From assembly GCA_012728975.1 (NCBI GenBank), contig JAAYDZ010000027.1:81553-145552 (forward strand): a stretch of DNA of 64,000 nt, given 5' to 3'. This DNA is from Bacteroidales bacterium. GTDB taxonomy: Bacteria; Bacteroidota; Bacteroidia; Bacteroidales; UBA932. The position numbers and the translations under genes are program-made. Positions 1 through 64,000 of this stretch are shown here, one piece after another; within the stretch, counting starts at the first letter, position 1; each line of letters opens with the position of its first letter. The notes beneath the pieces were generated by a model. It was not told where the DNA came from. It saw only the letters and a list, made by a program, of their open reading frames with translations, and did not search any database.

Positions 1-151
1 ACAGTATACCGTTCTGATATACCCTTGCTGTTATAGCACAAACTATTGCCGCTACGAAGAATAGGAGAGGTGACAGAGTCAGCCACCCTCCAAACAAATC
101 GCCCGCTATAAAGGCGAGCGAACAGAAAAAAAGTTTCCTACCTTTCCACAT
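1..151 (-). CDS. partial CDS: N-terminus of an integral membrane protein, runs off the window start
   Basis: The reverse complement of 149-151 is ATG and the frame stays open to position 1. The translation MWKGRKLFFCSLAFIAGDLFGGWLTLSPLLFFVAAIVCAITARVYQNGIL is hydrophobic and TM-like. It is too short for the ORF track and I found no clear promoter. Confidence 0.3.
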   Translation of the reverse strand, partial: MWKGRKLFFCSLAFIAGDLFGGWLTLSPLLFFVAAIVCAITARVYQNGIL

Positions 152-193
152 AATCCTTCCCTTCGTATTTCAGATTGCAATGTACAATTATTT

Positions 194-224
194 TTTGAAA
201 GGTCGCCTATAATGACTATTTTTG
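194..224 (+). promoter_or_regulatory. Bacteroidota-type promoter (-33 TTTG / -7 TAnnTTTG) upstream of ackA
   Basis: TTTG at 194-197 and TATTTTTG at 217-224 are separated by 19 nt. The -7 box lies 37 nt upstream of the ATG at 262. Confidence 0.5.
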
Positions 225-261
225 TGGGATAAATCCGACAACAATAACCATATATAATATT

Positions 262-1473
262 ATGATAATACTTGTACTAAATTGCGGAAGTTCCTCTTTA
301 AAATATCAGGTGCTTGATATGAGGAGCGACAATGACTATTCACTTTTGGCCAAAGGCCTTGTTGAGCGCATCGGTGAGCCGATGGGTATTTATAACCACC
401 AGTTGCCGGGCAAAGATAAAATCACTGTAGAAAAACCGGTGCCCAATCATACTGTAGGTATCTCCAAGGTGCTCGAACTTCTCACTGACAAATCTCTCGG
501 AGTTATCTCTTCACTTAAAGAAATAGAGGCTGTTGGTCACAGGGTGGCACACGGCGGAGAGTATTTTTCAGGCAGCGCTGCAATTGATGATGACGCAATT
601 GCAAAGATTGAGAAGTGTGGCGAACTCGCTCCTCTTCACAATCCCGCCAACCTGCTCGGTATTCGTGCGGTGCAGTCTCTTATGCCGGAGATTCCCCAGG
701 TGGCTGTGTTTGACACATCATTCCATCAGACGATTCCCGACTATGCATATATGTACGCAATCCCTTATGAGTACTATCAGAAATATAAGATTCGTCGTTA
801 CGGATTTCACGGAACCAGTCACAAATTTGTGGCAAAGAAGGCCTGCAACCTTGTAGGTATGGATATTTCCAGGTCCAAAATTGTTACCTGCCATCTAGGC
901 AACGGCAGTTCTATCACAGCTATCAAGAATGGACGTTCCATTGACACTTCGATGGGATTCACTCCCATGGAGGGTCTTGTTATGGGTACCAGAAGCGGTA
1001 CTGTTGATGCGGGTGTGGTAACATTTCTCGAGGAGAAAGAAAAGCTCAGTGCTGCCGAGATCAATACAATTCTGAATAAGAAAAGCGGACTTCTCGGTGT
1101 ATCACAGGCCTCTTCAGATATGAGGGATATTGAGTCCGGTGCAGGAAGTGGCAATGCCAACGCTGCACTAGCACAGGAGATGCTCTTCTACGGTATCCGC
1201 AAATTTATCGGGGCTTATGCTGCAGCAATGGGCGGACTCGATATGATTGTCTTTACCGGTGGTATTGGAGAAAACTCCTCAATAACACGAGAGCAGGCTT
1301 GCGAAGGTCTGGAATTCCTGGGTGTAGATTTTGACAAGGATGTTAATAGATCCGTCAGAGGTAAGGATGTAATCCTTTCTACCCCCTCTTCTAAAGTTAA
1401 AGTGGTAGCTGTAACCACCAACGAAGAATTGGTAATTGCACAGGACACAATGAATATTGTAAAAAACAAATAA
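262..1473 (+). CDS. ackA: acetate kinase
   Basis: 403 aa. The N-terminus MIILVLNCGSSSLKYQV and the motifs HRVAHGG, VFDTSFH, RYGFHGTSH and FTGGIGENS are typical of the acetate/propionate kinase family. Confidence 0.95.
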   Translation: MIILVLNCGSSSLKYQVLDMRSDNDYSLLAKGLVERIGEPMGIYNHQLPGKDKITVEKPVPNHTVGISKVLELLTDKSLGVISSLKEIEAVGHRVAHGGEYFSGSAAIDDDAIAKIEKCGELAPLHNPANLLGIRAVQSLMPEIPQVAVFDTSFHQTIPDYAYMYAIPYEYYQKYKIRRYGFHGTSHKFVAKKACNLVGMDISRSKIVTCHLGNGSSITAIKNGRSIDTSMGFTPMEGLVMGTRSGTVDAGVVTFLEEKEKLSAAEINTILNKKSGLLGVSQASSDMRDIESGAGSGNANAALAQEMLFYGIRKFIGAYAAAMGGLDMIVFTGGIGENSSITREQACEGLEFLGVDFDKDVNRSVRGKDVILSTPSSKVKVVAVTTNEELVIAQDTMNIVKNK

Positions 1474-1489
1474 TTAAACACTGATAACA

Positions 1490-2395
1490 ATGATTACAAA
1501 TTTCGAACAGATTTTTACGCAGTTGCGTTCAAAAAACAGAAAGCGCCTTGTTGCAGCCTGGGGTGTTGACGATCATACCATTACTGCTGCTCGTCTGGCA
1601 GTTGACAAAGGCATCGTTAAAGCTATCCTCGTGGGTGATGCCGATATGATCAATGATGTTTGCAAGGCTGAGGGTATTAATCCCTCAATGTTTACCATAG
1701 TTGATAACAAAGATGAGCTCCAATCAATAGCACAGGCAGTAGATATGATCAATGCCGGTGAGGCTGATATCCTGATGAAGGGTCTTTGCAGCACTGACAA
1801 ATATATGCGTGCCATTCTCAATAAAGAGCGCGGACTCCTTCCTCCCAAGGCAGTTTTAAGCCACGTTTCCGTACTTGAAAATCCCAACTACCATAAACTC
1901 ATTATTCTAGGCGATATGGCAGTAATCCCTGCTCCGGACTTCAAGCAAAAAGTTGCTATTACCAGATATCTTGTGCAGACCGCACATGCTCTAGGTATAG
2001 AAAAACCCAAAGTAGCTGCTATCGCGGCCACTGAGCAGATGTTAGAGGGCATGCCCGCTTGTGTTGAGGGAGCAATGCTTGCCAAGATGGCTGACAGAGG
2101 TCAGATTAAAGGGTGTTACATCGACGGTCCTCTCGCACTTGATGTAGCTATTTCTAAAGAGGCTGTTGAAATCAAGAAACTTGAGAGCAATGTAGCAGGT
2201 GACGCCGACTGTCTCTTGTTCCCCAACATTGAGTCTGCCAACGTCTTCTACAAGGTTAATTCACAGCTCTCCGTAGGTGTGAAGCAGGCTGCAATTGTAG
2301 CCGGCGCTAAGGCTCCCTGTGTGCTTTCAAGCCGTGCTGATAGCATCTACACCAAGCTCAACTCTATAGCACTTGCAGCTTTAACTGCAAAATAA
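1490..2395 (+). CDS. ptb: phosphate butyryltransferase / phosphotransacylase (Ptb family)
   Basis: 301 aa, the short phosphate acetyl/butyryl transferase type. It lies 16 nt after ackA and 9 nt before buk, in the ptb-buk gene order. Confidence 0.85.
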   Translation: MITNFEQIFTQLRSKNRKRLVAAWGVDDHTITAARLAVDKGIVKAILVGDADMINDVCKAEGINPSMFTIVDNKDELQSIAQAVDMINAGEADILMKGLCSTDKYMRAILNKERGLLPPKAVLSHVSVLENPNYHKLIILGDMAVIPAPDFKQKVAITRYLVQTAHALGIEKPKVAAIAATEQMLEGMPACVEGAMLAKMADRGQIKGCYIDGPLALDVAISKEAVEIKKLESNVAGDADCLLFPNIESANVFYKVNSQLSVGVKQAAIVAGAKAPCVLSSRADSIYTKLNSIALAALTAK

Positions 2396-2404
2396 ATCCT
2401 AACG

Positions 2405-3469
2405 ATGAAGATTCTTTGCCTCAATCCCGGATCTACTTCTACGAAGATCGCTGTTTTTGAAGATGGAAAACAGGTCTTTATAACCAATATCAAGCACTCT
2501 GCGGAAGCGATTGCTAAGTATAAATCGGTTATAGACCAGTACAAAGTCCGCGAGGAAATAATCCTCAGGACTCTTGCCGATAATGGCATTGACAAATCAG
2601 AATTCTGCGCCATTGTAGGTCGTGGAGGCCTTGTTAAACCGATTCATTCCGGTACTTATGAGGTTAATGAGGCACTATTGGCCGATCTTCGTGCATCTGT
2701 TGGTGGTGACCATGCTTCAAATCTTGGCGGTATCCTTGCCGATTCTATTGCATCCGATATCCCTGGCTGTCGTGCATTGATTTCCGATCCTGCAGTCGTG
2801 GACGAGCTTAGTGATCTGGCCAGGGTCGCCGGTCACCCTGAGTTCAAGCGTATCTCCATTTTTCACGCTCTCAACCAGAAAGCTATTGCCAAACATTATG
2901 CCCATGAATTAGGAGTCCCTTATGAATCCCTAAATCTTATTATTGCACATCTTGGCGGAGGTGTTTCAGTAGGAGCACACTATAAGGGTAAGGTAGTTGA
3001 TGTCAATAACGCTCTCAACGGAGAAGGGCCTTTTTCACCAGAGCGCTCCGGTACTCTACCCGCACAGCAGCTGGCTGACCTCTGTTTTTCCGGTAAATAT
3101 ACACCTGACGAGGTTAAAAAGATGATTTGTGGAAAAGGCGGAGTAGTTGCTTATCTCGGAACTAATGATTTTTATGAGGTAGAGCTCAAGATGGCAGATA
3201 ATCCCCGCTTCAAGTTTATCGCAGATGCATTCCTTTATAATGTAGCTAAAGCGATAGGAGCAATGGCTGCTGTTCTAAAAGGTAAAGTAGATGCAATCCT
3301 GATTACAGGGGGTGTCGCTAAAGGCAAGGGAATGATGGATGATTTGACAGAATATGTCAAGTTTATTGCTCCCGTCAAAATATATCCCGGAGAGGATGAA
3401 ATGGCAGCCTTGGCAATGAACGGATTTGCCGTTCTGGAAGGCCGAGAGGAGGCTAAGGTGTATAGTTAA
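2405..3469 (+). CDS. buk: butyrate kinase
   Basis: 354 aa. The N-terminus MKILCLNPGSTSTKIAVFEDG, the internal IAHLGGGVSVGAH and the C-terminal ILITGGVA are typical of butyrate kinase (ASKHA fold). Confidence 0.9.
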   Translation: MKILCLNPGSTSTKIAVFEDGKQVFITNIKHSAEAIAKYKSVIDQYKVREEIILRTLADNGIDKSEFCAIVGRGGLVKPIHSGTYEVNEALLADLRASVGGDHASNLGGILADSIASDIPGCRALISDPAVVDELSDLARVAGHPEFKRISIFHALNQKAIAKHYAHELGVPYESLNLIIAHLGGGVSVGAHYKGKVVDVNNALNGEGPFSPERSGTLPAQQLADLCFSGKYTPDEVKKMICGKGGVVAYLGTNDFYEVELKMADNPRFKFIADAFLYNVAKAIGAMAAVLKGKVDAILITGGVAKGKGMMDDLTEYVKFIAPVKIYPGEDEMAALAMNGFAVLEGREEAKVYS

Positions 3470-3473
3470 ATGA

Positions 3474-3550
3474 TGCGTGTTGCGGGGTACGGGTTGGTTT
3501 TGAGTTACGTGGTGTTTATCGTGAACTTGAGTTAGGGTTAAGCTCAGAAC
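3474..3550 (+). repeat. G/T-rich degenerate word repeat (GTTGCGG / GGTACGG / GAGTTAC type), copy A1
   Basis: tgcgtgttgcggggtacgggttggttttgagttacgtggtg...gagttagggttaagctcagaac begins directly after the buk stop codon. The same word set recurs at 3645, 13567, 18275, 41165, 59249, 59369 and 63011. Confidence 0.6.
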
Positions 3551-3591
3551 TGGCTTAAAGTAAAAGTAGGCCATTTTTGGCTCTCTAAATT

Positions 3592-3637
3592 AAAAAAGGG
3601 GGACGATTTGTAAAAATCGTCCCCCTTTGTGTTTTTT
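3592..3637. terminator. bidirectional intrinsic terminator between convergent buk and the 3679-4695 gene
   Basis: A 12-bp perfect stem pairs gggggacgattt (3598-3609) with aaatcgtccccc (3614-3625) around the loop gtaa. An A-tract (3592-3597) lies upstream and a T-rich tract (3626-3637) lies downstream. Confidence 0.8.
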
Positions 3638-3644
3638 GCTATCT

Positions 3645-3678
3645 GACCCGCACCCCGTAACTCGTAACACGTACCCCG
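3645..3678 (-). repeat. G/T-rich word repeat, copy A2 (G/T-rich on the minus strand)
   Basis: gacccgcaccccgtaactcgtaacacgtaccccg has the reverse complement cggggtacgtgttacgagttacggggtgcgggtc. It is inverted relative to copy A1 and lies on the other side of the terminator hairpin. Confidence 0.6.
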
Positions 3679-4695
3679 TTATCTCTTGGTTAGTGTGGCT
3701 GCGATCTGGTGTGCCATCATAAGGAAGTCATCGGCAATTACGGAGTCAAAAGTGATGACTACATTGAGCTGGATGTCATCTACAATTATGGCTTTCTTGT
3801 AAATGTAGGTGTCATCCTTGTGGCCGATAATGTAAAATTCATCTTCTGAGATAAGTGTGTCGTCAATAATATATCCTACTTCTTTGAATCCTTCACACTT
3901 TTCCTCAAAATGCTCCTGGAGGGTCTGATTGAACATCAGCGTGCTGTTGTAGCCACCGTAGGCATAGAATCTGGCAAGACCGCTATCCGAAATGAATAAT
4001 TGTCCATCTCCATTCTCCGGTTCCCCTTGACCGGTGAAGTTGAAAGGATACCTGATGGTAAATCCAAAACGTTCATTATAATAGCATCTGTCCATCACCA
4101 GGTCAAGCTGGTCAAATCCACCGAAGCCGTCCCATTCAAGATGGCCTACTTTCTGGTATTCATCGCCTCTTACATAGACAGTAATGTCTTTGCCTTTCTG
4201 GGGCAATTCTATGTAGTAGCGTGTTGCATCAGGAATTGAGGCTGCAAGTGCGGGAAGCGGTTTGAGAGTCTGCTCTTCAATGCGGTGTTCATAAAACATT
4301 TTAAGCACATGGACATTCTCTCTTAGGATGACGCCCACTATACGTCTGCCATCAGGTACTTTCCAGTAGCACATTTGGAGATTACCCTCCTGCTCACCGG
4401 AAACGCCTGCGCGCATATAGCCATTGCGTTTGTCCATTATTACATAGCCGGTAGGGTCATTGGCGACCTCTATTTCGTGATAGACATTGTATGCCATTTG
4501 CAATACATCGTTCGAAAATGCTGTGGAAATAACGTTAAAGTAGTACTCAATATCCGGAACGGACTGGTCGGGAAGGGGGATGACCTTCTCTTGCCAGATC
4601 TTTTCAATCTGGGGAAGATCTATCTTGCCGGCGAAAACGGATCCTGAAATCAACAGCGCCGACAGTGTGCTGACCAGGATTATCAGTCGTTTCAT
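3679..4695 (-). CDS. hypothetical secreted protein
   Basis: 338-aa ORF with the signal peptide MKRLIILVSTLSALLISGSVFAG. I recognise no family motif. Confidence 0.6.
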   Translation of the reverse strand: MKRLIILVSTLSALLISGSVFAGKIDLPQIEKIWQEKVIPLPDQSVPDIEYYFNVISTAFSNDVLQMAYNVYHEIEVANDPTGYVIMDKRNGYMRAGVSGEQEGNLQMCYWKVPDGRRIVGVILRENVHVLKMFYEHRIEEQTLKPLPALAASIPDATRYYIELPQKGKDITVYVRGDEYQKVGHLEWDGFGGFDQLDLVMDRCYYNERFGFTIRYPFNFTGQGEPENGDGQLFISDSGLARFYAYGGYNSTLMFNQTLQEHFEEKCEGFKEVGYIIDDTLISEDEFYIIGHKDDTYIYKKAIIVDDIQLNVVITFDSVIADDFLMMAHQIAATLTKR

Positions 4696-4843
4696 GGTAT
4701 ATATGTGGTGTTGGTTGTTTCAGTTGGCCGTTGGCTATTTGCTGTTAGCTATTGTCAATGACAATTTATGTGTTATTTGTTTCGCCGTAGTTGAGATCTT
4801 GCTCAATTCCAAATATACAAAAAATATTTCAAATCATAATGCT

Positions 4844-4851
4844 TATCTTTG
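4844..4851 (+). promoter_or_regulatory. -7 promoter box TATCTTTG upstream of the MATE gene
   Basis: TAnnTTTG match lying 22 nt upstream of the ATG at 4874. It supports the internal start rather than the ORF-track start at 4580. Confidence 0.45.
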
Positions 4852-4873
4852 CACGGAAACAACAATTATTTTT

Positions 4874-6253
4874 ATGGCAGAGAAGATACCTGTAGAGCTT
4901 GGAACTGAAAAGATTGGCACACTGCTGAGACAATATGCAGTACCGGCCATCATAGCAATGACTGCATCCTCGCTTTACAATATGGTGGACAGCATATTCA
5001 TAGGTCAGGGAGTAGGACCTCTTGCCATATCCGGTCTGGCGGTGACATTTCCCCTAATGAACCTTTCGGCAGCATTCGGCACTCTTGTGGGTGTCGGAGG
5101 TGCTACGCTCGTATCGGTTCTGCTGGGACAGCGCAACTATGACATGGCCAAGAAGGTGCTTGCAAATGTCTTTATCCTCAATGTCATAATTGGAGTGATC
5201 TTCACGATTTTATCTCTTTCATTCCTCAATCCTATTCTTAGGTTTTTTGGAGCGAGCGATGCAACTCTTCCTTATGCCAGGGAGTATATGACAGTGATCT
5301 TGTCAGGTAATATTATCACCCATCTCTATTTCGGACTGAATGCCATACTCAGGGCGTCAGGGTTTCCAAGGAAGGCGATGACGGCTACAATCTTGACTGT
5401 CGTGCTCAATACCATACTTGACCCGATATTTATCTTCGTCTTTGATATGGGTATTCAGGGTGCGGCAATAGCCACTGTCATTTCCCAGACAGTATCGTTG
5501 GTGTGGGTTTTCAGAATGCTTTCCGATAGAAGGAAACTGCTCCATTTTTCCAAGGATAAATTCTCTCTTGACTGGAAGATTGCTCTCCGTTCGCTTTCGA
5601 TAGGTATGGCACCTTTCCTGATGAATATTACCTCTTCCTTAGTTGTGATTTTGATAAATAACCAGCTCAGGAGGCATGGTGGGGATATGGCAATTGGTGC
5701 TTACGGCATAATCAATAGAATTGTATATCTTTTCATTATGATAGTTATGGGATTTACTCAGGGTATGCAGCCCATTGCCGGATATAATTATGGTGCTAAA
5801 CTCTATTCAAGGGTGACTGAGGTCTTTCGTTTGACCGTCTTTTGGGCAACGCTGATAACTACACTTTGTTTTGTGGTGGGAATGTTTTTTCCCGGTGTTG
5901 CGGTATCGCTCTTTACCGGAGATCCTGAACTTAAGGCGATTGCCATGCGCGGTTTAAGAATCGATGTATGCCTTTTCCCGATAGTGGGATTTCAAATGGT
6001 AACCTCTAACTTTTTCCAAAGTCTCGGACTTGCCAGGAAGGCGATTTTCCTCTCTCTTTCACGTCAGTTGCTCTTTTTGATCCCCTGCCTTGCAATATTT
6101 CCGAGTTTTTTCGGAGTTGACGGGGTATGGATGAGCATGCCGGTGTCAGATGCAATAGCGACCATAGTGGCAGCTCTGATGCTGAGCTCTTTAATTCGTA
6201 CATTTAGGGCAGAAACCATCCTGCAGAATGTTGTGAAAGAAAATGATAATTGA
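4874..6253 (+). CDS. MATE family efflux transporter
   Basis: The start is taken at MAEKIPVELG (ATG 4874). The ORF-track extension from 4580 overlaps the upstream convergent gene and the promoter box. LLRQYAVPAIIAMTASSLYNMVDSIFIGQGVG and the polytopic hydrophobic profile are typical of the MATE/NorM family. Confidence 0.9.
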   Translation: MAEKIPVELGTEKIGTLLRQYAVPAIIAMTASSLYNMVDSIFIGQGVGPLAISGLAVTFPLMNLSAAFGTLVGVGGATLVSVLLGQRNYDMAKKVLANVFILNVIIGVIFTILSLSFLNPILRFFGASDATLPYAREYMTVILSGNIITHLYFGLNAILRASGFPRKAMTATILTVVLNTILDPIFIFVFDMGIQGAAIATVISQTVSLVWVFRMLSDRRKLLHFSKDKFSLDWKIALRSLSIGMAPFLMNITSSLVVILINNQLRRHGGDMAIGAYGIINRIVYLFIMIVMGFTQGMQPIAGYNYGAKLYSRVTEVFRLTVFWATLITTLCFVVGMFFPGVAVSLFTGDPELKAIAMRGLRIDVCLFPIVGFQMVTSNFFQSLGLARKAIFLSLSRQLLFLIPCLAIFPSFFGVDGVWMSMPVSDAIATIVAALMLSSLIRTFRAETILQNVVKENDN

Positions 6254-6261
6254 TAAATTTG
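6254..6261 (+). promoter_or_regulatory. -7 promoter box TAAATTTG
   Basis: TAnnTTTG match lying 7 nt upstream of the ATG at 6269. Confidence 0.4.
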
Positions 6262-6268
6262 TTGCTAT

Positions 6269-6898
6269 ATGAAGCCGAATTTTGTAATAACCATAGGACG
6301 CCAAATTGGCAGCGGAGGACTTGCTACGGCCTCTATTCTCTCCGAACAGCTCGGCGTGCCGATGTATGACAAAAATCTCTTGCTTGAGGTCTCGAAAGAG
6401 AGCGGACTTGCCTGTGAATTATTTGAAAAAAGGGATGAGAAGGCAGCTAAGAGGCCTCTGGGCCGATTTTTCGGCCTTAGATCTACAATGCAGGGTAATG
6501 ACAGCTTCTCTGCATTTAATGCAATCTCAGATGAACAACTCTTCAAAATTCAGAGTGAGGTGATGCGGAATATTGTAGAAAAGGAATCCTGTATTATTGT
6601 GGGCAGATGTGCTGATTATGTTCTTCGCGACCATCCCCGCCGCCTGTCTGTTTTTATCAGCGCATCAATGGAGGACAGAGTGGCGAGAATTGTAGCAGGA
6701 CAAGGTGTATCCGAAACTGAGGCCCATCGCATAATAGAGCATGGAGACCGAAAACGCGCTAATTATTACAACTATTACACCTTCAAACAATGGGGAGACT
6801 CCTCAAGTTATCATCTCTGCCTTAATTCCTCCAAACTCGGCAGCATAGAAAATGTGGTGAAGGTAATACGCAATTATATGGAAATAATTAATTTTTGA
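6269..6898 (+). CDS. cytidylate kinase-like family protein
   Basis: 209 aa. ITIGRQIGSGGLATASILSEQLGVPMYDKNLL is the typical N-terminus of the Bacteroidales cytidylate kinase-like family. Confidence 0.75.
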   Translation: MKPNFVITIGRQIGSGGLATASILSEQLGVPMYDKNLLLEVSKESGLACELFEKRDEKAAKRPLGRFFGLRSTMQGNDSFSAFNAISDEQLFKIQSEVMRNIVEKESCIIVGRCADYVLRDHPRRLSVFISASMEDRVARIVAGQGVSETEAHRIIEHGDRKRANYYNYYTFKQWGDSSSYHLCLNSSKLGSIENVVKVIRNYMEIINF

Positions 6899-6904
6899 TA
6901 TATC

Positions 6905-8581
6905 ATGGCTGACGAAAAAATCATCTTTTCGATGAATGGGGTGAGCAAGATTCTCCCACACAACAATAAAGTAATCATCAAGGACATCTATTTATCATTT
7001 TTCTATGGTGCAAAAATTGGCATCATAGGTCTGAACGGATCCGGTAAATCAACGGTGTTGAAAATAATTGCCGGCGTTGAGATTCCTACTCAAGGGGAAG
7101 TGGTATTTGCTCCGGGCTATAGCGTGGGCTATCTGGAGCAGGAACCGCAGCTTGATGACTCCAAAACTGTGATTGACGTGGTGAGAGAGGGAGTTCGGGA
7201 GGTAATGGATCTGCTGAAAGAGTACGAAGAGGTTAATCTCAAATTTATGGAGCCGATGGATGACGATGAGATGAACGCTCTGATCGAGCGTCAGGGCGAA
7301 CTCACTGATAGAATTGAACAGGTGAGCGGTTGGGATATTGACTCCAGATTGGAAAGGGCAATGGATGCACTTCAGTGTCCCGAACCGGATGCCTCCATAG
7401 CTACACTAAGTGGTGGAGAGAGGCGCAGGGTGGCACTTTGCCGTCTGCTGCTTCAGGAGCCCGATGTACTGCTGTTGGACGAGCCGACCAACCACCTCGA
7501 CACCGAGAGTATTCAATGGCTCGAGGCGCACCTAAAGCAGTACAAGGGAACGGTCATCGCGGTGACTCACGACAGATATTTCCTTGACAATGTTGCCGGA
7601 TGGATACTTGAACTTGACAGGGGAGAGGGAATCCCCTGGAAGGGAAATTACTCCTCCTGGCTCGAACAGAAGAGTATTCGCCTGGCGATGGAGGAGAAGC
7701 AGGAGAGCAAACGCCGTAAGACCCTTGAGCGAGAGTTAGAATGGGTTAGAATGGCTCCGAAAGCGCGTCACGCTAAATCCAAGGCCCGTTTGGGTGCATA
7801 TGAAAAGCTCTTAAGTGAAGATGGACGCCAGAAGGAAGAGAAGCTTGAGATCTTTATTCCCAATGGTCCGCGTCTTGGTAACAAGGTGATAGAATTTCAG
7901 GGAGTGAGTAAGGCATACGGAGACAAGATACTCTTTGAGGATCTGAGCTTTAAGCTACCCCCGGCGGGTATTGTAGGAGTTATTGGACCCAACGGCTCAG
8001 GTAAAACCACACTTTTCAGGCTGATAATGGGCTATGAGCAGCCGGATTCGGGGACATTTGAGATAGGGGAGAGCGTCAAGATAGCTTATGTGGATCAGCA
8101 ACACAAGCAGATAGACCCTGATCTAACCGTCTATGAGACTATTACGCAGAATTCCGAATATGTAAGACTTGGTAATCGTGATGTCAATGCACGTGCATAT
8201 GTATCAAGGTTTAATTTTAGCGGGGCCGACCAGGAGAAACTATGCGGAGTGCTATCGGGAGGTGAGCGCAACCGTCTGCACCTCGCACTGACCCTAAAAG
8301 AAAATGCCAACGTGTTGCTGCTTGACGAACCTACCAACGATGTGGATATCAACACTATACGGGCTCTTGAGGAGGGTCTCGATAATTTTGCAGGCTGTGC
8401 GGTAGTTATTTCCCACGACAGATGGTTCCTGGATCGTATTGCAACCCATATCCTTGCTTTCGAAGGTGACTCACAGGTCTATTTCTTCGAGGGGAGCTAT
8501 TCGGAGTATGAAGAGAATAAGAAACGCCGTCTGGGTAATGCGGAGCCCAAACGCTTCAAGTACAAGAAATTGATAGGATAA
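6905..8581 (+). CDS. ettA: energy-dependent translational throttle protein EttA (ABC-F ATPase)
   Basis: 558 aa with two ABC cassettes (GLNGSGKST...LSGGERRR...LLLDEPTNHLD and GPNGSGKTT...LSGGERNR...LLLDEPTNDVD). There are no TM segments. Confidence 0.9.
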   Translation: MADEKIIFSMNGVSKILPHNNKVIIKDIYLSFFYGAKIGIIGLNGSGKSTVLKIIAGVEIPTQGEVVFAPGYSVGYLEQEPQLDDSKTVIDVVREGVREVMDLLKEYEEVNLKFMEPMDDDEMNALIERQGELTDRIEQVSGWDIDSRLERAMDALQCPEPDASIATLSGGERRRVALCRLLLQEPDVLLLDEPTNHLDTESIQWLEAHLKQYKGTVIAVTHDRYFLDNVAGWILELDRGEGIPWKGNYSSWLEQKSIRLAMEEKQESKRRKTLERELEWVRMAPKARHAKSKARLGAYEKLLSEDGRQKEEKLEIFIPNGPRLGNKVIEFQGVSKAYGDKILFEDLSFKLPPAGIVGVIGPNGSGKTTLFRLIMGYEQPDSGTFEIGESVKIAYVDQQHKQIDPDLTVYETITQNSEYVRLGNRDVNARAYVSRFNFSGADQEKLCGVLSGGERNRLHLALTLKENANVLLLDEPTNDVDINTIRALEEGLDNFAGCAVVISHDRWFLDRIATHILAFEGDSQVYFFEGSYSEYEENKKRRLGNAEPKRFKYKKLIG

Positions 8582-8600
8582 GAGACCTTTTCTGCCTGGT

Positions 8601-9638
8601 TCAGGCGAGGTCTATACCGTGTTTATAACACTCAATTCGCATCGCTTCCGGCCAAATGCTGCTCTGGATTTCGCCTATATGGGCTTTTCTGAGCAGAAAC
8701 ATACAGAGGCGCGATTGACCTATACCGCCGCCTATGGTAAGGGGCAGTTCTCCGGAGAGTAACTTTCGGTGGAAATAAAGTTCCGACTTCCACTCCTCTT
8801 TCTTCAGAGCGAGTTGGTGACGTAGTGCCTCTGCATCCACTCTTATGCCCATAGAGGAAATTTCAAAGGCGCTTTCCAGTACCGGATTCCATAACAAAAG
8901 GTCACCATTGAGTCCCTGATACCCCTCCGAATTAGGGGTACTCCAGTCATCATAGTCGGAAGCCCTTGTGTCGTGTGGCTCCCCATCAGAGAGTTCTCCT
9001 CCGATGCCGATGATAAATACCGCCTTTTTCTCCTTACATATCGCATCTTCCCTCTCTTTCGGGGAAAAGTCGGGATACCTTTGCAGCAATTCTTCCGAAT
9101 GAATAAAGAAGATTTCCTCCGGTAATATTGGCTTAATCTGTGGAAAGTCCACATATATCTTATTTTCGGTCACTTTTATCGCCTCATAGATGCGGCGGAC
9201 AATCTTTTTGAGGAATTCCAGATTTCTTTCGGAACTCTCTATGACTCTTTCCCAGTCCCATTGATCTACGTAGATAGAGTGGATGTTGTCCAGTTCTTCG
9301 TCGGGGCGGATTGCGTTCATGTCGGTATATATACCGCTTCCGACAGGAGTTTTGAGGGTTGCCAGCTTCAGACGTTTCCATTTGGCCAGAGAATGCACTA
9401 CCTCGGCAGGGCAATCCTGCAGATCTTTTATGGGAAAGCTAACCGGGCGTTCAATTCCGTTGAGGTCATCATTGATGCCGGTTCCTTTCAACACTACCAT
9501 TGGTGCTGTAACACGCAGAAGCGAGAGTTGAGCGGAAAGGTTGAGCTGAAACATATCTTTGACCACTTTTATGGCCTTTTCAGTTCTGATGACCGTACCG
9601 AGGATATTGCTGTAACCGGCAGGAATATTGAGTAACAT
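8601..9638 (-). CDS. asnA: aspartate--ammonia ligase
   Basis: 345 aa with AsnA-type class II synthetase-like motifs (YVDQWDWE, GIGGGIGQSRLCMFLL). Confidence 0.9.
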   Translation of the reverse strand: MLLNIPAGYSNILGTVIRTEKAIKVVKDMFQLNLSAQLSLLRVTAPMVVLKGTGINDDLNGIERPVSFPIKDLQDCPAEVVHSLAKWKRLKLATLKTPVGSGIYTDMNAIRPDEELDNIHSIYVDQWDWERVIESSERNLEFLKKIVRRIYEAIKVTENKIYVDFPQIKPILPEEIFFIHSEELLQRYPDFSPKEREDAICKEKKAVFIIGIGGELSDGEPHDTRASDYDDWSTPNSEGYQGLNGDLLLWNPVLESAFEISSMGIRVDAEALRHQLALKKEEWKSELYFHRKLLSGELPLTIGGGIGQSRLCMFLLRKAHIGEIQSSIWPEAMRIECYKHGIDLA

Positions 9639-9702
9639 AGTCTGTATTTGATCTTTTTATGGTTCAAATCTATGCCAACTCTGACAATTATCCAAATATT
9701 TA

Positions 9703-9710
9703 TATCTTTG
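9703..9710 (+). promoter_or_regulatory. -7 promoter box TATCTTTG upstream of the first acyl-CoA ligase
   Basis: TAnnTTTG match lying 31 nt upstream of the ATG at 9742. Confidence 0.45.
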
Positions 9711-9741
9711 CCATTTAAATGAACCCCCGTTTCTGCATAGT

Positions 9742-11400
9742 ATGAGGAAAATTTCAAAAGAATTGAAGAGGTGGCACGAAAATAATATTGACACCCTCGG
9801 CACACTCTTCGGGTATTCAACCACGAAATATAGTAATAACAAACAGTCTCAGGTAATAGACGGGGAACTCTATTATACTTACGGTTCATTTAAAGAAAAG
9901 TGTGAGTCAATCTCAAATCAACTAAGTCAATACGGCATAGGAGCAGGTGACAAGGTGGCAATTCTTGCCCACAACACTCCTAACTGGACGGTAGCTTTCT
10001 TTGCCTGCGTACCATTTGGCCGCATTGTCGTACCCATCCTTGTTGATTCTTCAGAACATGAAGTGACCAATATCCTGCAACATTCCGAGAGTAAAGTGCT
10101 TTTTATCACCAGGAAACTCCTCTACAAACTCTCGCAGGAGGCTCTATCCGGGATGCGTCTGGTGGTGGATATTGATACTTTTGAGACTATACAAGCTGAT
10201 GATGAGGTGTTGACCTGTGACAGTAGAGTGGCAGTACCGAAGCCTGATGATATAGCTGCGATTATATACACCTCCGGCACTACAGGCAGTGCCAAGGGGG
10301 TGATGCTGAGCCACCGCAATTTTATAGCCAACATAAAGACCTGTTATTACACCCACAAGTGTACGGATAAGGATAGTTGTATATCAATCCTACCGATGGC
10401 CCATACATACGAACTTTCTCTCGGAGTGCTCTATCCGATCTATTGCGGCGCTACCGTCTATTATCTCTCCACACCGCCGGTACCCTCACTACTGATGGCT
10501 GCTATGCAAAAAATTCGTCCTACGGCGCTCCTCACCGTACCGTTGATTATTGAAAAAATCTACCGCAACAGCGTTCTGCCTGCCATTCGAAAGAGCAAGA
10601 TCCTCTCCTGGTTGAATGAGCATCACCACGGGCTTATGTGCCGAATTATAGGATGGAAGCTCAAAAAGAGTTTTGGTGGCAGGCTTAATTTATTTGGTGT
10701 TGGCGGTGCCAAGCTAGATACTACAGTCGAGGAGTTTCTCTGGAAAGCGCGCTTTCCCTATGCTATCGGCTACGGACTCACTGAGACCGCTCCTCTTATC
10801 GGCTACGCTATGGGTAAGGACAGATACCCCGGATCTATAGGATATCCCATATACGGAGTGGAAATGCGTCTGGACAATGTCAATCCCGAAACTGGTGAAG
10901 GGGAAATTGTAGTTAGGGGGGACAATGTGATGCTCGGCTATTATAAGGACCCTGAGCGCACAAAGGAGGCCTTTACTGAGGATGGTTGGTTCAAGACAAG
11001 TGATATCGCCTATATGGACAAGAAAGGGCGGTACTTTATCAAAGGTCGTGTTGGGAATATGATTGTCGGCCCTACGGGCGAAAATATCTATCCTGAAGAG
11101 ATAGAGAGTGTAATCAATGATATAGAAGGTGTAAACGAATCAATCATTGTTGAGCGTAAAGGTAAATTGGTGGCACTTATTCAGTTTAATGAGAATGTTA
11201 TTGACTGGGGGTGTGAAGGTGAGGCCGAATTTTATGAGACACTTGAAGCCATAAAAGATAAGGTGATGAACATTGTCAACAAAAAGGTCAGCAAGTACTC
11301 CAAAATAAACTATGTCGAGGTAATGAAAGAGCCGTTTGATAAGACCGCAACCAGGAAAATACGCAGATACAAGTATGAGGAGAATTTTGAAGATATTTAA
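9742..11400 (+). CDS. AMP-dependent synthetase / long-chain fatty acid--CoA ligase, paralog 1
   Basis: 552 aa with the AMP-binding motif IYTSGTTGSAKGV and the GYGLTE and TGD-type motifs. Confidence 0.9.
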   Translation: MRKISKELKRWHENNIDTLGTLFGYSTTKYSNNKQSQVIDGELYYTYGSFKEKCESISNQLSQYGIGAGDKVAILAHNTPNWTVAFFACVPFGRIVVPILVDSSEHEVTNILQHSESKVLFITRKLLYKLSQEALSGMRLVVDIDTFETIQADDEVLTCDSRVAVPKPDDIAAIIYTSGTTGSAKGVMLSHRNFIANIKTCYYTHKCTDKDSCISILPMAHTYELSLGVLYPIYCGATVYYLSTPPVPSLLMAAMQKIRPTALLTVPLIIEKIYRNSVLPAIRKSKILSWLNEHHHGLMCRIIGWKLKKSFGGRLNLFGVGGAKLDTTVEEFLWKARFPYAIGYGLTETAPLIGYAMGKDRYPGSIGYPIYGVEMRLDNVNPETGEGEIVVRGDNVMLGYYKDPERTKEAFTEDGWFKTSDIAYMDKKGRYFIKGRVGNMIVGPTGENIYPEEIESVINDIEGVNESIIVERKGKLVALIQFNENVIDWGCEGEAEFYETLEAIKDKVMNIVNKKVSKYSKINYVEVMKEPFDKTATRKIRRYKYEENFEDI

Positions 11401-11404
11401 GAGG

Positions 11405-13033
11405 ATGCGTGAAAATTATGTTGACACTCTCGGCAACCTCTATGAGTATTCAACAACGGTATATCGCGATAATAAACTATCTCAGGTGATTGATGGAGAT
11501 CTTTATTATACCTACGGTTCATTCAAAAAAAAGTGCGATTCTATATCAAAGAAACTTAGTCAGTATGGTATCGGAGCGGGCGACAAGGTGGCAATTCTTG
11601 CCAATAATACACCCAACTGGACGGTAGCTTTCTTTGCCTGCGTACCCTTCAGCCGCATTGTGGTCCCCATTCTTACTGACTCTTCAGAACATGAGGTAAC
11701 CAATATTCTGCAACATTCGGAGAGCAAGGTGCTCTTTATCTCAGGGAAACTCCTCCACAAACTCTCTCAGGAGGCTCTCTCCAGGATGCTGCTGGTTGTG
11801 AATATCGATACTTTCGAGACTATCAAAGCAGATGAGGAGGCATTTACCTGTGACGGTAGGGTAGCGGTGCCGATGCCCGATGATATAGCGGCCATTATAT
11901 ATACCTCCGGTACTACCGGCAGCGCAAAGGGTGTGGTCCTGAGCCACCGCAATTTTACATCAAATGTAATCTCCTGTTATCATTCTCACAGGTGTAATGA
12001 GAGGGATAGTTGTATTTCTATCTTACCGATGGCCCATACCTACGAACTCACTCTTGGAGTACTATATCCTATTTATTGCGGCGCAACCGTCTATTATCTC
12101 TCTACCCCGCCGGTACCTGCGCTCCTGGTGGCTGCTATGAAGAAAATTCGTCCAACGGCTCTTCTTACTGTACCGCTGATCATTGAGAAGATTTATCGTA
12201 ATAGCGTTTTGCCCACAATTCGAAAGAGTAAGACCCTATCCTGGTTGAATAAGCGTCACAATAAACTGATGTGCCGTATTATAGGGTGGAAACTCAAAAA
12301 GAGTTTCGGCGGCAGGCTCAATTTTTTTGGTGTAGGCGGTGCCAAACTCGATACAACAGTTGAGGAGTTCCTTTGGAAGGCGCACTTTCCCTATGCTATC
12401 GGCTACGGACTCACCGAGGCTTCTCCTTTGCTCACCCATGCCGTTGGTAAACAAAGATACCCGGGCTCCATAGGATATCCGGTCCATGGGGTGGAAATGC
12501 GTCTGGATAATGTCAATCCTGAGACAGGGGAGGGGGAAATTGTGGCCAGGGGGGACAATGTGATGCTCGGCTATTACAAGGATCCCAAACGTACTAAGGA
12601 GGCCTTTACTGAGGATGGTTGGTTGAAGACCAAAGATGTGGCTTCAATGGATAAGAAAGGTCGCTACTATATCAGAGGGCGACTTGGTAATATGATTGTC
12701 GGCCCTTCGGGCGAAAATATCTATCCGGAAGAAATCGAGAGCGTAATCAACGATATTGAAGGTGTGAATGAATGCATAATCATTCAGCGTAAAGGTAAAT
12801 TGGTGGCACTTGTACAGTTCAATGAAAACATCATCGACTGGGATAGTGAAGGTGAGGCTGAATTTTACGAGAAACTCGAAGCCAGAAAAGCAGCAATAAT
12901 GAATATTGTCAACAAAAAAGTAAGCAAGACCTCCAAAATCAACGATGTTGAGGTAATGAAAGAACCCTTTGATAAGACGGCAACCAGGAAAATACGTAGA
13001 TTTAAGTATAAAGAGGAAAAAGAGGAAGAGTAG
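11405..13033 (+). CDS. AMP-dependent synthetase / long-chain fatty acid--CoA ligase, paralog 2 (tandem duplicate)
   Basis: The start is taken at MRENYVDTLG (ATG 11405), which aligns with residue 12 onward of paralog 1. The ORF-track start at 11336 overlaps the paralog 1 C-terminus. The two align collinearly along the whole length with most residues identical by eye. Confidence 0.9.
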   Translation: MRENYVDTLGNLYEYSTTVYRDNKLSQVIDGDLYYTYGSFKKKCDSISKKLSQYGIGAGDKVAILANNTPNWTVAFFACVPFSRIVVPILTDSSEHEVTNILQHSESKVLFISGKLLHKLSQEALSRMLLVVNIDTFETIKADEEAFTCDGRVAVPMPDDIAAIIYTSGTTGSAKGVVLSHRNFTSNVISCYHSHRCNERDSCISILPMAHTYELTLGVLYPIYCGATVYYLSTPPVPALLVAAMKKIRPTALLTVPLIIEKIYRNSVLPTIRKSKTLSWLNKRHNKLMCRIIGWKLKKSFGGRLNFFGVGGAKLDTTVEEFLWKAHFPYAIGYGLTEASPLLTHAVGKQRYPGSIGYPVHGVEMRLDNVNPETGEGEIVARGDNVMLGYYKDPKRTKEAFTEDGWLKTKDVASMDKKGRYYIRGRLGNMIVGPSGENIYPEEIESVINDIEGVNECIIIQRKGKLVALVQFNENIIDWDSEGEAEFYEKLEARKAAIMNIVNKKVSKTSKINDVEVMKEPFDKTATRKIRRFKYKEEKEEE

Positions 13034-13061
13034 ATGCAACCTTTTGCTTTTTTTTGCATCT
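13032..13061 (+). terminator. possible terminator hairpin after ligase paralog 2
   Basis: The stem agatgcaa (13032-13039) pairs with ttgcatct (13054-13061) around a T-rich loop. No clean downstream T-tract follows. Confidence 0.35.
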
Positions 13062-13102
13062 AATATATAGATAGTTCTTTGATATCTGCTGATGTCACAT
13101 AT

Positions 13103-13496
13103 GGGGATGTCTGGTTTTGACAGCATATGATGACGGATGGCAAGCATGCCGAGCTTCGTGACCTGGCTCGTTAATCTCAGATCTCAAGCCATTAACTGGC
13201 AATAACAACTATGCACTCGCTGCGTAATCTAGACTAAGTCAGATTCCTTAATCGAGCCGGCCAGGCCGGTATCGACGAGTATCCCGCCGGACTTTAAGCG
13301 GACTATGTTCGGTAAACGGGGTATCATCCAAGTTCGCTGCACGCGACTACTCCTCTACATCGCGTTAAGAAACCGAGGATAAGGAGGCGGTGGCAGGCCT
13401 GCAAGCAGTCTCCTCCCGACAATCAACAGCAGGATAAGCATGTAGAAAACCCTCTGGCGCTATGTTTGGACGGCGGTTCGACTCCGCCCATCTCCA
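13103..13496 (+). ncRNA. ssrA: tmRNA (transfer-messenger RNA)
   Basis: The 5' GGGGATGTCTGGTTTTGACAGC pairs with the 3' CATCTCC acceptor stem. The T-arm is GGCGGTTCGACTCCGCC. The tag reading frame ggc aat aac aac tat gca ctc gct gcg taa (13198-13227) encodes GNNNYALAA. The terminal CCA is not fully encoded (ACA follows the stem). Confidence 0.95.
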
Positions 13497-13522
13497 CAAA
13501 GTTGTTTTAGGTGAAAAAATTG

Positions 13523-13566
13523 ACGCAGAACTTTACGCTGAAAGGCGTGGGGTTCTGCGTTTTTTC
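13523..13566 (+). terminator. intrinsic terminator of ssrA
   Basis: The stem acgcagaac (13523-13531) pairs with gttctgcgt (13552-13560) and is followed by TTTTT (13561-13565). Confidence 0.8.
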
Positions 13567-13627
13567 GTGGTACGTGTTGCGAGTTAAGTAGTGCGAGTTA
13601 GGGGTTATAGCGTGTTAGGGTAGGAGG
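13567..13627 (+). repeat. G/T-rich word repeat, copy B
   Basis: gtggtacgtgttgcgagttaagtagtgcgagttaggggttatagcgtgttagggtaggagg lies immediately after the ssrA terminator. Confidence 0.6.
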
Positions 13628-13697
13628 ATGATAGTAGTGCTCCAAGAACTGTTACAATCTCAATCGTTTAGGTTGCTGATAAGGTAATAATTTTACT

Positions 13698-13705
13698 TAT
13701 CTTTG
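13698..13705 (+). promoter_or_regulatory. -7 promoter box TATCTTTG upstream of the GLPGLI gene
   Basis: TAnnTTTG match lying 74 nt upstream of the ATG at 13780. Confidence 0.4.
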
Positions 13706-13779
13706 CTTACAAAACAAGTTTCTGGTGATGAAATAGTTGAAGTATATGGCATAAGAAACTTATTATTTGGAATAATATT

Positions 13780-14607
13780 ATGATCAATGTATTTAATAAA
13801 ATGGCTTTTGCCTGTTTACTCTTATCGGTTCAGATTGGAGTATTTGCTCAAAAAAATGTTATTCTCGAGCCTGCTATTATAGAGTGTCGTTATCTTGATA
13901 GATCGATGAAGGATACACTGACCGGTCAAATAGAGGCTGATACAATGATATTACGCATAGGGCGAAATGTTTCCTGTTTTTACAGTAAGGACGTTCTGTT
14001 TAGCGATTCCTTAAAGCGGACACCTAATGGAACCACTAAATGGATAAACCTTATGGGTCAATACGCGAGAGAAGGTCGTAGTCGAGATCTGCTCTGTAAT
14101 GATAGTGACTATTATTATTTAGATTATCCTGAACAGGGTCAGATAACAGTGAGGACAAAAGTTAACAATAAAGGGGTTGAATATACGGAGGAACGAGAAA
14201 CTCTTCAATGGGAGTTCCGAGATTCCGTTAAGACTGTACTAGGGTTTGAGTGCTATTTGGCTGAGGCGAATTTTCGTGGCAGAAAATGGCTAGCTTGGTA
14301 CACACTTGAAGTTCCTGTTTCACAAGGACCTTGGAAACTATGGGGGTTGCCTGGCTTGATCTGCGAGGCTTATGAAGATCAAGGTCAATACAGCTATTCG
14401 TTAGTCTCATTCACTCCCAATCCGGGTGGGGATATTATGTTGTATAATTTGTTTAAGTCATACGAAAAGAAGAGCCGTTTTGAGGTATTTGAGGCCCTTG
14501 TACGGCACCGGGAGTTAATGATAGAAGATGCGCGTCAGAGCGGAAACTCTTGGATGATAGGACATGGACGCTCCCCTGGGCGTAAAGAATTGGATTGGAT
14601 GCGATAA
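13780..14607 (+). CDS. GLPGLI family protein
   Basis: 275 aa with a signal peptide and the diagnostic WGLPGLI motif (PWKLWGLPGLICEAYE). Confidence 0.85.
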   Translation: MINVFNKMAFACLLLSVQIGVFAQKNVILEPAIIECRYLDRSMKDTLTGQIEADTMILRIGRNVSCFYSKDVLFSDSLKRTPNGTTKWINLMGQYAREGRSRDLLCNDSDYYYLDYPEQGQITVRTKVNNKGVEYTEERETLQWEFRDSVKTVLGFECYLAEANFRGRKWLAWYTLEVPVSQGPWKLWGLPGLICEAYEDQGQYSYSLVSFTPNPGGDIMLYNLFKSYEKKSRFEVFEALVRHRELMIEDARQSGNSWMIGHGRSPGRKELDWMR

Positions 14608-14618
14608 TATAAATCACC

Positions 14619-17237
14619 ATGCTAAAGATTCGCCTGTTTCTGATACTTGTTGCCTTGTTTTACTTGGCAACAGCCTCTGCCCAGAGCGTAATCTCAGGTA
14701 CAGTAAGGTATGCTGAGGAAGGTGGGGGACCTGCAGCCGGCATAGGCGTAATGATGATGTCCGTCGACGGGAAATCTATGTTGGGCTTCCAGAACTCAGA
14801 CTCGGAAGGTGCGTTCTCACTAACGTATCGTGGCAATGCTGACTCACTGCTGATACGCTGCCACGCGCTTGACATTAAGCCCCTGGAACGGCGGATTGCA
14901 GCAAGAACGCAGCAGTTGCAGCTTGTAGTTGAGTCTGCACCATTATCCATAGCGGAGGCGCGTATTAAAGAACCTCCGATGCGACAGCGAGGAGATACGC
15001 TTATTTATACTGTGGCACAATACCTCGATAGCACCGATCGGGCAATTGCCGATGTGCTAAAGAAGATGCCGGGCATCTACGTGGAAAAGAGTGGCAAGGT
15101 CTCTTACAATGGCAAGGAAATTATCCGTTTCTATATAGAGGGGATGGATATGCTTGGCCGTAACTATGGTGTAGCAACAAACAATATTAAAGCATCGGAT
15201 ATAGCCTCGGTAGAGGTATATGAGCGTCACCAGCCTATACGGGCACTCGAATCACTGGAACGTCCCGACCAGGCGGCACTTAATCTGAAGCTGAAAGAGT
15301 CAGCTCGCGGAGCCTGGACGACAACCCTTCAACTGGGAGGAGGATACAAGCCTTGGATGTGGAATGCAGAGGCAGTGGCTATGTATTTTACCAGAAAAGT
15401 TCAGACAATGCTCACTTACAAAACCAACAACGAGGGAGACGATGTGGTGATCTCTGAACTGATTTCGTTTGAAATACCACTAATTGAAGGTGCTGCGTCA
15501 CTGTTGAACTTGCGCATACCCTCAGAGCCGCCGGTTGATCGTTCGCGCTATCTTATGAATAATGTCCATGCGGTCTCGACCAATGTACTAACACGCCTTC
15601 GTCCTACCATTGATCTTTCTGCGCGGGCATCATATATCCACGATCGTCAGACTGCTGAAGGTAGTTCGCTGACCCGTTATTATTTCCTGCAGGAGCAACC
15701 GGTGGATGTTGAGGAACTCATCTCCTCACAAATTCGTACAGATCAAGCTGAAGTTTCGATACGACTCGTGAATAATAGTGCAACTCACTATCTAGACGAG
15801 CGGCTGAACATTACGGGACGGCTGTACGACGCCAACGGCACGGTAGGGAGCATCAATCAAAATCTATATCGTCCGGCCTTTTCTATTGAGAATCGTTTCT
15901 CTGATATGATTCGAAAGAACGAACGGATTTATTCCGTCAATTCCAATACTTCCTATACGGAGGGGAGCGCCACGCTTAAAGTCTCGCCGCTGCCTTTCAA
16001 TGACCTGGCCACTGAATTTGCTCCTAATGCCGTACAACAACTTTACACGCGGCGGCTCGATAGCCAAAATAATCTTCGCTGGTCACAAAACATAGGTTAT
16101 TGGCAGATGATGGTACGGGCCTATTTCAATGCTCGGATCGAAAACATGGAGTCAACCTTTTTACTCGCTGATAGTGAATTCTATACTTTTCCTGCTGTAG
16201 ATTCGATGACCAATGACGTATCGCTCCGTCGTTTCGATGTAATTCTGGCACCCCGCTTCGAGTATAACTCCGGTGAACGGATTAAAATTTCCCTCGATTT
16301 GCCTCTCGACGTCCGATTCACTAGCTATGCAGATGAGGATGAACATCGTTTCCATTTTCTACCGAGACTCTCTCTTTCGGGAGATATCGCTGGAGGTCTG
16401 CGCTACAACCTTGATGCACGTCTCACCTCCGGTGTGGGAGGTGTAAATAGTCTCTATATGGGCTATCTGATGACGAATTATCGCAGCATCGGTCGTCGCA
16501 GCGGACAACTCCTGCATAGTTCAGGTAAGACTGCTACCGTCGGTCTTGAATACAAGAATCCATGGATTGGGATGATTACATTATTGCGTGGCACTTGGTC
16601 GCGTAATGAACAGGACTTGTTGATGGGCTCAGTCATCGAGGGTATATTGGTACGACAAGAGAGTCTGCCAATTGCACACCATTCCGATCGCTACGGTTTT
16701 GAACTGTCATACAGTCAACGTATAAGCGTACTGGCCACGACTCTGGGCATTGCGCTGAACCGTACATGGCAACAAGCCCAGATCCTACGGCAAGAGCAAC
16801 TTATACCCTCGCTCCGTGGCTTATGGCAAGGAAGGCTTACCGCTACGACTCGACTTTCCGATAAGGCACAGATATTTTATCGGGGGAGTGGTTCACTAGT
16901 AACGAGCCGAATGTCCGGAGGAGAGGATATTTCACGCTACACCTATTTGCAACAGAGTCTTTCCGGCCAGTTCGTGCTTGGCCGCGGCTTCCGTCTGGAC
17001 GGCTCCGTTGAACATTACTTCAACGACGCCGTCTCAGGCAGTCACCGCCATTTGGTCTTTGCAGACCTATCCTTTGGCTGGCTCCATAAACGCATGGAAT
17101 TCCGCCTCGAAGCTCGTAATCTATTCAACCACAAAACATTTAACTATATCAGCAGTAACAACCTCATTGATATATCAACTATGAGCCCTCTTCGCGGCGC
17201 TTCAGTGGTGTTGAAGGTGCGATTTAGTATTCTTTAA
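14619..17237 (+). CDS. TonB-dependent-receptor-like outer membrane protein with N-terminal carboxypeptidase-regulatory-like domain
   Basis: 872 aa with a signal peptide, an N-terminal VISGTVRY...G CarboxypepD_reg-like segment, a plug-like region (GDTLIYTV...KKMPGIYVE) and a long beta-rich remainder. It starts 11 nt after the GLPGLI gene. Confidence 0.75.
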   Translation: MLKIRLFLILVALFYLATASAQSVISGTVRYAEEGGGPAAGIGVMMMSVDGKSMLGFQNSDSEGAFSLTYRGNADSLLIRCHALDIKPLERRIAARTQQLQLVVESAPLSIAEARIKEPPMRQRGDTLIYTVAQYLDSTDRAIADVLKKMPGIYVEKSGKVSYNGKEIIRFYIEGMDMLGRNYGVATNNIKASDIASVEVYERHQPIRALESLERPDQAALNLKLKESARGAWTTTLQLGGGYKPWMWNAEAVAMYFTRKVQTMLTYKTNNEGDDVVISELISFEIPLIEGAASLLNLRIPSEPPVDRSRYLMNNVHAVSTNVLTRLRPTIDLSARASYIHDRQTAEGSSLTRYYFLQEQPVDVEELISSQIRTDQAEVSIRLVNNSATHYLDERLNITGRLYDANGTVGSINQNLYRPAFSIENRFSDMIRKNERIYSVNSNTSYTEGSATLKVSPLPFNDLATEFAPNAVQQLYTRRLDSQNNLRWSQNIGYWQMMVRAYFNARIENMESTFLLADSEFYTFPAVDSMTNDVSLRRFDVILAPRFEYNSGERIKISLDLPLDVRFTSYADEDEHRFHFLPRLSLSGDIAGGLRYNLDARLTSGVGGVNSLYMGYLMTNYRSIGRRSGQLLHSSGKTATVGLEYKNPWIGMITLLRGTWSRNEQDLLMGSVIEGILVRQESLPIAHHSDRYGFELSYSQRISVLATTLGIALNRTWQQAQILRQEQLIPSLRGLWQGRLTATTRLSDKAQIFYRGSGSLVTSRMSGGEDISRYTYLQQSLSGQFVLGRGFRLDGSVEHYFNDAVSGSHRHLVFADLSFGWLHKRMEFRLEARNLFNHKTFNYISSNNLIDISTMSPLRGASVVLKVRFSIL

Positions 17238-17318
17238 AAAGAATACTTTTGAAACTATCTTTATTTTTCACGGATGAACTAAGTTGGCCCGCCATTTTAG
17301 ACAGATACTATTTATCCT

Positions 17319-18248
17319 CTAAAGAAAAAACAGCGACACTCCCGCGATACTGATGATGGCGCCAACAACCTCTATAACTTTCACTTTTTGCTTAAAAATC
17401 AGGTAAGATGGTAGAATAATGAGAACCGGTGTCAGCGCCATAATGGTAGAAGCTATTCCGGCGTTGGTGTATTGCACTGCCATCAGCGAGAGAGACACAC
17501 CGATAAAGGGTCCGGTAATGGTTACAAGGGTGGCATAAAGCATTCCACGGCGATCATTTAGGGCATGGACAAGCTTTGGACCTTCCTTCCTAATCAGAAG
17601 GATTAATATAAATCCAATGGCACCCATAACAGCTCTTATAAAGGTCGAGGCGAAGGGAATCATTGTGCTCACTGTAGTGGCATTCTCAGGGATTGCAGCA
17701 TGATAGTGGCCCATACCTACCTTACTCAGTACCAGCCCCACTCCTTGACCAACTCCTGCGCCTATTCCCAGCAAAACTCCTTTTATAGGAAGTTTAAAAG
17801 CCATTTTGTGCCTCTGACCCTTACTGAGGATAGACATAGCGATGCCAGAGAGAGTTACAATCATACCCAGCAGACCTTTCCAGGAAATGGTCTCTCCGAG
17901 TAACGCCCAGCTCGTGATAGCCGCCACCGGAGGAGCCAGAGTCATAAAGAGCTGTCCGAGACGCGCTCCGATTATCAGATAGGAATTAAATAGGCACCAG
18001 TCGCCAAACACATAGCCTACGAGTCCAGAAAGAAGCAGCCAAAGCCAGGTTTGGCCATCCGCAAAGCTCGGCCAGGGTGCTCCGGTCACTATCCAAAGTG
18101 TTGCACCGAGCATTAGCAGTGACAAAACCATTCTTATGATATTAAGCTGTAACGACCCTATACGCTTTGTGCCGATCTCGGCAAAAAGTGCAGTCGCCGT
18201 CCAGCTAATAGCCACCGCCAATGATATGAGTTCTCCGGTGTATCCCAT
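17319..18248 (-). CDS. DMT (EamA) family transporter
   Basis: Ten-TM-like hydrophobic profile and duplicated EamA-type halves. The start is taken at the ATG (18246-18248) because the TTG at 18260 falls inside the -7 box. Confidence 0.8.
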   Translation of the reverse strand: MGYTGELISLAVAISWTATALFAEIGTKRIGSLQLNIIRMVLSLLMLGATLWIVTGAPWPSFADGQTWLWLLLSGLVGYVFGDWCLFNSYLIIGARLGQLFMTLAPPVAAITSWALLGETISWKGLLGMIVTLSGIAMSILSKGQRHKMAFKLPIKGVLLGIGAGVGQGVGLVLSKVGMGHYHAAIPENATTVSTMIPFASTFIRAVMGAIGFILILLIRKEGPKLVHALNDRRGMLYATLVTITGPFIGVSLSLMAVQYTNAGIASTIMALTPVLIILPSYLIFKQKVKVIEVVGAIISIAGVSLFFL

Positions 18249-18257
18249 AATAAGCGG

Positions 18258-18265
18258 CAAAGATA
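18258..18265 (-). promoter_or_regulatory. -7 promoter box (the reverse complement is TATCTTTG) for the DMT transporter
   Basis: The plus strand reads caaagata, 9 nt upstream of the ATG at 18248. Confidence 0.4.
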
Positions 18266-18274
18266 GTTATTTTT

Positions 18275-18338
18275 AGTTTTGAGTGGGGAGTTGGGAGGAA
18301 GTCGTTGGTACGAGGTTCAATAGGGAGTTATTAGTTGG
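18275..18338 (+). repeat. G/T-rich word repeat, copy E, at the left edge of the AT-rich island
   Basis: agttttgagtggggagttgggaggaagtcgttggtacgaggttcaatagggagttattagttgg. Confidence 0.5.
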
Positions 18339-18676
18339 ACAAGGACCGTCATACCTTTACGGCAGTTAAAAGATGAATCGCTTTTACTGATAAATTTAAT
18401 TGTAGCTGACTAATGCCAATGAAGACTTGAAAAAAGGGAGCTAATTGTGTACTCTGGCGTGGTTATCAAGCATAATTGGTCTGAAATATTATGATAAATA
18501 ATACTAATTTTGAGATTATGCGAACCAAGCACTATTTTCCTAATGTTGTTTTTGAGGTATGGTCCAATTTTTTTGTTAAGTTTGTTCGTTCGATTGACGA
18601 AATTCAGCGAAAAAAGTGTATCTTTTCAATGTTCAGTAGTACGTCTGGCCGAACTACAAACAGTTTATTTGATAAT

Positions 18677-19567
18677 ATGACCTTGAAATTGTTTGAATGG
18701 AATCACAGGGAGTTAGTCAAATCTCCTTTAAACTATATGGGGGGCAAGTTTAAGCTCCTTCCTCAAATTATACCTTACTTTCCAAAAGATATAAATACAT
18801 TCGTAGATTTATTTGCAGGTGGGTGTAATGTGGGTATTAACGTAATCTCACGAAAGGTCATATGTAATGATATTATTAATTATTTGATTGATATATTTAA
18901 ACTCTTTAAAAATAATACTAAAGAAGAGTCTATATCGTATATTAATTCCAGAATTTATGAATATGGATTGACCCCAAAAAACGAAGATGGATTTAAACTT
19001 TTGAGAAACGAGTATAATACTTCGCACCGTCCATTGGATTTGTTCGTTTTAATAGCACACTCCTTTAATTATCAAATAAGATTTAATTCAAAGCACATAT
19101 ACAATACTCCTTTTGGCAAAGAAAATAGTACATATAACGATGTGATGAAAATGAATTTAGACCAATTCATCGACCGGCTTCATGAAATTGATATAACTTT
19201 TACTAGTAATGATTTTCGTGATGTTGATCTGTCAGGACTGAATACTGATGACTTTGTATATTGTGATCCGCCATATCTAATTACAACGGGCTCATATAAT
19301 GATGGCAAACGTGGTTTTAAAGGTTGGGGAGACAATGATGAGTATGATCTTCTTAACCTACTTGATAACCTTAATGAAAGGAATTTGAGATTTGCGCTTT
19401 CCAATGTCTTGTGCCACAAGGGTAAGACAAATGACATACTGATTGAATGGGTTAATGTTCGAGGTTATAACACATATCACCTGAAGAAGAATTACTCTGC
19501 TTCTTCGTATCAAACCATAAATAGAAATAAAAACGCAAGTGATGAAGTTCTTATAACCAATTATTAG
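18677..19567 (+). CDS. site-specific DNA adenine methyltransferase, D12 class (Dam/EcoRV-like, alpha type)
   Basis: Motif I region NYMGGKFKLLPQIIPYFP...FVDLFAGGCNVG, motif IV DDFVYCDPPY, and the C-terminal EVLITNY. The ORF is open from 18491. I chose the ATG at 18677 (MTLKLFEW) because it gives a typical family length of about 297 aa and a near-consensus -7 box (TATCTTTT, 18619-18626) lies upstream. The ATG at 18629 is an alternative. Confidence 0.85.
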   Translation: MTLKLFEWNHRELVKSPLNYMGGKFKLLPQIIPYFPKDINTFVDLFAGGCNVGINVISRKVICNDIINYLIDIFKLFKNNTKEESISYINSRIYEYGLTPKNEDGFKLLRNEYNTSHRPLDLFVLIAHSFNYQIRFNSKHIYNTPFGKENSTYNDVMKMNLDQFIDRLHEIDITFTSNDFRDVDLSGLNTDDFVYCDPPYLITTGSYNDGKRGFKGWGDNDEYDLLNLLDNLNERNLRFALSNVLCHKGKTNDILIEWVNVRGYNTYHLKKNYSASSYQTINRNKNASDEVLITNY

Positions 19568-19572
19568 AATTA

Positions 19573-20640
19573 ATGAGATATATAGGTAATAAAGAAAACA
19601 TTATTGAAAAGATTGATGCAATACTTACAGCAAATGCCGTTGTAGGTGAGTCTTTCTTTGATTTCTTTGCAGGTACCACTAATGTTGGAAAGTATTATAA
19701 GCGAAAAGGATATAAAATATCTTCTTCAGATATGATGTATATGTCATACTGCTTACAAAAGGCTTATATAGAAAATAATGAGGAACCTCGATTTGATCGT
19801 TTAATTGATAGTTTGCCGCCAATAAATACCTCTCGTCTGTTCTCTGATCCATTTGATCACGTCCTATCTTATCTTGACAACTTGGACCCGGTTCATGGGT
19901 TTATTTATAATAATTACACGCCTGGTGGAACAAGTAATCTAGAACAGCCTCGCATGTACTTCAGTAGCGAGAATGGATCTAAAATAGATGCTATACGTCA
20001 GAGGATAGAAGAATGGTGGGAGAAGAATCTATTAACAGAATCTGAATATTTCATACTGCTTGCATGCTTAATTGAAACAGTCTCTTTTTATGCCAATGTA
20101 GCTGGCGTTTACGCAGCCTTTCATAAAAAATGGGATCCAAGGGCGGTGAAGCCTATTCAAATGAGACGTATTGAAATTATTTCTAATAATAAGGATAATA
20201 ACGTATATTGTGCAGATAGTTGCACATTACTTGATATTATCGATGTTGACATATTATATTTGGACCCTCCTTATAATGAACGACAGTATTTGCCTAATTA
20301 TCATCTTGTTGAAACAATTGCTCGGTACGACAATCCTCAGATAAAAGGTGTGACAGGAATGCGTGCTTACGAGAACAATAAGTCAGATTTTTGCAATGCA
20401 ACAAAAGCAATTGAACAACTTGATATTATTGCCAATACTGCAAAGTATAAGTTTTTGGTAATGAGCTATAATTCAGAAGGAATTATGAAGACTGATGATA
20501 TTATTGACACATTATCAAAGTTCGGAGAAGTGAAGTTAGAGCAGTTTGAGTACGCAAGATTTAAAAGCAACAATAAGGGGCTCTCTAAGACAAAGAAAAC
20601 AGTTTTTGAGGAATTATATATATTAAACCATACACAATAA
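19573..20640 (+). CDS. site-specific DNA adenine methyltransferase, D12 class (MRYIGxK / FokI-half / NlaIII-like subgroup)
   Basis: 355 aa with the N-terminus MRYIGNKENII, motif I FFDFFAGTTNVG, and motif IV ILYLDPPYNERQYLPNYHLVETIARYD. It starts 5 nt after the previous MTase. Confidence 0.85.
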   Translation: MRYIGNKENIIEKIDAILTANAVVGESFFDFFAGTTNVGKYYKRKGYKISSSDMMYMSYCLQKAYIENNEEPRFDRLIDSLPPINTSRLFSDPFDHVLSYLDNLDPVHGFIYNNYTPGGTSNLEQPRMYFSSENGSKIDAIRQRIEEWWEKNLLTESEYFILLACLIETVSFYANVAGVYAAFHKKWDPRAVKPIQMRRIEIISNNKDNNVYCADSCTLLDIIDVDILYLDPPYNERQYLPNYHLVETIARYDNPQIKGVTGMRAYENNKSDFCNATKAIEQLDIIANTAKYKFLVMSYNSEGIMKTDDIIDTLSKFGEVKLEQFEYARFKSNNKGLSKTKKTVFEELYILNHTQ

Positions 20641-22034
20641 TGGCTGCATCAAATCTATGGATATTGACCGAAGAACGGCCAAAGACTAATGTGCTTCAAA
20701 TGATTTTCTCATTCTTTGCTAAGGATATGGGTTGTGGGTTCTTTGGAACCAAGCTATGCATTATTCCGATACTGAATGAGAGGAAGTGTTTCGATTTCAC
20801 CTACAAAGTAGTTGGTTTCACCTGTGAAAGAGTCAAGAATGTTTTCATCAAGACAGTTTCTGGGAATTCCAGTTTTACCGACTTTCTGATTTATTACCAA
20901 GATACTCTGCCACAGGTTGAAGATGAGCCCCTATATGCTATAGAGGAGACAAAAACTGACGATAGTGAGAGTCGGAACACAGGAGTTTATCAACGATGCT
21001 CAAAATTCGTTTTCATTCAAAACTATTATCCAAATTGTAAGAAGATAATGCTTTATGCCCTTCAAGTTGACCAAAAGGAAGAACCTACAGAAACGTATAT
21101 CTTCGGTACAAGACTATTGTTAACGATGGGTGTCCAGATACTTGGAAAGGAATTGGATTGCAATATATTTCGACCATTCAACAATATTCAGGAAGTTATA
21201 GATGCGAAGAGAAAAATGCGTCGTCCACCTGCTGGTAATATCCCTATTTTGATTACGAGGTATCCAGATAAAATAACAGTTTCTGGTAGACTTGTCAAAA
21301 GCGGTAGCCTTTCCCATGATCCAAATATTGGGGCTTTAAGCATAATCTCTGCTGTTCTAAGAAAACTTGGTTGGAAAGGTCGTATTATTATTACTCAGCA
21401 CGGTTTAAAGCAGTCTCATATTGGTAAAAAAAATAAATTTATCCAGATAGCAAATAAAATAAACATTGAATTGGATGGCCTCACGATGCCAGTTGCTACT
21501 TTTCCTAGAGATTACTGGCGGTACGATATGTCAGGAGAAAAATTAGGTACAATTTTTATACATATTGCAGTTGAGAATTTCACAACAGGGTATTCAATCT
21601 TTGAGAATCACGCTGGGTGTGAGAAAGGATATTTTCAAACATCAGTTGGAGAGCATATCCCATTAGCCAAATATGTTAATAGAGAAGCATACAAAGCAGG
21701 TGATAAAGGCCAGATAGTTTTTATACCAGATCTAGTGTTAATTGATATTGATGAAAGAGAGGCTGTAACAATTGAGGGTAAGCGGTATGACAATATGATT
21801 AGGGGTATCAAGGAACTTAATAACTTTGATGCATTCGATGACATGTACCTCAAGAAATATTATCCTAAGTTTAAGATTGTAAGAACAGTGGTGCTTTATG
21901 GTGGCTTTGCTGAGAGACTTATTCAGGTTGAAGTCGGATTTTTGCTTAATGAAAGAGGCAAGCTTGTATTGGGACTAAAGGCGCCAAAACTTTTTACTAA
22001 AGCTATAGAGAACCTTATTGACTACTGGAAATAG
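20640..22034 (+). CDS. orphan protein, candidate restriction endonuclease (C-terminal PD-(D/E)XK-like motif)
   Basis: 464 aa. The ATG overlaps the upstream stop codon (TAATG). The C-terminal segment VFIPDLVLIDIDEREAVTIEGKRY fits PD-x15-E-x-K. I recognise no named family. The position after two MTases suggests the nuclease partner. Confidence 0.5.
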   Translation: MAASNLWILTEERPKTNVLQMIFSFFAKDMGCGFFGTKLCIIPILNERKCFDFTYKVVGFTCERVKNVFIKTVSGNSSFTDFLIYYQDTLPQVEDEPLYAIEETKTDDSESRNTGVYQRCSKFVFIQNYYPNCKKIMLYALQVDQKEEPTETYIFGTRLLLTMGVQILGKELDCNIFRPFNNIQEVIDAKRKMRRPPAGNIPILITRYPDKITVSGRLVKSGSLSHDPNIGALSIISAVLRKLGWKGRIIITQHGLKQSHIGKKNKFIQIANKINIELDGLTMPVATFPRDYWRYDMSGEKLGTIFIHIAVENFTTGYSIFENHAGCEKGYFQTSVGEHIPLAKYVNREAYKAGDKGQIVFIPDLVLIDIDEREAVTIEGKRYDNMIRGIKELNNFDAFDDMYLKKYYPKFKIVRTVVLYGGFAERLIQVEVGFLLNERGKLVLGLKAPKLFTKAIENLIDYWK

Positions 22035-22048
22035 AAAACTTGTTTTCT

Positions 22049-22675
22049 ATGGAATCATTTTTTCAATACGGCGAAAAAGAAATGTCATGGCTTAAAAACC
22101 GGGACGATAAGATGGCTGCTATAATTAGCAAGGTTGGACCTTTGAAAAGACGTGTAAATCCCGATTTGTTCGCTTCCCTTGTTTTTTCTATAGTTGGCCA
22201 ACAATTGTCAATGAAAGCCCATAGGTCGATATGGAAAAGGGTAATAGAAAAATGTGGACCAATTACACCATCTTCTATCAATGATGTGCCAATTGAGAAT
22301 CTTCAAATATGTGGTCTCTCATTAAAGAAAGCTAGGTATCTCAAAGGCGTAGCGGAAGCAATCATATCTGGCGAGTTAGACCTTGATAAGTTAAGAACGA
22401 TGAATGACGAAGACGTTATTAAAGAACTTACAGTGTTCAAAGGAATCGGCATATGGACCGCTGAAATGCTTCTTATTTTTTCCTTAGAGCGACCAAATGT
22501 TTTCAGTTTCAAAGATGTAAGCATAATTAGGGGGTTAAAAATGTTGTATCACCATATTGAAGTATCTGAAAATCGCTTCGAAAAGTACAGAAAGAAGTTC
22601 AGTCCGTATTGCACGATAGCTAGCTTTTATCTGTGGGAAATCGCAAGTGGCAATGTTGATTTAACCGACTTATAA
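22049..22675 (+). CDS. HhH-GPD superfamily DNA glycosylase (DNA-3-methyladenine glycosylase II / AlkA-type, short form)
   Basis: The start is taken at ATG 22049 (MESFFQYG). The protein has the helix-hairpin-helix FKGIGIWTAEMLLIF and a following Asp-containing segment FSFKDVSIIRGL. Its size and layout match short AlkA-like proteins. It starts 14 nt after the 464-aa ORF on the same strand. Confidence 0.75.
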   Translation: MESFFQYGEKEMSWLKNRDDKMAAIISKVGPLKRRVNPDLFASLVFSIVGQQLSMKAHRSIWKRVIEKCGPITPSSINDVPIENLQICGLSLKKARYLKGVAEAIISGELDLDKLRTMNDEDVIKELTVFKGIGIWTAEMLLIFSLERPNVFSFKDVSIIRGLKMLYHHIEVSENRFEKYRKKFSPYCTIASFYLWEIASGNVDLTDL

Positions 22676-22726
22676 AAGATTTATTTCTTTTTATAAGGTT
22701 TTGGCTGTTATGTACACTTCAAGCAA

Positions 22727-22978
22727 TCAAGTTTCATATACGGTTATCCACTCATTGTTCACTAATTTTGCAATAACGACATCATTATCATTCTCTTCTA
22801 GTTCCATCGCTAAATTCATAGCCTCTTGATGTGATAGATAACTGTCATTAGCTTCTTCTCCGTCCCTATAAAATACAGTATAGACTATTTCGTCTCTGCC
22901 TTTTACCGTCATATTTTCACAGCACTCAGGATTTATTGTTCTTGAGTTGATGTCAACTTCACTTCGAGACCGTTCCAT
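22727..22978 (-). CDS. small acidic hypothetical protein
   Basis: 83-aa ORF, rich in Asp and Glu (LAMELEENDNDVV), convergent with the MTase-glycosylase cassette. I recognise no family. Confidence 0.4.
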   Translation of the reverse strand: MERSRSEVDINSRTINPECCENMTVKGRDEIVYTVFYRDGEEANDSYLSHQEAMNLAMELEENDNDVVIAKLVNNEWITVYET

Positions 22979-23103
22979 ATAGATTATTTGTTGTTTTCAA
23001 ATGAGTAATATTAAACCATATTTCATATTATTACTTGACTACAAATATACTATAAATATAATATAATTAAATAAATATTGACAATATTATTGTATAATTT
23101 TAC

Positions 23104-23131
23104 ATAGATAGATAGATAGATAGATAGATAG
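23104..23131. repeat. tetranucleotide microsatellite (ATAG)7
   Basis: Seven perfect ATAG units lie in the intergenic region between the 22978 start (minus strand) and the -7 box at 23148. Confidence 0.95.
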
Positions 23132-23147
23132 AGCGACATGAAATATA

Positions 23148-23155
23148 TATCTTTG
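23148..23155 (+). promoter_or_regulatory. -7 promoter box TATCTTTG upstream of the truncated GDSL copy
   Basis: TAnnTTTG match lying about 147 nt upstream of the ATG at 23302. The box at 26912 has the same arrangement relative to the intact gene. Confidence 0.4.
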
Positions 23156-23301
23156 CATTGGTCCTATCCGAAAGGTTAAGACCCCGCCTCAGGAAGATTT
23201 CTTTATTGAAGTCTTCCAGTTGTATTCTGTATCCTTTCCTCAAAATTCCATTTCTCGTCTATCTTGTGTCATTTTCTCCTCTTTTTTCCTATTGTTGCAA
23301 T

Positions 23302-23679
23302 ATGAAAAGAGTTGTTTTAATGGCGGTGGTGCTGCTAATGGCGGTGGGTACTGCTGCGCAGGAGAGATATCATAAAGTAATTCCTCCCCGGCGTTATGAG
23401 GAGGCTAATAAAGAAGTGAAAGTGCGACCTTTAGCTGTATTATTCGGAGATTCTATTACCGATGCCTGGCCTATAATGAGTCCAGATTTTTTTAAGCTTA
23501 ACAATCTGATTGGTCGCGGTATCAGCGGAGAAACTACCGGAGATATGCTGATTAGATTCCAGAAAGATGTGGTCTCCCTGAGGCCTAAATATGTGGTTAT
23601 TCTTGCGGGAACAAATGACATTGTGATGAACGCTGGGCCTATCTCTTTGGAGCATATCCTTGACAATATTATCAACTAA
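23302..23679 (+). pseudogene. 5' fragment (about 125 codons) of a GDSL/SGNH hydrolase gene, a diverged duplicate of 27067-27729
   Basis: MKRVVLMAVVLLMAVGTAAQERYHKVIPPRRYEEANKEVKVRPLAVLFGDSITDAW...ILDNII is collinear with the first ~125 residues of the intact gene, with roughly nine in ten residues identical by eye. Homology stops abruptly at 23673 and a stop codon follows. The catalytic C-terminal half is missing. Confidence 0.8.
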
Positions 23680-23876
23680 CAACTTCTGGGGTGTAAAGGT
23701 TTCCCCTACTGTTAAATTATCTAAAACACGCTCTAAAAAATTCTTACCATACTTATCTCTAAAATATTGTTAATTTTCAGGTAATGCGTTCCATTTGGCA
23801 AGAATCCGTTCTTCATCTTCTTTGTAAGGCTTCCTGTTTTTTAATATTATTCGTTTACTATATATAGTAAATAAAT

Positions 23877-24488
23877 TTATTGAGTTTTTAAATACACTCT
23901 ATTAACAATTGCCTTTACTCCTGAATTAATTACAGTTTTTCCAGGACCATATTGATATTTAGTCTCATACTGTTCAGGTTGAAAAAATGTTTTTGTTACA
24001 TAAGTTTGTGATCCCGAAGTGTATGTTGAAGTTGTAGGTTTAAAGTAGCCCATATCCCAATCTGATTCAAATCTATTTTGTAATTTGCCGTTAAGATAAG
24101 TTTCTGATACGTATTTAGGCCCACTTTTTCGAACCTTCCATGATTTTACAGCATCTCCTTTGATATATTCAGTCTTTGACATTTCATTAATTTGTGCTTT
24201 CAAAATTTCCAGCCACTTATTGACTAATTTAATTTCTCTTTTTCCATATATTGTCATATATGGAAGCCCGTTGTTTTCATAAAGCATAATAGCTTTGCAA
24301 TTAAGTTTGTTCGCAATATTGAACATTTCAATAAAGTCTTTTTCGATAGTATGCAATGTAATAGAATCAGTTTGTGTTTGAAACCTCACTCGAAGTGTAG
24401 AGCCATCCTTTGTGTAAACAATTTTACTTTGGGCATTAGCATTGAAGCTTATTATAACTAGGGCTATGACGAAAATAATCCTTTTCAT
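23877..24488 (-). CDS. hypothetical secreted protein
   Basis: 203-aa ORF with the signal peptide MKRIIFVIALVIISFNANAQ and its own -7 box (plus strand caaagata, 24519-24526). Confidence 0.55.
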   Translation of the reverse strand: MKRIIFVIALVIISFNANAQSKIVYTKDGSTLRVRFQTQTDSITLHTIEKDFIEMFNIANKLNCKAIMLYENNGLPYMTIYGKREIKLVNKWLEILKAQINEMSKTEYIKGDAVKSWKVRKSGPKYVSETYLNGKLQNRFESDWDMGYFKPTTSTYTSGSQTYVTKTFFQPEQYETKYQYGPGKTVINSGVKAIVNRVYLKTQ

Positions 24489-24554
24489 AATATATTAAAT
24501 ATAAGGTTTGCGATATATCAAAGATACAAAAGTGTAGTCAATTCACAACTATGA

Positions 24555-24875
24555 TTACTTTGTGTCCCATTTATTTTCAAGTTTTTTAATTTTATTTTCC
24601 AGTTCTTTGGTTTTCTTCTCATTTTTCTTCTGGATGCTCATAAGTTCTTCTTGTCGAATGGAAATTTGTTCGCAAATTTTTGCAAGCTCCATTATGTTCT
24701 TATATATTTTCGTAAACTTAGTTTCGCTCTCTGCGCCTAATGTTTCATATTCTTCTTCAATTTCTGATTCTTTGAACCGGTCAGCGTACCATAGTTTCAG
24801 AAATCTTATCACAAGCGAAACAGCAAGTATGACTATAAGTATTACCGTAATTACAGTTCTGGTATTTTGTGTCAT
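24555..24875 (-). CDS. hypothetical single-pass membrane protein with coiled-coil tail
   Basis: 106 aa with an N-terminal TM segment (VITVILIVILAVSLVI) and a Lys/Glu-rich heptad-like C-terminus (KKNEKKTKELENKIKKLENK). The mirror plus-strand ORF is low-complexity. Confidence 0.5.
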   Translation of the reverse strand: MTQNTRTVITVILIVILAVSLVIRFLKLWYADRFKESEIEEEYETLGAESETKFTKIYKNIMELAKICEQISIRQEELMSIQKKNEKKTKELENKIKKLENKWDTK

Positions 24876-25102
24876 TTTTTAATGTTTAATAATCGTTATC
24901 ATCCATATTTTCGCAATAAGCCTTAGCCATGGGTGCTGTTTATTCATATTCTTTCTCGATAAGAGTTTTGACTTCGTGTTTTACTCTTGTAAAATTTTTA
25001 TTCACTTCATGGCTGTTTGCGATAGATCAAAGATACAAAGATCTAATCAGTTAATAAATCAATATTGTTCTTTTGGAGAAAAAAATATATATTTGTAATG
25101 TT

Positions 25103-25249
25103 ATGCGTGATATTCTATCCAGTCTAGTTGACCTCATTGTTGCAGCAGGGCCGTTTCTGACGACATTTGCTATAATCGTTGCTTATTTCTCCATTCGTTG
25201 GCTAGTAGGATATATCAAATGGTGGGATGAACACCCCAATGGAGTTTAA
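25103..25249 (+). CDS. possible small membrane protein (48 aa), below the ORF-track cutoff
   Basis: The ATG at 25103 is preceded by the -7 box TATATTTG (25088-25095). The translation is MRDILSSLVDLIVAAGPFLTTFAIIVAYFSIRWLVGYIKWWDEHPNGV, with one clear TM segment. Its 3' end overlaps the convergent 25246 gene by 4 nt. Confidence 0.3.
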   Translation: MRDILSSLVDLIVAAGPFLTTFAIIVAYFSIRWLVGYIKWWDEHPNGV

Positions 25250-25872
25250 CCTCTTTTCCCCCTTTTTCCGTAGTATAACAAAAATATTCCAAACAAAATA
25301 CCGATACAACAGGTGACTATTGAGCCTTCAAGGCCATTACTGCCACCTGTTAAGATATAAGGTCCACTAATCTCAGGGATGATTAAATTGTATTCCTTGG
25401 GGTTGCCGGAAACACTACTGCCAAAGATGGGACCTAACATAAAATTCCATGCCCAATGAATGCCGATTGGAATCCATAAAAAGGCAAAATTAAGAAGTAG
25501 TGCAACCCAATTGACTTGTATGGACTCTACCCTATAAATACCTATTATAGCAAGCACGCCGACTACCGTAGCAATGAATAGGGTGCCTATGGCAAATCCT
25601 GTCAGCAAATCAGGTAATGCCCTGTTTATCTTTAATTCCGATACTTTTCTCTTCTCAATTTTTTTTATGTGGAGTGTATAAAGTACCAAAACTATGAGCC
25701 CAACAAGAAGTAGAAGAGCAGCCTTAATCCATGGTTTATTGCTGAAAGTGCATGCAACAGGAGCAACCTGTGACAGCACAAAAAAGAACGCAGACCCAAA
25801 TACAATCAGTAAAATCCACTTCCACAATGGAGTGCGTTTTCTCAAGTTATTCATAAAACGAAGGCTACTCAA
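25246..25872 (-). CDS. polytopic membrane protein with degenerate CPBP (CAAX protease/Abi)-like C-terminal motif
   Basis: 208 aa with several TM segments. IGIHWAWNF resembles the CPBP HxxxN motif, but I see no EExxxR or FxxxH motifs. It overlaps the upstream gene by 8 nt (25865-25872). Confidence 0.4.
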   Translation of the reverse strand: MSSLRFMNNLRKRTPLWKWILLIVFGSAFFFVLSQVAPVACTFSNKPWIKAALLLLVGLIVLVLYTLHIKKIEKRKVSELKINRALPDLLTGFAIGTLFIATVVGVLAIIGIYRVESIQVNWVALLLNFAFLWIPIGIHWAWNFMLGPIFGSSVSGNPKEYNLIIPEISGPYILTGGSNGLEGSIVTCCIGILFGIFLLYYGKRGKRG

Positions 25873-26788
25873 TCCCCGTCAATAGCATTCTGCTTGTCAG
25901 TTTTCCTTTTGCGTCGTAATGTTCAGTTTTTACTACTCCGAGACCTTTTCCTATCCAGGTGATGGTGGTGCCTTGTTGTGTGCCGACTATAGGATAGTCA
26001 GCTGATACGGTTTGTATAAGCTTAAAACATACGAACTGCCCAACGGGAGTATCTACTATTTCTGCACGAACTGCTTTTCGATTAAATATCTGGAACTCTA
26101 GTGGTGGCATATCCATTACATCCGTTCCGGTCTCCATTTTCATTTTCAACGTGGCCTTGGCGTCAGGAAGGGATTGTCCTGGTTTGAGTTTTGTGGGGAT
26201 CACCATATCGTTTCCGGTCATGCTGGCATCGAAGTCGGCTCCTTCCAATCCTTTTGGCGGTATAACGTCAAGCATATTCACGTAGAAATTGCCGCTTTGT
26301 GCACGCATCGTAAAGGTACCGCCATTTTGAACCCGTCCTTTTGCATCGGTTATTTTGCCTGATACAGTGGCTTTCACGCTAGTCTTTGTTCGGTTAAGTT
26401 CTATGACCTCTGATTTGTTGTATCCCTGTACTTTGCCTTTGCCATTGTACATGGTGTAGGTAATTACTGCTCCTTTTTTTAGGGCATAATAGGGTTCGTT
26501 ATTGTCCCAGTCGGAGGTGTTGTCAGCAGGAGTACCCGTATCAGCCGGTTCAACGATGGAAACATCAGGTTTTTTTTGCTTTTTCTGTTTCGCAAGTTCT
26601 TCAGCTTCGTCGAAGGCTTTATCCACGGCTTTTTTCGTTTTTTCCTGGACCTTTTCTTCGACCTTTTGTTTCGCCGCCTCTTCCGCTTTTTTGCCCAATT
26701 GCTTCATCCAGCTCTGGGCACTGACTTCACTGATGTTCCCGACCGCCAATAGCAGGACGAGAACTAAAGTTAGTTGTCTTGGTTTCAT
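25865..26788 (-). CDS. hypothetical secreted protein with Lys/Glu-rich N-terminal linker
   Basis: 307 aa with the signal peptide MKPRQLTLVLVLLLAVGNISEVSAQ, then a KQKVEEKVQEKTKK low-complexity stretch, then a beta-rich domain. It has its own -7 box (plus strand caaagata, 26861-26868). Confidence 0.55.
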   Translation of the reverse strand: MKPRQLTLVLVLLLAVGNISEVSAQSWMKQLGKKAEEAAKQKVEEKVQEKTKKAVDKAFDEAEELAKQKKQKKPDVSIVEPADTGTPADNTSDWDNNEPYYALKKGAVITYTMYNGKGKVQGYNKSEVIELNRTKTSVKATVSGKITDAKGRVQNGGTFTMRAQSGNFYVNMLDVIPPKGLEGADFDASMTGNDMVIPTKLKPGQSLPDAKATLKMKMETGTDVMDMPPLEFQIFNRKAVRAEIVDTPVGQFVCFKLIQTVSADYPIVGTQQGTTITWIGKGLGVVKTEHYDAKGKLTSRMLLTGIE

Positions 26789-26911
26789 TTTGTGTGGTTG
26801 TTAGATTGTTTGACTGCTTTATTCTTGTGGTTATGGTTTGCAGCTTTTTTTTCTACAATTCAAAGATATATAAATATATGTAATTCACAACGTTAGTATT
26901 ATAAAAAGTAT

Positions 26912-26919
26912 TATCTTTG
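26912..26919 (+). promoter_or_regulatory. -7 promoter box TATCTTTG upstream of the intact GDSL gene
   Basis: TAnnTTTG match lying about 148 nt upstream of the ATG at 27067. It implies a long leader containing the GC-rich element at 26926-27012. Confidence 0.4.
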
Positions 26920-27066
26920 TACTGGGGACCCCCCCACCTGCGACTTTTTGGTGGCCCTTCGGCTTACGCCGTCGCCACGCTCGCACAAGGGCCTTCGTCA
27001 TCGGAGGTCCTTATTTTATTACTATTTTCCTTTGTCTGCTTATTCTCTTTTTCCTATTTTTGCAAT

Positions 27067-27729
27067 ATGAAAAAAATAATTTTAATGGCGGTGGTGCTTG
27101 TAATGGCGGTGGGTACTGCTGCGCAGGAAAGATATCAGAAAGTAATTCCTCCCCGGCGTTATGAGGAGGCTAATAAAGAAGTGAAAGTGAGACCTTTAGC
27201 TGTATTATTCGGAGATTCTATTACCGATGCCTGGCCTATAATGAGCCCTGATTTTTTCACCATTAATAATCTTATTGGTCGCGGTATCAGTGGAGAGACA
27301 ACAGGCGATATGCTGTTGCGGTTCCAGAAGGATGTGGTCTTTCTTAAGCCGAAATATGTGGTAATCCTGGCGGGGACAAATGATATTGCGATGAACGCAG
27401 GGCCGATCTCTCTTGAACATATCCTCGACAATATAATCTCGATGTGTCAGATTGCCAGGGCCAATCGCATCCTACCCATACTTTGCTCTGTACTGCCGGC
27501 TTATCTCTATAGTTGGCGTCAGGAGTTGACACCTGCAGAGGAAATAGTGGAGTTGAATGAGATGATCCGCGCTTATGCTGAGAGTGCCGGTATTCCCTAT
27601 GTGGATTACCATTCGCAGATGAAGGATGAGCGTAACGGACTTCCGGAGAATCTCGGGCCGGACGGTGTACACCCCAATCTTGAGGGTTATCGGATTATGG
27701 AGGAAATACTCATCGATTTTCTTAAGTAG
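27067..27729 (+). CDS. GDSL/SGNH family hydrolase (lipase/acylhydrolase)
   Basis: The start is taken at MKKIILMAVV (ATG 27067). The protein has a signal peptide, block I FGDSITD, block III GTND, and a C-terminal DGVHPN (Asp/His of the catalytic triad). Confidence 0.85.
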   Translation: MKKIILMAVVLVMAVGTAAQERYQKVIPPRRYEEANKEVKVRPLAVLFGDSITDAWPIMSPDFFTINNLIGRGISGETTGDMLLRFQKDVVFLKPKYVVILAGTNDIAMNAGPISLEHILDNIISMCQIARANRILPILCSVLPAYLYSWRQELTPAEEIVELNEMIRAYAESAGIPYVDYHSQMKDERNGLPENLGPDGVHPNLEGYRIMEEILIDFLK

Positions 27730-27735
27730 AGTAGT

Positions 27736-28254
27736 ATGACCGCTGACATCAATATACGCCAGGCGACAAAAGAAGATATCGCTCTGATTCGCAATTTGGC
27801 GCAAATTATATTTCCCCACACCTATGGGAAGATGCTCTCTCAGGAGCAGATCGACTATATGATGGGGTGGATGTACTCTCCTAAAAATATTGCAGCAGGA
27901 TTGGATTCGGGGCAGGAATATTTTATTGTGGAAGTTGAAGGGGAGGCGGTAAGTTATGCAGGAATTGCGCCTCAAGAGGATGATCCCGATGGCACCAAGG
28001 TATTTGAATTGATGCGCCTATATATTCTTCCGGAATATCAGAAAACAGGGCTTGGCAAACTATTGTTCGAGCATGTTTGCGAGCATATTCGCAGCAAGGG
28101 CTTCAAAAAGTGCAGAATGATGCTACATGTCAACAGGGAGAATCCAGCGGTGCAATTCTATTTGCATCAAGGGATGCAAATCCTTTATAGCAAGGACTTT
28201 GATATAGGTCACAATTTCTGGATGACCGATCATATCATGGGGATGTATCTCTGA
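27736..28254 (+). CDS. GNAT family N-acetyltransferase
   Basis: 172 aa. LYILPEYQKTGLGKLLF matches the acetyl-CoA binding motif A (Q/RxxGxG/A). Confidence 0.85.
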   Translation: MTADINIRQATKEDIALIRNLAQIIFPHTYGKMLSQEQIDYMMGWMYSPKNIAAGLDSGQEYFIVEVEGEAVSYAGIAPQEDDPDGTKVFELMRLYILPEYQKTGLGKLLFEHVCEHIRSKGFKKCRMMLHVNRENPAVQFYLHQGMQILYSKDFDIGHNFWMTDHIMGMYL

Positions 28255-28258
28255 CTTT

Positions 28259-29056
28259 TCACAAACGTATCATGCCTTTGGAGTAGAGACATGCGGTGCC
28301 GGAAATGAGGACGCGGTCGCCGCAATCTTCGCAAAAGAGGGTTCCGCCGCGGGGCGAAATTTGTTTGGCAGTCATAACCCGTTTGCCGAGACGTGCACTC
28401 CAGTAGGGGATAAGAGTACAATGCGCCGAGCCGGTCACGGGATCCTCCAAAATGGTGCTCTGCGGGGTAAAGAAGCGGGATACGAAGTCAACTTCGGGCT
28501 CTGAGGCGGGGGCGGTGATGATCACTCCACCCGGATCCATATTGACCCTATCAAATAGGTTGCGGTCGATCTCTATCTCTTCGATCTGCTGTTGTGATGC
28601 ATATATGAGCAGGTAGTCGCGCTCCTTAAGGACCTCCAGTGGCTTGATGCTCAAAGAATCATAGGTCTCTCTTGGGAGTGTTGCGGGTAGTGCGGGTCGT
28701 GAAGGGAAGTCGAGCGTAAAGAGGCCATTATCCACAACTACCCTCAATTCTCCGCCTGCGGAGGTAAAGAGTATCTCACCAGTAGGATCCTCGAAGATCG
28801 TGGAGATGACAAAAGCTGTTGCCAAAGTGGCGTGACCGCAAAGATCCATCTCGATGTCGGGGGTAAACCAGCGTATGGAATACCCCTCCGTACAACTGTT
28901 TTTTATGAAAAATGCTGTTTCGGCTACTCCATTTTCGGCAGCTATTTTCAGCATCAAATCATCTTTGAGCCAATTGTCAAGCGGTATTACACAGGCGGGA
29001 TTACCTTTGAAGAGCTCGTCAGTAAAAGCATCGACATGATAAGAGTAAAGTATCAT
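28259..29056 (-). CDS. PhzF family isomerase
   Basis: 265 aa. VDAFTDELFKGNPACV at the N-terminus and the ETAFF and CGHATLA motifs are typical of the PhzF family. Confidence 0.85.
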   Translation of the reverse strand: MILYSYHVDAFTDELFKGNPACVIPLDNWLKDDLMLKIAAENGVAETAFFIKNSCTEGYSIRWFTPDIEMDLCGHATLATAFVISTIFEDPTGEILFTSAGGELRVVVDNGLFTLDFPSRPALPATLPRETYDSLSIKPLEVLKERDYLLIYASQQQIEEIEIDRNLFDRVNMDPGGVIITAPASEPEVDFVSRFFTPQSTILEDPVTGSAHCTLIPYWSARLGKRVMTAKQISPRGGTLFCEDCGDRVLISGTACLYSKGMIRL

Positions 29057-29077
29057 AACCTATAGTTTTATTATTTG

Positions 29078-32000
29078 CTAAAACAGCGTTTTTTCTTCAT
29101 TTAAATTGACCTGTACAATATCGTTGTCTTTGAAGTACCAGATATATCCGGTAATACCCGGAAGGCCGATTTGCCCGAGATGCTTCATATAATCGCCCAC
29201 CTGCTTGCGATATTTTGTGTCATCGTGTTTGCCGAATTTATAATCTATCACAATTGTTTCATTCTCTCCTATAAGAATCCTGTCGGGGCGTTGTGTTTCC
29301 TCATTTTTAATAAGGATCTCCTGCTCGTTCAGCACCTCGTAAGTACCATCAAACCAATGCCTTTTGGTTATCGATTTTATCCTATTTGCAAGAAAATTCT
29401 TTGCATCCTTACACTCGGATTTCTTCAGGTCTCCCTGAATGATTGCTCTATCAATGGCTGGCTCAAGGTCATCTAAAGTATTAATTTCTGAAAGAATATC
29501 GTGGAGTACCAGGCCTTTGATACGGGGACTCTCTAAAGGATCCTTTTCAAATTCAAAAAAGTCGCGTGAGCGGAATGACTGCTCGAGTCTGTCACCAATA
29601 GGGATTGAACGGAATGATTTGACTGTTTTTGTCTCAATGCCATTTTCGAGCACTTTAAGTTTTGGGGTTGCTCCTTGTTGTTGTTCATTGGCTATTTTCT
29701 TGGCATCACTATAGCGCCATTGGCCATCGTTGGCCCGTGCTTCAAACAAATAACCATTTTCGCACTCCTCTATTTTTCCATCTTTCCCGCGTTCCTTTAC
29801 AAAAGAGCTGAGTTTTGTCGCCATGCTATCATCTTTTGATTCATCAGGTGAATAGATTACCATCTCGAAATAGGCGCGTGTCATTGCCACATAAGCGATG
29901 TTCAGGGTATCTATATGGGTCTCTTTTTTCTCTTTCTCAAACTCTTCGTCGAAGTCCGTATATCCTTTGGTCGTGTATCTTACAGGAACCAGGCCTATCT
30001 CTTTGAGCTTTTTATCTTTTGGTATGCACCAGAGATAGGGAGCAAATAGACCGGTTTTGACTGTGGTCTTTTCTTTGAAAAATGGGATTATGACTGCTTT
30101 AAAACCTAGTCCCTTAGCCTTATGGATTGTCATCACACAGACAGCATCCTGATCGGATGATGAACTGATTTTAACATTCTGACCTGTTTCCTCCCACCAC
30201 TCCAAAAATGCGGGCACATCAGACCCCTTGCGTGTCATAAATGCATTTACCTCATCCAGAAATGATTGTACAAACTCTATTTCATAATCAGGTACCTGAT
30301 CAAAAACAGTCCGGATGATTTCTTCACAGCTTTCATAAAGCGAGAGAGTTGCCAGATCGGGCATTTCAGGAATATTCATTTCACCGTTTCCATTTTCAGT
30401 GAAAAGATTTCTGAGCATCAGCCGGTTTATTTGGTCATCCGGATTGTCAATATGTTTGAGAAGAGTAATAATTTTGAGAACGGCTCTGGAATAGCCAAGC
30501 ATAAGTACATCTTCTGTGACTACGTTGATTCCTTTTGAAATCAGTTTGTCCACCACCATTTTGCCCTCATTGTTTGTACGCACAAGGATCGTGATATCTT
30601 TCAACTTATAACCATCTTCTTGTAGACGTCCTATTTCGCCAAAGTCACTGCTATCTTCGGCTTCCCCGGCAAGAGCATCCAGAGCATTTTGTTCCCAGGC
30701 TTTTTTGTCTTCTTTATCCACTTCGAACAATCTGACTTTAACCGCACCGGCATTATAGCGGTTGATATTGGATTTGTTTATCTTGATATCGGGCATTTTC
30801 TGGCGACAGTCGCTATATATCTCTTTTGCGTAAGGGTCATCTTTTGTTATGGACTCAAAGAAATCGCTATTGAATTTAACTATCGTCTCAGCACTGCGCC
30901 AGTTTTCCTCTATTACTCTTGGTTCAACATTCTTGCTTTCGGGTAAATTTATCAGAAGTGAGGAGTCAGAACCTCTGAATCTGTAGATGCTTTGTTTGAC
31001 ATCTCCCACAATGAGGTTGCCATTGTCCTGGGAGATATTATTGTCGATCAAAGGCTCAAAATTCTTCCATTGCAGCTTCGATGTGTCCTGAAATTCATCC
31101 AGCAATATGTGGTCTATCCTGTTGCCGATCCTTTCATAGATAAACGGAGTGTCGCTCTCGTCGATTATCCTATTGAGAATGTCCGCAGTCCTGCTAAGAA
31201 GGATAAGATTGTTTTCCTTTAGATAATCATTAATTTCCCGGAAAATATCGGCTGTGAGTCCGAGAAGGTAAATATTCTTGCGAATGATGATTGCTGTGTT
31301 GTATGCAGTATAATTGTCGGAGAAATATTTTTTCAACGTATCGGCTTTATTCTTAAGTTCACGGGCATAATCGGCCTTGTACTGCTCAACCATTGTTGTT
31401 TCTTTTCCCGGTTTAGGGGATTTACACCATAGATAAGCATCGTTATATTTTTCGCAATAAAGCTCTCCGGCATTATTGAGGTATGTACCTTGGGTGATTT
31501 TTACAAATCCATTTCTAGGAGGAATCTTCAATACCGGAAGAGTGTCATTTACTCTGTCATAGTCGCTTATTATCTCCTCTGCCACTCTCTTTGCATCCTC
31601 TTCAAATTTTTTAATAAAACTATTCAACATCTTGAGGAAATCATTTACTTTTTTGGAATCCGTAGCACTTCCACCTTCCGAATCGTTCTGATAGAGAGAC
31701 TCAACTTTACCTCTCTGAAGGAGAAAATCCTCTTTAAAAAGCAACTCCGAAAAAATGCAGAGCTCTCTGCGCACATCCCATGAACCACCCTCATTGATGA
31801 CACTCAGTGAATAGTCCACAAGCCAATCCAATAAAGGTTTGTTCTTTTCCTCCCCAAGAGTATCCATCATACGATCCACTGCCTGAGCAATCACCTCTTT
31901 TGTATCAAGCTCGACATTGTAGGAGCCATATTGACCAAGTTCCCTGGCAAATGTCTTCATCACTACCTGGAAAAATCTGTCGATGGTGCTTACATTGAAT

Positions 32001-32299
32001 CCCGAATAGTCGTGGAGAATGTCCTTTAGGAATGTTTCCGACTCATGGTCACCATCTGCTGCCTTAATAAAGAGCTTCTCCAGGATACGTTCTTTCATCT
32101 CGTCTGTGGCTTTGTTTGTAAAGGTTACCGCGAGAATATTCCTGAAAGGACGTGCATTGCCGGAGTTATAACTCTCTTCCAGCATTTTAATGTATGTCTC
32201 GGTCAGAGTATGGGTTTTGCCCGCACCTGCGGAAGCGACAATTATCTCAGGATTCTGTTTCTTGTTGGTCATTTCGGTGGGTTTTACAGGATTTTGCAA
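29078..32299 (-). CDS. addA: UvrD-type helicase / PD-(D/E)XK nuclease, AddA-like subunit
   Basis: 1073 aa with Walker A ASAGAGKTHTL, helicase motifs (LLDEFQDTS, SIYRFRG) and the C-terminal nuclease motif RPDRILIG...VIDYKFGK. It overlaps the addB-like gene by 16 nt. Confidence 0.8.
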   Translation of the reverse strand: MQNPVKPTEMTNKKQNPEIIVASAGAGKTHTLTETYIKMLEESYNSGNARPFRNILAVTFTNKATDEMKERILEKLFIKAADGDHESETFLKDILHDYSGFNVSTIDRFFQVVMKTFARELGQYGSYNVELDTKEVIAQAVDRMMDTLGEEKNKPLLDWLVDYSLSVINEGGSWDVRRELCIFSELLFKEDFLLQRGKVESLYQNDSEGGSATDSKKVNDFLKMLNSFIKKFEEDAKRVAEEIISDYDRVNDTLPVLKIPPRNGFVKITQGTYLNNAGELYCEKYNDAYLWCKSPKPGKETTMVEQYKADYARELKNKADTLKKYFSDNYTAYNTAIIIRKNIYLLGLTADIFREINDYLKENNLILLSRTADILNRIIDESDTPFIYERIGNRIDHILLDEFQDTSKLQWKNFEPLIDNNISQDNGNLIVGDVKQSIYRFRGSDSSLLINLPESKNVEPRVIEENWRSAETIVKFNSDFFESITKDDPYAKEIYSDCRQKMPDIKINKSNINRYNAGAVKVRLFEVDKEDKKAWEQNALDALAGEAEDSSDFGEIGRLQEDGYKLKDITILVRTNNEGKMVVDKLISKGINVVTEDVLMLGYSRAVLKIITLLKHIDNPDDQINRLMLRNLFTENGNGEMNIPEMPDLATLSLYESCEEIIRTVFDQVPDYEIEFVQSFLDEVNAFMTRKGSDVPAFLEWWEETGQNVKISSSSDQDAVCVMTIHKAKGLGFKAVIIPFFKEKTTVKTGLFAPYLWCIPKDKKLKEIGLVPVRYTTKGYTDFDEEFEKEKKETHIDTLNIAYVAMTRAYFEMVIYSPDESKDDSMATKLSSFVKERGKDGKIEECENGYLFEARANDGQWRYSDAKKIANEQQQGATPKLKVLENGIETKTVKSFRSIPIGDRLEQSFRSRDFFEFEKDPLESPRIKGLVLHDILSEINTLDDLEPAIDRAIIQGDLKKSECKDAKNFLANRIKSITKRHWFDGTYEVLNEQEILIKNEETQRPDRILIGENETIVIDYKFGKHDDTKYRKQVGDYMKHLGQIGLPGITGYIWYFKDNDIVQVNLNEEKTLF

Positions 32300-35200
32300 A
32301 TATTGCGGAAATTGCAGTAGCGGCAGGTGCCAAACTCTCCGTCGTCAAAGGCGACTGCCTTGAAATCTGTTGTATCATCGAATATTTCCGTGATTTTTTC
32401 TCTGACTTTCTCTTCAAATTGTTTCATGATATCCTTAGTCAGTCCCTGCTGAGATCTTATGGGATTATCTTTGTAGAGATCCCTGAGTGAAAAGACGGCG
32501 GGGGTGATATTGTCTCCATCGCAACCACATTGTTGAACATACAGCATTTTATAGAGCATCAGCTGGAAAGAAACGGAATTTTTTACACAGGATCCATCCT
32601 TCTGTTCCTTGAAAAGGTTGTCAATCAGCACCTCTTCACCGGAAGCTCTATCACTGAGTATTTTGTCACTTACACTACCGGTCTTGTAGTCGATAATCCT
32701 GATTTGGCCATCCTTTTCATCAACTCTGTCGATAGAGCCTTTGATGTTGATAGTACCTATACTGTCAATCTTTAACCTGTGGTTAACTCTCATTTCAGAG
32801 GCCTTGAATGTGAAAGGGGCATATGCCCGGTCAATTTCCAGAGTCTTATCTACAAAGGATGTTATAAGAGAAAATACTATTTTTTCCTGACCGGAGAGAT
32901 CCTCATATTCATACAGGATTTTTTTACTTTCATAATTGTATCCCCGTTTTTCCCTCGCTTTGGCAAATCCTTCAAGTATCAACTCTTCGATATGCTTTTT
33001 GTCTTTTCTAAGGGACCCGATCTGTTCGGTATCCCATCTCAATGCTCCTTTGCTGCGATCAGGCATATAGAGTTTCTCCATAACATAGTGGAAGATAGTG
33101 CCGAATTGTGCACCGTCAACTTCGTCCACCACCTCATCCTCTTCACTTATACCCTCGACATGTTTTAGATAAAACATCCTCTGGCATTTAAAATAATCAT
33201 TGAGCGTAGAGGCGGAAAAACTTCCGTTAAAACTGCCGTCGGCTTTTTGAAGATATTTATCCCGGAGTTTTTCCATTATAGATTGACTCTTTTTGATATC
33301 TCGGCTATAACTCTCTTTGTCCTTCATATTGTAGGAAACAGCGCTCTGATTAATATTTAATCTGCGTTTTCCACTTTCATCGGGTATGTTATATCCATAT
33401 TTCAACTGGTGGATATAGCGGCTTGGCTCTCCGACTTTAGTTCCCTCAGTGCGGGAGTCGAATATAAGCCAAATGTTTTCTGCCCTGCAGATGCTGCGGT
33501 AGAAATGGTATGCTGAGATGGAGTCCTGATACTCATAAGTGGGGAGTCCGAAGCCAAGGCGAAGGTTGTATGGTATAAAGGAGTTGCTCACATTTCCCGA
33601 AGGGAAGATTCCTTCGTTGCAGGAGAGGATTATCACATTTTTGAAGTCGAGCACTCTGGTCTCGAGAGGTCCCATAATCTGGATGCCTTGCAGAGGTTCG
33701 CCCTTGTAGGGAACCGAGAGCAGTGAGACGATCTGCCTCAGGAGTCGAAAATAGGTTCTAATCTCCATTGTAGGTAGTCCGAGGTCTGAGAGGCGTCTTA
33801 CCGCCTTTAAATAGTGGTATGCAGCCTCTCTATCGATGCCATTCAGATGATCCTGTATCAGGTGGAGTGTCTTTTCAAGCCAATTGCCTGCCTCTTCCGA
33901 ATCCCGGCAGGGATAGAATATGGTCTCCAGTAAATCATCGCCCGAGAGTTGTTCCAGGGGTATATATACGAGGTTTCTGCCGATAATCTCATTTTTGATG
34001 CTTTCAAGCCCCTCCTCGGGGAGCACAGCAGTAAGGAAAGGATGGCTTAGAAGTGCCATTACGCTTTTATGGTGAAATGAAATATCACCACTCTTTTTTT
34101 TGCGGGATTTTTTATGCAGCTCTTCCAGCTGGGCAATAAATGTGGCAGTGTGTGAGTTGATCAACGGATAACCCATTGTGACATTGACCTTATCAATACA
34201 ATCCGGAATGGAATTGAGCATCGGTTGGAGCAGAGTTTCATCCGGTAGTACTATGGCTGTCTCTTCCAGATCGGGGTTGGGGAAAAGAGTCCCATTTTTA
34301 TCACAGTAAATATCTTCCAGTATTTCCGTTACATATCTCGTCTGACCCACAGCAGAGGGGAGACTTATAATATTGATTTTTCCTGGTCCGAAATCATCAT
34401 CGTGAGTCGGCTTAAGAGGAGTCCCGTAGGGCTCTATTGATTCTTTTTGGGCAAATTCCACGACGTTTCCGTAAGGTGTTTTTTCCTTACCTCTGTATCG
34501 TAGCATAAACTGCGATGATTTATTGGACTCGTCTGTGAGGATATCCCCATAATAATCCCAGATAAAATCCACCTCAATACCACTTCCGGGTTTATTCAAG
34601 TGCCTGAAAAGAGACTTTTCACACTCATTTAGAGCGTTGAGACCCACAAAAACTATTTTATCGTATTTGCGACATTTGTTTAAAATATCTTCTTTCTTCC
34701 GGTTTTTCTTCGATCTTTGGTCCTTATCTTCCAGCGATTCTGCTACTTCTCTATACATCATTCCCTCATACATCAAACCTTTCTCCGCCAAAGCTTCGCA
34801 GAATGAGGTGTAGAGTTCATACATTTTATCCCAGATAGTGTAAAATTCCCCCTTGATATCTATTTTTTCATTTTCTTTTGTCACGTTTGTTCCACTTTCC
34901 CAATTTCCACAAAACTCCTTGATGGCATCTTTCTGCGCCTCACTCATATAATCGTTTTCATCTGCAGTCAGTTTTTTGAGTTCTCCAATATTGGAGAAAA
35001 ACTGTTTTGCATTGACCAGATATTTATCGATATCATCGAAATCATTGAGAAAAACATCACCCCAATAGACAAACTCGTCAAATGTGCTTTTGGCATTACC
35101 CTCTTGATCAGAAAAGAGTTTGGTATACTGCTGGTACAATATATAGAGAGCTTCAATCTTGTCAACCAACTGGCCTTCGGAAAGCTCCAGAAATAAATCA

Positions 35201-35376
35201 TTGATAGTAATCATCCTTGGAGCTAAAAGCGCCTTGCCCTCAATACATTTGGTCAGATACTTTTTGAAAAAGATCGATGAGCGCCTGTTAGGAAAGACAA
35301 AACAGAGCTTATTCATCTCATTTCCGTATTGTTTGTAAAAATGGCGTGCTACACAATAGAGGAATTTATTTTCCAT
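32284..35376 (-). CDS. addB: PD-(D/E)XK nuclease family protein, AddB-like subunit
   Basis: 1030 aa with a degenerate helicase-like N-terminus, the C-terminal nuclease motif GSIDRVDE...IIDYKTG, and a terminal cysteine cluster (GTCRYCNFRNIC) consistent with an Fe-S staple. It lies upstream of addA, as in addBA operons. Confidence 0.75.
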   Translation of the reverse strand: MENKFLYCVARHFYKQYGNEMNKLCFVFPNRRSSIFFKKYLTKCIEGKALLAPRMITINDLFLELSEGQLVDKIEALYILYQQYTKLFSDQEGNAKSTFDEFVYWGDVFLNDFDDIDKYLVNAKQFFSNIGELKKLTADENDYMSEAQKDAIKEFCGNWESGTNVTKENEKIDIKGEFYTIWDKMYELYTSFCEALAEKGLMYEGMMYREVAESLEDKDQRSKKNRKKEDILNKCRKYDKIVFVGLNALNECEKSLFRHLNKPGSGIEVDFIWDYYGDILTDESNKSSQFMLRYRGKEKTPYGNVVEFAQKESIEPYGTPLKPTHDDDFGPGKINIISLPSAVGQTRYVTEILEDIYCDKNGTLFPNPDLEETAIVLPDETLLQPMLNSIPDCIDKVNVTMGYPLINSHTATFIAQLEELHKKSRKKKSGDISFHHKSVMALLSHPFLTAVLPEEGLESIKNEIIGRNLVYIPLEQLSGDDLLETIFYPCRDSEEAGNWLEKTLHLIQDHLNGIDREAAYHYLKAVRRLSDLGLPTMEIRTYFRLLRQIVSLLSVPYKGEPLQGIQIMGPLETRVLDFKNVIILSCNEGIFPSGNVSNSFIPYNLRLGFGLPTYEYQDSISAYHFYRSICRAENIWLIFDSRTEGTKVGEPSRYIHQLKYGYNIPDESGKRRLNINQSAVSYNMKDKESYSRDIKKSQSIMEKLRDKYLQKADGSFNGSFSASTLNDYFKCQRMFYLKHVEGISEEDEVVDEVDGAQFGTIFHYVMEKLYMPDRSKGALRWDTEQIGSLRKDKKHIEELILEGFAKAREKRGYNYESKKILYEYEDLSGQEKIVFSLITSFVDKTLEIDRAYAPFTFKASEMRVNHRLKIDSIGTINIKGSIDRVDEKDGQIRIIDYKTGSVSDKILSDRASGEEVLIDNLFKEQKDGSCVKNSVSFQLMLYKMLYVQQCGCDGDNITPAVFSLRDLYKDNPIRSQQGLTKDIMKQFEEKVREKITEIFDDTTDFKAVAFDDGEFGTCRYCNFRNICKIL

Positions 35377-35434
35377 GTTTCTCCTGTTTTACAATATTAT
35401 ATGGCGTCCGGTTATAAACATTTTGTATATTTTA

Positions 35435-35442
35435 CAAATATA
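35435..35442 (-). promoter_or_regulatory. -7 promoter box (the reverse complement is TATATTTG) for addB-addA
   Basis: The plus strand reads caaatata, 58 nt upstream of the ATG at 35376. Confidence 0.35.
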
Positions 35443-35468
35443 CGATTTTTAAGGTGAAAAAGTTTTTA

Positions 35469-35476
35469 TATCTTTG
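35469..35476 (+). promoter_or_regulatory. -7 promoter box TATCTTTG for aroB
   Basis: TAnnTTTG match lying 17 nt upstream of the ATG at 35494. The ORF-track GTG start at 35476 is inside this box. Confidence 0.45.
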
Positions 35477-35493
35477 TGACGGTTTTTTCTAAA

Positions 35494-36504
35494 ATGGGGA
35501 AGGTATTTACATTCGGTTACAGGGATGCAATTTGTGAAATTGTTGAGGGAAGAGGCTCTATTGCTTCTGTAGGTACTCTTGTCGGTAAAGAGCGCAATGT
35601 GCTTGCGGTAACCGATAGCGGTGTACCCATACAATATGCCGAATCTGTGATTGCGCAATTTTCCAATGCATCTCTTTTGATAATTCCCCAGGGGGAGGAG
35701 AGTAAAAACTTCAATACCCTGGAGGTGATTATTTCCGCTTTGATGCAACAGGGGATTGACCGTTACGGTGCACTGATAGCGGTAGGAGGGGGTATGACCG
35801 GTGATATCGCAGGTTTTGCAGCTTCTTGTTACAAACGTGGTATTGATTTTTACAACGTGCCCACTACGCTGCTTGCTCAGGTTGATGCTTCAATAGGGGG
35901 CAAGACTGCCCTCAATTTCGGCAATATCAAGAATATGGTCGGGACCTTTCACCACCCCAAGGGAGTCGTTATAGACACGGAGACTCTTAAAACGCTTGAT
36001 TCGAGGCACTTTTATAGCGGACTGGCAGAAGTAATCAAGATGGCTGCTACTTCTGATGCTGATCTCTTTGCAATGCTCGAGTCAGATAAGCCTCTAATGG
36101 AGGTGTTGGATAAAATTGTTGCTGCTGCATTGCACATTAAATGTGATGTAGTCCTTAAAGATCCTCTGGAACAAGGCTTGCGCAAAGTTCTTAATTTTGG
36201 ACATACCATAGGCCACGCTATCGAGGTTGTGTCTAATGGTAAGCTCACTCATGGAGAATCTATTGCAGCAGGAATGACCTATTTCTGTTCTGACGAGATG
36301 CGTCAGAGGCTTGAAAAGATACTGAAGAGATATCATTTACCAGTCAAATCACCTTTTACAGGCGATATACTGCTACCATTTATCTCTCAGGATAAGAAGT
36401 GTAATAATGGACTAATTACCACTGTTTATGTTGAATCTCCCGGCACATATGAGTTTAGAAAGATGACCCCTGAGGAGATTGCAGACCTGATTTCAATTAG
36501 TTAG
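35494..36504 (+). CDS. aroB: 3-dehydroquinate synthase
   Basis: GGGMTGDIAGFAASCYKRGIDFYNVPTTLLAQVDASIGGKTALN and the metal-site motif FGHTIGHAIE are typical of AroB. Confidence 0.9.
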   Translation: MGKVFTFGYRDAICEIVEGRGSIASVGTLVGKERNVLAVTDSGVPIQYAESVIAQFSNASLLIIPQGEESKNFNTLEVIISALMQQGIDRYGALIAVGGGMTGDIAGFAASCYKRGIDFYNVPTTLLAQVDASIGGKTALNFGNIKNMVGTFHHPKGVVIDTETLKTLDSRHFYSGLAEVIKMAATSDADLFAMLESDKPLMEVLDKIVAAALHIKCDVVLKDPLEQGLRKVLNFGHTIGHAIEVVSNGKLTHGESIAAGMTYFCSDEMRQRLEKILKRYHLPVKSPFTGDILLPFISQDKKCNNGLITTVYVESPGTYEFRKMTPEEIADLISIS

Positions 36505-36510
36505 AATTTT

Positions 36511-37794
36511 ATGAAGTACAGTGAACTGGAATATGGACTTATAGGAGAAAAGCTTGGGCATAGTTTGTCCGGTGATATACATAGGAAGATCTCATCCAGC
36601 CCTTATGAATTGTGTGAGGTGCCCAGGTATGAACTTGATCTGTTTTTCCGTGAATCGAATTTCAAAGGCATTAATGTCACGATACCCTACAAGCAAGCGG
36701 TGATACCTTATCTGGATGTTATGTCTCCTGTTGTGATGAGTATAGGTTCAGTCAATACTATAGTGCGGAGGAACAATGGGCTTCTATATGGTCACAATAC
36801 CGATTATCCCGGGTTCAATTCCCTTGCTAAGTATTCCAATATAAGCTTTTCCGGCAAAAATATCCTCATTTTTGGTAAGGGTGGTGCTGCAAAGACTGTC
36901 CGTGCTGTAGCACTGGCTGCCGGTGCAAAATCCGTTTTATTCGTTGTCAGAAAAGTGAAAGGGGAGGATCAGATAGCATTATCAGATCTGGAAGAAAATC
37001 CAAAGTTGCGCAAGAAGACACATATCATAGTCAACGCAACTCCCGTGGGCATGACTCCGGATGATGAGGGCAGAGTAGTCGATCTTTCCATATTTCCTAA
37101 TTTGGAGGGAGTGCTCGACTGTGTCTACAATCCATTGCGTACCAACCTTGTACTAGAAGCACGCAAGCTTGGACTCAAGGCAGAAGGTGGACTTCCAATG
37201 CTCCTTGTTCAAGCTTGCTTTGCACAGGAACTTTTTCAGGATAGTGTCAATGACCCTGTCTGTGATTATGGTAAAATAGCCTCCCTGCATCGTGAACTTC
37301 TGCGAGCAAAAGAGAATATTGTGATAACCGGAATGCCTTCCAGTGGCAAAAGTTCAATCGGAGCTATGCTTGCAGAGAGACTAGGAAGGGAACATTATGA
37401 TACCGACAAGATGATAGAGGAACGGACCGGTTCTGATATCAGAACTATATTTCTTGAAAAAGGAGAAAATGGCTTCCGCGAAGTTGAGAAAAGTGTTGTG
37501 CAGGAGGTGTCGCTGCGTCAAGAGATTGTCATATCAACCGGTGGGGGTTGTGTGCTTGACCCGCAAAATATTCACCGTCTCAGGCGTAACGGACGTATCT
37601 ATCTTTTGGACAGAGATCCTAATCTGCTGGTATCTTCAGCAGATCGTCCCCTTGCATCTGACCAGGGCCAACTCTTCAATCTGTATGATAAACGCAGGAA
37701 TCTCTATTTCGATACAGCCGACTCTGTTATTGATAACAATTCCTCTATGGAAGATGCAGTGGAGAGGCTCCGTAAAGCACATTTTCGCCTTTAG
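36511..37794 (+). CDS. aroE/aroK: bifunctional shikimate dehydrogenase / shikimate kinase fusion
   Basis: 427 aa. The N-terminal ~265 aa have AroE motifs (IGEKLGHSLS, NVTIPYKQ, NTD, GKGGAAK). The C-terminal ~160 aa have the AroK P-loop GMPSSGKSSIG, the DTD motif and the STGGG motif. Confidence 0.85.
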   Translation: MKYSELEYGLIGEKLGHSLSGDIHRKISSSPYELCEVPRYELDLFFRESNFKGINVTIPYKQAVIPYLDVMSPVVMSIGSVNTIVRRNNGLLYGHNTDYPGFNSLAKYSNISFSGKNILIFGKGGAAKTVRAVALAAGAKSVLFVVRKVKGEDQIALSDLEENPKLRKKTHIIVNATPVGMTPDDEGRVVDLSIFPNLEGVLDCVYNPLRTNLVLEARKLGLKAEGGLPMLLVQACFAQELFQDSVNDPVCDYGKIASLHRELLRAKENIVITGMPSSGKSSIGAMLAERLGREHYDTDKMIEERTGSDIRTIFLEKGENGFREVEKSVVQEVSLRQEIVISTGGGCVLDPQNIHRLRRNGRIYLLDRDPNLLVSSADRPLASDQGQLFNLYDKRRNLYFDTADSVIDNNSSMEDAVERLRKAHFRL

Positions 37795-38312
37795 AATCTC
37801 CAGCCTACCGAAATAACGGGAGTAAGATAAACCGGCCAGCTGTAAAAAAGTTGGGCTCCGGCTTTGATTATCAATCCATAAGGGGCCTCATAGCGATAGA
37901 GCAAAGGAACAGTCGCTCCTATAGGCCCGAACAATGTTTTAAGTTTATTACCCGGCTCCTCTCGGACAAACTCCAACCGTGAAATCAATCCCAGACCGAG
38001 CTCCAGATGGTGATTGGAATTCATGAAAAAGACATATGAAAAGCTTATCGGAAATGTGACTATAGGTGCCGTTTCACCACCTATTCCGGCATAAATCTGC
38101 CATTCCCTATGGCGACCGAGGGAAATCCCCAGATTGGCGCTATATAATTCGTGTGGGATCAGGGGAGTATGTGTGAGAGTTAGAGAAAAACGGCTTTTAT
38201 TGTAGGATTTTTCGATATGGGGATCTTGTGCTGACGCAAAGAAAACTCCTGCAAGAAGTAGAAAAACCACCGCTCCTGCCTTTGCAAATGATAATGCGTT
38301 TCTCTTCACCAT
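37791..38312 (-). CDS. hypothetical outer-membrane beta-barrel-like protein
   Basis: 173 aa with a signal peptide (AVVFLLLAGVFFASAQ), an alternating beta pattern, and a C-terminal ...VGWRF aromatic end. Its stop codon overlaps the aroE/aroK stop codon (TTAG). Confidence 0.5.
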   Translation of the reverse strand: MVKRNALSFAKAGAVVFLLLAGVFFASAQDPHIEKSYNKSRFSLTLTHTPLIPHELYSANLGISLGRHREWQIYAGIGGETAPIVTFPISFSYVFFMNSNHHLELGLGLISRLEFVREEPGNKLKTLFGPIGATVPLLYRYEAPYGLIIKAGAQLFYSWPVYLTPVISVGWRF

Positions 38313-38349
38313 ATCTGCAAAGTTAGGAAAAAATCTCTTCTCCTATATG

Positions 38350-39174
38350 TCAGTATATAACGAAGATTTTTTCGAAATTCCAGTTTTCGACCCGGATGAA
38401 AGCTTTGCGGGTGACAATATCGAGTTCAAGGTATATGTCGGCAAGGCTTTCGGCCTCGAAATCATAACCCGATTCTTCCATATAGCGTCCCAGAGGTAGT
38501 GTGAGCCTTCCTTGGGAATTAGTCGTCTCTTCATTGACACCATCAAGAATAAGTTCCATCATGATGGATGCATCGCCCTGCCTGGGTATGCGAACTGAAT
38601 ATTCTCCGACAGGAGTGGCTTTGGGTACCATGCATTCGAACTTTCCCGGGAGGGGTTCCAGAGTCTGGCGGTCTATGCCTGTAAAGTTGCCTTTCACTTT
38701 CATCTGCACATTCTCGAGTCTGTTGTGTCGGCCACTCTCTGCATTCTCTACGTTGCTTTCTTTGATATGTACGGTTGTGAATTGTTTATGTGCTTCCATA
38801 AGTACATAGGCCTTTTCGCCTGTGGCTTCTATTGTTGTGCTGAATGCATAAAGGGAGTCGGCCTGATTGCCTTCGGTGACAATCAGGGGCTCTTTTCCTT
38901 TTTTCGAAAGAACACCGGATATCCGGATACTTCCTTTGGAAACACTTTTCTCTCGGATAGTCTCAATTAAATGTGTAGGGATGGTCTCGTTGAAGTTGAA
39001 GTCTTCTCCTATAAGTATCACATCATATTCACCATTTGCCATCCGGTGGACGAAATCATATTTAAGAACTTTGGAGTAGTCCATTGTCAAACGACAGGGA
39101 CATAGTGTCCTATCTTCTAGAATAGTGCAGCCACAAAGGAGGAGTGTCAGGAATCCGGTTAAGCTCTTTCTCAT
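38350..39174 (-). CDS. FimB/Mfa2-like fimbrial anchor/terminator lipoprotein (type V pilus)
   Basis: 274 aa with the lipoprotein signal LTLLLCGC, followed by ...DRTLCPCRLTMDY as in Mfa2-family proteins. It is the last gene of the pilus cluster. Confidence 0.55.
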   Translation of the reverse strand: MRKSLTGFLTLLLCGCTILEDRTLCPCRLTMDYSKVLKYDFVHRMANGEYDVILIGEDFNFNETIPTHLIETIREKSVSKGSIRISGVLSKKGKEPLIVTEGNQADSLYAFSTTIEATGEKAYVLMEAHKQFTTVHIKESNVENAESGRHNRLENVQMKVKGNFTGIDRQTLEPLPGKFECMVPKATPVGEYSVRIPRQGDASIMMELILDGVNEETTNSQGRLTLPLGRYMEESGYDFEAESLADIYLELDIVTRKAFIRVENWNFEKIFVIY

Positions 39175-39234
39175 TTGAACAATATTAACTTAATACATAA
39201 ACACGATAGGGTGTCTCATTTTGATTATAAATGG

Positions 39235-40233
39235 TCAGAATTCTTCGATAATTTCACCGCCTTCTTCCCATGGAGCGACAGTAATGGTGGCGTCAATAGC
39301 GTCAGTTGAAGGTTTGGTCTCAGGGTCATTTGAGCCTAGGTTTCTGATGTTCAGGGAGATGTCGTAAGCAGTATTGCGTGCAAATGAAGGGAGTGTGACA
39401 GGGTAGTAGTAGGTGTTGCCTTGAATCTCAGCTACAACCACGAGACGTGTTTTTCTGGCAGACCAGTTTGTAATGTCGGTAGAGTCTTCGGTAGTCCCAT
39501 TTGCGTAGCCATAAAAAGGGAAATTTGGAGTGTCGCTGTTTCCTACGGCGATATTCCTTTCTGTTGCATTACCAAGGAGTGATTCTGGCGCCTCGGATTT
39601 TGTGGTGCCGTCAATCTTAGTGCCTGAATTGCGCCCCATCTTGTTGCTCCAGTTGCTTATTTCTGCAGTACCGGCAAGATTCTGGTTGGATACAACATTG
39701 TCAAGCATTACATATTTGATCTTGACTGTACCGTATCCGGCAGAAAGACTGTTGGTCACCTTTACAAGCCTGGCACGTGCGACCAGTCGCGAAATAGTGA
39801 TTTCAACTGATTCTGTGCCTGATGCTTTCACTTCAACCTGGCTCTTTCCGGACATCACAAATCCACTGGAGGAGGCATTCTGTGCCAGTGTAAGGGCCTT
39901 TGTCTTGAGGGCGCTTTTTGTGACTGATGCAGATAGTGCTTCGCCCAAATTGGCTACAGCCCATACTTCGTACGTTCCCGTTTGTACTCTGTCAATGGTT
40001 TTTGAGAGGGTCGTACCATTGTCAAAATAGTATTTGCAGATCTCGCCGTCGAAAATAAAAATCTGAATGTTGTTTACTGTTGCCTCGTTACCGAGTAAAT
40101 CGGTGACGGCTTTTGTCAGGATATCTCCTTTGACGTTAATTGTGAGACTGCCTTCGCCACTTCTATCGGGCTCGATGGCGTTGCAGGCTGTAAAAAGCGC
40201 TGCAATTGTCAGAATGGATAGGATTTTTTTCAT
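39235..40233 (-). CDS. fimbrillin-family (type V pilin) lipoprotein, paralog B
   Basis: 332 aa with the lipoprotein signal LTIAALFTAC. It shares WSARKTRLVV...YYYPVTL and the C-terminal ...V.PWEEGGEI motifs with the adjacent paralog. Confidence 0.65.
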   Translation of the reverse strand: MKKILSILTIAALFTACNAIEPDRSGEGSLTINVKGDILTKAVTDLLGNEATVNNIQIFIFDGEICKYYFDNGTTLSKTIDRVQTGTYEVWAVANLGEALSASVTKSALKTKALTLAQNASSSGFVMSGKSQVEVKASGTESVEITISRLVARARLVKVTNSLSAGYGTVKIKYVMLDNVVSNQNLAGTAEISNWSNKMGRNSGTKIDGTTKSEAPESLLGNATERNIAVGNSDTPNFPFYGYANGTTEDSTDITNWSARKTRLVVVAEIQGNTYYYPVTLPSFARNTAYDISLNIRNLGSNDPETKPSTDAIDATITVAPWEEGGEIIEEF

Positions 40234-40304
40234 TGTTTTTGTTTTAAATTGTTGTTATAAGTTTGTAAATTGTGAATAGTTGGTTTCTTGAAAACGGTTT
40301 TCTA

Positions 40305-41396
40305 TTACACGTCGTCATCTATTTCTCCGCCTTCATTCCACTCGTTTATTTTTATTTTAGTTATAAGAGTTCCGGGTTCTGTAACAGGTTCTTCGGGGTG
40401 GGAAACACCTTCACGTGTAATTGTTATATCATAAAGATAGTGGGTGTTGGAGAGCGTCTCTTCCATCGTTACAGGGTAGTACCATAATTTTTCTCCTAAT
40501 GTAGCTTCAATCACTAACCTTGTCTTTCTCGCACTCCACGTAGTAAGGTCAAAGCAATCTGTGTTAGAGTTTGGATAAGGATAAAGACTATCGTCAATAG
40601 CAAGTGAGTCCTTGTTATTCATGCGTCTGTCGATCAAACTTCCACAGATTAAGTTGTCGCAGGAACTTTGCTGATACTCCATTTTATTATACCAAAGACC
40701 CTCATCTCCCTGCATAGCAGTGAGTGCGTAGTTGTTCTTACCTGTAACGTTGGTCAAATATATTCGGTGGAGTGTGAATGGCATTTCAGCTAAGTGCGAA
40801 TTACCAAATTCTGTCCTGACTATGCACTCTACTTTAGCCACCATCCTTTGTACAACAATTTCCAGCTCCATATCAGAGTCAATATCAGCAGTTGCGCTGC
40901 CTGTCATCTGAAATGAGCCCCTGCTGTTGTTCCAGAGGAAGCTTTCGCACTTAAGCAATTCTTCTGAAGATGAAGGAGCCACCGGCAGTTCGGGAGCGTT
41001 GACGAAGCAGTAAAATGTACAGCATCCGTCAGGGAGGATCACTTCATATTCGTCCCTGATTCCGGTTATCCTTTGTGTCAAAGTCCCTTCGTTATTGAAG
41101 ATATAGAGTTGAACGCTATTGATCCGAGTCTCTTCCTCGACTCCCAGGGCACGTGTAGCCAAGAGTGTTGCGTGGTGCGTGTTACGGGTTGCGGGGTAGT
41201 TTTGAGTTCTGAGTTCCGAGTGTGTAGTTAAACAGGGTGCGGGTTGCGAGGTACGGGTCCCGGGTGCTATGGAGGTAGCAAGGGAGATTGTCACTTTATG
41301 CAGTTTATACTCATCACAAGGAATAGGGTCGTTGCACGCCCACAATAATGGGAGTAGTGCGGCTGTTAGTATCAAATATATTCTAATCTGTTTCAT
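40305..41396 (-). CDS. fimbrillin-family (type V pilin) lipoprotein, paralog A, with N-terminal repeat-derived insertion
   Basis: 363 aa with the lipoprotein signal LLPLLWAC. WSARKTRLVIEATLGEKLWYYPVTM and ...INEWNEGGEI match paralog B. An extra segment, PGTRTSQPAPCLTTHSELRTQNYPATRNTHHATLLATRA, is encoded by 41165-41262. Confidence 0.65.
   Translation of the reverse strand: MKQIRIYLILTAALLPLLWACNDPIPCDEYKLHKVTISLATSIAPGTRTSQPAPCLTTHSELRTQNYPATRNTHHATLLATRALGVEEETRINSVQLYIFNNEGTLTQRITGIRDEYEVILPDGCCTFYCFVNAPELPVAPSSSEELLKCESFLWNNSRGSFQMTGSATADIDSDMELEIVVQRMVAKVECIVRTEFGNSHLAEMPFTLHRIYLTNVTGKNNYALTAMQGDEGLWYNKMEYQQSSCDNLICGSLIDRRMNNKDSLAIDDSLYPYPNSNTDCFDLTTWSARKTRLVIEATLGEKLWYYPVTMEETLSNTHYLYDITITREGVSHPEEPVTEPGTLITKIKINEWNEGGEIDDDV
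41165..41262 (+). repeat. G/T-rich word repeat, copy P, embedded in frame inside the pilin CDS (antisense to it)
   Basis: gtgttgcgtggtgcgtgttacgggttgcggggtagttttgagttctgagttccgagtgtgtagttaaacagggtgcgggttgcgaggtacgggtcccgggtgc uses the same words as the intergenic copies. Confidence 0.6.
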
Positions 41397-43357
41397 TCAA
41401 AGTATCGGTTTAGGTCATACATCCTTACAAGTGCATATATTTCAGGATCGAGATTTCCCCTGTGTATAAATTGGCTATCCTCTCTGCAGGCTTTTAGATA
41501 GTATTCTGCCGCGCTTTTGCTCTTGCCCTGGCGTGCCTCAAGCAGAGCCATCAGATAGCTTACCTGTGGGGTGGAAGGGAGCTCTGAGAGGAGATTCAGT
41601 GCTGATGCATTGTAATCGGCTGCGCAGTAGGCGACAGCGGTGTTGAAGTCTCTGTAGGGTGTAAGAAGGTTAGCAGCCAGGTTGTAATTCCTGTCTTTCA
41701 GCGCTTGAACTCCTGCCATATATATGCTGTCAATTATGGTGGTATGGATGGTATCCTGCACCATATCTTTACGGTGGAGATGGAAGTCAAATCTGACTGT
41801 GCGCAGCCTGGGATAGATCTCGTAGGTAAGGTGAGGATAGAACTCTTCCATCGAGAGCAGCTTCTCACGCTTGTCCGCATTATTTTCTCCTGAGAGCAGG
41901 AAATACCTCTCCTTCTGCAGTGATGTAAGCACCGTATCTGCCATTACCAATCGATTAAGGGCACTCCAGTCTTCCGCTATGTTTCGTGAAATGAATTCGA
42001 CATTCGCCTCAGGTGCCTCTTTGTCGGGCTCCGCAAGAACTTTATCTATATCAATGGAAAAAACTCTGTTACGAGCTGAAGAATCGCGCCACTTTCCGAT
42101 AAATCGCTCAAAATAACGGCTTACTGACGCACTTCTGCGCTTGCTTAATCTGGAATTGTACTCCCAGCTCCCTTCAGGGGAAGAACTGGCGGTGACTACT
42201 ATTGAATCAAGGTCAAAATCTCTGTTCTCGAGTAGTAAACTTAAGGTTCGCCGGATACGAGTTATCTCATGATAATTGTTTGAGAGCCCTTCCACTACCT
42301 TATCGCAGTCTTTTTCAAATTCTATGTAGCAGATATCGTCTGCTTTAACCCTTCTTGATATGACTTGTGTCAGATATCTTTCGCGCTCTTCGGCGAATGT
42401 GCTGAGAGAGGAGATGTAAAAAGTTAGAGGGACACTAGGTTCGATGGTGTAGATTCTATTTTCCTGCTCATAAATCTCTCCCTCAAGCACTATATCTACT
42501 TTTCTAAGCTGAGGTAGTGTTTGTATCCTTTGTATATAGTTGTAAATAAAATCTCCACTTGCGTTGCGCATGACGGTGTCGAGACGGAGATGATCGGTAA
42601 CTATCGGTGATTTAACATAACGGTCATACATTCTGCCGATGTTGGCTTTTTTCCATTCATTGTGACGCATTCGCAAACCATAGGTATAGTGCTTTAAGGC
42701 ATCCTTCGCGCTTATTCCGTAGTGTGAGAGAAAGAGTTCGTCCGTAACATAAGCGGAATCCGTGCGGTATCTGTAGAGTTCAGGGATATTTCTTTCAATG
42801 AATACCTCCAGCTGGTGCTTATCGATGAACCTGGTGCTGTCTGTAACGATGGAGTTGATAAACCTGCGGTATTGCTGATAGCCGCGCAACTGACTTTTGC
42901 GGTAGCTTTCACCTGTTATAAGAATCCTGTCCAGATCCAGGGTGTCTTCAAGGATATACATTATCGGCATCATTCTCAACTGCCATTTGCTGTCGCGAAG
43001 CTCTTTTGGCACCAGTACCTGAAACTCAATCTCAACTTTTCCTCGTCGCTCGGCCACATTGCGAAATCGGGCAGTCACTACAGCAGCTTGCAGCTCTTCA
43101 GTAGCCACCATTTCCCCAGTTCCATCATCTCTTACTGCTCTCATGAGGTGATATGTGTTGCCCTTATCATCTTCAATCACTGAGGTGTCGCGCATGACCT
43201 TCGGTATGGAGATTTCCTGAATAGTGCTTCTCTTTTCCTGAGGAAGGGAGATGGAGGCCGGATAGTTGGCAAGAGATTCCATTCTTCCGGAAAGGCTTCC
43301 GCAGCAGGAGAGGGAGAGCATGATCGAAGCGGTGAGTATTGTGATTCTATATTTCAT
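41393..43357 (-). CDS. DUF3868-like / OmpA-like domain protein of type V pilus loci
   Basis: 654 aa with a signal/lipoprotein-like N-terminus. The internal VTASSSPEGSWEYNSRLSKRRSASV resembles the OmpA-like peptidoglycan-binding motif. The C-terminus is TPR-like. It overlaps the next gene by 4 nt. Confidence 0.55.
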   Translation of the reverse strand: MKYRITILTASIMLSLSCCGSLSGRMESLANYPASISLPQEKRSTIQEISIPKVMRDTSVIEDDKGNTYHLMRAVRDDGTGEMVATEELQAAVVTARFRNVAERRGKVEIEFQVLVPKELRDSKWQLRMMPIMYILEDTLDLDRILITGESYRKSQLRGYQQYRRFINSIVTDSTRFIDKHQLEVFIERNIPELYRYRTDSAYVTDELFLSHYGISAKDALKHYTYGLRMRHNEWKKANIGRMYDRYVKSPIVTDHLRLDTVMRNASGDFIYNYIQRIQTLPQLRKVDIVLEGEIYEQENRIYTIEPSVPLTFYISSLSTFAEERERYLTQVISRRVKADDICYIEFEKDCDKVVEGLSNNYHEITRIRRTLSLLLENRDFDLDSIVVTASSSPEGSWEYNSRLSKRRSASVSRYFERFIGKWRDSSARNRVFSIDIDKVLAEPDKEAPEANVEFISRNIAEDWSALNRLVMADTVLTSLQKERYFLLSGENNADKREKLLSMEEFYPHLTYEIYPRLRTVRFDFHLHRKDMVQDTIHTTIIDSIYMAGVQALKDRNYNLAANLLTPYRDFNTAVAYCAADYNASALNLLSELPSTPQVSYLMALLEARQGKSKSAAEYYLKACREDSQFIHRGNLDPEIYALVRMYDLNRYFE

Positions 43358-43371
43358 TATCTCTATTTAGA

Positions 43372-43941
43372 TTAGAAAATGTAAACTAGTGATACTATAA
43401 GTTCGCCGGGAATTACAAACCATCCGTGAGCATTATCTTCCGAAAGAATAGTCCCGCAGCGTGGGCAATCGTAACGCGTGTACCATCTGTGTCCTCCCCA
43501 GATACCTGCTCCAAACTCGATGTTGAAGCGGCTGTGGATCATGTAGGAGTACCCAAAAGCCGCCTCTGCACCCACAGCAATCCCTTCTTCGGTAATCTGT
43601 CTCCTGAAAAGTCCCCCGCAATTGTATTCGCGTACCTGAGTGCGCATTCCGAACCACCAGGAGGAGAAAATATTCCATGGCCAGTACCTCACTCCGAGCG
43701 AAGCCTCACGTTTGCGATTCTGAATAAAACCTTTCTCTTGTGAACCATATTGCCAGGGATTGTATCGTACTCCGGCGTTGACCGAGATGTGACGCGAGGC
43801 GGCAACCGAAAGCTCTCCGCTCAAAGTGCCTAGATTGGCTATATCCGCTAGGTTGGCAGAAACAGCTATGCGCTGCGCGTTCGCATTAAAATTCGTAAAG
43901 AATATAATAACTATTATTGTAATCAATCTAACCATACCCAT
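43372..43941 (-). CDS. DUF3575-like outer membrane beta-barrel protein (first gene of the pilus cluster)
   Basis: 189 aa with a signal peptide ending NANAQ, followed by IAVSANLADIANLGTLSGELSVAASRHISVNAGVRYNPWQY, which is typical of DUF3575. Confidence 0.7.
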   Translation of the reverse strand: MGMVRLITIIVIIFFTNFNANAQRIAVSANLADIANLGTLSGELSVAASRHISVNAGVRYNPWQYGSQEKGFIQNRKREASLGVRYWPWNIFSSWWFGMRTQVREYNCGGLFRRQITEEGIAVGAEAAFGYSYMIHSRFNIEFGAGIWGGHRWYTRYDCPRCGTILSEDNAHGWFVIPGELIVSLVYIF

Positions 43942-43962
43942 CGCACATTAGTTATTTTACTG

Positions 43963-43970
43963 CAAAAGTA
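43963..43970 (-). promoter_or_regulatory. -7 promoter box (the reverse complement is TACTTTTG) for the pilus cluster
   Basis: The plus strand reads caaaagta, 21 nt upstream of the ATG at 43941. Confidence 0.4.
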
Positions 43971-44188
43971 TATAATATTTATAAAATACCAAAAATAAAT
44001 CACTAAAAATATAGTTTAGATTGACAAAATAAAGATATTACAATATCTGTGACTAAAATCTACCTATTAATAAATACTATGATATCCAAATAAGAAGAAA
44101 CTATAGTGCAGCAGATGTTGGCCACATACCAGATATGTTTCTTGTCTATCAACAGAGCATACGAGCTCTTGAAAAGTGATTAAATTGT

Positions 44189-44196
44189 TATTTTTG
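44189..44196 (+). promoter_or_regulatory. -7 promoter box TATTTTTG for rmuC
   Basis: TAnnTTTG match lying 4 nt upstream of the ATG at 44201. This implies a very short leader, or the real start is further downstream. Confidence 0.35.
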
Positions 44197-44200
44197 CAAT

Positions 44201-45484
44201 ATGGATACTATTGCAATTATTATATCGGCGGTAGTGGTGCTGCTTACCGGTATTATCGTCTGGATGGTGGCCAGAAGACATTTTTCCTCAAAAATAACTG
44301 AAAAAGAACTGACTATAGTGGCTCTGCAAAAGGATCTCGAGCATACAAATGGACGTATAGCCGATATGGAACAGACTCACAATAAGTTCCTTGAACAGCT
44401 CGAAAAAAGCCACAAAGAGAGTCTTTCTCACCAGCTGGAGACTCTTAAGGCTCAGATGGTCGCACAAAATGAAGAGATATTAAAAGGACGCGAGGCTGAA
44501 TTTGACAGACATGCCAAAGCCTCATTTGACTCCATTGCCGAACAACTCAATAAAGAACTCAAGCGCATGACGGATTCCTTTGATGCAGAGAAACGCAACC
44601 GAACCGAGACATCCAGTACGCTTAGGACACAACTTGAAGAGGCAGTTAAGAATATTAAAGACCAGTCCCTAAATATCGGGGACAAAGCCGACCGGCTTGC
44701 AACTGCAATACGTGGGAACAACAAAATCCAGGGCTGTTGGGGCGAGACCCAGCTTGCCAACCTCCTGAATGCCGAAGGACTGATCGAGGGACGGGATTAC
44801 CATAGGGAAGAGACGCTGCGCGACGAATTGGGACTTGTGCAACTCCATGACGAATCAGGTCGCAGGATGCGTCCCGACTTTATTCTTCACTATCCCGATA
44901 AAACCGACGTGATAGTAGATTGCAAGGTTTCTCTTGCAGCACTTTCCGACTATACGGAAGCAACTGACGAAAAGGCGAGGGAAGATGCCTCCGTGCGAAA
45001 TCTTAAGGCGATCCTCAATCATATAAAAGAACTCTCCTCAAAAGACTATTCCTCTTATATTCCGAAGGATCGCAAAACCCTTGGTTATGTGATTATGTAT
45101 GTACCCAATGTCAACGCGATGATCCTGGCTCGTCAGAAATCCCCCCAGATAGTCAACGAGGCTTTCACTAAAAATGTCCTGATTACTACGGAGGAAACTT
45201 TTATGCCATTTCTAAGGCTTGTAAGGTCAGCCTGGATCAATGTCGAACAGGCACGAAATCACGCAAATATCGTAGATGCGGCACGCAGAATGCTGGAACG
45301 GGTTGCCGATTTTATAAAGTATCACGAAGAAATGGGCAAGGCACTAAAGAGTGCACAGGAAAAGTATGAATTATCGGACAAGAAGATAAAAGATGGGGGA
45401 CAGAGCATTGTCAAGGCAGCAAATGATGTTATCCGTTACGGAGTTACACCGGGCAAAAATAAATCCCTGCCCTTTGAGGATTGA
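44201..45484 (+). CDS. rmuC: DNA recombination protein RmuC
   Basis: 427 aa with an N-terminal TM segment, a long coiled coil, and the C-terminal RmuC nuclease-like region (QGCWGETQL...RPDFILHYPD...VIVDCKVSL). Confidence 0.85.
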   Translation: MDTIAIIISAVVVLLTGIIVWMVARRHFSSKITEKELTIVALQKDLEHTNGRIADMEQTHNKFLEQLEKSHKESLSHQLETLKAQMVAQNEEILKGREAEFDRHAKASFDSIAEQLNKELKRMTDSFDAEKRNRTETSSTLRTQLEEAVKNIKDQSLNIGDKADRLATAIRGNNKIQGCWGETQLANLLNAEGLIEGRDYHREETLRDELGLVQLHDESGRRMRPDFILHYPDKTDVIVDCKVSLAALSDYTEATDEKAREDASVRNLKAILNHIKELSSKDYSSYIPKDRKTLGYVIMYVPNVNAMILARQKSPQIVNEAFTKNVLITTEETFMPFLRLVRSAWINVEQARNHANIVDAARRMLERVADFIKYHEEMGKALKSAQEKYELSDKKIKDGGQSIVKAANDVIRYGVTPGKNKSLPFED

Positions 45485-45543
45485 TTAGATTTGAAGTGCT
45501 TCTAAAAAATGATACTTTCTCTTAATGGTTGAGATGGAGATAT

Positions 45544-46797
45544 TTATGGATACATTGGTTGATTTGGATAGAGGTACTTGTGAAAATCCATTATCATTCT
45601 TACAATCATCTTTTCGTGTGCTATATCCTCATGAATATATTCTACATCGGCATTTATCTCATTTAGATAAGAGTATAGCTTATCCCCACAAATGGAAGGA
45701 ACATACAGGTCTTTATGACAGTTGTATAAACGAACTTTGACGTCAGGTCGCCAATCATTGGGTATGGAGTGTTTTTTCAATGCCTCCATAACCAGTTGAC
45801 GGTATGGATTCTCTTTATTTTGTAAAAAATCCTCATCGTAATAGTCGTTAAGATCGGTGCCTATATAAGATGTAACATCCATAACAGCTCTGGATCCATC
45901 GCACAATCCGGGAAATTCCTCCAACAGTTTGCCCTTAAAAATCTTGGTGAAATCCAGATTTAAATTATCATAGTAGTTCAAAGACCAGAGTATAAAGGGG
46001 CCTGAGGCATATTCGGAATAACGGCTCTCAAATAAATCCTCCATGCAGAGGTCCGGGTAGTAAGGGCCTCCTCCGACAAAGATATCTTTCACACTAATAT
46101 TCGACTCTTTATGGATGGAGAGGTATCGGGCCAGCGACCAGGTAGCGGAACCACCGAGGGAATAGCCAAAAAGAATAATCCTTCCAGGCAGTTTGTAGTG
46201 ATAGCGATTATAGATAAACTCTCTGGCAGCCAGATAAAAATCTACTCCTATTTCAGCTAAATTTTCGTGTTGGATTATGGACATCGGCTGATTTGAATTG
46301 ATGCCCATGCCAATCCCATCCGGTATCAAACAGACATAATCACCCGCCACAGCTAATAGGGATTCCACACTATATCGATTATCGGTACCGCTTTCACCTT
46401 TGCTCTTGAAAAATGGGTAGACGAAGATTACGCCTTTAGGTAACCTGTTTTGCGGACAATATAGCAGCCCCGATGCTACGACAGACTCACCGAGGGGGTC
46501 TTTAGTATTATATGCAACACCATGTACGGTATAGTCCTTCGAAAGCGCAACATATAGGTTAAGTCTTTCCAGCAATTGTTGTGCTTGTATCTCGTTATAA
46601 CCCGCTTTTAACAACATTTCTTTAGGAGTGGCTCCAAACTCTCTGGAAGCCCTTTGCATAAGCTCTCCCATCCTTGTATTCTCTTCGAAGAGTTGATGGC
46701 TGTATTTAACATATTCAATTTCCTCAAAGACCGGCTCTCTCTCACAGCTTATAAGAGAGAAGGCTAAAATGAATATTGTTAAAAAAGAGTATCTCAT
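45544..46797 (-). CDS. secreted alpha/beta-hydrolase (lipase-like) lipoprotein
   Basis: The start is taken at the ATG (46795-46797), giving MRYSFLTIFILAFSLISC (a lipobox). The ORF-track start at 46833 is TTG. The nucleophile elbow is GYSLGG. Confidence 0.65.
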   Translation of the reverse strand: MRYSFLTIFILAFSLISCEREPVFEEIEYVKYSHQLFEENTRMGELMQRASREFGATPKEMLLKAGYNEIQAQQLLERLNLYVALSKDYTVHGVAYNTKDPLGESVVASGLLYCPQNRLPKGVIFVYPFFKSKGESGTDNRYSVESLLAVAGDYVCLIPDGIGMGINSNQPMSIIQHENLAEIGVDFYLAAREFIYNRYHYKLPGRIILFGYSLGGSATWSLARYLSIHKESNISVKDIFVGGGPYYPDLCMEDLFESRYSEYASGPFILWSLNYYDNLNLDFTKIFKGKLLEEFPGLCDGSRAVMDVTSYIGTDLNDYYDEDFLQNKENPYRQLVMEALKKHSIPNDWRPDVKVRLYNCHKDLYVPSICGDKLYSYLNEINADVEYIHEDIAHEKMIVRMIMDFHKYLYPNQPMYP

Positions 46798-46829
46798 CCC
46801 TGTAGAAACAAATATACTTTTATCACAAT

Positions 46830-47987
46830 TCAAAAATAATATTTTAAATGCAGTGTGCCTACTATCCCATCCATTGAATAAGATTGACCTAAAGTATAAT
46901 CAAATAGATTAACCATCAAAGATAGGTCAAAATTCTTAAAAACATGGTAGTTCATTTCTGCGCCAACATAAATTGCTTCCTGATCGTGGAAGTATGCTAT
47001 TAAGGAGCTTATTGAGCACAAGTTGGAAAAAGGATAATATAATTGTCCTGCAAAACTCCAGCGAGATGTAGTCAACTCTCTCACAGAGCCTTTCATGGGT
47101 AGATATGAAAAGAGAATATCCGATATGTCATATGGTTTATTTGTATATAAGACTTCAGTTTGTAAGATAAGGTTGTTTGAAAATATTTTATCAATACCCA
47201 AAGAAATCTGAACTACATCAGGCTTATCACTGACCTTTCGGTAATCGTGAAAATATGAACCCTCGAATCTGATATTAACATTTTTCAGTTCAGTAGTAAA
47301 GCCTCCTCCCGCAAAGAGATAATGGCCTTTATATACTCCTCCCAACAATTGATAATCTAATTTTCGGAAATTATTCCGGTGTAATAAAGCTGCGGTAGGG
47401 GACCCATCTCTGTCAGCGGATAAAGCAATTTCACTGGTAGCAACTTCGCTGTGATAAAATGTAGTACGTATAGCATCACAGCCCATTTTCTCAGGGTAAG
47501 TGAAACTAATAACAGGTGATGAGTCAAAGATATCATTTGGGTTCCACAATATTGTATTTCCCCAGTTAATCCTCTGCCGACCCAGAGTAATTTCAAATTC
47601 ATCAGTAGCCCACCGTAACGCAAGCCGGTCCAAAGCAACCCCTAACCATTTATCATCCTTGTCTACCATTGAATAGGATAGTTTCATCAGATTGTTATCG
47701 TCAGTTGAGGTCTCTTTGATCAGGTTTAGAATAGTACTGTTTCCAATAGAGAAATTCGTCCGGCTACTGATGTATATGTCAAAATTATTATTGATACTCC
47801 AATTAAAATTAAATCTTTGTGAGGTCATATTCTGCCATAAAGTCTCTTCAAAAGGATCAGGCCTGGTCTCGCCAAGCAGGGAGTAGTTGTTTATGTATCC
47901 CGTGAGGTTGACTTGAGCATTTGCACAGCAGAAACAGAGATGAAACAAGGAAAATGCTATGATAAACCTACCGAACATATGTTTCAT
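46830..47987 (-). CDS. hypothetical outer-membrane beta-barrel protein
   Basis: 385 aa with a signal peptide ending CCANAQ, alternating beta-strand patterns, and the C-terminal LHLKYYF aromatic beta-signal. Confidence 0.55.
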   Translation of the reverse strand: MKHMFGRFIIAFSLFHLCFCCANAQVNLTGYINNYSLLGETRPDPFEETLWQNMTSQRFNFNWSINNNFDIYISSRTNFSIGNSTILNLIKETSTDDNNLMKLSYSMVDKDDKWLGVALDRLALRWATDEFEITLGRQRINWGNTILWNPNDIFDSSPVISFTYPEKMGCDAIRTTFYHSEVATSEIALSADRDGSPTAALLHRNNFRKLDYQLLGGVYKGHYLFAGGGFTTELKNVNIRFEGSYFHDYRKVSDKPDVVQISLGIDKIFSNNLILQTEVLYTNKPYDISDILFSYLPMKGSVRELTTSRWSFAGQLYYPFSNLCSISSLIAYFHDQEAIYVGAEMNYHVFKNFDLSLMVNLFDYTLGQSYSMDGIVGTLHLKYYF

Positions 47988-48684
47988 CCTTTGTTATCCT
48001 ACCATCTTCAAGGGTGATAAGTCGTCTGGCCTTGTTCATCACACGTGGATCGTGAGTTGAAAAGAGGAAAGTGATCTTCTCCTTTTCGTTGAGTAAAAGC
48101 ATAGTGTTAAGCAATGTTTCCGCGGCCTCCGTGTCAAGGTTTGCTGTGGGTTCATCTGCAAGAATAAAGAGAGGTTTGGAGGCCAAAGCACGTGCTACGG
48201 CAACCCTTTGCTTTTGACCACCGGAAAGAGAGGATGGACGAGAGTGAGCACGATCTCTCATACCAATCACTTCAAGCAGTTCGGCTGTTCGCTCAATTCG
48301 TTGCTCTTTGTCTGCTCCCTGCAACTCCATAACAAATCCGATATTCTCTTCTACCGTCAACACAGGAATTAGATTGAGTAATTGGAAAACAAATCCAATA
48401 TTATGCAAACGAAAGTTTACCAGCTCTTTATCTGTAAGCTGATTTATATCCTTTCCCTTTACAAAAACTTTTCCTGAAGTGGGCGAGGTAAGTCCTCCGA
48501 TCAGGTTGAGAAGGGTGGTTTTTCCGGAGCCTGAAGGACCTACGACAGCAGTAAACTCTCCACTTGTAATAGTCAGGTTGACGCGATCCGTTGCTTTAAT
48601 CACCGACTTGCCGTCAAGAAACGACTTGGAAAGGTTCTCTGTTCTTACGATTATGGATTTATCATTATCTATTAACTCATTCAT
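47968..48684 (-). CDS. ABC transporter ATP-binding protein (LolD/MacB-type)
   Basis: 238 aa with Walker A GPSGSGKTT, the signature LSGGQKQR and Walker B FILADEPT. Confidence 0.9.
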   Translation of the reverse strand: MNELIDNDKSIIVRTENLSKSFLDGKSVIKATDRVNLTITSGEFTAVVGPSGSGKTTLLNLIGGLTSPTSGKVFVKGKDINQLTDKELVNFRLHNIGFVFQLLNLIPVLTVEENIGFVMELQGADKEQRIERTAELLEVIGMRDRAHSRPSSLSGGQKQRVAVARALASKPLFILADEPTANLDTEAAETLLNTMLLLNEKEKITFLFSTHDPRVMNKARRLITLEDGRITKDETYVR

Positions 48685-48697
48685 AACTATACTTTAT

Positions 48698-49876
48698 TTA
48701 CTTCAGAACCTTTTTAATAGGCGATATGGTTGTGAATATACCAATAGCTGACACCAATACAAAGATATGAACAAAATCTATTTTATCTATCATGGGATAA
48801 ACAACCGTACCAAAACCATATCCTGATTTACGATCAAATAAAAATGTGATATCTATACCCGATTTAGAAGAGATCGATACGGCAATCACACACAATAACA
48901 AACCTATCGAAGTAGCAATTAGTGTGGTAAAGAGTGTTTCTATGATAATCATGAGCCCAATGCGGTTTTCACTCATTCCAACTTTGTTCAGCATTCTAAA
49001 CTCACCTTTTCTCTCTAAAACCGACATCATCATAAAATTTGTTGTGCTAAGCCCTAATGCGATAAAGAAAAGTAGTAAAAAGAGAAAACTGGCTATCCCA
49101 TGCCAGGCATTCACTAACTGCATAAGGGGATATATTTCATCCCATTTTTTAATCTCGTATTCGGGCAATAGTTGGGATAACTTTTGCTTGACATTGTCAC
49201 ATTCCCGCAAATCGTTCACGACAATAGCAACTTCATGGACTGCTTCTCCAGGAATATTTAAATAAGGCATCAGGTCAGACTTTTGCACAAAAGCCGTTGT
49301 GTTGTCAAAACTTTTGCTATTAGTTTGAAACAATCCTCCTATCCTGAACATGACCCTTTGAATCTCTCCGGATGAGTCTTGTAGAGAGAGAATGATTCTC
49401 GACTTTATATCTACATTCAGCCTTTCAGCAGAACGTTTACTTATAATTATGGGTCTAACGATATCACTTTCGAAAAAGCTTCCATCGCCACTCTCAATAG
49501 TGCTGTAAACAGAAGAGACCTTCATTTCTTCCTCTCTATCGACTCCAATCAGGGTGAGCCCCACGCTTGTGTTAGCGGTAGATAAGAGCGCATTGGTTTT
49601 CAACCGATAAGAAGCATAATCTACTTCACCGACTGCATCCAAGGCCTGCTGAACCACGTTCTTATCCATAAACTCAGTCACCTCGTTTGCATTCGAAAAT
49701 TTATTCGCGTGAATTTGCAAATACGAGGTTTGCATATCAATAAATTCCCTGTAAACACCCTTCGACCAGCCATTGGCAATGGAAACAGCAAATGAAGCCG
49801 CAAAAACACCAATAGCAATAACAGTTACCAATAAGCTGCTACGGCCTTTCCTGCGGAAAATATTTCTAAATGCCAT
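48698..49876 (-). CDS. ABC transporter permease, FtsX/MacB-like
   Basis: The start is taken at MAFRNIFRRKGRSS (ATG 49874-49876), the canonical FtsX-family N-terminus. It has a large periplasmic loop and three C-terminal TM segments. Confidence 0.85.
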   Translation of the reverse strand: MAFRNIFRRKGRSSLLVTVIAIGVFAASFAVSIANGWSKGVYREFIDMQTSYLQIHANKFSNANEVTEFMDKNVVQQALDAVGEVDYASYRLKTNALLSTANTSVGLTLIGVDREEEMKVSSVYSTIESGDGSFFESDIVRPIIISKRSAERLNVDIKSRIILSLQDSSGEIQRVMFRIGGLFQTNSKSFDNTTAFVQKSDLMPYLNIPGEAVHEVAIVVNDLRECDNVKQKLSQLLPEYEIKKWDEIYPLMQLVNAWHGIASFLFLLLFFIALGLSTTNFMMMSVLERKGEFRMLNKVGMSENRIGLMIIIETLFTTLIATSIGLLLCVIAVSISSKSGIDITFLFDRKSGYGFGTVVYPMIDKIDFVHIFVLVSAIGIFTTISPIKKVLK

Positions 49877-49877
49877 T

Positions 49878-51122
49878 TTATAGATTATCTTCATTTGCAT
49901 CTCTTTTACTTAATCCCTCATCTACTTTTAAATGTTGTATAAAAGCAATCGGATATGTAGCGAATACCAGACATATACCCAGAACTATTAAAAATTGTTT
50001 TATAAACAGAGTGAAGTCCAATGACATATATAGTCCCGAATATATGGAGAATTGTTTCAATGTTGCGACTGCTTCACCGTAAAGTGGTATAGGATGAATA
50101 GTGAAATAGTGTACTATAGGCAGAGTTATGATAACAGCCAGAATCACACCCAGGAGAGCAACTATAATAAGCTCATAAAATAGGCTCTTACTAAGTTTAT
50201 TGCGTGACATTCCAATAGAAATCAAGACTGAAAATTCAAGTTTTCTCTCTTTTGTCATCATGATGATAGTGCCTAGAATATTTGAACCTACAAGTATGTA
50301 GAGAAAAAGCATAATAATGAATCCGATAGCATCGGCAAATCGAAAATAAAATAAGTACTCCTCTATGATCGACTTCCAATCCCTTATCTCATATTCTTCA
50401 GAAGAAAACTTGTTTTGAATTTGGGATTTTATAAGGTCCACTTTATCCAGCCTTTCTGACATTATATAGATTTCGCTATAGCAATCATCTGCCTGAAACA
50501 GTTCCTGTGCAGCAGATAGTGTTATGAATATAGTGCTTTTGTCAACCGTTGATACCGGTATCCTGGCAATACCTTGAATCGGAATTAATCCAACGGCACT
50601 GGAGCCATGATAACCCATACCCATTACTGCCAAAGTATCACCAACTCCCAGACCCAGCTGTTCTCTCATATTTTCGCCTAAGATTACTCCTTTATCACAT
50701 TTTGAAAACCATTCTCCTTCAACCATTTCAGAGACCGTTAGTATACGATCCTTTTCAGCTTCCGGATCTATACCAATAATAGCCACCGCTTTGGTTGAAG
50801 GCGATGATGAATGAGATATGAGCAGATAGGATTGAAGAACGGGCAAAACACTCTTCACATATGGGAGCATTGAGATAGAATCTAAAGTTGCCGAATCAAG
50901 ATACATGATGTCGTCAATAGAACGGGTTTTTGAGTAACTTTTGGATCTTATCTCAATATGTCCTCCGGATAATTTCAGAATACTATCGATAGAAGAGTTG
51001 AGTATTCCATTTTTCGTGGAGCCGAAAAGGATAGAAAAAAAAGCGGCTATAAATACGGAAAATATAGTTAACAGAGCACGAGAGGGATTCCTATGCAAAT
51101 TCAACCAGGCCAATTTCATCAT
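49878..51122 (-). CDS. ABC transporter permease, FtsX/MacB-like
   Basis: 414 aa with the N-terminus MMKLAWLNLHRNPSRALLT and the same topology as the neighbouring permease. Confidence 0.85.
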   Translation of the reverse strand: MMKLAWLNLHRNPSRALLTIFSVFIAAFFSILFGSTKNGILNSSIDSILKLSGGHIEIRSKSYSKTRSIDDIMYLDSATLDSISMLPYVKSVLPVLQSYLLISHSSSPSTKAVAIIGIDPEAEKDRILTVSEMVEGEWFSKCDKGVILGENMREQLGLGVGDTLAVMGMGYHGSSAVGLIPIQGIARIPVSTVDKSTIFITLSAAQELFQADDCYSEIYIMSERLDKVDLIKSQIQNKFSSEEYEIRDWKSIIEEYLFYFRFADAIGFIIMLFLYILVGSNILGTIIMMTKERKLEFSVLISIGMSRNKLSKSLFYELIIVALLGVILAVIITLPIVHYFTIHPIPLYGEAVATLKQFSIYSGLYMSLDFTLFIKQFLIVLGICLVFATYPIAFIQHLKVDEGLSKRDANEDNL

Positions 51123-51131
51123 AGAAAACTA

Positions 51132-51887
51132 TCAGTTTAGGCGTCTCATATTTTGCAGAGAGAAAAAACTCTCTTTGAAAGATGTGCTATAATCCCAGTC
51201 CAATATTGTAACAACAGTCTTATGTCCCTCTTTGTCAGCAGGAATGACCTCTAAATGAAGAGGTACATAATGTCCTTGTATTTTTTTTATATTGTCGGAA
51301 AAATATGTTCTGATCAAAACGTCATCTTCATCATAGTACTCAATCTTGCGTTCCACAAAACTTGTCTTGCTAATCCAAACAATTACCTTATCCCAGAGTG
51401 TGGTGCTTTCCGGATGTGGTATCAATACCAATTTATAACAGAGATCTCCTTCAACTTCCTCTTCTCCAGATAGTTCGTGGCTAAAATCGGATAAAAAAGA
51501 GGAGCTGTTCAACATATCATCGATCGTGAAATCGCTTCCCTGCCAGGAGGTGCCGGCAGCAGATGCTGCTATTTTTACTGTCCTTTCTATTACAGGCTGC
51601 CAACTCCACATATTATCGTCCCTTTTAAGAAATGCCTGACCTTTCTCTTTTGGCGGAGATACAATGAGTATTAAGCACATTTCCCTTGTTTTCAGCCAAG
51701 TTTTAATCCCAATGGAACGTTGCCAGGTAGGTCTGTAAATTGTCATGTCAGCCCTGGCTTGGAAATTGCCGAGAAAGCGGTTATTGTAGGCTTTTTCCAC
51801 AATCTTATAAGCGTTGGGCGACTGAGCTGAAACCGGCAGTATCCACAATAGCATCAGTGTTATTATGTGTATTACTCTCAAAATCAT
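51132..51887 (-). CDS. outer membrane lipoprotein-sorting (LolA-like) protein
   Basis: 251 aa with a signal peptide. Its size and its position in front of the FtsX-FtsX-ABC genes are typical of the LolA-like family in Bacteroidota. Confidence 0.6.
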   Translation of the reverse strand: MILRVIHIITLMLLWILPVSAQSPNAYKIVEKAYNNRFLGNFQARADMTIYRPTWQRSIGIKTWLKTREMCLILIVSPPKEKGQAFLKRDDNMWSWQPVIERTVKIAASAAGTSWQGSDFTIDDMLNSSSFLSDFSHELSGEEEVEGDLCYKLVLIPHPESTTLWDKVIVWISKTSFVERKIEYYDEDDVLIRTYFSDNIKKIQGHYVPLHLEVIPADKEGHKTVVTILDWDYSTSFKESFFSLQNMRRLN

Positions 51888-52051
51888 ATTATATCCGTAT
51901 GCTTGGGCCTTTAGTAAAAAAAATCATGTACTGCCGTAGTAAAATAATGGGTAATTGGTTAATTGGGAATATTGTCAGAACAACAACTCTCCCTATCGAT
52001 TGATAGAGAGAGTTAGTGTTATTCTTTAAACATCTATATTGCTTCCGGAAA

Positions 52052-52735
52052 TTAGAAATAGTACGCTGCTCCCAGCATTAGATTATTTCCATCAAGATCC
52101 AGACCAAATCGGGTAAGTTTGATGTCACCATCTGTGTTTCTGAAATGTTGGAATCCCGCAGAACCTATCTTTGCTAAAAGCTTTACACTATCGCTAATGG
52201 CAAAAGAAACACCAGGTCTCAGACAGAGTTCCATAGAGAGATAATTTGTATCGGATGATTTATCCATAATGAAATTAAAACCTGCAACTGCGTCAGCAAA
52301 AATTTCAAATCCTCCCTTTCGTACCACGGTGTAGCGAAGATATGGTGCCAGACGTATTGCATGGTAACCACCATCATCTGACTGGGTGTCCGCAGCTGTA
52401 CTAATAAGCGTACTTAACAAAGCTTTGTAATCTGCTATATCAAATGAACCAAGTGCAGCATATCCTTTGATATAACCGAAACTGGCTCCAACAGCTGTGC
52501 TGAGGGACAAATGATAACCTATTTCAGGAAGAATTTTAAAGGAAAAACCCTTATCAGCAGGTGAAGCTTCCGGATTATTATAATCTTCATAATCATCAAA
52601 CCCTCCCAGATCCGTCATTCCGCCGGCTCCTTTTAGGTTACTGTAAGAAAAACCAAAAGTGCCACCAGCATAGAATTGTGCGTATCCTTGAGCACAAACA
52701 AATACGAACACTAAAGCAATAAGTAATTTTTTCAT
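52052..52735 (-). CDS. outer membrane beta-barrel protein (porin/OmpW-like small barrel)
   Basis: 227 aa with a signal peptide ending GYAQ, Gly- and aromatic-rich alternating strands, and the C-terminal LGAAYYF. Confidence 0.65.
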   Translation of the reverse strand: MKKLLIALVFVFVCAQGYAQFYAGGTFGFSYSNLKGAGGMTDLGGFDDYEDYNNPEASPADKGFSFKILPEIGYHLSLSTAVGASFGYIKGYAALGSFDIADYKALLSTLISTAADTQSDDGGYHAIRLAPYLRYTVVRKGGFEIFADAVAGFNFIMDKSSDTNYLSMELCLRPGVSFAISDSVKLLAKIGSAGFQHFRNTDGDIKLTRFGLDLDGNNLMLGAAYYF

Positions 52736-52881
52736 AATAAGTTAGTTTTAATAAAGTTCAATTTTATTTGACAAATGTACAAAAAGTTAAACTATCCTGC
52801 AACATGTTTTTAAAATCATCGTCTAATAGTTGTGATATGTTATAAATTATTAAATAACTAATAATTCAATAAAAAAAGTCG

Positions 52882-53472
52882 ATGAACACAAGTGATAATT
52901 TTGTATTAAAAATGGGTATAATAGTCGTCCTGATAATCAATTCTTTTATCGGATGTGCCCAAAATGTAAATTTAACTACACTTACAACTTCCGAAAAGGA
53001 AGGAATCCTGTTAATGCGCGAAGAAGAGAAACTGGCTCATGATGTATATAGTTTTTTTGCGCAAAAATACAATATCCCAATTTTCAGGAATATCACAAAT
53101 AGTGAAGTAGAGCATCAAAAATTGGTGATTCAGCTGATGGATCAGTATGGGATTAAGGACTCTTCGTATGAAGAAGAGAGTAAATTTCATAATAAGGAGC
53201 TACAGGAACTGTATGATCAGTTGACAGTACAAGGGAATACTCTAATTGATGCATTAAAAATAGGTGCTTACATTGAAGAGCTGGATATTCATGATTTAAA
53301 ACAATTGATGAAAGAGACGGACAATGAAGTTATTTTAGGGACTTACGACCCTTTGTTGTGGGGATCGCAAAATCATTTGCGGGCCTTTGTCCGTAATCTT
53401 ACAAACAGAGGTGTGGAATATCAGCCGGTCTTTTTATCAGCAGAGGAGTTTTACTCTATATTGAACAAATAG
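52882..53472 (+). CDS. DUF2202 (ferritin-like) domain protein
   Basis: 196 aa. LMREEEKLAHDVYSFFAQKYNIPIFRNITNSEVEHQ is the typical DUF2202 signature. Confidence 0.75.
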   Translation: MNTSDNFVLKMGIIVVLIINSFIGCAQNVNLTTLTTSEKEGILLMREEEKLAHDVYSFFAQKYNIPIFRNITNSEVEHQKLVIQLMDQYGIKDSSYEEESKFHNKELQELYDQLTVQGNTLIDALKIGAYIEELDIHDLKQLMKETDNEVILGTYDPLLWGSQNHLRAFVRNLTNRGVEYQPVFLSAEEFYSILNK

Positions 53473-53476
53473 CTAT

Positions 53477-56400
53477 TTATTGTAAAGTTATCAGTCCGGA
53501 TAATGTGCCTGTGGCGGTAGTGCTTCCAAGACCATCATCAGTGGTGTATGCGGCCGTAACGGTCACGCCGGTAATAGTGTATTCCTGATCATCGTATAGC
53601 TGACTATAGGAGACGCTGTTGCCATTGATGACTCTTGTGCCACCGTCGGAGTGTAATATGGTGATCGTCCATAAGGCAGATGATGTACATTCTGTCATAC
53701 TTTCATCACTGTATGTAGCCACAGCGGTAAATGAGATAGATTGTCCCGATACAAGAGTCACTCCCGACGGGGAAGTAAAATTATTGTCTGATGGAGTGAT
53801 TTGTACTTCAACCGGATATTTCGGTCTGACATTTAAAACTTTCATATCTGTAACTGTTACTCCGCCGAAAGAATAGCTGACTCTGACAGTGACCTGTTTG
53901 TATGTGTCAGTACCATTTGACGCTTCGATTGTATTGCCTATGAGATTTGCGTAGGAGACATTTTCTCCTTCCATTGAGTAGGTGACTCCGGATGAGGTAA
54001 ATGTTTGGGTGCTGCCATCACTATATGTGACCATAGCAGAAAGTACACATTTGCTATCACCCTGAGCGATTGTGTGCCTATTCATATACAAAATAATGTC
54101 CGAAGCCGTAACAACCTCTTTTCCACTAATTGTAACAGTTGTGTGATCCGTTAAAACGGTTTCTCCGTATGAGAATGTTCCTCGGATAGTTACATTTTGG
54201 GCAGAGGATTCGCTGTTGTTTCCCATGAGAATACCGTTTTCTACCTGATGGTTATATACATATTCCTCTCCAGAGGTAATAGTATAGTTGATATCGGTTT
54301 CAGTAGTTACTGAGCCGTCGCTCCATATAACACTTGCTGAGAGTTGAGTGGTCCCGTTCCATGCGATAGTCGAAGGGAATGCATATATTGAGAGTGAAGT
54401 AGGACTCTTTGTTGCTCCTTCTACTGAGAGGTTTGCTGTGGCGCTTATATTTGAGAATGTAGCTGTGATGGTGCTTACCTTCATGGAGGATGTGGTGTTG
54501 CATCCCGTTGCCATCCCGTTGCTTATAGTCGCTGCTTCGGTATTCGAGCTGCTCCATGAACAGAGCGATGTTACCTCTTGCGTTGTTCCGTCCGAGTACG
54601 TTGCTGTTGCAATAAATGATTGGCTTCCATTTGACGTGATAGTGGCAGAGGTAGGGGAGAGTATCAGGGATGTGATGACAGGAGCGCTTTGCGGTGTTAT
54701 ATTCAAAGTAGTATATCCTGCTGTGCTGCTATGCGCCGCTTTAATTGTTGCATTACCTGTAGCCAAAGGGTTGACCTCTCCGGCAGAAACTGTAGCCTTG
54801 TCGGGATGGAGACTGCTCCACTCAGCAGAGGAGGTCACATCAGTATAAGTTGATCCCGTGTTCACTCCATTGACGAATGCTGTAGTGGTTAATATAGCTG
54901 TAATCTGCAATGAGGAGCCAATAGTTACTGTCGCAGATTTGGGATTAAGGTTGAGTTCATAGTTGTAATATGTATAGCCATTACGATAACATTTGATCAA
55001 GGCAGTATCTCTTATACCGTAGTATTCTGCATAAATAATAGCATCTACATAATTTTCATTTCCGGAGTAATTGTTTCTAACCAGAGCTGATGGAGAGAGT
55101 GAAGCTGCATCCGGTCTGGTGTTTGCCCATGAGCATTCTTCAGTGATATCACTTGTGGAACCATCAGACCACAATGCTATAGCGTTAAGTTGCTTACTTC
55201 TTCCATAGAATAGTGATACAGACCGTGGTTCTACAGTAATCTTTGTTAAGCTCACTGAGGGTACTACGTTGATTTGTAGTATGCTGCTCTTTTTCTGGTC
55301 AAGCGTACCGGCAGTCAAGGTGGCGTTTATCGGTGTTAAGGTATTTGAGGTGCTGGTGATAATGACTCTTTCTCCTTCATGTGTATAGTTTAGCTCTCCA
55401 TTTTCAAACCTTTCACTGCCCCTCAGTGTTATCGGCAGTCCGGCAGGGGAGAGTACAAGGCATACAGTATCTTTACTCATCGAAAGAAGATTCAGCACAG
55501 ACGGTTCCCAGCTGATGCTTCTATTGTCCTCCACAATTCCTGGGTCCACTTTCCATGACTCCGTGGAAATGGAATTGTCTGAAGGAAAGAAAGTGAGTGT
55601 CTGAATTGTGTTTCGTGTAATGTCGAATGAAGAGGTATTGTCAGCTCCAAGATAGATTCTAAAGGTCATTTTATTCGAATTAAGTCCTGTTGAAACACCT
55701 CCTCCGATATATTTTCCCTCAATTTCGAGAAATGTGCAAAGATCCTTTACCGTGGGAATGTTGTCGGGGATTTTAGCCCATGGATCGCTGTTGTCAGGAA
55801 GAAGATTTCCCTGGAGATTTTCATACATGTAGAAGGAAACGGCCGATCCTGCATTTAGTAGCTGAAGATCCGATATCGTACTCATATCACCGTCAAGGGC
55901 GGCAGTTGCAGCCCTGGAAGAAAATGGGAAGGCACATGCGGCTGAGTTGCGAAGTCTTACTCCCGTTACCTCAAAACTACCTTCCAGGTTGCTGCGATCT
56001 ATCACAAGGTCATATCTTGCAACAAGACGTATGAATTCCATCGTGTAGCTGTTGTTGCCCTTTACAACTGTAAGAGTCCCTGTATGGGCCATCGGAAAGC
56101 CATCTGAAGTTATTCCTGCCACCCCCGGCCATGCTATGGAAATCTCTCTCATCGCACTTTCAGAAATGGGCGGAGTGAGTCCTATGACGTTGGCAAGTGC
56201 ATATATTGTATAACTCTCTCCGACAGGCAGATCAATGGAAATCTCTTCTCCATTTGAAAAACTGTATGATCCGGCTAGTATCCCCAAAGTATTATAAAGG
56301 GATATCTTTATAGTCATTATTGCGGAGTCATCCACATCTATACTGCTCTTTGTGGCTATTTCCTCTTTTACTACAGAGAGGAATGTCACGTTTCCGGTGA

Positions 56401-56485
56401 TCTTGCTGCTCTCTGAATCTTCCCGACACCCGGCCACAATCAGGGCTACAGTCAGTGCAAATAACAATTTTTTCAGTGTTTTCAT
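53477..56485 (-). CDS. large surface lipoprotein: fimbrillin/DUF4906-like N-terminal domain followed by multiple Ig-like (Big_2-type) repeats
   Basis: The start is taken at MKTLKKLLFALTVALIVAGC (ATG 56483-56485), because the -7 box at 56528-56535 overlaps the longer ORF start. The N-terminal ~330 aa resemble type V pilin-like proteins (MTFRIYLGADNTSSFDITRN). After that come repeated ~80-aa T/S-rich beta modules (...ATATYSDGTTQEVTS...). Confidence 0.65.
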   Translation of the reverse strand: MKTLKKLLFALTVALIVAGCREDSESSKITGNVTFLSVVKEEIATKSSIDVDDSAIMTIKISLYNTLGILAGSYSFSNGEEISIDLPVGESYTIYALANVIGLTPPISESAMREISIAWPGVAGITSDGFPMAHTGTLTVVKGNNSYTMEFIRLVARYDLVIDRSNLEGSFEVTGVRLRNSAACAFPFSSRAATAALDGDMSTISDLQLLNAGSAVSFYMYENLQGNLLPDNSDPWAKIPDNIPTVKDLCTFLEIEGKYIGGGVSTGLNSNKMTFRIYLGADNTSSFDITRNTIQTLTFFPSDNSISTESWKVDPGIVEDNRSISWEPSVLNLLSMSKDTVCLVLSPAGLPITLRGSERFENGELNYTHEGERVIITSTSNTLTPINATLTAGTLDQKKSSILQINVVPSVSLTKITVEPRSVSLFYGRSKQLNAIALWSDGSTSDITEECSWANTRPDAASLSPSALVRNNYSGNENYVDAIIYAEYYGIRDTALIKCYRNGYTYYNYELNLNPKSATVTIGSSLQITAILTTTAFVNGVNTGSTYTDVTSSAEWSSLHPDKATVSAGEVNPLATGNATIKAAHSSTAGYTTLNITPQSAPVITSLILSPTSATITSNGSQSFIATATYSDGTTQEVTSLCSWSSSNTEAATISNGMATGCNTTSSMKVSTITATFSNISATANLSVEGATKSPTSLSIYAFPSTIAWNGTTQLSASVIWSDGSVTTETDINYTITSGEEYVYNHQVENGILMGNNSESSAQNVTIRGTFSYGETVLTDHTTVTISGKEVVTASDIILYMNRHTIAQGDSKCVLSAMVTYSDGSTQTFTSSGVTYSMEGENVSYANLIGNTIEASNGTDTYKQVTVRVSYSFGGVTVTDMKVLNVRPKYPVEVQITPSDNNFTSPSGVTLVSGQSISFTAVATYSDESMTECTSSALWTITILHSDGGTRVINGNSVSYSQLYDDQEYTITGVTVTAAYTTDDGLGSTTATGTLSGLITLQ

Positions 56486-56527
56486 TGCAAATGTTTTTTG
56501 ATTTGACCTATTTTTGACTGTGAATAT

Positions 56528-56535
56528 CAAAAATA
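56528..56535 (-). promoter_or_regulatory. -7 promoter box (the reverse complement is TATTTTTG) for the large surface protein
   Basis: The plus strand reads caaaaata, 42 nt upstream of the ATG at 56485. Confidence 0.4.
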
Positions 56536-56830
56536 TTTACCAAATAATAAAATACACTTACAAATGTTGCTCAGTTAAAATGGCCCTAGAGGTTATTTAT
56601 AAGGTGGTTCAAAAAACCGAGAAATAATTTCCTCTGTTTCCCCAATCAGGCATTTACCACTCTGAACTCTCTCAAAAGTCTAAGTCGCACTGCATTGCTT
56701 TTTTTTGTAAAATGAGATATATACCGATAAACGCAAATAATCCACAAAACAGATCTTCGGGTGCCTTTTCTTGTGAATTCAATGCTTTTCTTTGTCTAAA
56801 AACCAATTAGAATCAAAAATATAGAGAGTT

Positions 56831-57100
56831 ATGACAAAACTTCTTACAATTTCATTTGACAGCACAAATGGAGATTTCTGCGTAGAAATTAACAAGGATG
56901 AACTTCACTCCAAAGAGCTTATTGCTCTTGGATTGAATTCACTGTACAAAGAGTTACCTGACATCCTCCCATCATCCATTGCGCTCGCCCTCTATATCTC
57001 CGAAGATCCCGACTATTTTGCCGGTATTCTTAATTACCGTGTTCATAGGATTATTTCCTATTTGGAGGATTACTCGATATTAAATCCAAAAAAAATATAA
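56831..57100 (+). CDS. hypothetical small protein
   Basis: 89-aa ORF in an AT-rich intergenic block. I recognise no family. Confidence 0.35.
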   Translation: MTKLLTISFDSTNGDFCVEINKDELHSKELIALGLNSLYKELPDILPSSIALALYISEDPDYFAGILNYRVHRIISYLEDYSILNPKKI

Positions 57101-57160
57101 TAAAATCAATAAAAACAGCAAAAAAGTTAAAATAAATTATTAAATGATGCTTTTTTTTAT

Positions 57161-57168
57161 TAAATTTG
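57161..57168 (+). promoter_or_regulatory. -7 promoter box TAAATTTG
   Basis: TAnnTTTG match lying 34 nt upstream of the ATG at 57203. Confidence 0.4.
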
Positions 57169-57202
57169 TTCAATAATATATATAAATAATAAAGAAAAGC
57201 AT

Positions 57203-57733
57203 ATGGCAAGAAAAAGGCAAAGCAAAGTATCTACTCTAGTAAATCTTGACTTCATCGCTCACTTTCTAAAGATGTCAGGTGAAAATGTCTCTTCATTTTC
57301 CCGCAAAGCGGGTATATCAAAACAGTCCATGCAGCAATGGTTCGAATATGATGATATGACCATTGCAAAGATCAAGGAGATTTTCGGCAACTACGGATAT
57401 GATTGGGACTATCGTCTCGTATCAAGACGAACACCCAAGGAGGTAGAGATGCCCAAACATCTTGAGATTGAAGTCGCAGAACGTGCATATCCCCGTCTTG
57501 ACGCCTCTAAACGCCTTTTCGAGTTGCGTCGTGCCATTGTTGATGCAGGTTATACTAACAAGGATTTCATTGAGAGGTTACGCAAAAAAGGTCTTGCTCA
57601 CAGTGGTATGCCCTGGTGGACCAACTGTGTCAAGGTAGATTCCATATATTTGAGCGATCTTCGCAACATGGCTGAGGAGCTTGATTGTGACCTGAAGATC
57701 AGTATCAAGCCCAGGCCCAGGGCGGAGGATTAA
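57203..57733 (+). CDS. hypothetical protein with putative helix-turn-helix segment
   Basis: 176 aa. VSSFSRKAGISKQSMQQWF looks like an HTH. I recognise no family. Confidence 0.45.
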   Translation: MARKRQSKVSTLVNLDFIAHFLKMSGENVSSFSRKAGISKQSMQQWFEYDDMTIAKIKEIFGNYGYDWDYRLVSRRTPKEVEMPKHLEIEVAERAYPRLDASKRLFELRRAIVDAGYTNKDFIERLRKKGLAHSGMPWWTNCVKVDSIYLSDLRNMAEELDCDLKISIKPRPRAED

Positions 57734-59193
57734 GATTTCTTTATTGGATCGCAGGTGAGGTCAACACCAAGTTTTCGGAAGATCTTGCGGTCCACTTCAC
57801 TTAACATTACTGTTGAGTGCACTTGACAGCCGTCGAGTTCGGGAAGTTTTTCCAGAGCACGGCGGCAATTTTCATTTGTAGTGCTAAGCATTGACAAAGC
57901 AACCAGTACTTCATCCGTATGCAGACGCGGGTTGCGACCGTGAAGGTAGGAAACTTTGGTCTTCTGGATAGGTTCGATCATACTTTGGGGTATCAGTTTT
58001 ACGCTGTGGTCAATACCTGCCAGATGTTTCGTGGCATTGAGTATTAATGCGGCGCTGGGACCCAGAAGATCACTTGTTTTTGCAGTAATGATAGTGCTGT
58101 CAGCCAGTTCTATGGCTGCAGAGTGAGCATTTGACTGCTCTTTTCGCTCCCTGGCCGCCACGGTAGTCTTGCGGAAGGCAGTGGTAATTTTTGCCTGTTT
58201 CATCACCAAAGCTATCTTTTTGACCTCGGCATCGTTGAGTGCTCCATCTGCAAGTTTACCCAAAGCAGTGTAATATCTTCGGATGATCTCATCACGTGCG
58301 GCATTACTGCAAACTTCTTCATCGCTTATGCAGAATCCTATCATATTTACCCCCATATCGGTGGGTGATTTATAGTAGTTTTCACCATAAATGCCCTCGA
58401 ACAGGGTATTGAGTACGGGAAAAATCTCTATATCGCGGTTGTAGTTGATTGCAACTGTACCGTATGCCTCCAGATGGAAGGGGTCCACCATATTGACATC
58501 ATTAAGGTCAGCTGTAGCTGCCTCGTAAGCTAGATGTATTGGGTGTTTGAGGGGAAGATTCCATACCGGGAATGTTTCAAATTTTGCATAACCGGCCTTG
58601 ATGCCTTTCTGATGGTCCTGATAGAGCTGGCTAAGGCATACTGCGCATTTTCCGCTTCCGGATCCGGGGGAAGTTACTATCACCAGAGGACGTGAGGTCT
58701 CCACATAGTCATTCTTGCCAAATCCTTCATCTGATTCAATAAGTGAAACATCGTTCGGGTACCCTTCGATGGTATAGTGGTAGAATGTGCATATACCCAT
58801 ACGCTCCAGTCTCTGGCGGTAATGGTCCGCACTGGCCTGACCGTTGTAGTGAGTGATGACTACCGAACTCACAAGAAAACCCCTGCTTTCAAATTCGTGA
58901 CGAAGACGCAGTACATCCTCATCGTAAGTTATTCCGAGGTCGCTGCGAATTTTATTTTTCTCAATATCAACTGCACTTATGACAATTATTATTTCTGCAT
59001 CATCGCTCATTTGCACAAGCATTTGAAGCTTGCTGTCAGGCATGAAACCCGGCAGAACGCGGCTTGCATGATAGTCATCGAAAAGTTTCCCTCCGAATTC
59101 GAGGTATAGTTTATCGCCGAACTGGGCGATACGCTCCCGTATGCGTTCGGATTGAATTTTCAGATATTTTTTATTGTCAAATCCAATAGTCAT
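57730..59193 (-). CDS. DUF1846 (UPF0371) family protein
   Basis: The start is taken at MTIGFDNKKYLKIQSERIRERI (ATG 59191-59193), the canonical UPF0371 N-terminus. The ORF-track start at 59205 is TTG. Confidence 0.8.
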   Translation of the reverse strand: MTIGFDNKKYLKIQSERIRERIAQFGDKLYLEFGGKLFDDYHASRVLPGFMPDSKLQMLVQMSDDAEIIIVISAVDIEKNKIRSDLGITYDEDVLRLRHEFESRGFLVSSVVITHYNGQASADHYRQRLERMGICTFYHYTIEGYPNDVSLIESDEGFGKNDYVETSRPLVIVTSPGSGSGKCAVCLSQLYQDHQKGIKAGYAKFETFPVWNLPLKHPIHLAYEAATADLNDVNMVDPFHLEAYGTVAINYNRDIEIFPVLNTLFEGIYGENYYKSPTDMGVNMIGFCISDEEVCSNAARDEIIRRYYTALGKLADGALNDAEVKKIALVMKQAKITTAFRKTTVAARERKEQSNAHSAAIELADSTIITAKTSDLLGPSAALILNATKHLAGIDHSVKLIPQSMIEPIQKTKVSYLHGRNPRLHTDEVLVALSMLSTTNENCRRALEKLPELDGCQVHSTVMLSEVDRKIFRKLGVDLTCDPIKKS

Positions 59194-59248
59194 TACGGGA
59201 TACAAATTTAAGGATTTTTTGGATTTTATTCAAATTAATCAAAAAAAT

Positions 59249-59331
59249 GGTGTGAGTTGCAAGTTGCGGGTTGCGGGGCTAGTTCTGAGTTTCGGGTAAT
59301 TTTTTTAGTAATTAGTTTGGAGTTAGGATTT
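59249..59331 (+). repeat. G/T-rich word repeat, copy C1
   Basis: ggtgtgagttgcaagttgcgggttgcggggctagttctgagtttcgggtaat...agtaattagtttggagttaggatttg. Confidence 0.55.
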
Positions 59332-59368
59332 GCACCAAATATCTCATCCTCTTTTTACCAATAAATAT

Positions 59369-59403
59369 ACACTCAACTCTTAATCTTCAACACTACACAC
59401 TCC
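59369..59403 (-). repeat. G/T-rich word repeat, copy C2 (G/T-rich on the minus strand)
   Basis: The plus strand reads acactcaactcttaatcttcaacactacacactcc. The reverse complement is ggagtgtgtagtgttgaagattaagagttgagtgt. Confidence 0.45.
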
Positions 59404-59426
59404 TTATTAATTACTACATACTACAC

Positions 59427-59470
59427 AAAAAACGGGTATGACTTTTATTGTCATACCCATTTTCTTTGTT
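59427..59470 (-). terminator. intrinsic terminator of the TonB-dependent receptor gene
   Basis: The stem gggtatgac (59434-59442) pairs with gtcataccc (59450-59458). The A-tract at 59427-59432 gives a U-tract on the minus-strand transcript. T-rich sequence on the other side could make it bidirectional. Confidence 0.75.
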
Positions 59471-59494
59471 TTATGTTGTTTCTGAATTAAATAT

Positions 59495-62400
59495 TTAGTT
59501 GAAGATATAACGTATTCCGATCTGGAATTTCCAGCACTGGTCATAGTGGTAATTGTAATCATAGGATTGGGTAAGGTAGTTCCCATCCTTCTGGTACATA
59601 GAGAATACAGGCTGTTTCTTATCATTCTGACCCTCATATTTGAGAATCGCGCTGTTGTTGGAGATGGAGTTGATCTGGTAAACACCCCATTTTGAATTTA
59701 AGAGGTTGCCGATATTCATGAAGTCAAATACGAGCTGAAAGTTGTGTCTGGTATTGCCGATATTAAATGCAAAGTCCTCAGCAATGCGGAGGTCGAAACG
59801 GTGAACCCAGGGAGAGCGTGCAGCGTAAGCCTCAGCATACTCACCTTTGTGGTTTTTCAGATATTTATCCTGCTCTACAAATTTCCAGAATGCAGCACGG
59901 TCGGCATCGGTTTTGAAGTTGATTTCGCTATCGTTCTTGGGAATATACATGAGGTCGAGGTTGATTCCATCACCGTTCATGTCATTGAAATAAACATGGC
60001 TATAACCATTACCTGAAGATCCGCTATAGAAGAGATTGAGGTGTAGACCCTTGCCACCAAATATCTTGAAGGGTATGAAATAGTTTACACTTGCAATCAA
60101 TCTGTGGGGAACCACATATTGTGAGCGCTGTACGGTGCCGAAGTTGGGACCGTCAATAGTAATAAGGCCTTGCCAGGTGGATACCGGGTCGCTGCCGGGC
60201 AGTCCGGAAACCTCTTTGGACTCAGTCATCGTGTAAGCCAGCATAATATCGAGGTTTCTTACCGGCTGAGCATTTAGAGTGATGTTGGCAGTGTAACCGT
60301 AACCCTTATTTGTGTTGGTCAGGACAACAGCGTTCTTGCCCTTGTGGATTGCGTAGTCTGCAGGATAGATGAAACGGTTGTCAGCACCGCGGAAACGCTT
60401 CCAACTCATGTTGTTCTCAATATTTATATTATCGATTGTTACTCCGGTAACAACTTTATTAAACATGAATTCTCCGGTAAGAGTCAAGGGGAATGAAACG
60501 GGGAGCTGCCAATCGAGAGCTATTGATGATTTCCAAATCTGGGGCATCTTGAAATTGGGGTCAACGCCTGAAATCTTGGAACCTGCTACGTGATTGCTCT
60601 CATTGAGTTCTGCCTGGAGCCCCAGTGCCTTAATAGCGTCCTGAACATTAGTCATAATACCGCCGTTGAACACATCGAGGCGCTTGTCATATCCTGTGGG
60701 AACACCATTCTTGTAAGAAGTTCTGAACTGTACTGAATTCTGAACGAGACCGGCATTAGTAGGCATGTTTGTAAAGAATACCAGCGGCAGACGTCCTGCA
60801 AAGAGACCTGTACCTCCACGGAGCTTGAGTGATTTGTCACCCTTTACATCCCATATGAAACCTATTCTGGGAGATACCTGGAGGTTTGCCTTAGGCCACG
60901 CACCTGTGTCAATCTTTTCACCATCTCTAAAAGTTAGATCGTGGATTGCTTTGTTGGTGGCGATATCGCTGTTGTCGAATATGAGTTCGTCAAAGCGGAC
61001 ACCATAGGTGAGTTTGAATTTATTGCTTATGCTCCACTCATCCTGCACATAGAGACCGATCTGGTTAAATGTTACGCGGGCATTGGGATTGGGTTCGCCA
61101 TTCCAGCCATAAGTGATAGCAAATGACTCCGGAGTCCTGCTATTGAGGAAATCGTCGAGACTATTGTAGCGATAGTACATAGTACCGTTACGCATATATG
61201 CGTTGTCGGCAAACTGGTACTCATAGCTCAGACCTGCAAGGACCTTGTGGTTCCCTTTCAGCCAGGTGATGTCATCTTTGATTGTGAGGATATTGTTATG
61301 TACACCGTTATTCCAGGTAAAGAGTTCATAACCGAGCGACATATAGGGTTCCATAATCTGGTTGCCTTCACTATCTTTTCCGGCCATTATATCAATATGG
61401 GGGAAAGGGGCTGACTTGGAACCTCTGACGTCATCGATTTTTGAGAAAGTAACGAGAAGTTGATTGGAGAGGTTGTCCGTAAATCTGCTGTTTAGGTCGG
61501 CGGATATAGACTGTACCTTATTATCCATTGAATACATATTGTTAGCGAAAGCCATCGATTGGTTGCCCACGCGGTATGTTTTGTTTAGACGGTATCCTGT
61601 ATCGGATGAGTTGCCGTTAGGGGCATTCCAGGCAGTATTCTTGGTGTAGTTATAGCGAAGATTGAGTCTGTGGTTGTCACTGATATTCCAGTCGATGCGA
61701 GCCAGGAGCTTCATATTTGACTGGTCACCGGGGAAGTCAGTATAAGAACCTGTATCGTATCCATATTTCTGCATCATGAAATCCTGAACTTTCTGCATGT
61801 CTGAAGCGAGTGTACGGGATACATTGCCCTCAGCTGTCTCTCCACCCTTGTTGGCGCGGTAATTAATCACCTGTCCCGGAGTTTTGTCCATCTCAAAGTT
61901 AGTGAAGAAGAAGAGCTTGTTTTTAATGATAGGACCACCAAAAGTGAAGCCGTATACTGTCTGCGACTCTTTGGTTCGTTCATCAAGTTCCTTACCGTTT
62001 ATGGTATTGCCCCTCATATTCTGGTTGCGGTAATAGGTATAAGCCGTGCCCTTGAAGGTGTTGGTACCTGATTTGGTGATTGCATTGATACCGCCGCCGA
62101 TAAAGTTTGTCTGGCGTACATCAAAAGGGGCAACAACAACCTGAATTTCATCGATTGCATCCATTGAGATAGGGTTGCCGCCTCCGGGAAGATTGGGATT
62201 AAGACCGAAGTTGTTATTGAAGTTGGCTCCGTCAACAGTGAAGTTGGTGGAACGTCCATCACCGCCGGCGAAGCTCATTCCGTTTGCGTAGGGTGAGATG
62301 CGCGCAATGTCTGAGATACTGCGGTTGATAGTAGGCATATTGCCTATCTGTGAAGAACTGATATTGGTAGCCGCGCCTGTCTTTTCATTGGAAAATTTTG

Positions 62401-62782
62401 AGCTGGGTGAAGCGACTACCACTACCCCTTCAAGTTCTTCCGTAGAAATAACAAGAACTGCGTCTTGTGTGAATGTTACACCGAGCTGCAGTACTATATC
62501 CTGAAAAAGGGAGGTCTGATAGCCAAGAAGGTGTACTCTGATCTCATATGGTCCACCCGGACGCATACCTTGAATGGCATAACGACCGTCGATGTTGGCT
62601 ACTGCATGGTAATTTGTGCCTGACGGTACGTGGACTGCAATAACGGTGGCTCCGACGAGCTTTTCACCGGAATCACTGAGGATTTGACCGTTTATGCTTG
62701 AAGTAGTAATCTGCGCACTTGCACTGAAAGAGAATAAGAGCAATGCTACAAGCGGCAAAAGTTTCTTAATTAATTGATTCAT
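59495..62782 (-). CDS. TonB-dependent receptor with N-terminal carboxypeptidase-regulatory-like domain (no adjacent SusD-like gene)
   Basis: 1095 aa with a signal peptide ending SASAQ, CarboxypepD_reg-like SINGQILSDSGEKLVGATV, a plug region (MPTINRSISDIARISPYA), a long barrel, and the C-terminal GIRYIFN. Confidence 0.9.
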   Translation of the reverse strand: MNQLIKKLLPLVALLLFSFSASAQITTSSINGQILSDSGEKLVGATVIAVHVPSGTNYHAVANIDGRYAIQGMRPGGPYEIRVHLLGYQTSLFQDIVLQLGVTFTQDAVLVISTEELEGVVVVASPSSKFSNEKTGAATNISSSQIGNMPTINRSISDIARISPYANGMSFAGGDGRSTNFTVDGANFNNNFGLNPNLPGGGNPISMDAIDEIQVVVAPFDVRQTNFIGGGINAITKSGTNTFKGTAYTYYRNQNMRGNTINGKELDERTKESQTVYGFTFGGPIIKNKLFFFTNFEMDKTPGQVINYRANKGGETAEGNVSRTLASDMQKVQDFMMQKYGYDTGSYTDFPGDQSNMKLLARIDWNISDNHRLNLRYNYTKNTAWNAPNGNSSDTGYRLNKTYRVGNQSMAFANNMYSMDNKVQSISADLNSRFTDNLSNQLLVTFSKIDDVRGSKSAPFPHIDIMAGKDSEGNQIMEPYMSLGYELFTWNNGVHNNILTIKDDITWLKGNHKVLAGLSYEYQFADNAYMRNGTMYYRYNSLDDFLNSRTPESFAITYGWNGEPNPNARVTFNQIGLYVQDEWSISNKFKLTYGVRFDELIFDNSDIATNKAIHDLTFRDGEKIDTGAWPKANLQVSPRIGFIWDVKGDKSLKLRGGTGLFAGRLPLVFFTNMPTNAGLVQNSVQFRTSYKNGVPTGYDKRLDVFNGGIMTNVQDAIKALGLQAELNESNHVAGSKISGVDPNFKMPQIWKSSIALDWQLPVSFPLTLTGEFMFNKVVTGVTIDNINIENNMSWKRFRGADNRFIYPADYAIHKGKNAVVLTNTNKGYGYTANITLNAQPVRNLDIMLAYTMTESKEVSGLPGSDPVSTWQGLITIDGPNFGTVQRSQYVVPHRLIASVNYFIPFKIFGGKGLHLNLFYSGSSGNGYSHVYFNDMNGDGINLDLMYIPKNDSEINFKTDADRAAFWKFVEQDKYLKNHKGEYAEAYAARSPWVHRFDLRIAEDFAFNIGNTRHNFQLVFDFMNIGNLLNSKWGVYQINSISNNSAILKYEGQNDKKQPVFSMYQKDGNYLTQSYDYNYHYDQCWKFQIGIRYIFN

Positions 62783-62890
62783 AGTTGTATATTAAAAATT
62801 ATCATTGTTTTTAATTTTGCTAAAATACGAAAGTATTCCATTCCCTTGAGAAATTCCGTATTACAATTATGTTAATTTTGATGATTACTT

Positions 62891-62955
62891 ATAATATAAT
62901 ATAATATAATATAATATAATATAATATAATATAATATAATATAATATAATATAAT
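62891..62955. repeat. pentanucleotide microsatellite (ATAAT)13
   Basis: Thirteen perfect ATAAT units start 109 nt upstream of the TonB-dependent receptor start codon (62782, minus strand). Confidence 0.95.
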
Positions 62956-62975
62956 ATATGGTGGAGATTCCTATA

Positions 62976-63006
62976 CAAAAAAAGAGGACCACCGCGGTGA
63001 TCCTCT
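62976..63006 (-). terminator. intrinsic terminator at the end of the long pckA 3' UTR
   Basis: A hairpin pairs agaggaccacc with ggtgatcctct around a cgcg loop (62983-63006), with one mismatch. The A-tract at 62976-62983 gives a U-tract on the minus-strand transcript. Confidence 0.7.
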
Positions 63007-63010
63007 CTGT

Positions 63011-63223
63011 TGGCTATTAGCTATTGGCTGTTGGCATTTTGCTTGGCCATTGCTACTAACTTTCGTGCCTACTAAATACTCAAAAGTCAATACTCAATAC
63101 TCAGAGCTTCATAATCCTTACTCATAACTCCATATTCAGAACTCTTCACTCAGAACTCCACACTCCTCTACACCCATACCCTGCACCTCGTACCCTGTAA
63201 CTCGTAACTCGCAACCCGTAACA
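63011..63223 (-). repeat. G/T-rich word repeat block, copy D (about 213 nt, G/T-rich on the minus strand), filling the pckA 3' UTR
   Basis: The minus strand reads gtgttacgggttgcgagttacgagttacagggtacgaggtgcagggtatgggtgtagaggagtgtggagttctgagtgaagagttctgaatatggagttatgag... and then gccaagcaaaatgccaacagccaatagctaatagccaaca. Confidence 0.6.
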
Positions 63224-64000
63224 CTACACCTTCGGTCCTGCGGATACAAGTGCAGCACCTGCGGGGTTACCGGTAAATTTGTTGAAGTTCTTTACAAATT
63301 TTCCTGCAAGATCACGTGCTTTTCTATCCCATTCACAAGAGCAGGGATAAGTATTGCGTGGATCGAGAATATTTGTGTCAACATTAGGAAGTGCTTTGGG
63401 TATCTCGAGGTTGAATACGGGAATAAACGAGGTCTCTGCTTTGTCAATTGCCCCGTCAAGAATAGCGTCAATGATGCCGCGGGTATCCTTTATGGAGATA
63501 CGTTTACCGGTGCCGTTCCATCCTGTATTAACCAGATATGCGGTAGCTCCGCTAGCCTTCATCCTCTTTACGAGCTCTTCACCATATTTTGTAGGGTGGA
63601 GGGAGAGGAATGCCGCTCCAAAGCAAGCCGAGAAGGTAGGAGTGGGTTCAGTGATTCCTCGTTCGGTCCCTGCCAGTTTTGCAGTAAAACCGCTGAGGAA
63701 GTAGTACTGTGTCTGCTCAGGGGTAAGCTTGGATACTGGAGGGAATACTCCGAATGCGTCGGCAGTTAGGAAAATTACCTTTTTAGCATGACCTGCCTTG
63801 GAGATAGGTTTCACAATGTTGTCAATGTGGTAAATGGGATAGGAGACACGGGTATTCTCGGTCACACTCTTGTCGGTGAAATCAATTTTGCCGTTTTCGT
63901 CAACAGTAACATTCTCGAGGAGTGCATCGCGCCTGATGGCGTTATATATATCGGGCTCGGCTTCTTTACTGAGGTTGATGACCTTAGCATAGCAGCCGCC
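63224..64000 (-). CDS. pckA: phosphoenolpyruvate carboxykinase (ATP), C-terminal part (continues beyond the window end)
   Basis: The frame stays open to position 64000. The translation ...[31 protein letters not shown]...[17 protein letters not shown]...[15 protein letters not shown]...[15 protein letters not shown] matches ATP-dependent PEPCK. Confidence 0.9.

Follow-up and report, generated by a model that had tools for sequence, protein, structure and literature searches.

A likely case of an AlkA/Mag glycosylase captured as accessory cargo by a mobile BtsCI-family Type IIS restriction-modification cassette with a split FokI-type methylase

The DNA analyzed here is a stretch of 64,000 nucleotides from a Bacteroidales bacterium (the window), in which four same-strand genes, ORF1 to ORF4, encode two methyltransferases (MTases), a restriction endonuclease (R) and a DNA glycosylase (Table 1). 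They are tightly packed: ORF1 and ORF2 are separated by 5 nt (TAG-aatta-ATG), ORF2 and ORF3 overlap by 1 nt in a TAATG stop/start (20638-20642), and 14 nt lie between ORF3 and ORF4 (TAG-aaaacttgttttct-ATG). A first-pass annotation of the sequence had described this layout, and all its coordinates and junctions were found again. On the plus strand between 18200 and 22675, the Bacteroidetes-type promoter consensus TTTG-N17-23-TAnnTTTG matches only once, at the candidate promoter (9 matches vs 2.5 expected in the entire window). The same scan revealed no promoter-like motif of ORF4's own, and no terminator-like site was found inside the four-gene operon. A single promoter near 18.55 kb could drive one transcript covering all four genes, and ORF4 is probably co-transcribed with the cassette. 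The start of ORF1 is likely at 18677 and the longer call over-extended, since homologs align only from residue ~74, DNA homology of the region to two other contigs (L089 and L093) begins at 18676, a gene caller chose Met63 (296 aa) in contig L081, and the promoter motif falls within the N-terminal extension of the 358-aa call.

Table 1. Features of the locus (positions in the window; residue numbers for the catalytic sites)
Feature	Position	Strand	Remarks
AT-rich, strain-polymorphic island	18314-27047	.	8.7 kb, between EamA transporter and GDSL-lipase genes
Island module A	18314-23271		Contains the R-M cassette
Candidate Bacteroidetes-type promoter	18551-18584	+	TTTG-N22-TAAGTTTG; consensus match, putative function
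ORF1, MTase M-C	18677-19567	+	296 aa from Met63; longest ORF from 18491; D12/Dam-family
ORF2, MTase M-N	19573-20640	+	355 aa; D12-class N6-adenine MTase
ORF3, restriction endonuclease	20640-22034	+	464 aa; BtsCI-family Type IIS, two PD-(D/E)XK-type sites in one chain
ORF3 site Cb (bottom strand)	D95/E102/Q118-R119		Plus invariant D81, K105
ORF3 site Ct (top strand)	P363-D364...E379-G-K381		
ORF4, AlkA/Mag-type HhH-GPD DNA glycosylase	22049-22675	+	208 aa; alternative TTG start at 22040
Acidic ORF	22727-22978	-	83 aa; convergent with ORF4
Truncated duplicate of GDSL-lipase gene 5' end and promoter region	23272-23673	+	Divides module A from module B

The cassette belongs to a larger island, whose second module (B) consists of four genes, all on the minus strand. 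The truncated GDSL copy between the modules is 89% identical to 27048-27347, and it matches the GDSL gene in contig L109 at 88.8% identity. This contig and another one, L111, represent the empty site, i.e., a gene for an identical EamA protein adjoins the GDSL gene with no island between them. Indeed, when L109 was compared with the window by blastn, it aligned over 13337-18313 (99.8%), then over 23272-23673 (88.8%) and 27048-27970 (85.5%). A target-site duplication was sought at the island junctions and none was found. The GC content is 34.6% in module A, 37.3% in module B and 35.2% in the cassette, against 43.4% in the window without the island; locally, it stays at 0.31-0.38 over 18500-25500 and at 0.43-0.51 in the flanks. 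The four genes had been noted as more AT-rich than their surroundings, which these values confirm, but the AT-rich tract is not confined to them and corresponds to the whole island. Downstream of ORF4, the acidic ORF has no match in Pfam, PADLOC or PHROGs, and its tblastn matches are found solely in L089, L093, a close relative (L095) and same-species contigs. Homology to L089 stops within it, at 22882, and this ORF may simply be a marker of the end of the shared module.

In the MTases, the motifs previously pointed out (FAGGCNVG, VYCDPPY and EVLITNY in ORF1; MRYIGNK, FFAGTTNVG and LYLDPPYNERQYLPNYHLVE in ORF2) are all present in the translations. The D12 N6-adenine class proposed for both is borne out by matches to Pfam PF02086 (E 5.6e-36 for ORF1, 3.2e-35 for ORF2) and, for ORF1, to the Dam family TIGR00571 (162 bits, cutoff 114.85). 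Their suggested kinship with the M.FokI halves also holds. Both map to one fused model, PADLOC MTase_II PDLC03287, ORF2 to positions 1-334 (E 2.3e-95) and ORF1 to positions 341-641 (E 2e-110) of 646, and an artificial ORF2+ORF1 fusion is colinear with natural fused MTases of 640-665 aa, with 44-47% identity over 100% coverage. Judged from these alignments, ORF2 is the N-half and ORF1 the C-half of a FokI-type two-domain adenine methylase. ORF2 is predicted, by analogy, to target the GGATG strand and ORF1 would target CATCC, which we take to be its strand from the analogy with M.FokI.

The first-pass annotation had left ORF3 as an orphan of no nameable family. This view was overturned: ORF3 has at least 2669 homologs and a characterized relative, BtsCI, that matches it from end to end. 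A phmmer search of 1.84 billion proteins retrieved P0409 (E 9.6e-68), which is BtsCI (ACZ62642.1) and in which all the published residues are found at their published numbers. By BLASTP, the two proteins share 34% identity (E 3e-81, residues 6-444 of ORF3 vs 5-464), and ORF3 also matches PADLOC REase_II PDLC03445 (E 1.7e-71). The residues of BtsCI established by mutagenesis, D121/E128/R145 and D388/E403/E405 (PMC2831314), align with D95/E102/R119 and D364/E379/K381 of ORF3. Among 76 family sequences, ORF3 plus 75 representatives, each of these catalytic columns is conserved in 72-76; position 381 is occupied by K in 47 of them and by E in 28, in agreement with the EXK and EXE variants both described for BtsCI homologs (PMC2831314). 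An AF2 model of ORF3 (pLDDT 88) presents a three-part alpha/beta-central-alpha/beta layout, and structural searches against solved nucleases returned nothing significant (best E 7e-3 and 0.048). From its full-length homology and this residue-level agreement, ORF3 is identified as a BtsCI-family endonuclease retaining both BtsCI catalytic sites. It would act as a monomer, the N-terminal site nicking the bottom strand and the C-terminal site the top strand, with cleavage near the recognition site as in BtsCI (2/0).

BtsCI itself, with specificity GGATG 2/0, comes from Ureibacillus thermosphaericus (GenBank GQ449683; Too et al. 2010, PMC2831314). The two nucleases are homologous over their full length (464 vs 465 aa) with both catalytic sites colinear, and both are accompanied by an M.FokI-type methylase, M.BtsCI being 62% identical to M.FokI (PMC2831314). 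On the other hand, BtsCI has E-X-E in its Ct site where ORF3 has the canonical E-X-K, a ~26-aa insertion precedes its Cb site, its methylase M.BtsCI is a single fusion instead of the two genes found here (C-half, then N-half), and no glycosylase gene is described for BtsCI. Going by description, the putative systems Cup_ORF1489 of Campylobacter upsaliensis RM3195 and Nfl_ORF1032 of Neisseria flavescens SK114 (PMC2831314) share the present architecture: these BtsCI homologs of 463 and 472 aa have E-X-K in Ct, and each is flanked by two independent MTases that correspond to the N half and the C half of M.BtsCI, but no glycosylase is reported. Within the Bacteroidales, the active systems Pin17FI and Pin25611FI of Prevotella intermedia were called "FokI-like" (Johnston et al. 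2017, PMC5608340). Pin17FI/Pin25611FI shows the same M2-M1-R order with genes of 936/1068/1401 nt, against 891/1068/1395 nt here (ORF2 thus has the length of M1.Pin17FI), and, judged by gene order, sizes and taxonomy alone, it would belong to the same family; no adjoining glycosylase is reported for it. FokI and StsI (GGATG 9/13 and 10/14) share the predicted site and a homologous methylase with two D12 domains, one per strand. The FokI nuclease, however, is unrelated in sequence: it joins a recognition domain to just one cleavage domain and must dimerize transiently, whereas ORF3, with two catalytic sites in one monomer, is expected to cut beside its site.

Two MTases with one nuclease had been read as a Type IIS arrangement for an asymmetric site, one MTase per strand, and this reading is supported. 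By analogy with the known systems, the specificity of the cassette is most likely GGATG/CATCC, each MTase guarding one strand. A BtsCI-like mechanism acting at some other site seems rather doubtful to us. The 34% identity to BtsCI leaves space for it, specificities vary within the wider BsmI/BsrI/BtsCI group (PMC2831314), and the window shows no avoidance of GGATG (O/E 0.91, z -1.4). However, the two MTases are arranged colinearly with those of the FokI type, GGATG was the site predicted by the BtsCI authors for homologs that have split MTases and 33% identity (PMC2831314), and SMRT data for the Prevotella systems, which have an identical architecture, reveal m6A at both GGATG and CATCC (PMC5608340).

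The AlkA-type assignment of ORF4 was corroborated by Pfam PF00730 (59.6 bits, cutoff 26.2) and by 3-methyladenine glycosylases of the PDB (E 1e-21 to 1e-31), among them 2h56 (E 2.5e-31), AlkA2 of D. radiodurans (2yg8) and Mag1 of S. pombe (3s6i). ORF4 also matches the AlkA of A. fulgidus (2jhj/2jhn, E 6.5e-13), and relatives with this fold are able to excise 1mA and 3mC. ORF4 retains the catalytic D156 and, of 60 residues conserved in the family, 51; the pocket is conserved and the 9 departures are all conservative. ORF4 most likely retains an ordinary base-excision repair of alkylated purines. With AlkA/Mag enzymes of Ada-type operons (2h56, 2yg8, 3s6i, 4b21) it shares the HhH-GPD fold and the catalytic Asp, and its identity to Ada-operon AlkA-type enzymes is 45-54%, but it has moved out of the Ada/Ogt context into a mobile R-M operon. 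Its relatives adjoin Ada/Ogt repair genes in 43 of 80 loci, Ogt domains being the top neighbor families; none of these 80 loci has a D12 MTase or BtsCI-like R beside the relative, and none of the families recurring among 120 neighbors is a DNA MTase. PADLOC and PHROGs gave no match for ORF4.

The order M(C-half)-M(N-half)-R is kept in most of 80 species-level loci from many phyla, in which R identity is 59-74%, and none of these 80 cassettes carries ORF4. The four-gene order, with ORF4 downstream of R, recurs in L089 and L093, adjoining primase/HTH_17 mobile-element genes. DNA homology to these contigs runs from 18676 to 22882, continuous over the R-ORF4 junction, with amino-acid identities of 77-81% for M/M/R and 69-71% for the glycosylase, synonymous sites being saturated. 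ORF4 evolves under purifying selection with the same dN/dS as R (0.10), and its GC content is cassette-like in two hosts with different backgrounds. In L095, ~530 bp of ORF4, most of the gene, are deleted and R is retained. ORF4 is a lineage-specific accessory, neither a core component nor a resident host gene: it is not core because all 80 of the other cassettes lack it, L095 has lost it and its relatives adjoin no D12 MTase or BtsCI-like R in 80 loci.

What, then, does the glycosylase do in this operon? The first-pass annotation held that a characterized family for ORF3, together with absence of ORF4 homologs from related cassettes, would make the adjacency coincidental. Both were found, the absence in 80 of 80 species-level cassettes, but coincidence is too strong a word for a gene that moves with the cassette under selection. 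In particular, insertion of the cassette beside a resident glycosylase gene, which that same absence would favor, is extremely improbable: both ORF4 and the R-M genes are missing from the empty-site strain, the GC of ORF4 is that of the cassette, and the four-gene block occurs unbroken in another genomic context. The empty site and this second context rule it out. ORF4 could also be a partner of the MTases, clearing away aberrant N1-/N3-methyladenine that off-target adenine methylation would leave as a by-product, with a logic like that of Vsr endonucleases with m5C methylases or ALKB2 with 3mC-making cytosine DNMTs. Its co-operonic position under no promoter-like motif of its own, its co-transfer and co-divergence with the MTases, its unchanged alkylpurine-type active site and the A. 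fulgidus AlkA match speak for it. There is a precedent for DNA MTases causing alkylation damage that is offset by a repair enzyme of its own (Rosic 2018, as cited in 10.64898/2026.01.24.701492). We nonetheless judge this role unlikely, as 80 cassettes have the same two MTases without ORF4, L095 lost ORF4 but kept R, ORF4 relatives show no association with DNA MTases in the 80 loci, and we found no report in the literature of N6-adenine MTases making 1mA/3mA. Vsr is a precedent for a repair-type enzyme tied to a methylase, but its linkage is widespread and mechanistically explained, whereas a role of ORF4 beside the MTases would be putative.

A defense effector of the Dag/Brig1 kind, excising modified purines from phages whose base modifications let their DNA escape restriction at GGATG, is less likely still. 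The operon would then combine a modification-blocked arm with a modification-dependent one. Protection against 7-deazaguanine phages is provided by HhH-superfamily glycosylases (Dag1, Dag2 and 17 others), which lie in AT-rich, mobile, defense-adjacent DNA and were in some cases co-opted from repair enzymes (10.1101/2025.10.29.685425). Together with Brig1, they are a precedent for glycosylases at work in defense islands, and ORF4 fits the context of the Dags by its AT-rich island, its R-M neighbor and the mobile element in L089. However, Dag and Brig1 have diverged in sequence from housekeeping enzymes and have proven anti-phage activity, and housekeeping glycosylases conferred no protection in E. 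coli (10.1101/2025.10.29.685425), whereas ORF4 has a putative role, stays close to Ada-operon enzymes with conservative departures only, matches nothing in PADLOC or PHROGs, and is narrowly distributed and lost in L095.

We therefore favor, as the probable reading, a mobile BtsCI-family Type IIS R-M cassette with a split FokI-type methylase and a captured AlkA/Mag glycosylase as accessory cargo. A glycosylase whose kin normally reside in Ada/Ogt repair operons would have been captured directly 3' of the nuclease gene in one small sub-lineage and co-transferred since, as cargo not obligatory for restriction. The earlier idea of a new R-M variant, or of a defense coupling methylation, cleavage and base excision, is largely unsupported, the ORF3 family being known and ORF4 absent from 80 of 80 related cassettes. 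There may be room for a functional link of ORF4 to the cassette, since tight spacing, lack of an own promoter-like motif, co-transfer and purifying selection across saturating divergence exceed what a random passenger would need. In conclusion, the R-M system itself is of an already-known kind, and the glycosylase is a minor curiosity, not a new defense system.

ORF3, which the first-pass annotation had regarded as fitting no family, matches BtsCI over its full length. Indeed, a phmmer search of 1.84 billion proteins matched it (E 9.6e-68) to P0409, the representative that is BtsCI itself (ACZ62642.1, Ureibacillus thermosphaericus), with which synthetic "BtsCI top-/bottom-strand nicking enzyme variants" cluster and whose residues S120, D121, E128, Q144, R145, P387, D388, E403 and E405 agree with the numbering of Too et al. 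2010 (PMC2831314). By BLASTP, the two proteins are 34% identical (E 3e-81; residues 6-444 of ORF3 and 5-464 of BtsCI). The PADLOC model for Type II restriction endonucleases (REase_II) also matches ORF3 (E 1.7e-71), and no model of Pfam, NCBIfam or PHROGs does so. The family is large: at least 2669 homologs, most with a length near 466 aa and very few with a name, and 437 clusters at 50% identity. On these sequence grounds, we assign ORF3 to the BtsCI-family Type IIS restriction endonucleases, in the two-catalytic-site group of Mva1269I, BsmI, BsrI and BtsCI.

Both catalytic sites can be followed in the alignment. In BtsCI, the N-terminal bottom-strand site (Cb) has the motif (S/K)(D/E)-X6-E-X14-QR, in which mutations of D121, E128 and R145 give nicking enzymes, and the C-terminal top-strand site (Ct) has the motif PD-Xn-E-X-(K/E), with D388, E403 and E405 (PMC2831314). 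ORF3 D95, E102 and Q118-R119 align with BtsCI D121, E128 and Q144-R145, and the C-terminal motif reads P363-D364-X14-E379-G-K381, with a D-to-E spacing equal to that of BtsCI. Over 76 sequences (75 full-length representatives plus ORF3), E102, Q118 and R119 are kept in 73-74 and K105 is also almost invariant; D364 is present in all 76 and E379 in 75. Position 381 is a lysine in 47 sequences and a glutamate in 28, in line with the EXK and EXE variants described in PMC2831314. The column of BtsCI D121 (ORF3 D95), which was mutated as part of the bottom-strand "SD", is variable (D in 35/76). Upstream of it, ORF3 D81 is kept in 74/76 and, with E102 and K105, resembles a canonical PD-(D/E)XK triad. 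The catalytic aspartate proper may be missing from the published Cb motif.

The predicted structure of ORF3 is consistent with this assignment to the BtsCI family, though no proof of it. In confident AF2 models (pLDDT 88 and 90), a central domain is flanked by two alpha/beta domains, a layout like that of the BsmI crystal structures, where the two outer domains have the PD-(D/E)XK fold. Searches of PDB chains with ORF3, as a single sequence or a 58-sequence profile, returned nothing meaningful, and Foldseek searches with models of the whole protein and of the C-terminal domain yielded no hits at E≤1e-3. Among the weaker Foldseek hits, all above that threshold, the best are PD-(D/E)XK nucleases (Mus81, Hef, BbvCI, R.BspD6I, SdaI and N.BspD6I). 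The authors of the BsmI study likewise obtained nothing from whole-protein searches.

The two methyltransferases are both of the D12 class of N6-adenine enzymes (PF02086, E 5.6e-36 for ORF1 and 3.2e-35 for ORF2), with motif I preceding motif IV (FAGGCNVG then DPPY in ORF1, FAGTTNVG then DPPY in ORF2), and ORF1 lies above the Dam-family threshold. On the PADLOC model PDLC03287, a fused methyltransferase of 646 positions, ORF2 spans 1-334 and ORF1 spans 341-641. An artificial ORF2+ORF1 fusion is 44-47% identical, at 100% coverage, to natural two-domain methyltransferases of 640-665 aa; the names found among its matches are the generic "Dam family", with no curated M.FokI or M.BtsCI. This mapping and this colinearity bear out the kinship with the halves of M.FokI proposed by the first-pass annotation, and by sequence ORF2 and ORF1 are the predicted equivalents of the N- and C-domains of an M.FokI/M.BtsCI-type fused enzyme. 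M.BtsCI is itself 62% identical to M.FokI (PMC2831314). The same study reported two BtsCI homologs of 463-472 aa, each flanked by two separate methyltransferases that match the halves of M.BtsCI, and this split arrangement is the one seen in the window.

The four same-strand ORFs, their junctions and all the peptide motifs quoted by the first-pass annotation were confirmed from coordinates, junction sequences and translations. ORF1 and ORF2 are separated by TAG-aatta-ATG, ORF2 and ORF3 overlap in a TAATG, and ORF3 and ORF4 are joined by TAG, 14 nt and ATG. The AT-richness of the cassette was equally clear (GC 0.31-0.38 at 18500-25500 and 0.43-0.51 outside). The start of ORF1 is most likely 18677, which would give a protein of 296 aa, because four observations speak against the 5' extension: alignment of ORF1 homologs begins only at residue ~74; DNA homology of related cassettes to the window begins at 18676; one gene caller chose Met63; and the sole plus-strand match to a Bacteroidetes-type promoter between 18200 and 22675 (TTTG-N22-TAAGTTTG) falls within that putative extension. 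Since the ORF3/ORF4 gap is 14 nt, with no terminator-like site internal to the four-gene cassette and no second promoter-like motif found for ORF4, the latter is probably co-transcribed with the restriction-modification (R-M) genes.

Features of the cassette, the island and the rest of the window (window positions)
Feature	Position	Strand	Remark
AMP-binding paralogs	~9739-13015		two, in tandem
tmRNA (ssrA)	13103-13499	+	
Island	18314-27047		
ORF1, methyltransferase	18491-19567 as longest ORF	same as ORF2-ORF4	probable start 18677
Promoter-type motif	18551-18584	+	
ORF2, methyltransferase	19573-20640	same as ORF1	
TAATG overlap	20638-20642		ORF2/ORF3 junction
ORF3, nuclease	20640-22034	same as ORF1	
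ORF4, glycosylase	22040/22049-22675	same as ORF1	
83-aa acidic ORF	22727-22978	-	convergent with ORF4
AT-rich spacer	22980-23160		between 83-aa ORF and truncated GDSL copy
(TAGA)n microsatellite	23101-23132		~7 units
Truncated GDSL-lipase 5' copy	23272-23673	+	
43-nt repeat, first copy	24506-24548		just upstream of a minus-strand island gene
43-nt repeat, second copy	25015-25057		
43-nt repeat, third copy	26848-26890		just upstream of a minus-strand island gene
Start of full GDSL-lipase gene	27048-27347 (+)		

A close precedent is provided by the "FokI-like" systems Pin17FI/Pin25611FI of Prevotella intermedia, in which the order is M2 (936 nt), M1 (1068 nt) and R (1401 nt), and m6A was seen at both GGATG and CATCC (PMC5608340). 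Compared by order and sizes alone, Pin17FI has the order of the window, and its M1 has the length of ORF2. From the relationship to BtsCI and M.FokI and from this precedent, GGATG/CATCC is therefore the most likely site of the cassette, and nothing favored a CATG or GATC specificity over it. By analogy, a monomeric ORF3 would cleave GGATG 2/0, one strand per catalytic site, and one methyltransferase would place m6A at GGATG, the other at CATCC. We found no depletion of GGATG/CATCC in the window (130 observed, 142.8 expected, z -1.4, rank 86/512), and the cassette alone holds 1 site where 4.8 are expected, numbers too small to carry meaning; this lack of depletion says nothing for or against GGATG specificity.

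The three R-M genes form a widespread unit. In 80 species-representative loci whose nuclease is 59-74% identical, from Bacteroidota, spirochaetes, Fibrobacterota, Proteobacteria, CPR bacteria and archaea, the usual order is C-half methyltransferase, N-half methyltransferase, nuclease, with a few loci rearranged. In seven of the latter (L042, L050, L054, L058, L060, L063 and L067), the nuclease gene lies upstream of both methyltransferase genes (five loci) or between them (two), which points to several rearrangements of the cassette with all three genes retained. On another contig (L096, 1834-6966), a 590-aa nuclease homolog (70% identity) is followed by an N6_N4-class methyltransferase and an AAA_13 ATPase, which is not the usual arrangement; this locus may be a hybrid or an adjoining second defence system.

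The fourth protein, ORF4, is an AlkA-type glycosylase, as had been proposed. The HhH-GPD domain (PF00730) scores 59.6 bits for a cutoff of 26.2, and the nearest structures are 3-methyladenine glycosylases (2h56, E 2.5e-31; 2yg8, 2.9e-29; 3s6i, 6e-26; 4b21, 7e-21), among them D. radiodurans AlkA2 and S. pombe Mag1 and Mag2, with much weaker scores for the other HhH classes (Ogg ~1e-10, EndoIII ~1e-3). The catalytic D156, after the hairpin, is kept and is invariant in the family alignment. Of 60 positions conserved in the family, the three R-M-linked glycosylases retain 51. Changes at the other nine are all conservative, with T60S, L157V/I and A158S shared across the clade, and give no sign of neofunctionalisation. 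Relatives of ORF4 at 41-54% identity are repair genes, with single contexts such as overlap with Ogt, Ada-Ogt fusions, or UvrD and RecA neighbors. In 80 independent metagenome loci of these relatives, an Ada/Ogt-type gene lies within 5 kb in 43, and none has a D12 methyltransferase or a BtsCI-like nuclease beside it. The two O6-methylguanine-DNA methyltransferase domains are the top Pfam families among 120 immediate neighbors, in which no DNA methyltransferase or restriction endonuclease family recurs. Because of its conserved residues and the Ada/Ogt context of its relatives, ORF4 is expected to excise alkylated purines. A dense alkylation-repair cluster lies on a Bacteroidales element with RteC and HTH_17 genes (contig L090, 5674-10811); its genes encode two HhH-GPD glycosylases, an N-terminal fragment of Ogt, fusions of Ogt with an Ada Zn-finger and with AraC, and DUF1848. 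Genes for alkylation repair thus ride mobile DNA in this group, and such clusters are a plausible source of the captured ORF4.

By tblastn and with a family HMM, no ORF4 homolog was found within 10 kb of the R-M genes in the 80 species-level cassettes. Taken alone, this result would make ORF4 a coincidental neighbor, a reading refuted by an empty site and by the contexts of two other contigs, L089 and L093. In L109 and L111, an identical EamA gene product is encoded directly next to the GDSL-lipase gene, without the whole island; the sample that gave L109 also gave a contig with the cassette. A search of 5.8 billion proteins found a single close relative of ORF4 (70% identical), on L089, in an identical four-gene order adjoining HTH_17, DUF3853 and PriCT_2/DUF3987 primase genes, i.e., a mobile-element setting; DNA homology between L089 and the window is unbroken from 18676 to 22882. 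L093 has a nuclease 80% identical and also carries the glycosylase gene, and L095, with a nuclease 77% identical and a shared backbone, has a ~530-bp deletion that leaves only the first ~108 nt of this gene. An ORF4 beside both methyltransferase genes and the nuclease gene was found only in the species of the window, L089 and L093. Since L109 and L111 lack the entire island, ORF4 cannot be a host gene that was already resident; it is part of the mobile cassette, but in a glycosylase-bearing sub-clade only. The methyltransferases and the nuclease have co-diverged (77-81% identity) with the glycosylase (69-71%), synonymous sites being saturated; the dN/dS of the glycosylase between L089 and L093 is 0.10, equal to that of the nuclease, and the GC content of the cassette, ORF4 included, is 35% vs 43% here and 38% vs 57% in L089. 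The 83-aa ORF, which has no match in Pfam, PADLOC or PHROGs, is conserved with the glycosylase-bearing backbone alone, at 54-69% identity in L089, L093 and L095.

Several other features of the island and its surroundings were recorded. No target-site duplications or integrase were found at the island ends. The window yielded a single RNA gene, that of the tmRNA (tag peptide GNNNYALAA); being 4.8 kb left of the island boundary, it was ruled out as an integration junction. The truncated GDSL-lipase copy divides the island into two modules and shares 89% identity with the beginning of the complete gene. The GDSL gene of L109 is 85-89% identical to either copy of the window, whereas the left flank is 99.8% identical. 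Recombination may therefore have had a breakpoint at 18313/18314, in a history more complex than a single insertion. The copies of the 43-nt repeat, 70-81% identical to the reference one, hold CAAAGATA, which on the opposite strand reads as the Bacteroidetes -7 box TAnnTTTG, and may be a shared promoter module. The microsatellite lies within the spacer, which is extremely AT-rich. Outside the island, the two AMP-binding (acyl-CoA synthetase-like) paralogs share ~81% DNA identity, as seen in secondary blastn matches.

The first-pass annotation had considered a composite system coupling methylation, cleavage and base excision. This found little support: the glycosylase is found in 0/80 cassettes, is deleted in L095, and its relatives lie beside such genes in 0/80 loci. 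In the best-supported account, the core is an R-M cassette of Type IIS, BtsCI-like, whose FokI-type methylases are split. In one lineage, it would have captured an Ada-type alkylpurine glycosylase gene directly downstream of the nuclease gene; this gene is probably co-transcribed and is maintained by selection, yet appears dispensable for R-M function.

That the glycosylase is a working partner of the R-M system in the sub-lineage seems to us unlikely, in either of two forms. By analogy with DNMT/ALKB2 and with Vsr, it could remove the 1mA/3mA that the two adenine methylases would leave by mis-methylation; as a second arm comparable to Dag, it could destroy purine-modified phage DNA that escapes GGATG restriction. 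The latter form has in its favor the position of ORF4 in an AT-rich polymorphic island beside R-M genes and the primase/HTH_17 element in L089, a niche of mobile, AT-rich, defence-adjacent DNA that is the one defined for Dag (10.1101/2025.10.29.685425). However, both forms are disfavored by the absence of the gene from 80/80 cassettes, its loss in L095 and its unchanged active site. ORF4 shares the genomic niche of the Dag families and Brig1, but not their sequence divergence from housekeeping repair glycosylases: its identity to enzymes linked to Ada/Ogt is 45-54%, the conserved positions that differ do so conservatively, and it has no PADLOC match. Moreover, E. coli was not protected by housekeeping glycosylases in the Dag study (10.1101/2025.10.29.685425).

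The R-M core is a further member of a known, already catalogued kind, and as one addition to a large, widely transferred family it matters little in itself; the glycosylase-bearing four-gene form is apparently an undescribed minor variant. The main practical value lies in annotation. BtsCI, the type enzyme of the family, is commercial and well studied, and the proteins of the ORF3 family are labelled "hypothetical protein" almost everywhere, with no Pfam or NCBIfam model. The tie to BtsCI and the mapped catalytic residues would allow one to annotate thousands of genes in Bacteroidales, spirochaetes, CPR bacteria and archaea as BtsCI-type, probable GGATG Type IIS nucleases, which are also candidate scaffolds for nicking enzymes. 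In addition, the cassette with its glycosylase, with the glycosylase deleted (L095), and the empty site in the same population (L109) are natural controls and offer a cheap handle on two questions: do adenine methylases impose a cost in alkylation damage, and are ordinary repair glycosylases co-opted into defence islands? If neither is true, the glycosylase is merely cargo; if true, either coupling would, for the first time, give an R-M operon its own base-excision component of the HhH-GPD class.
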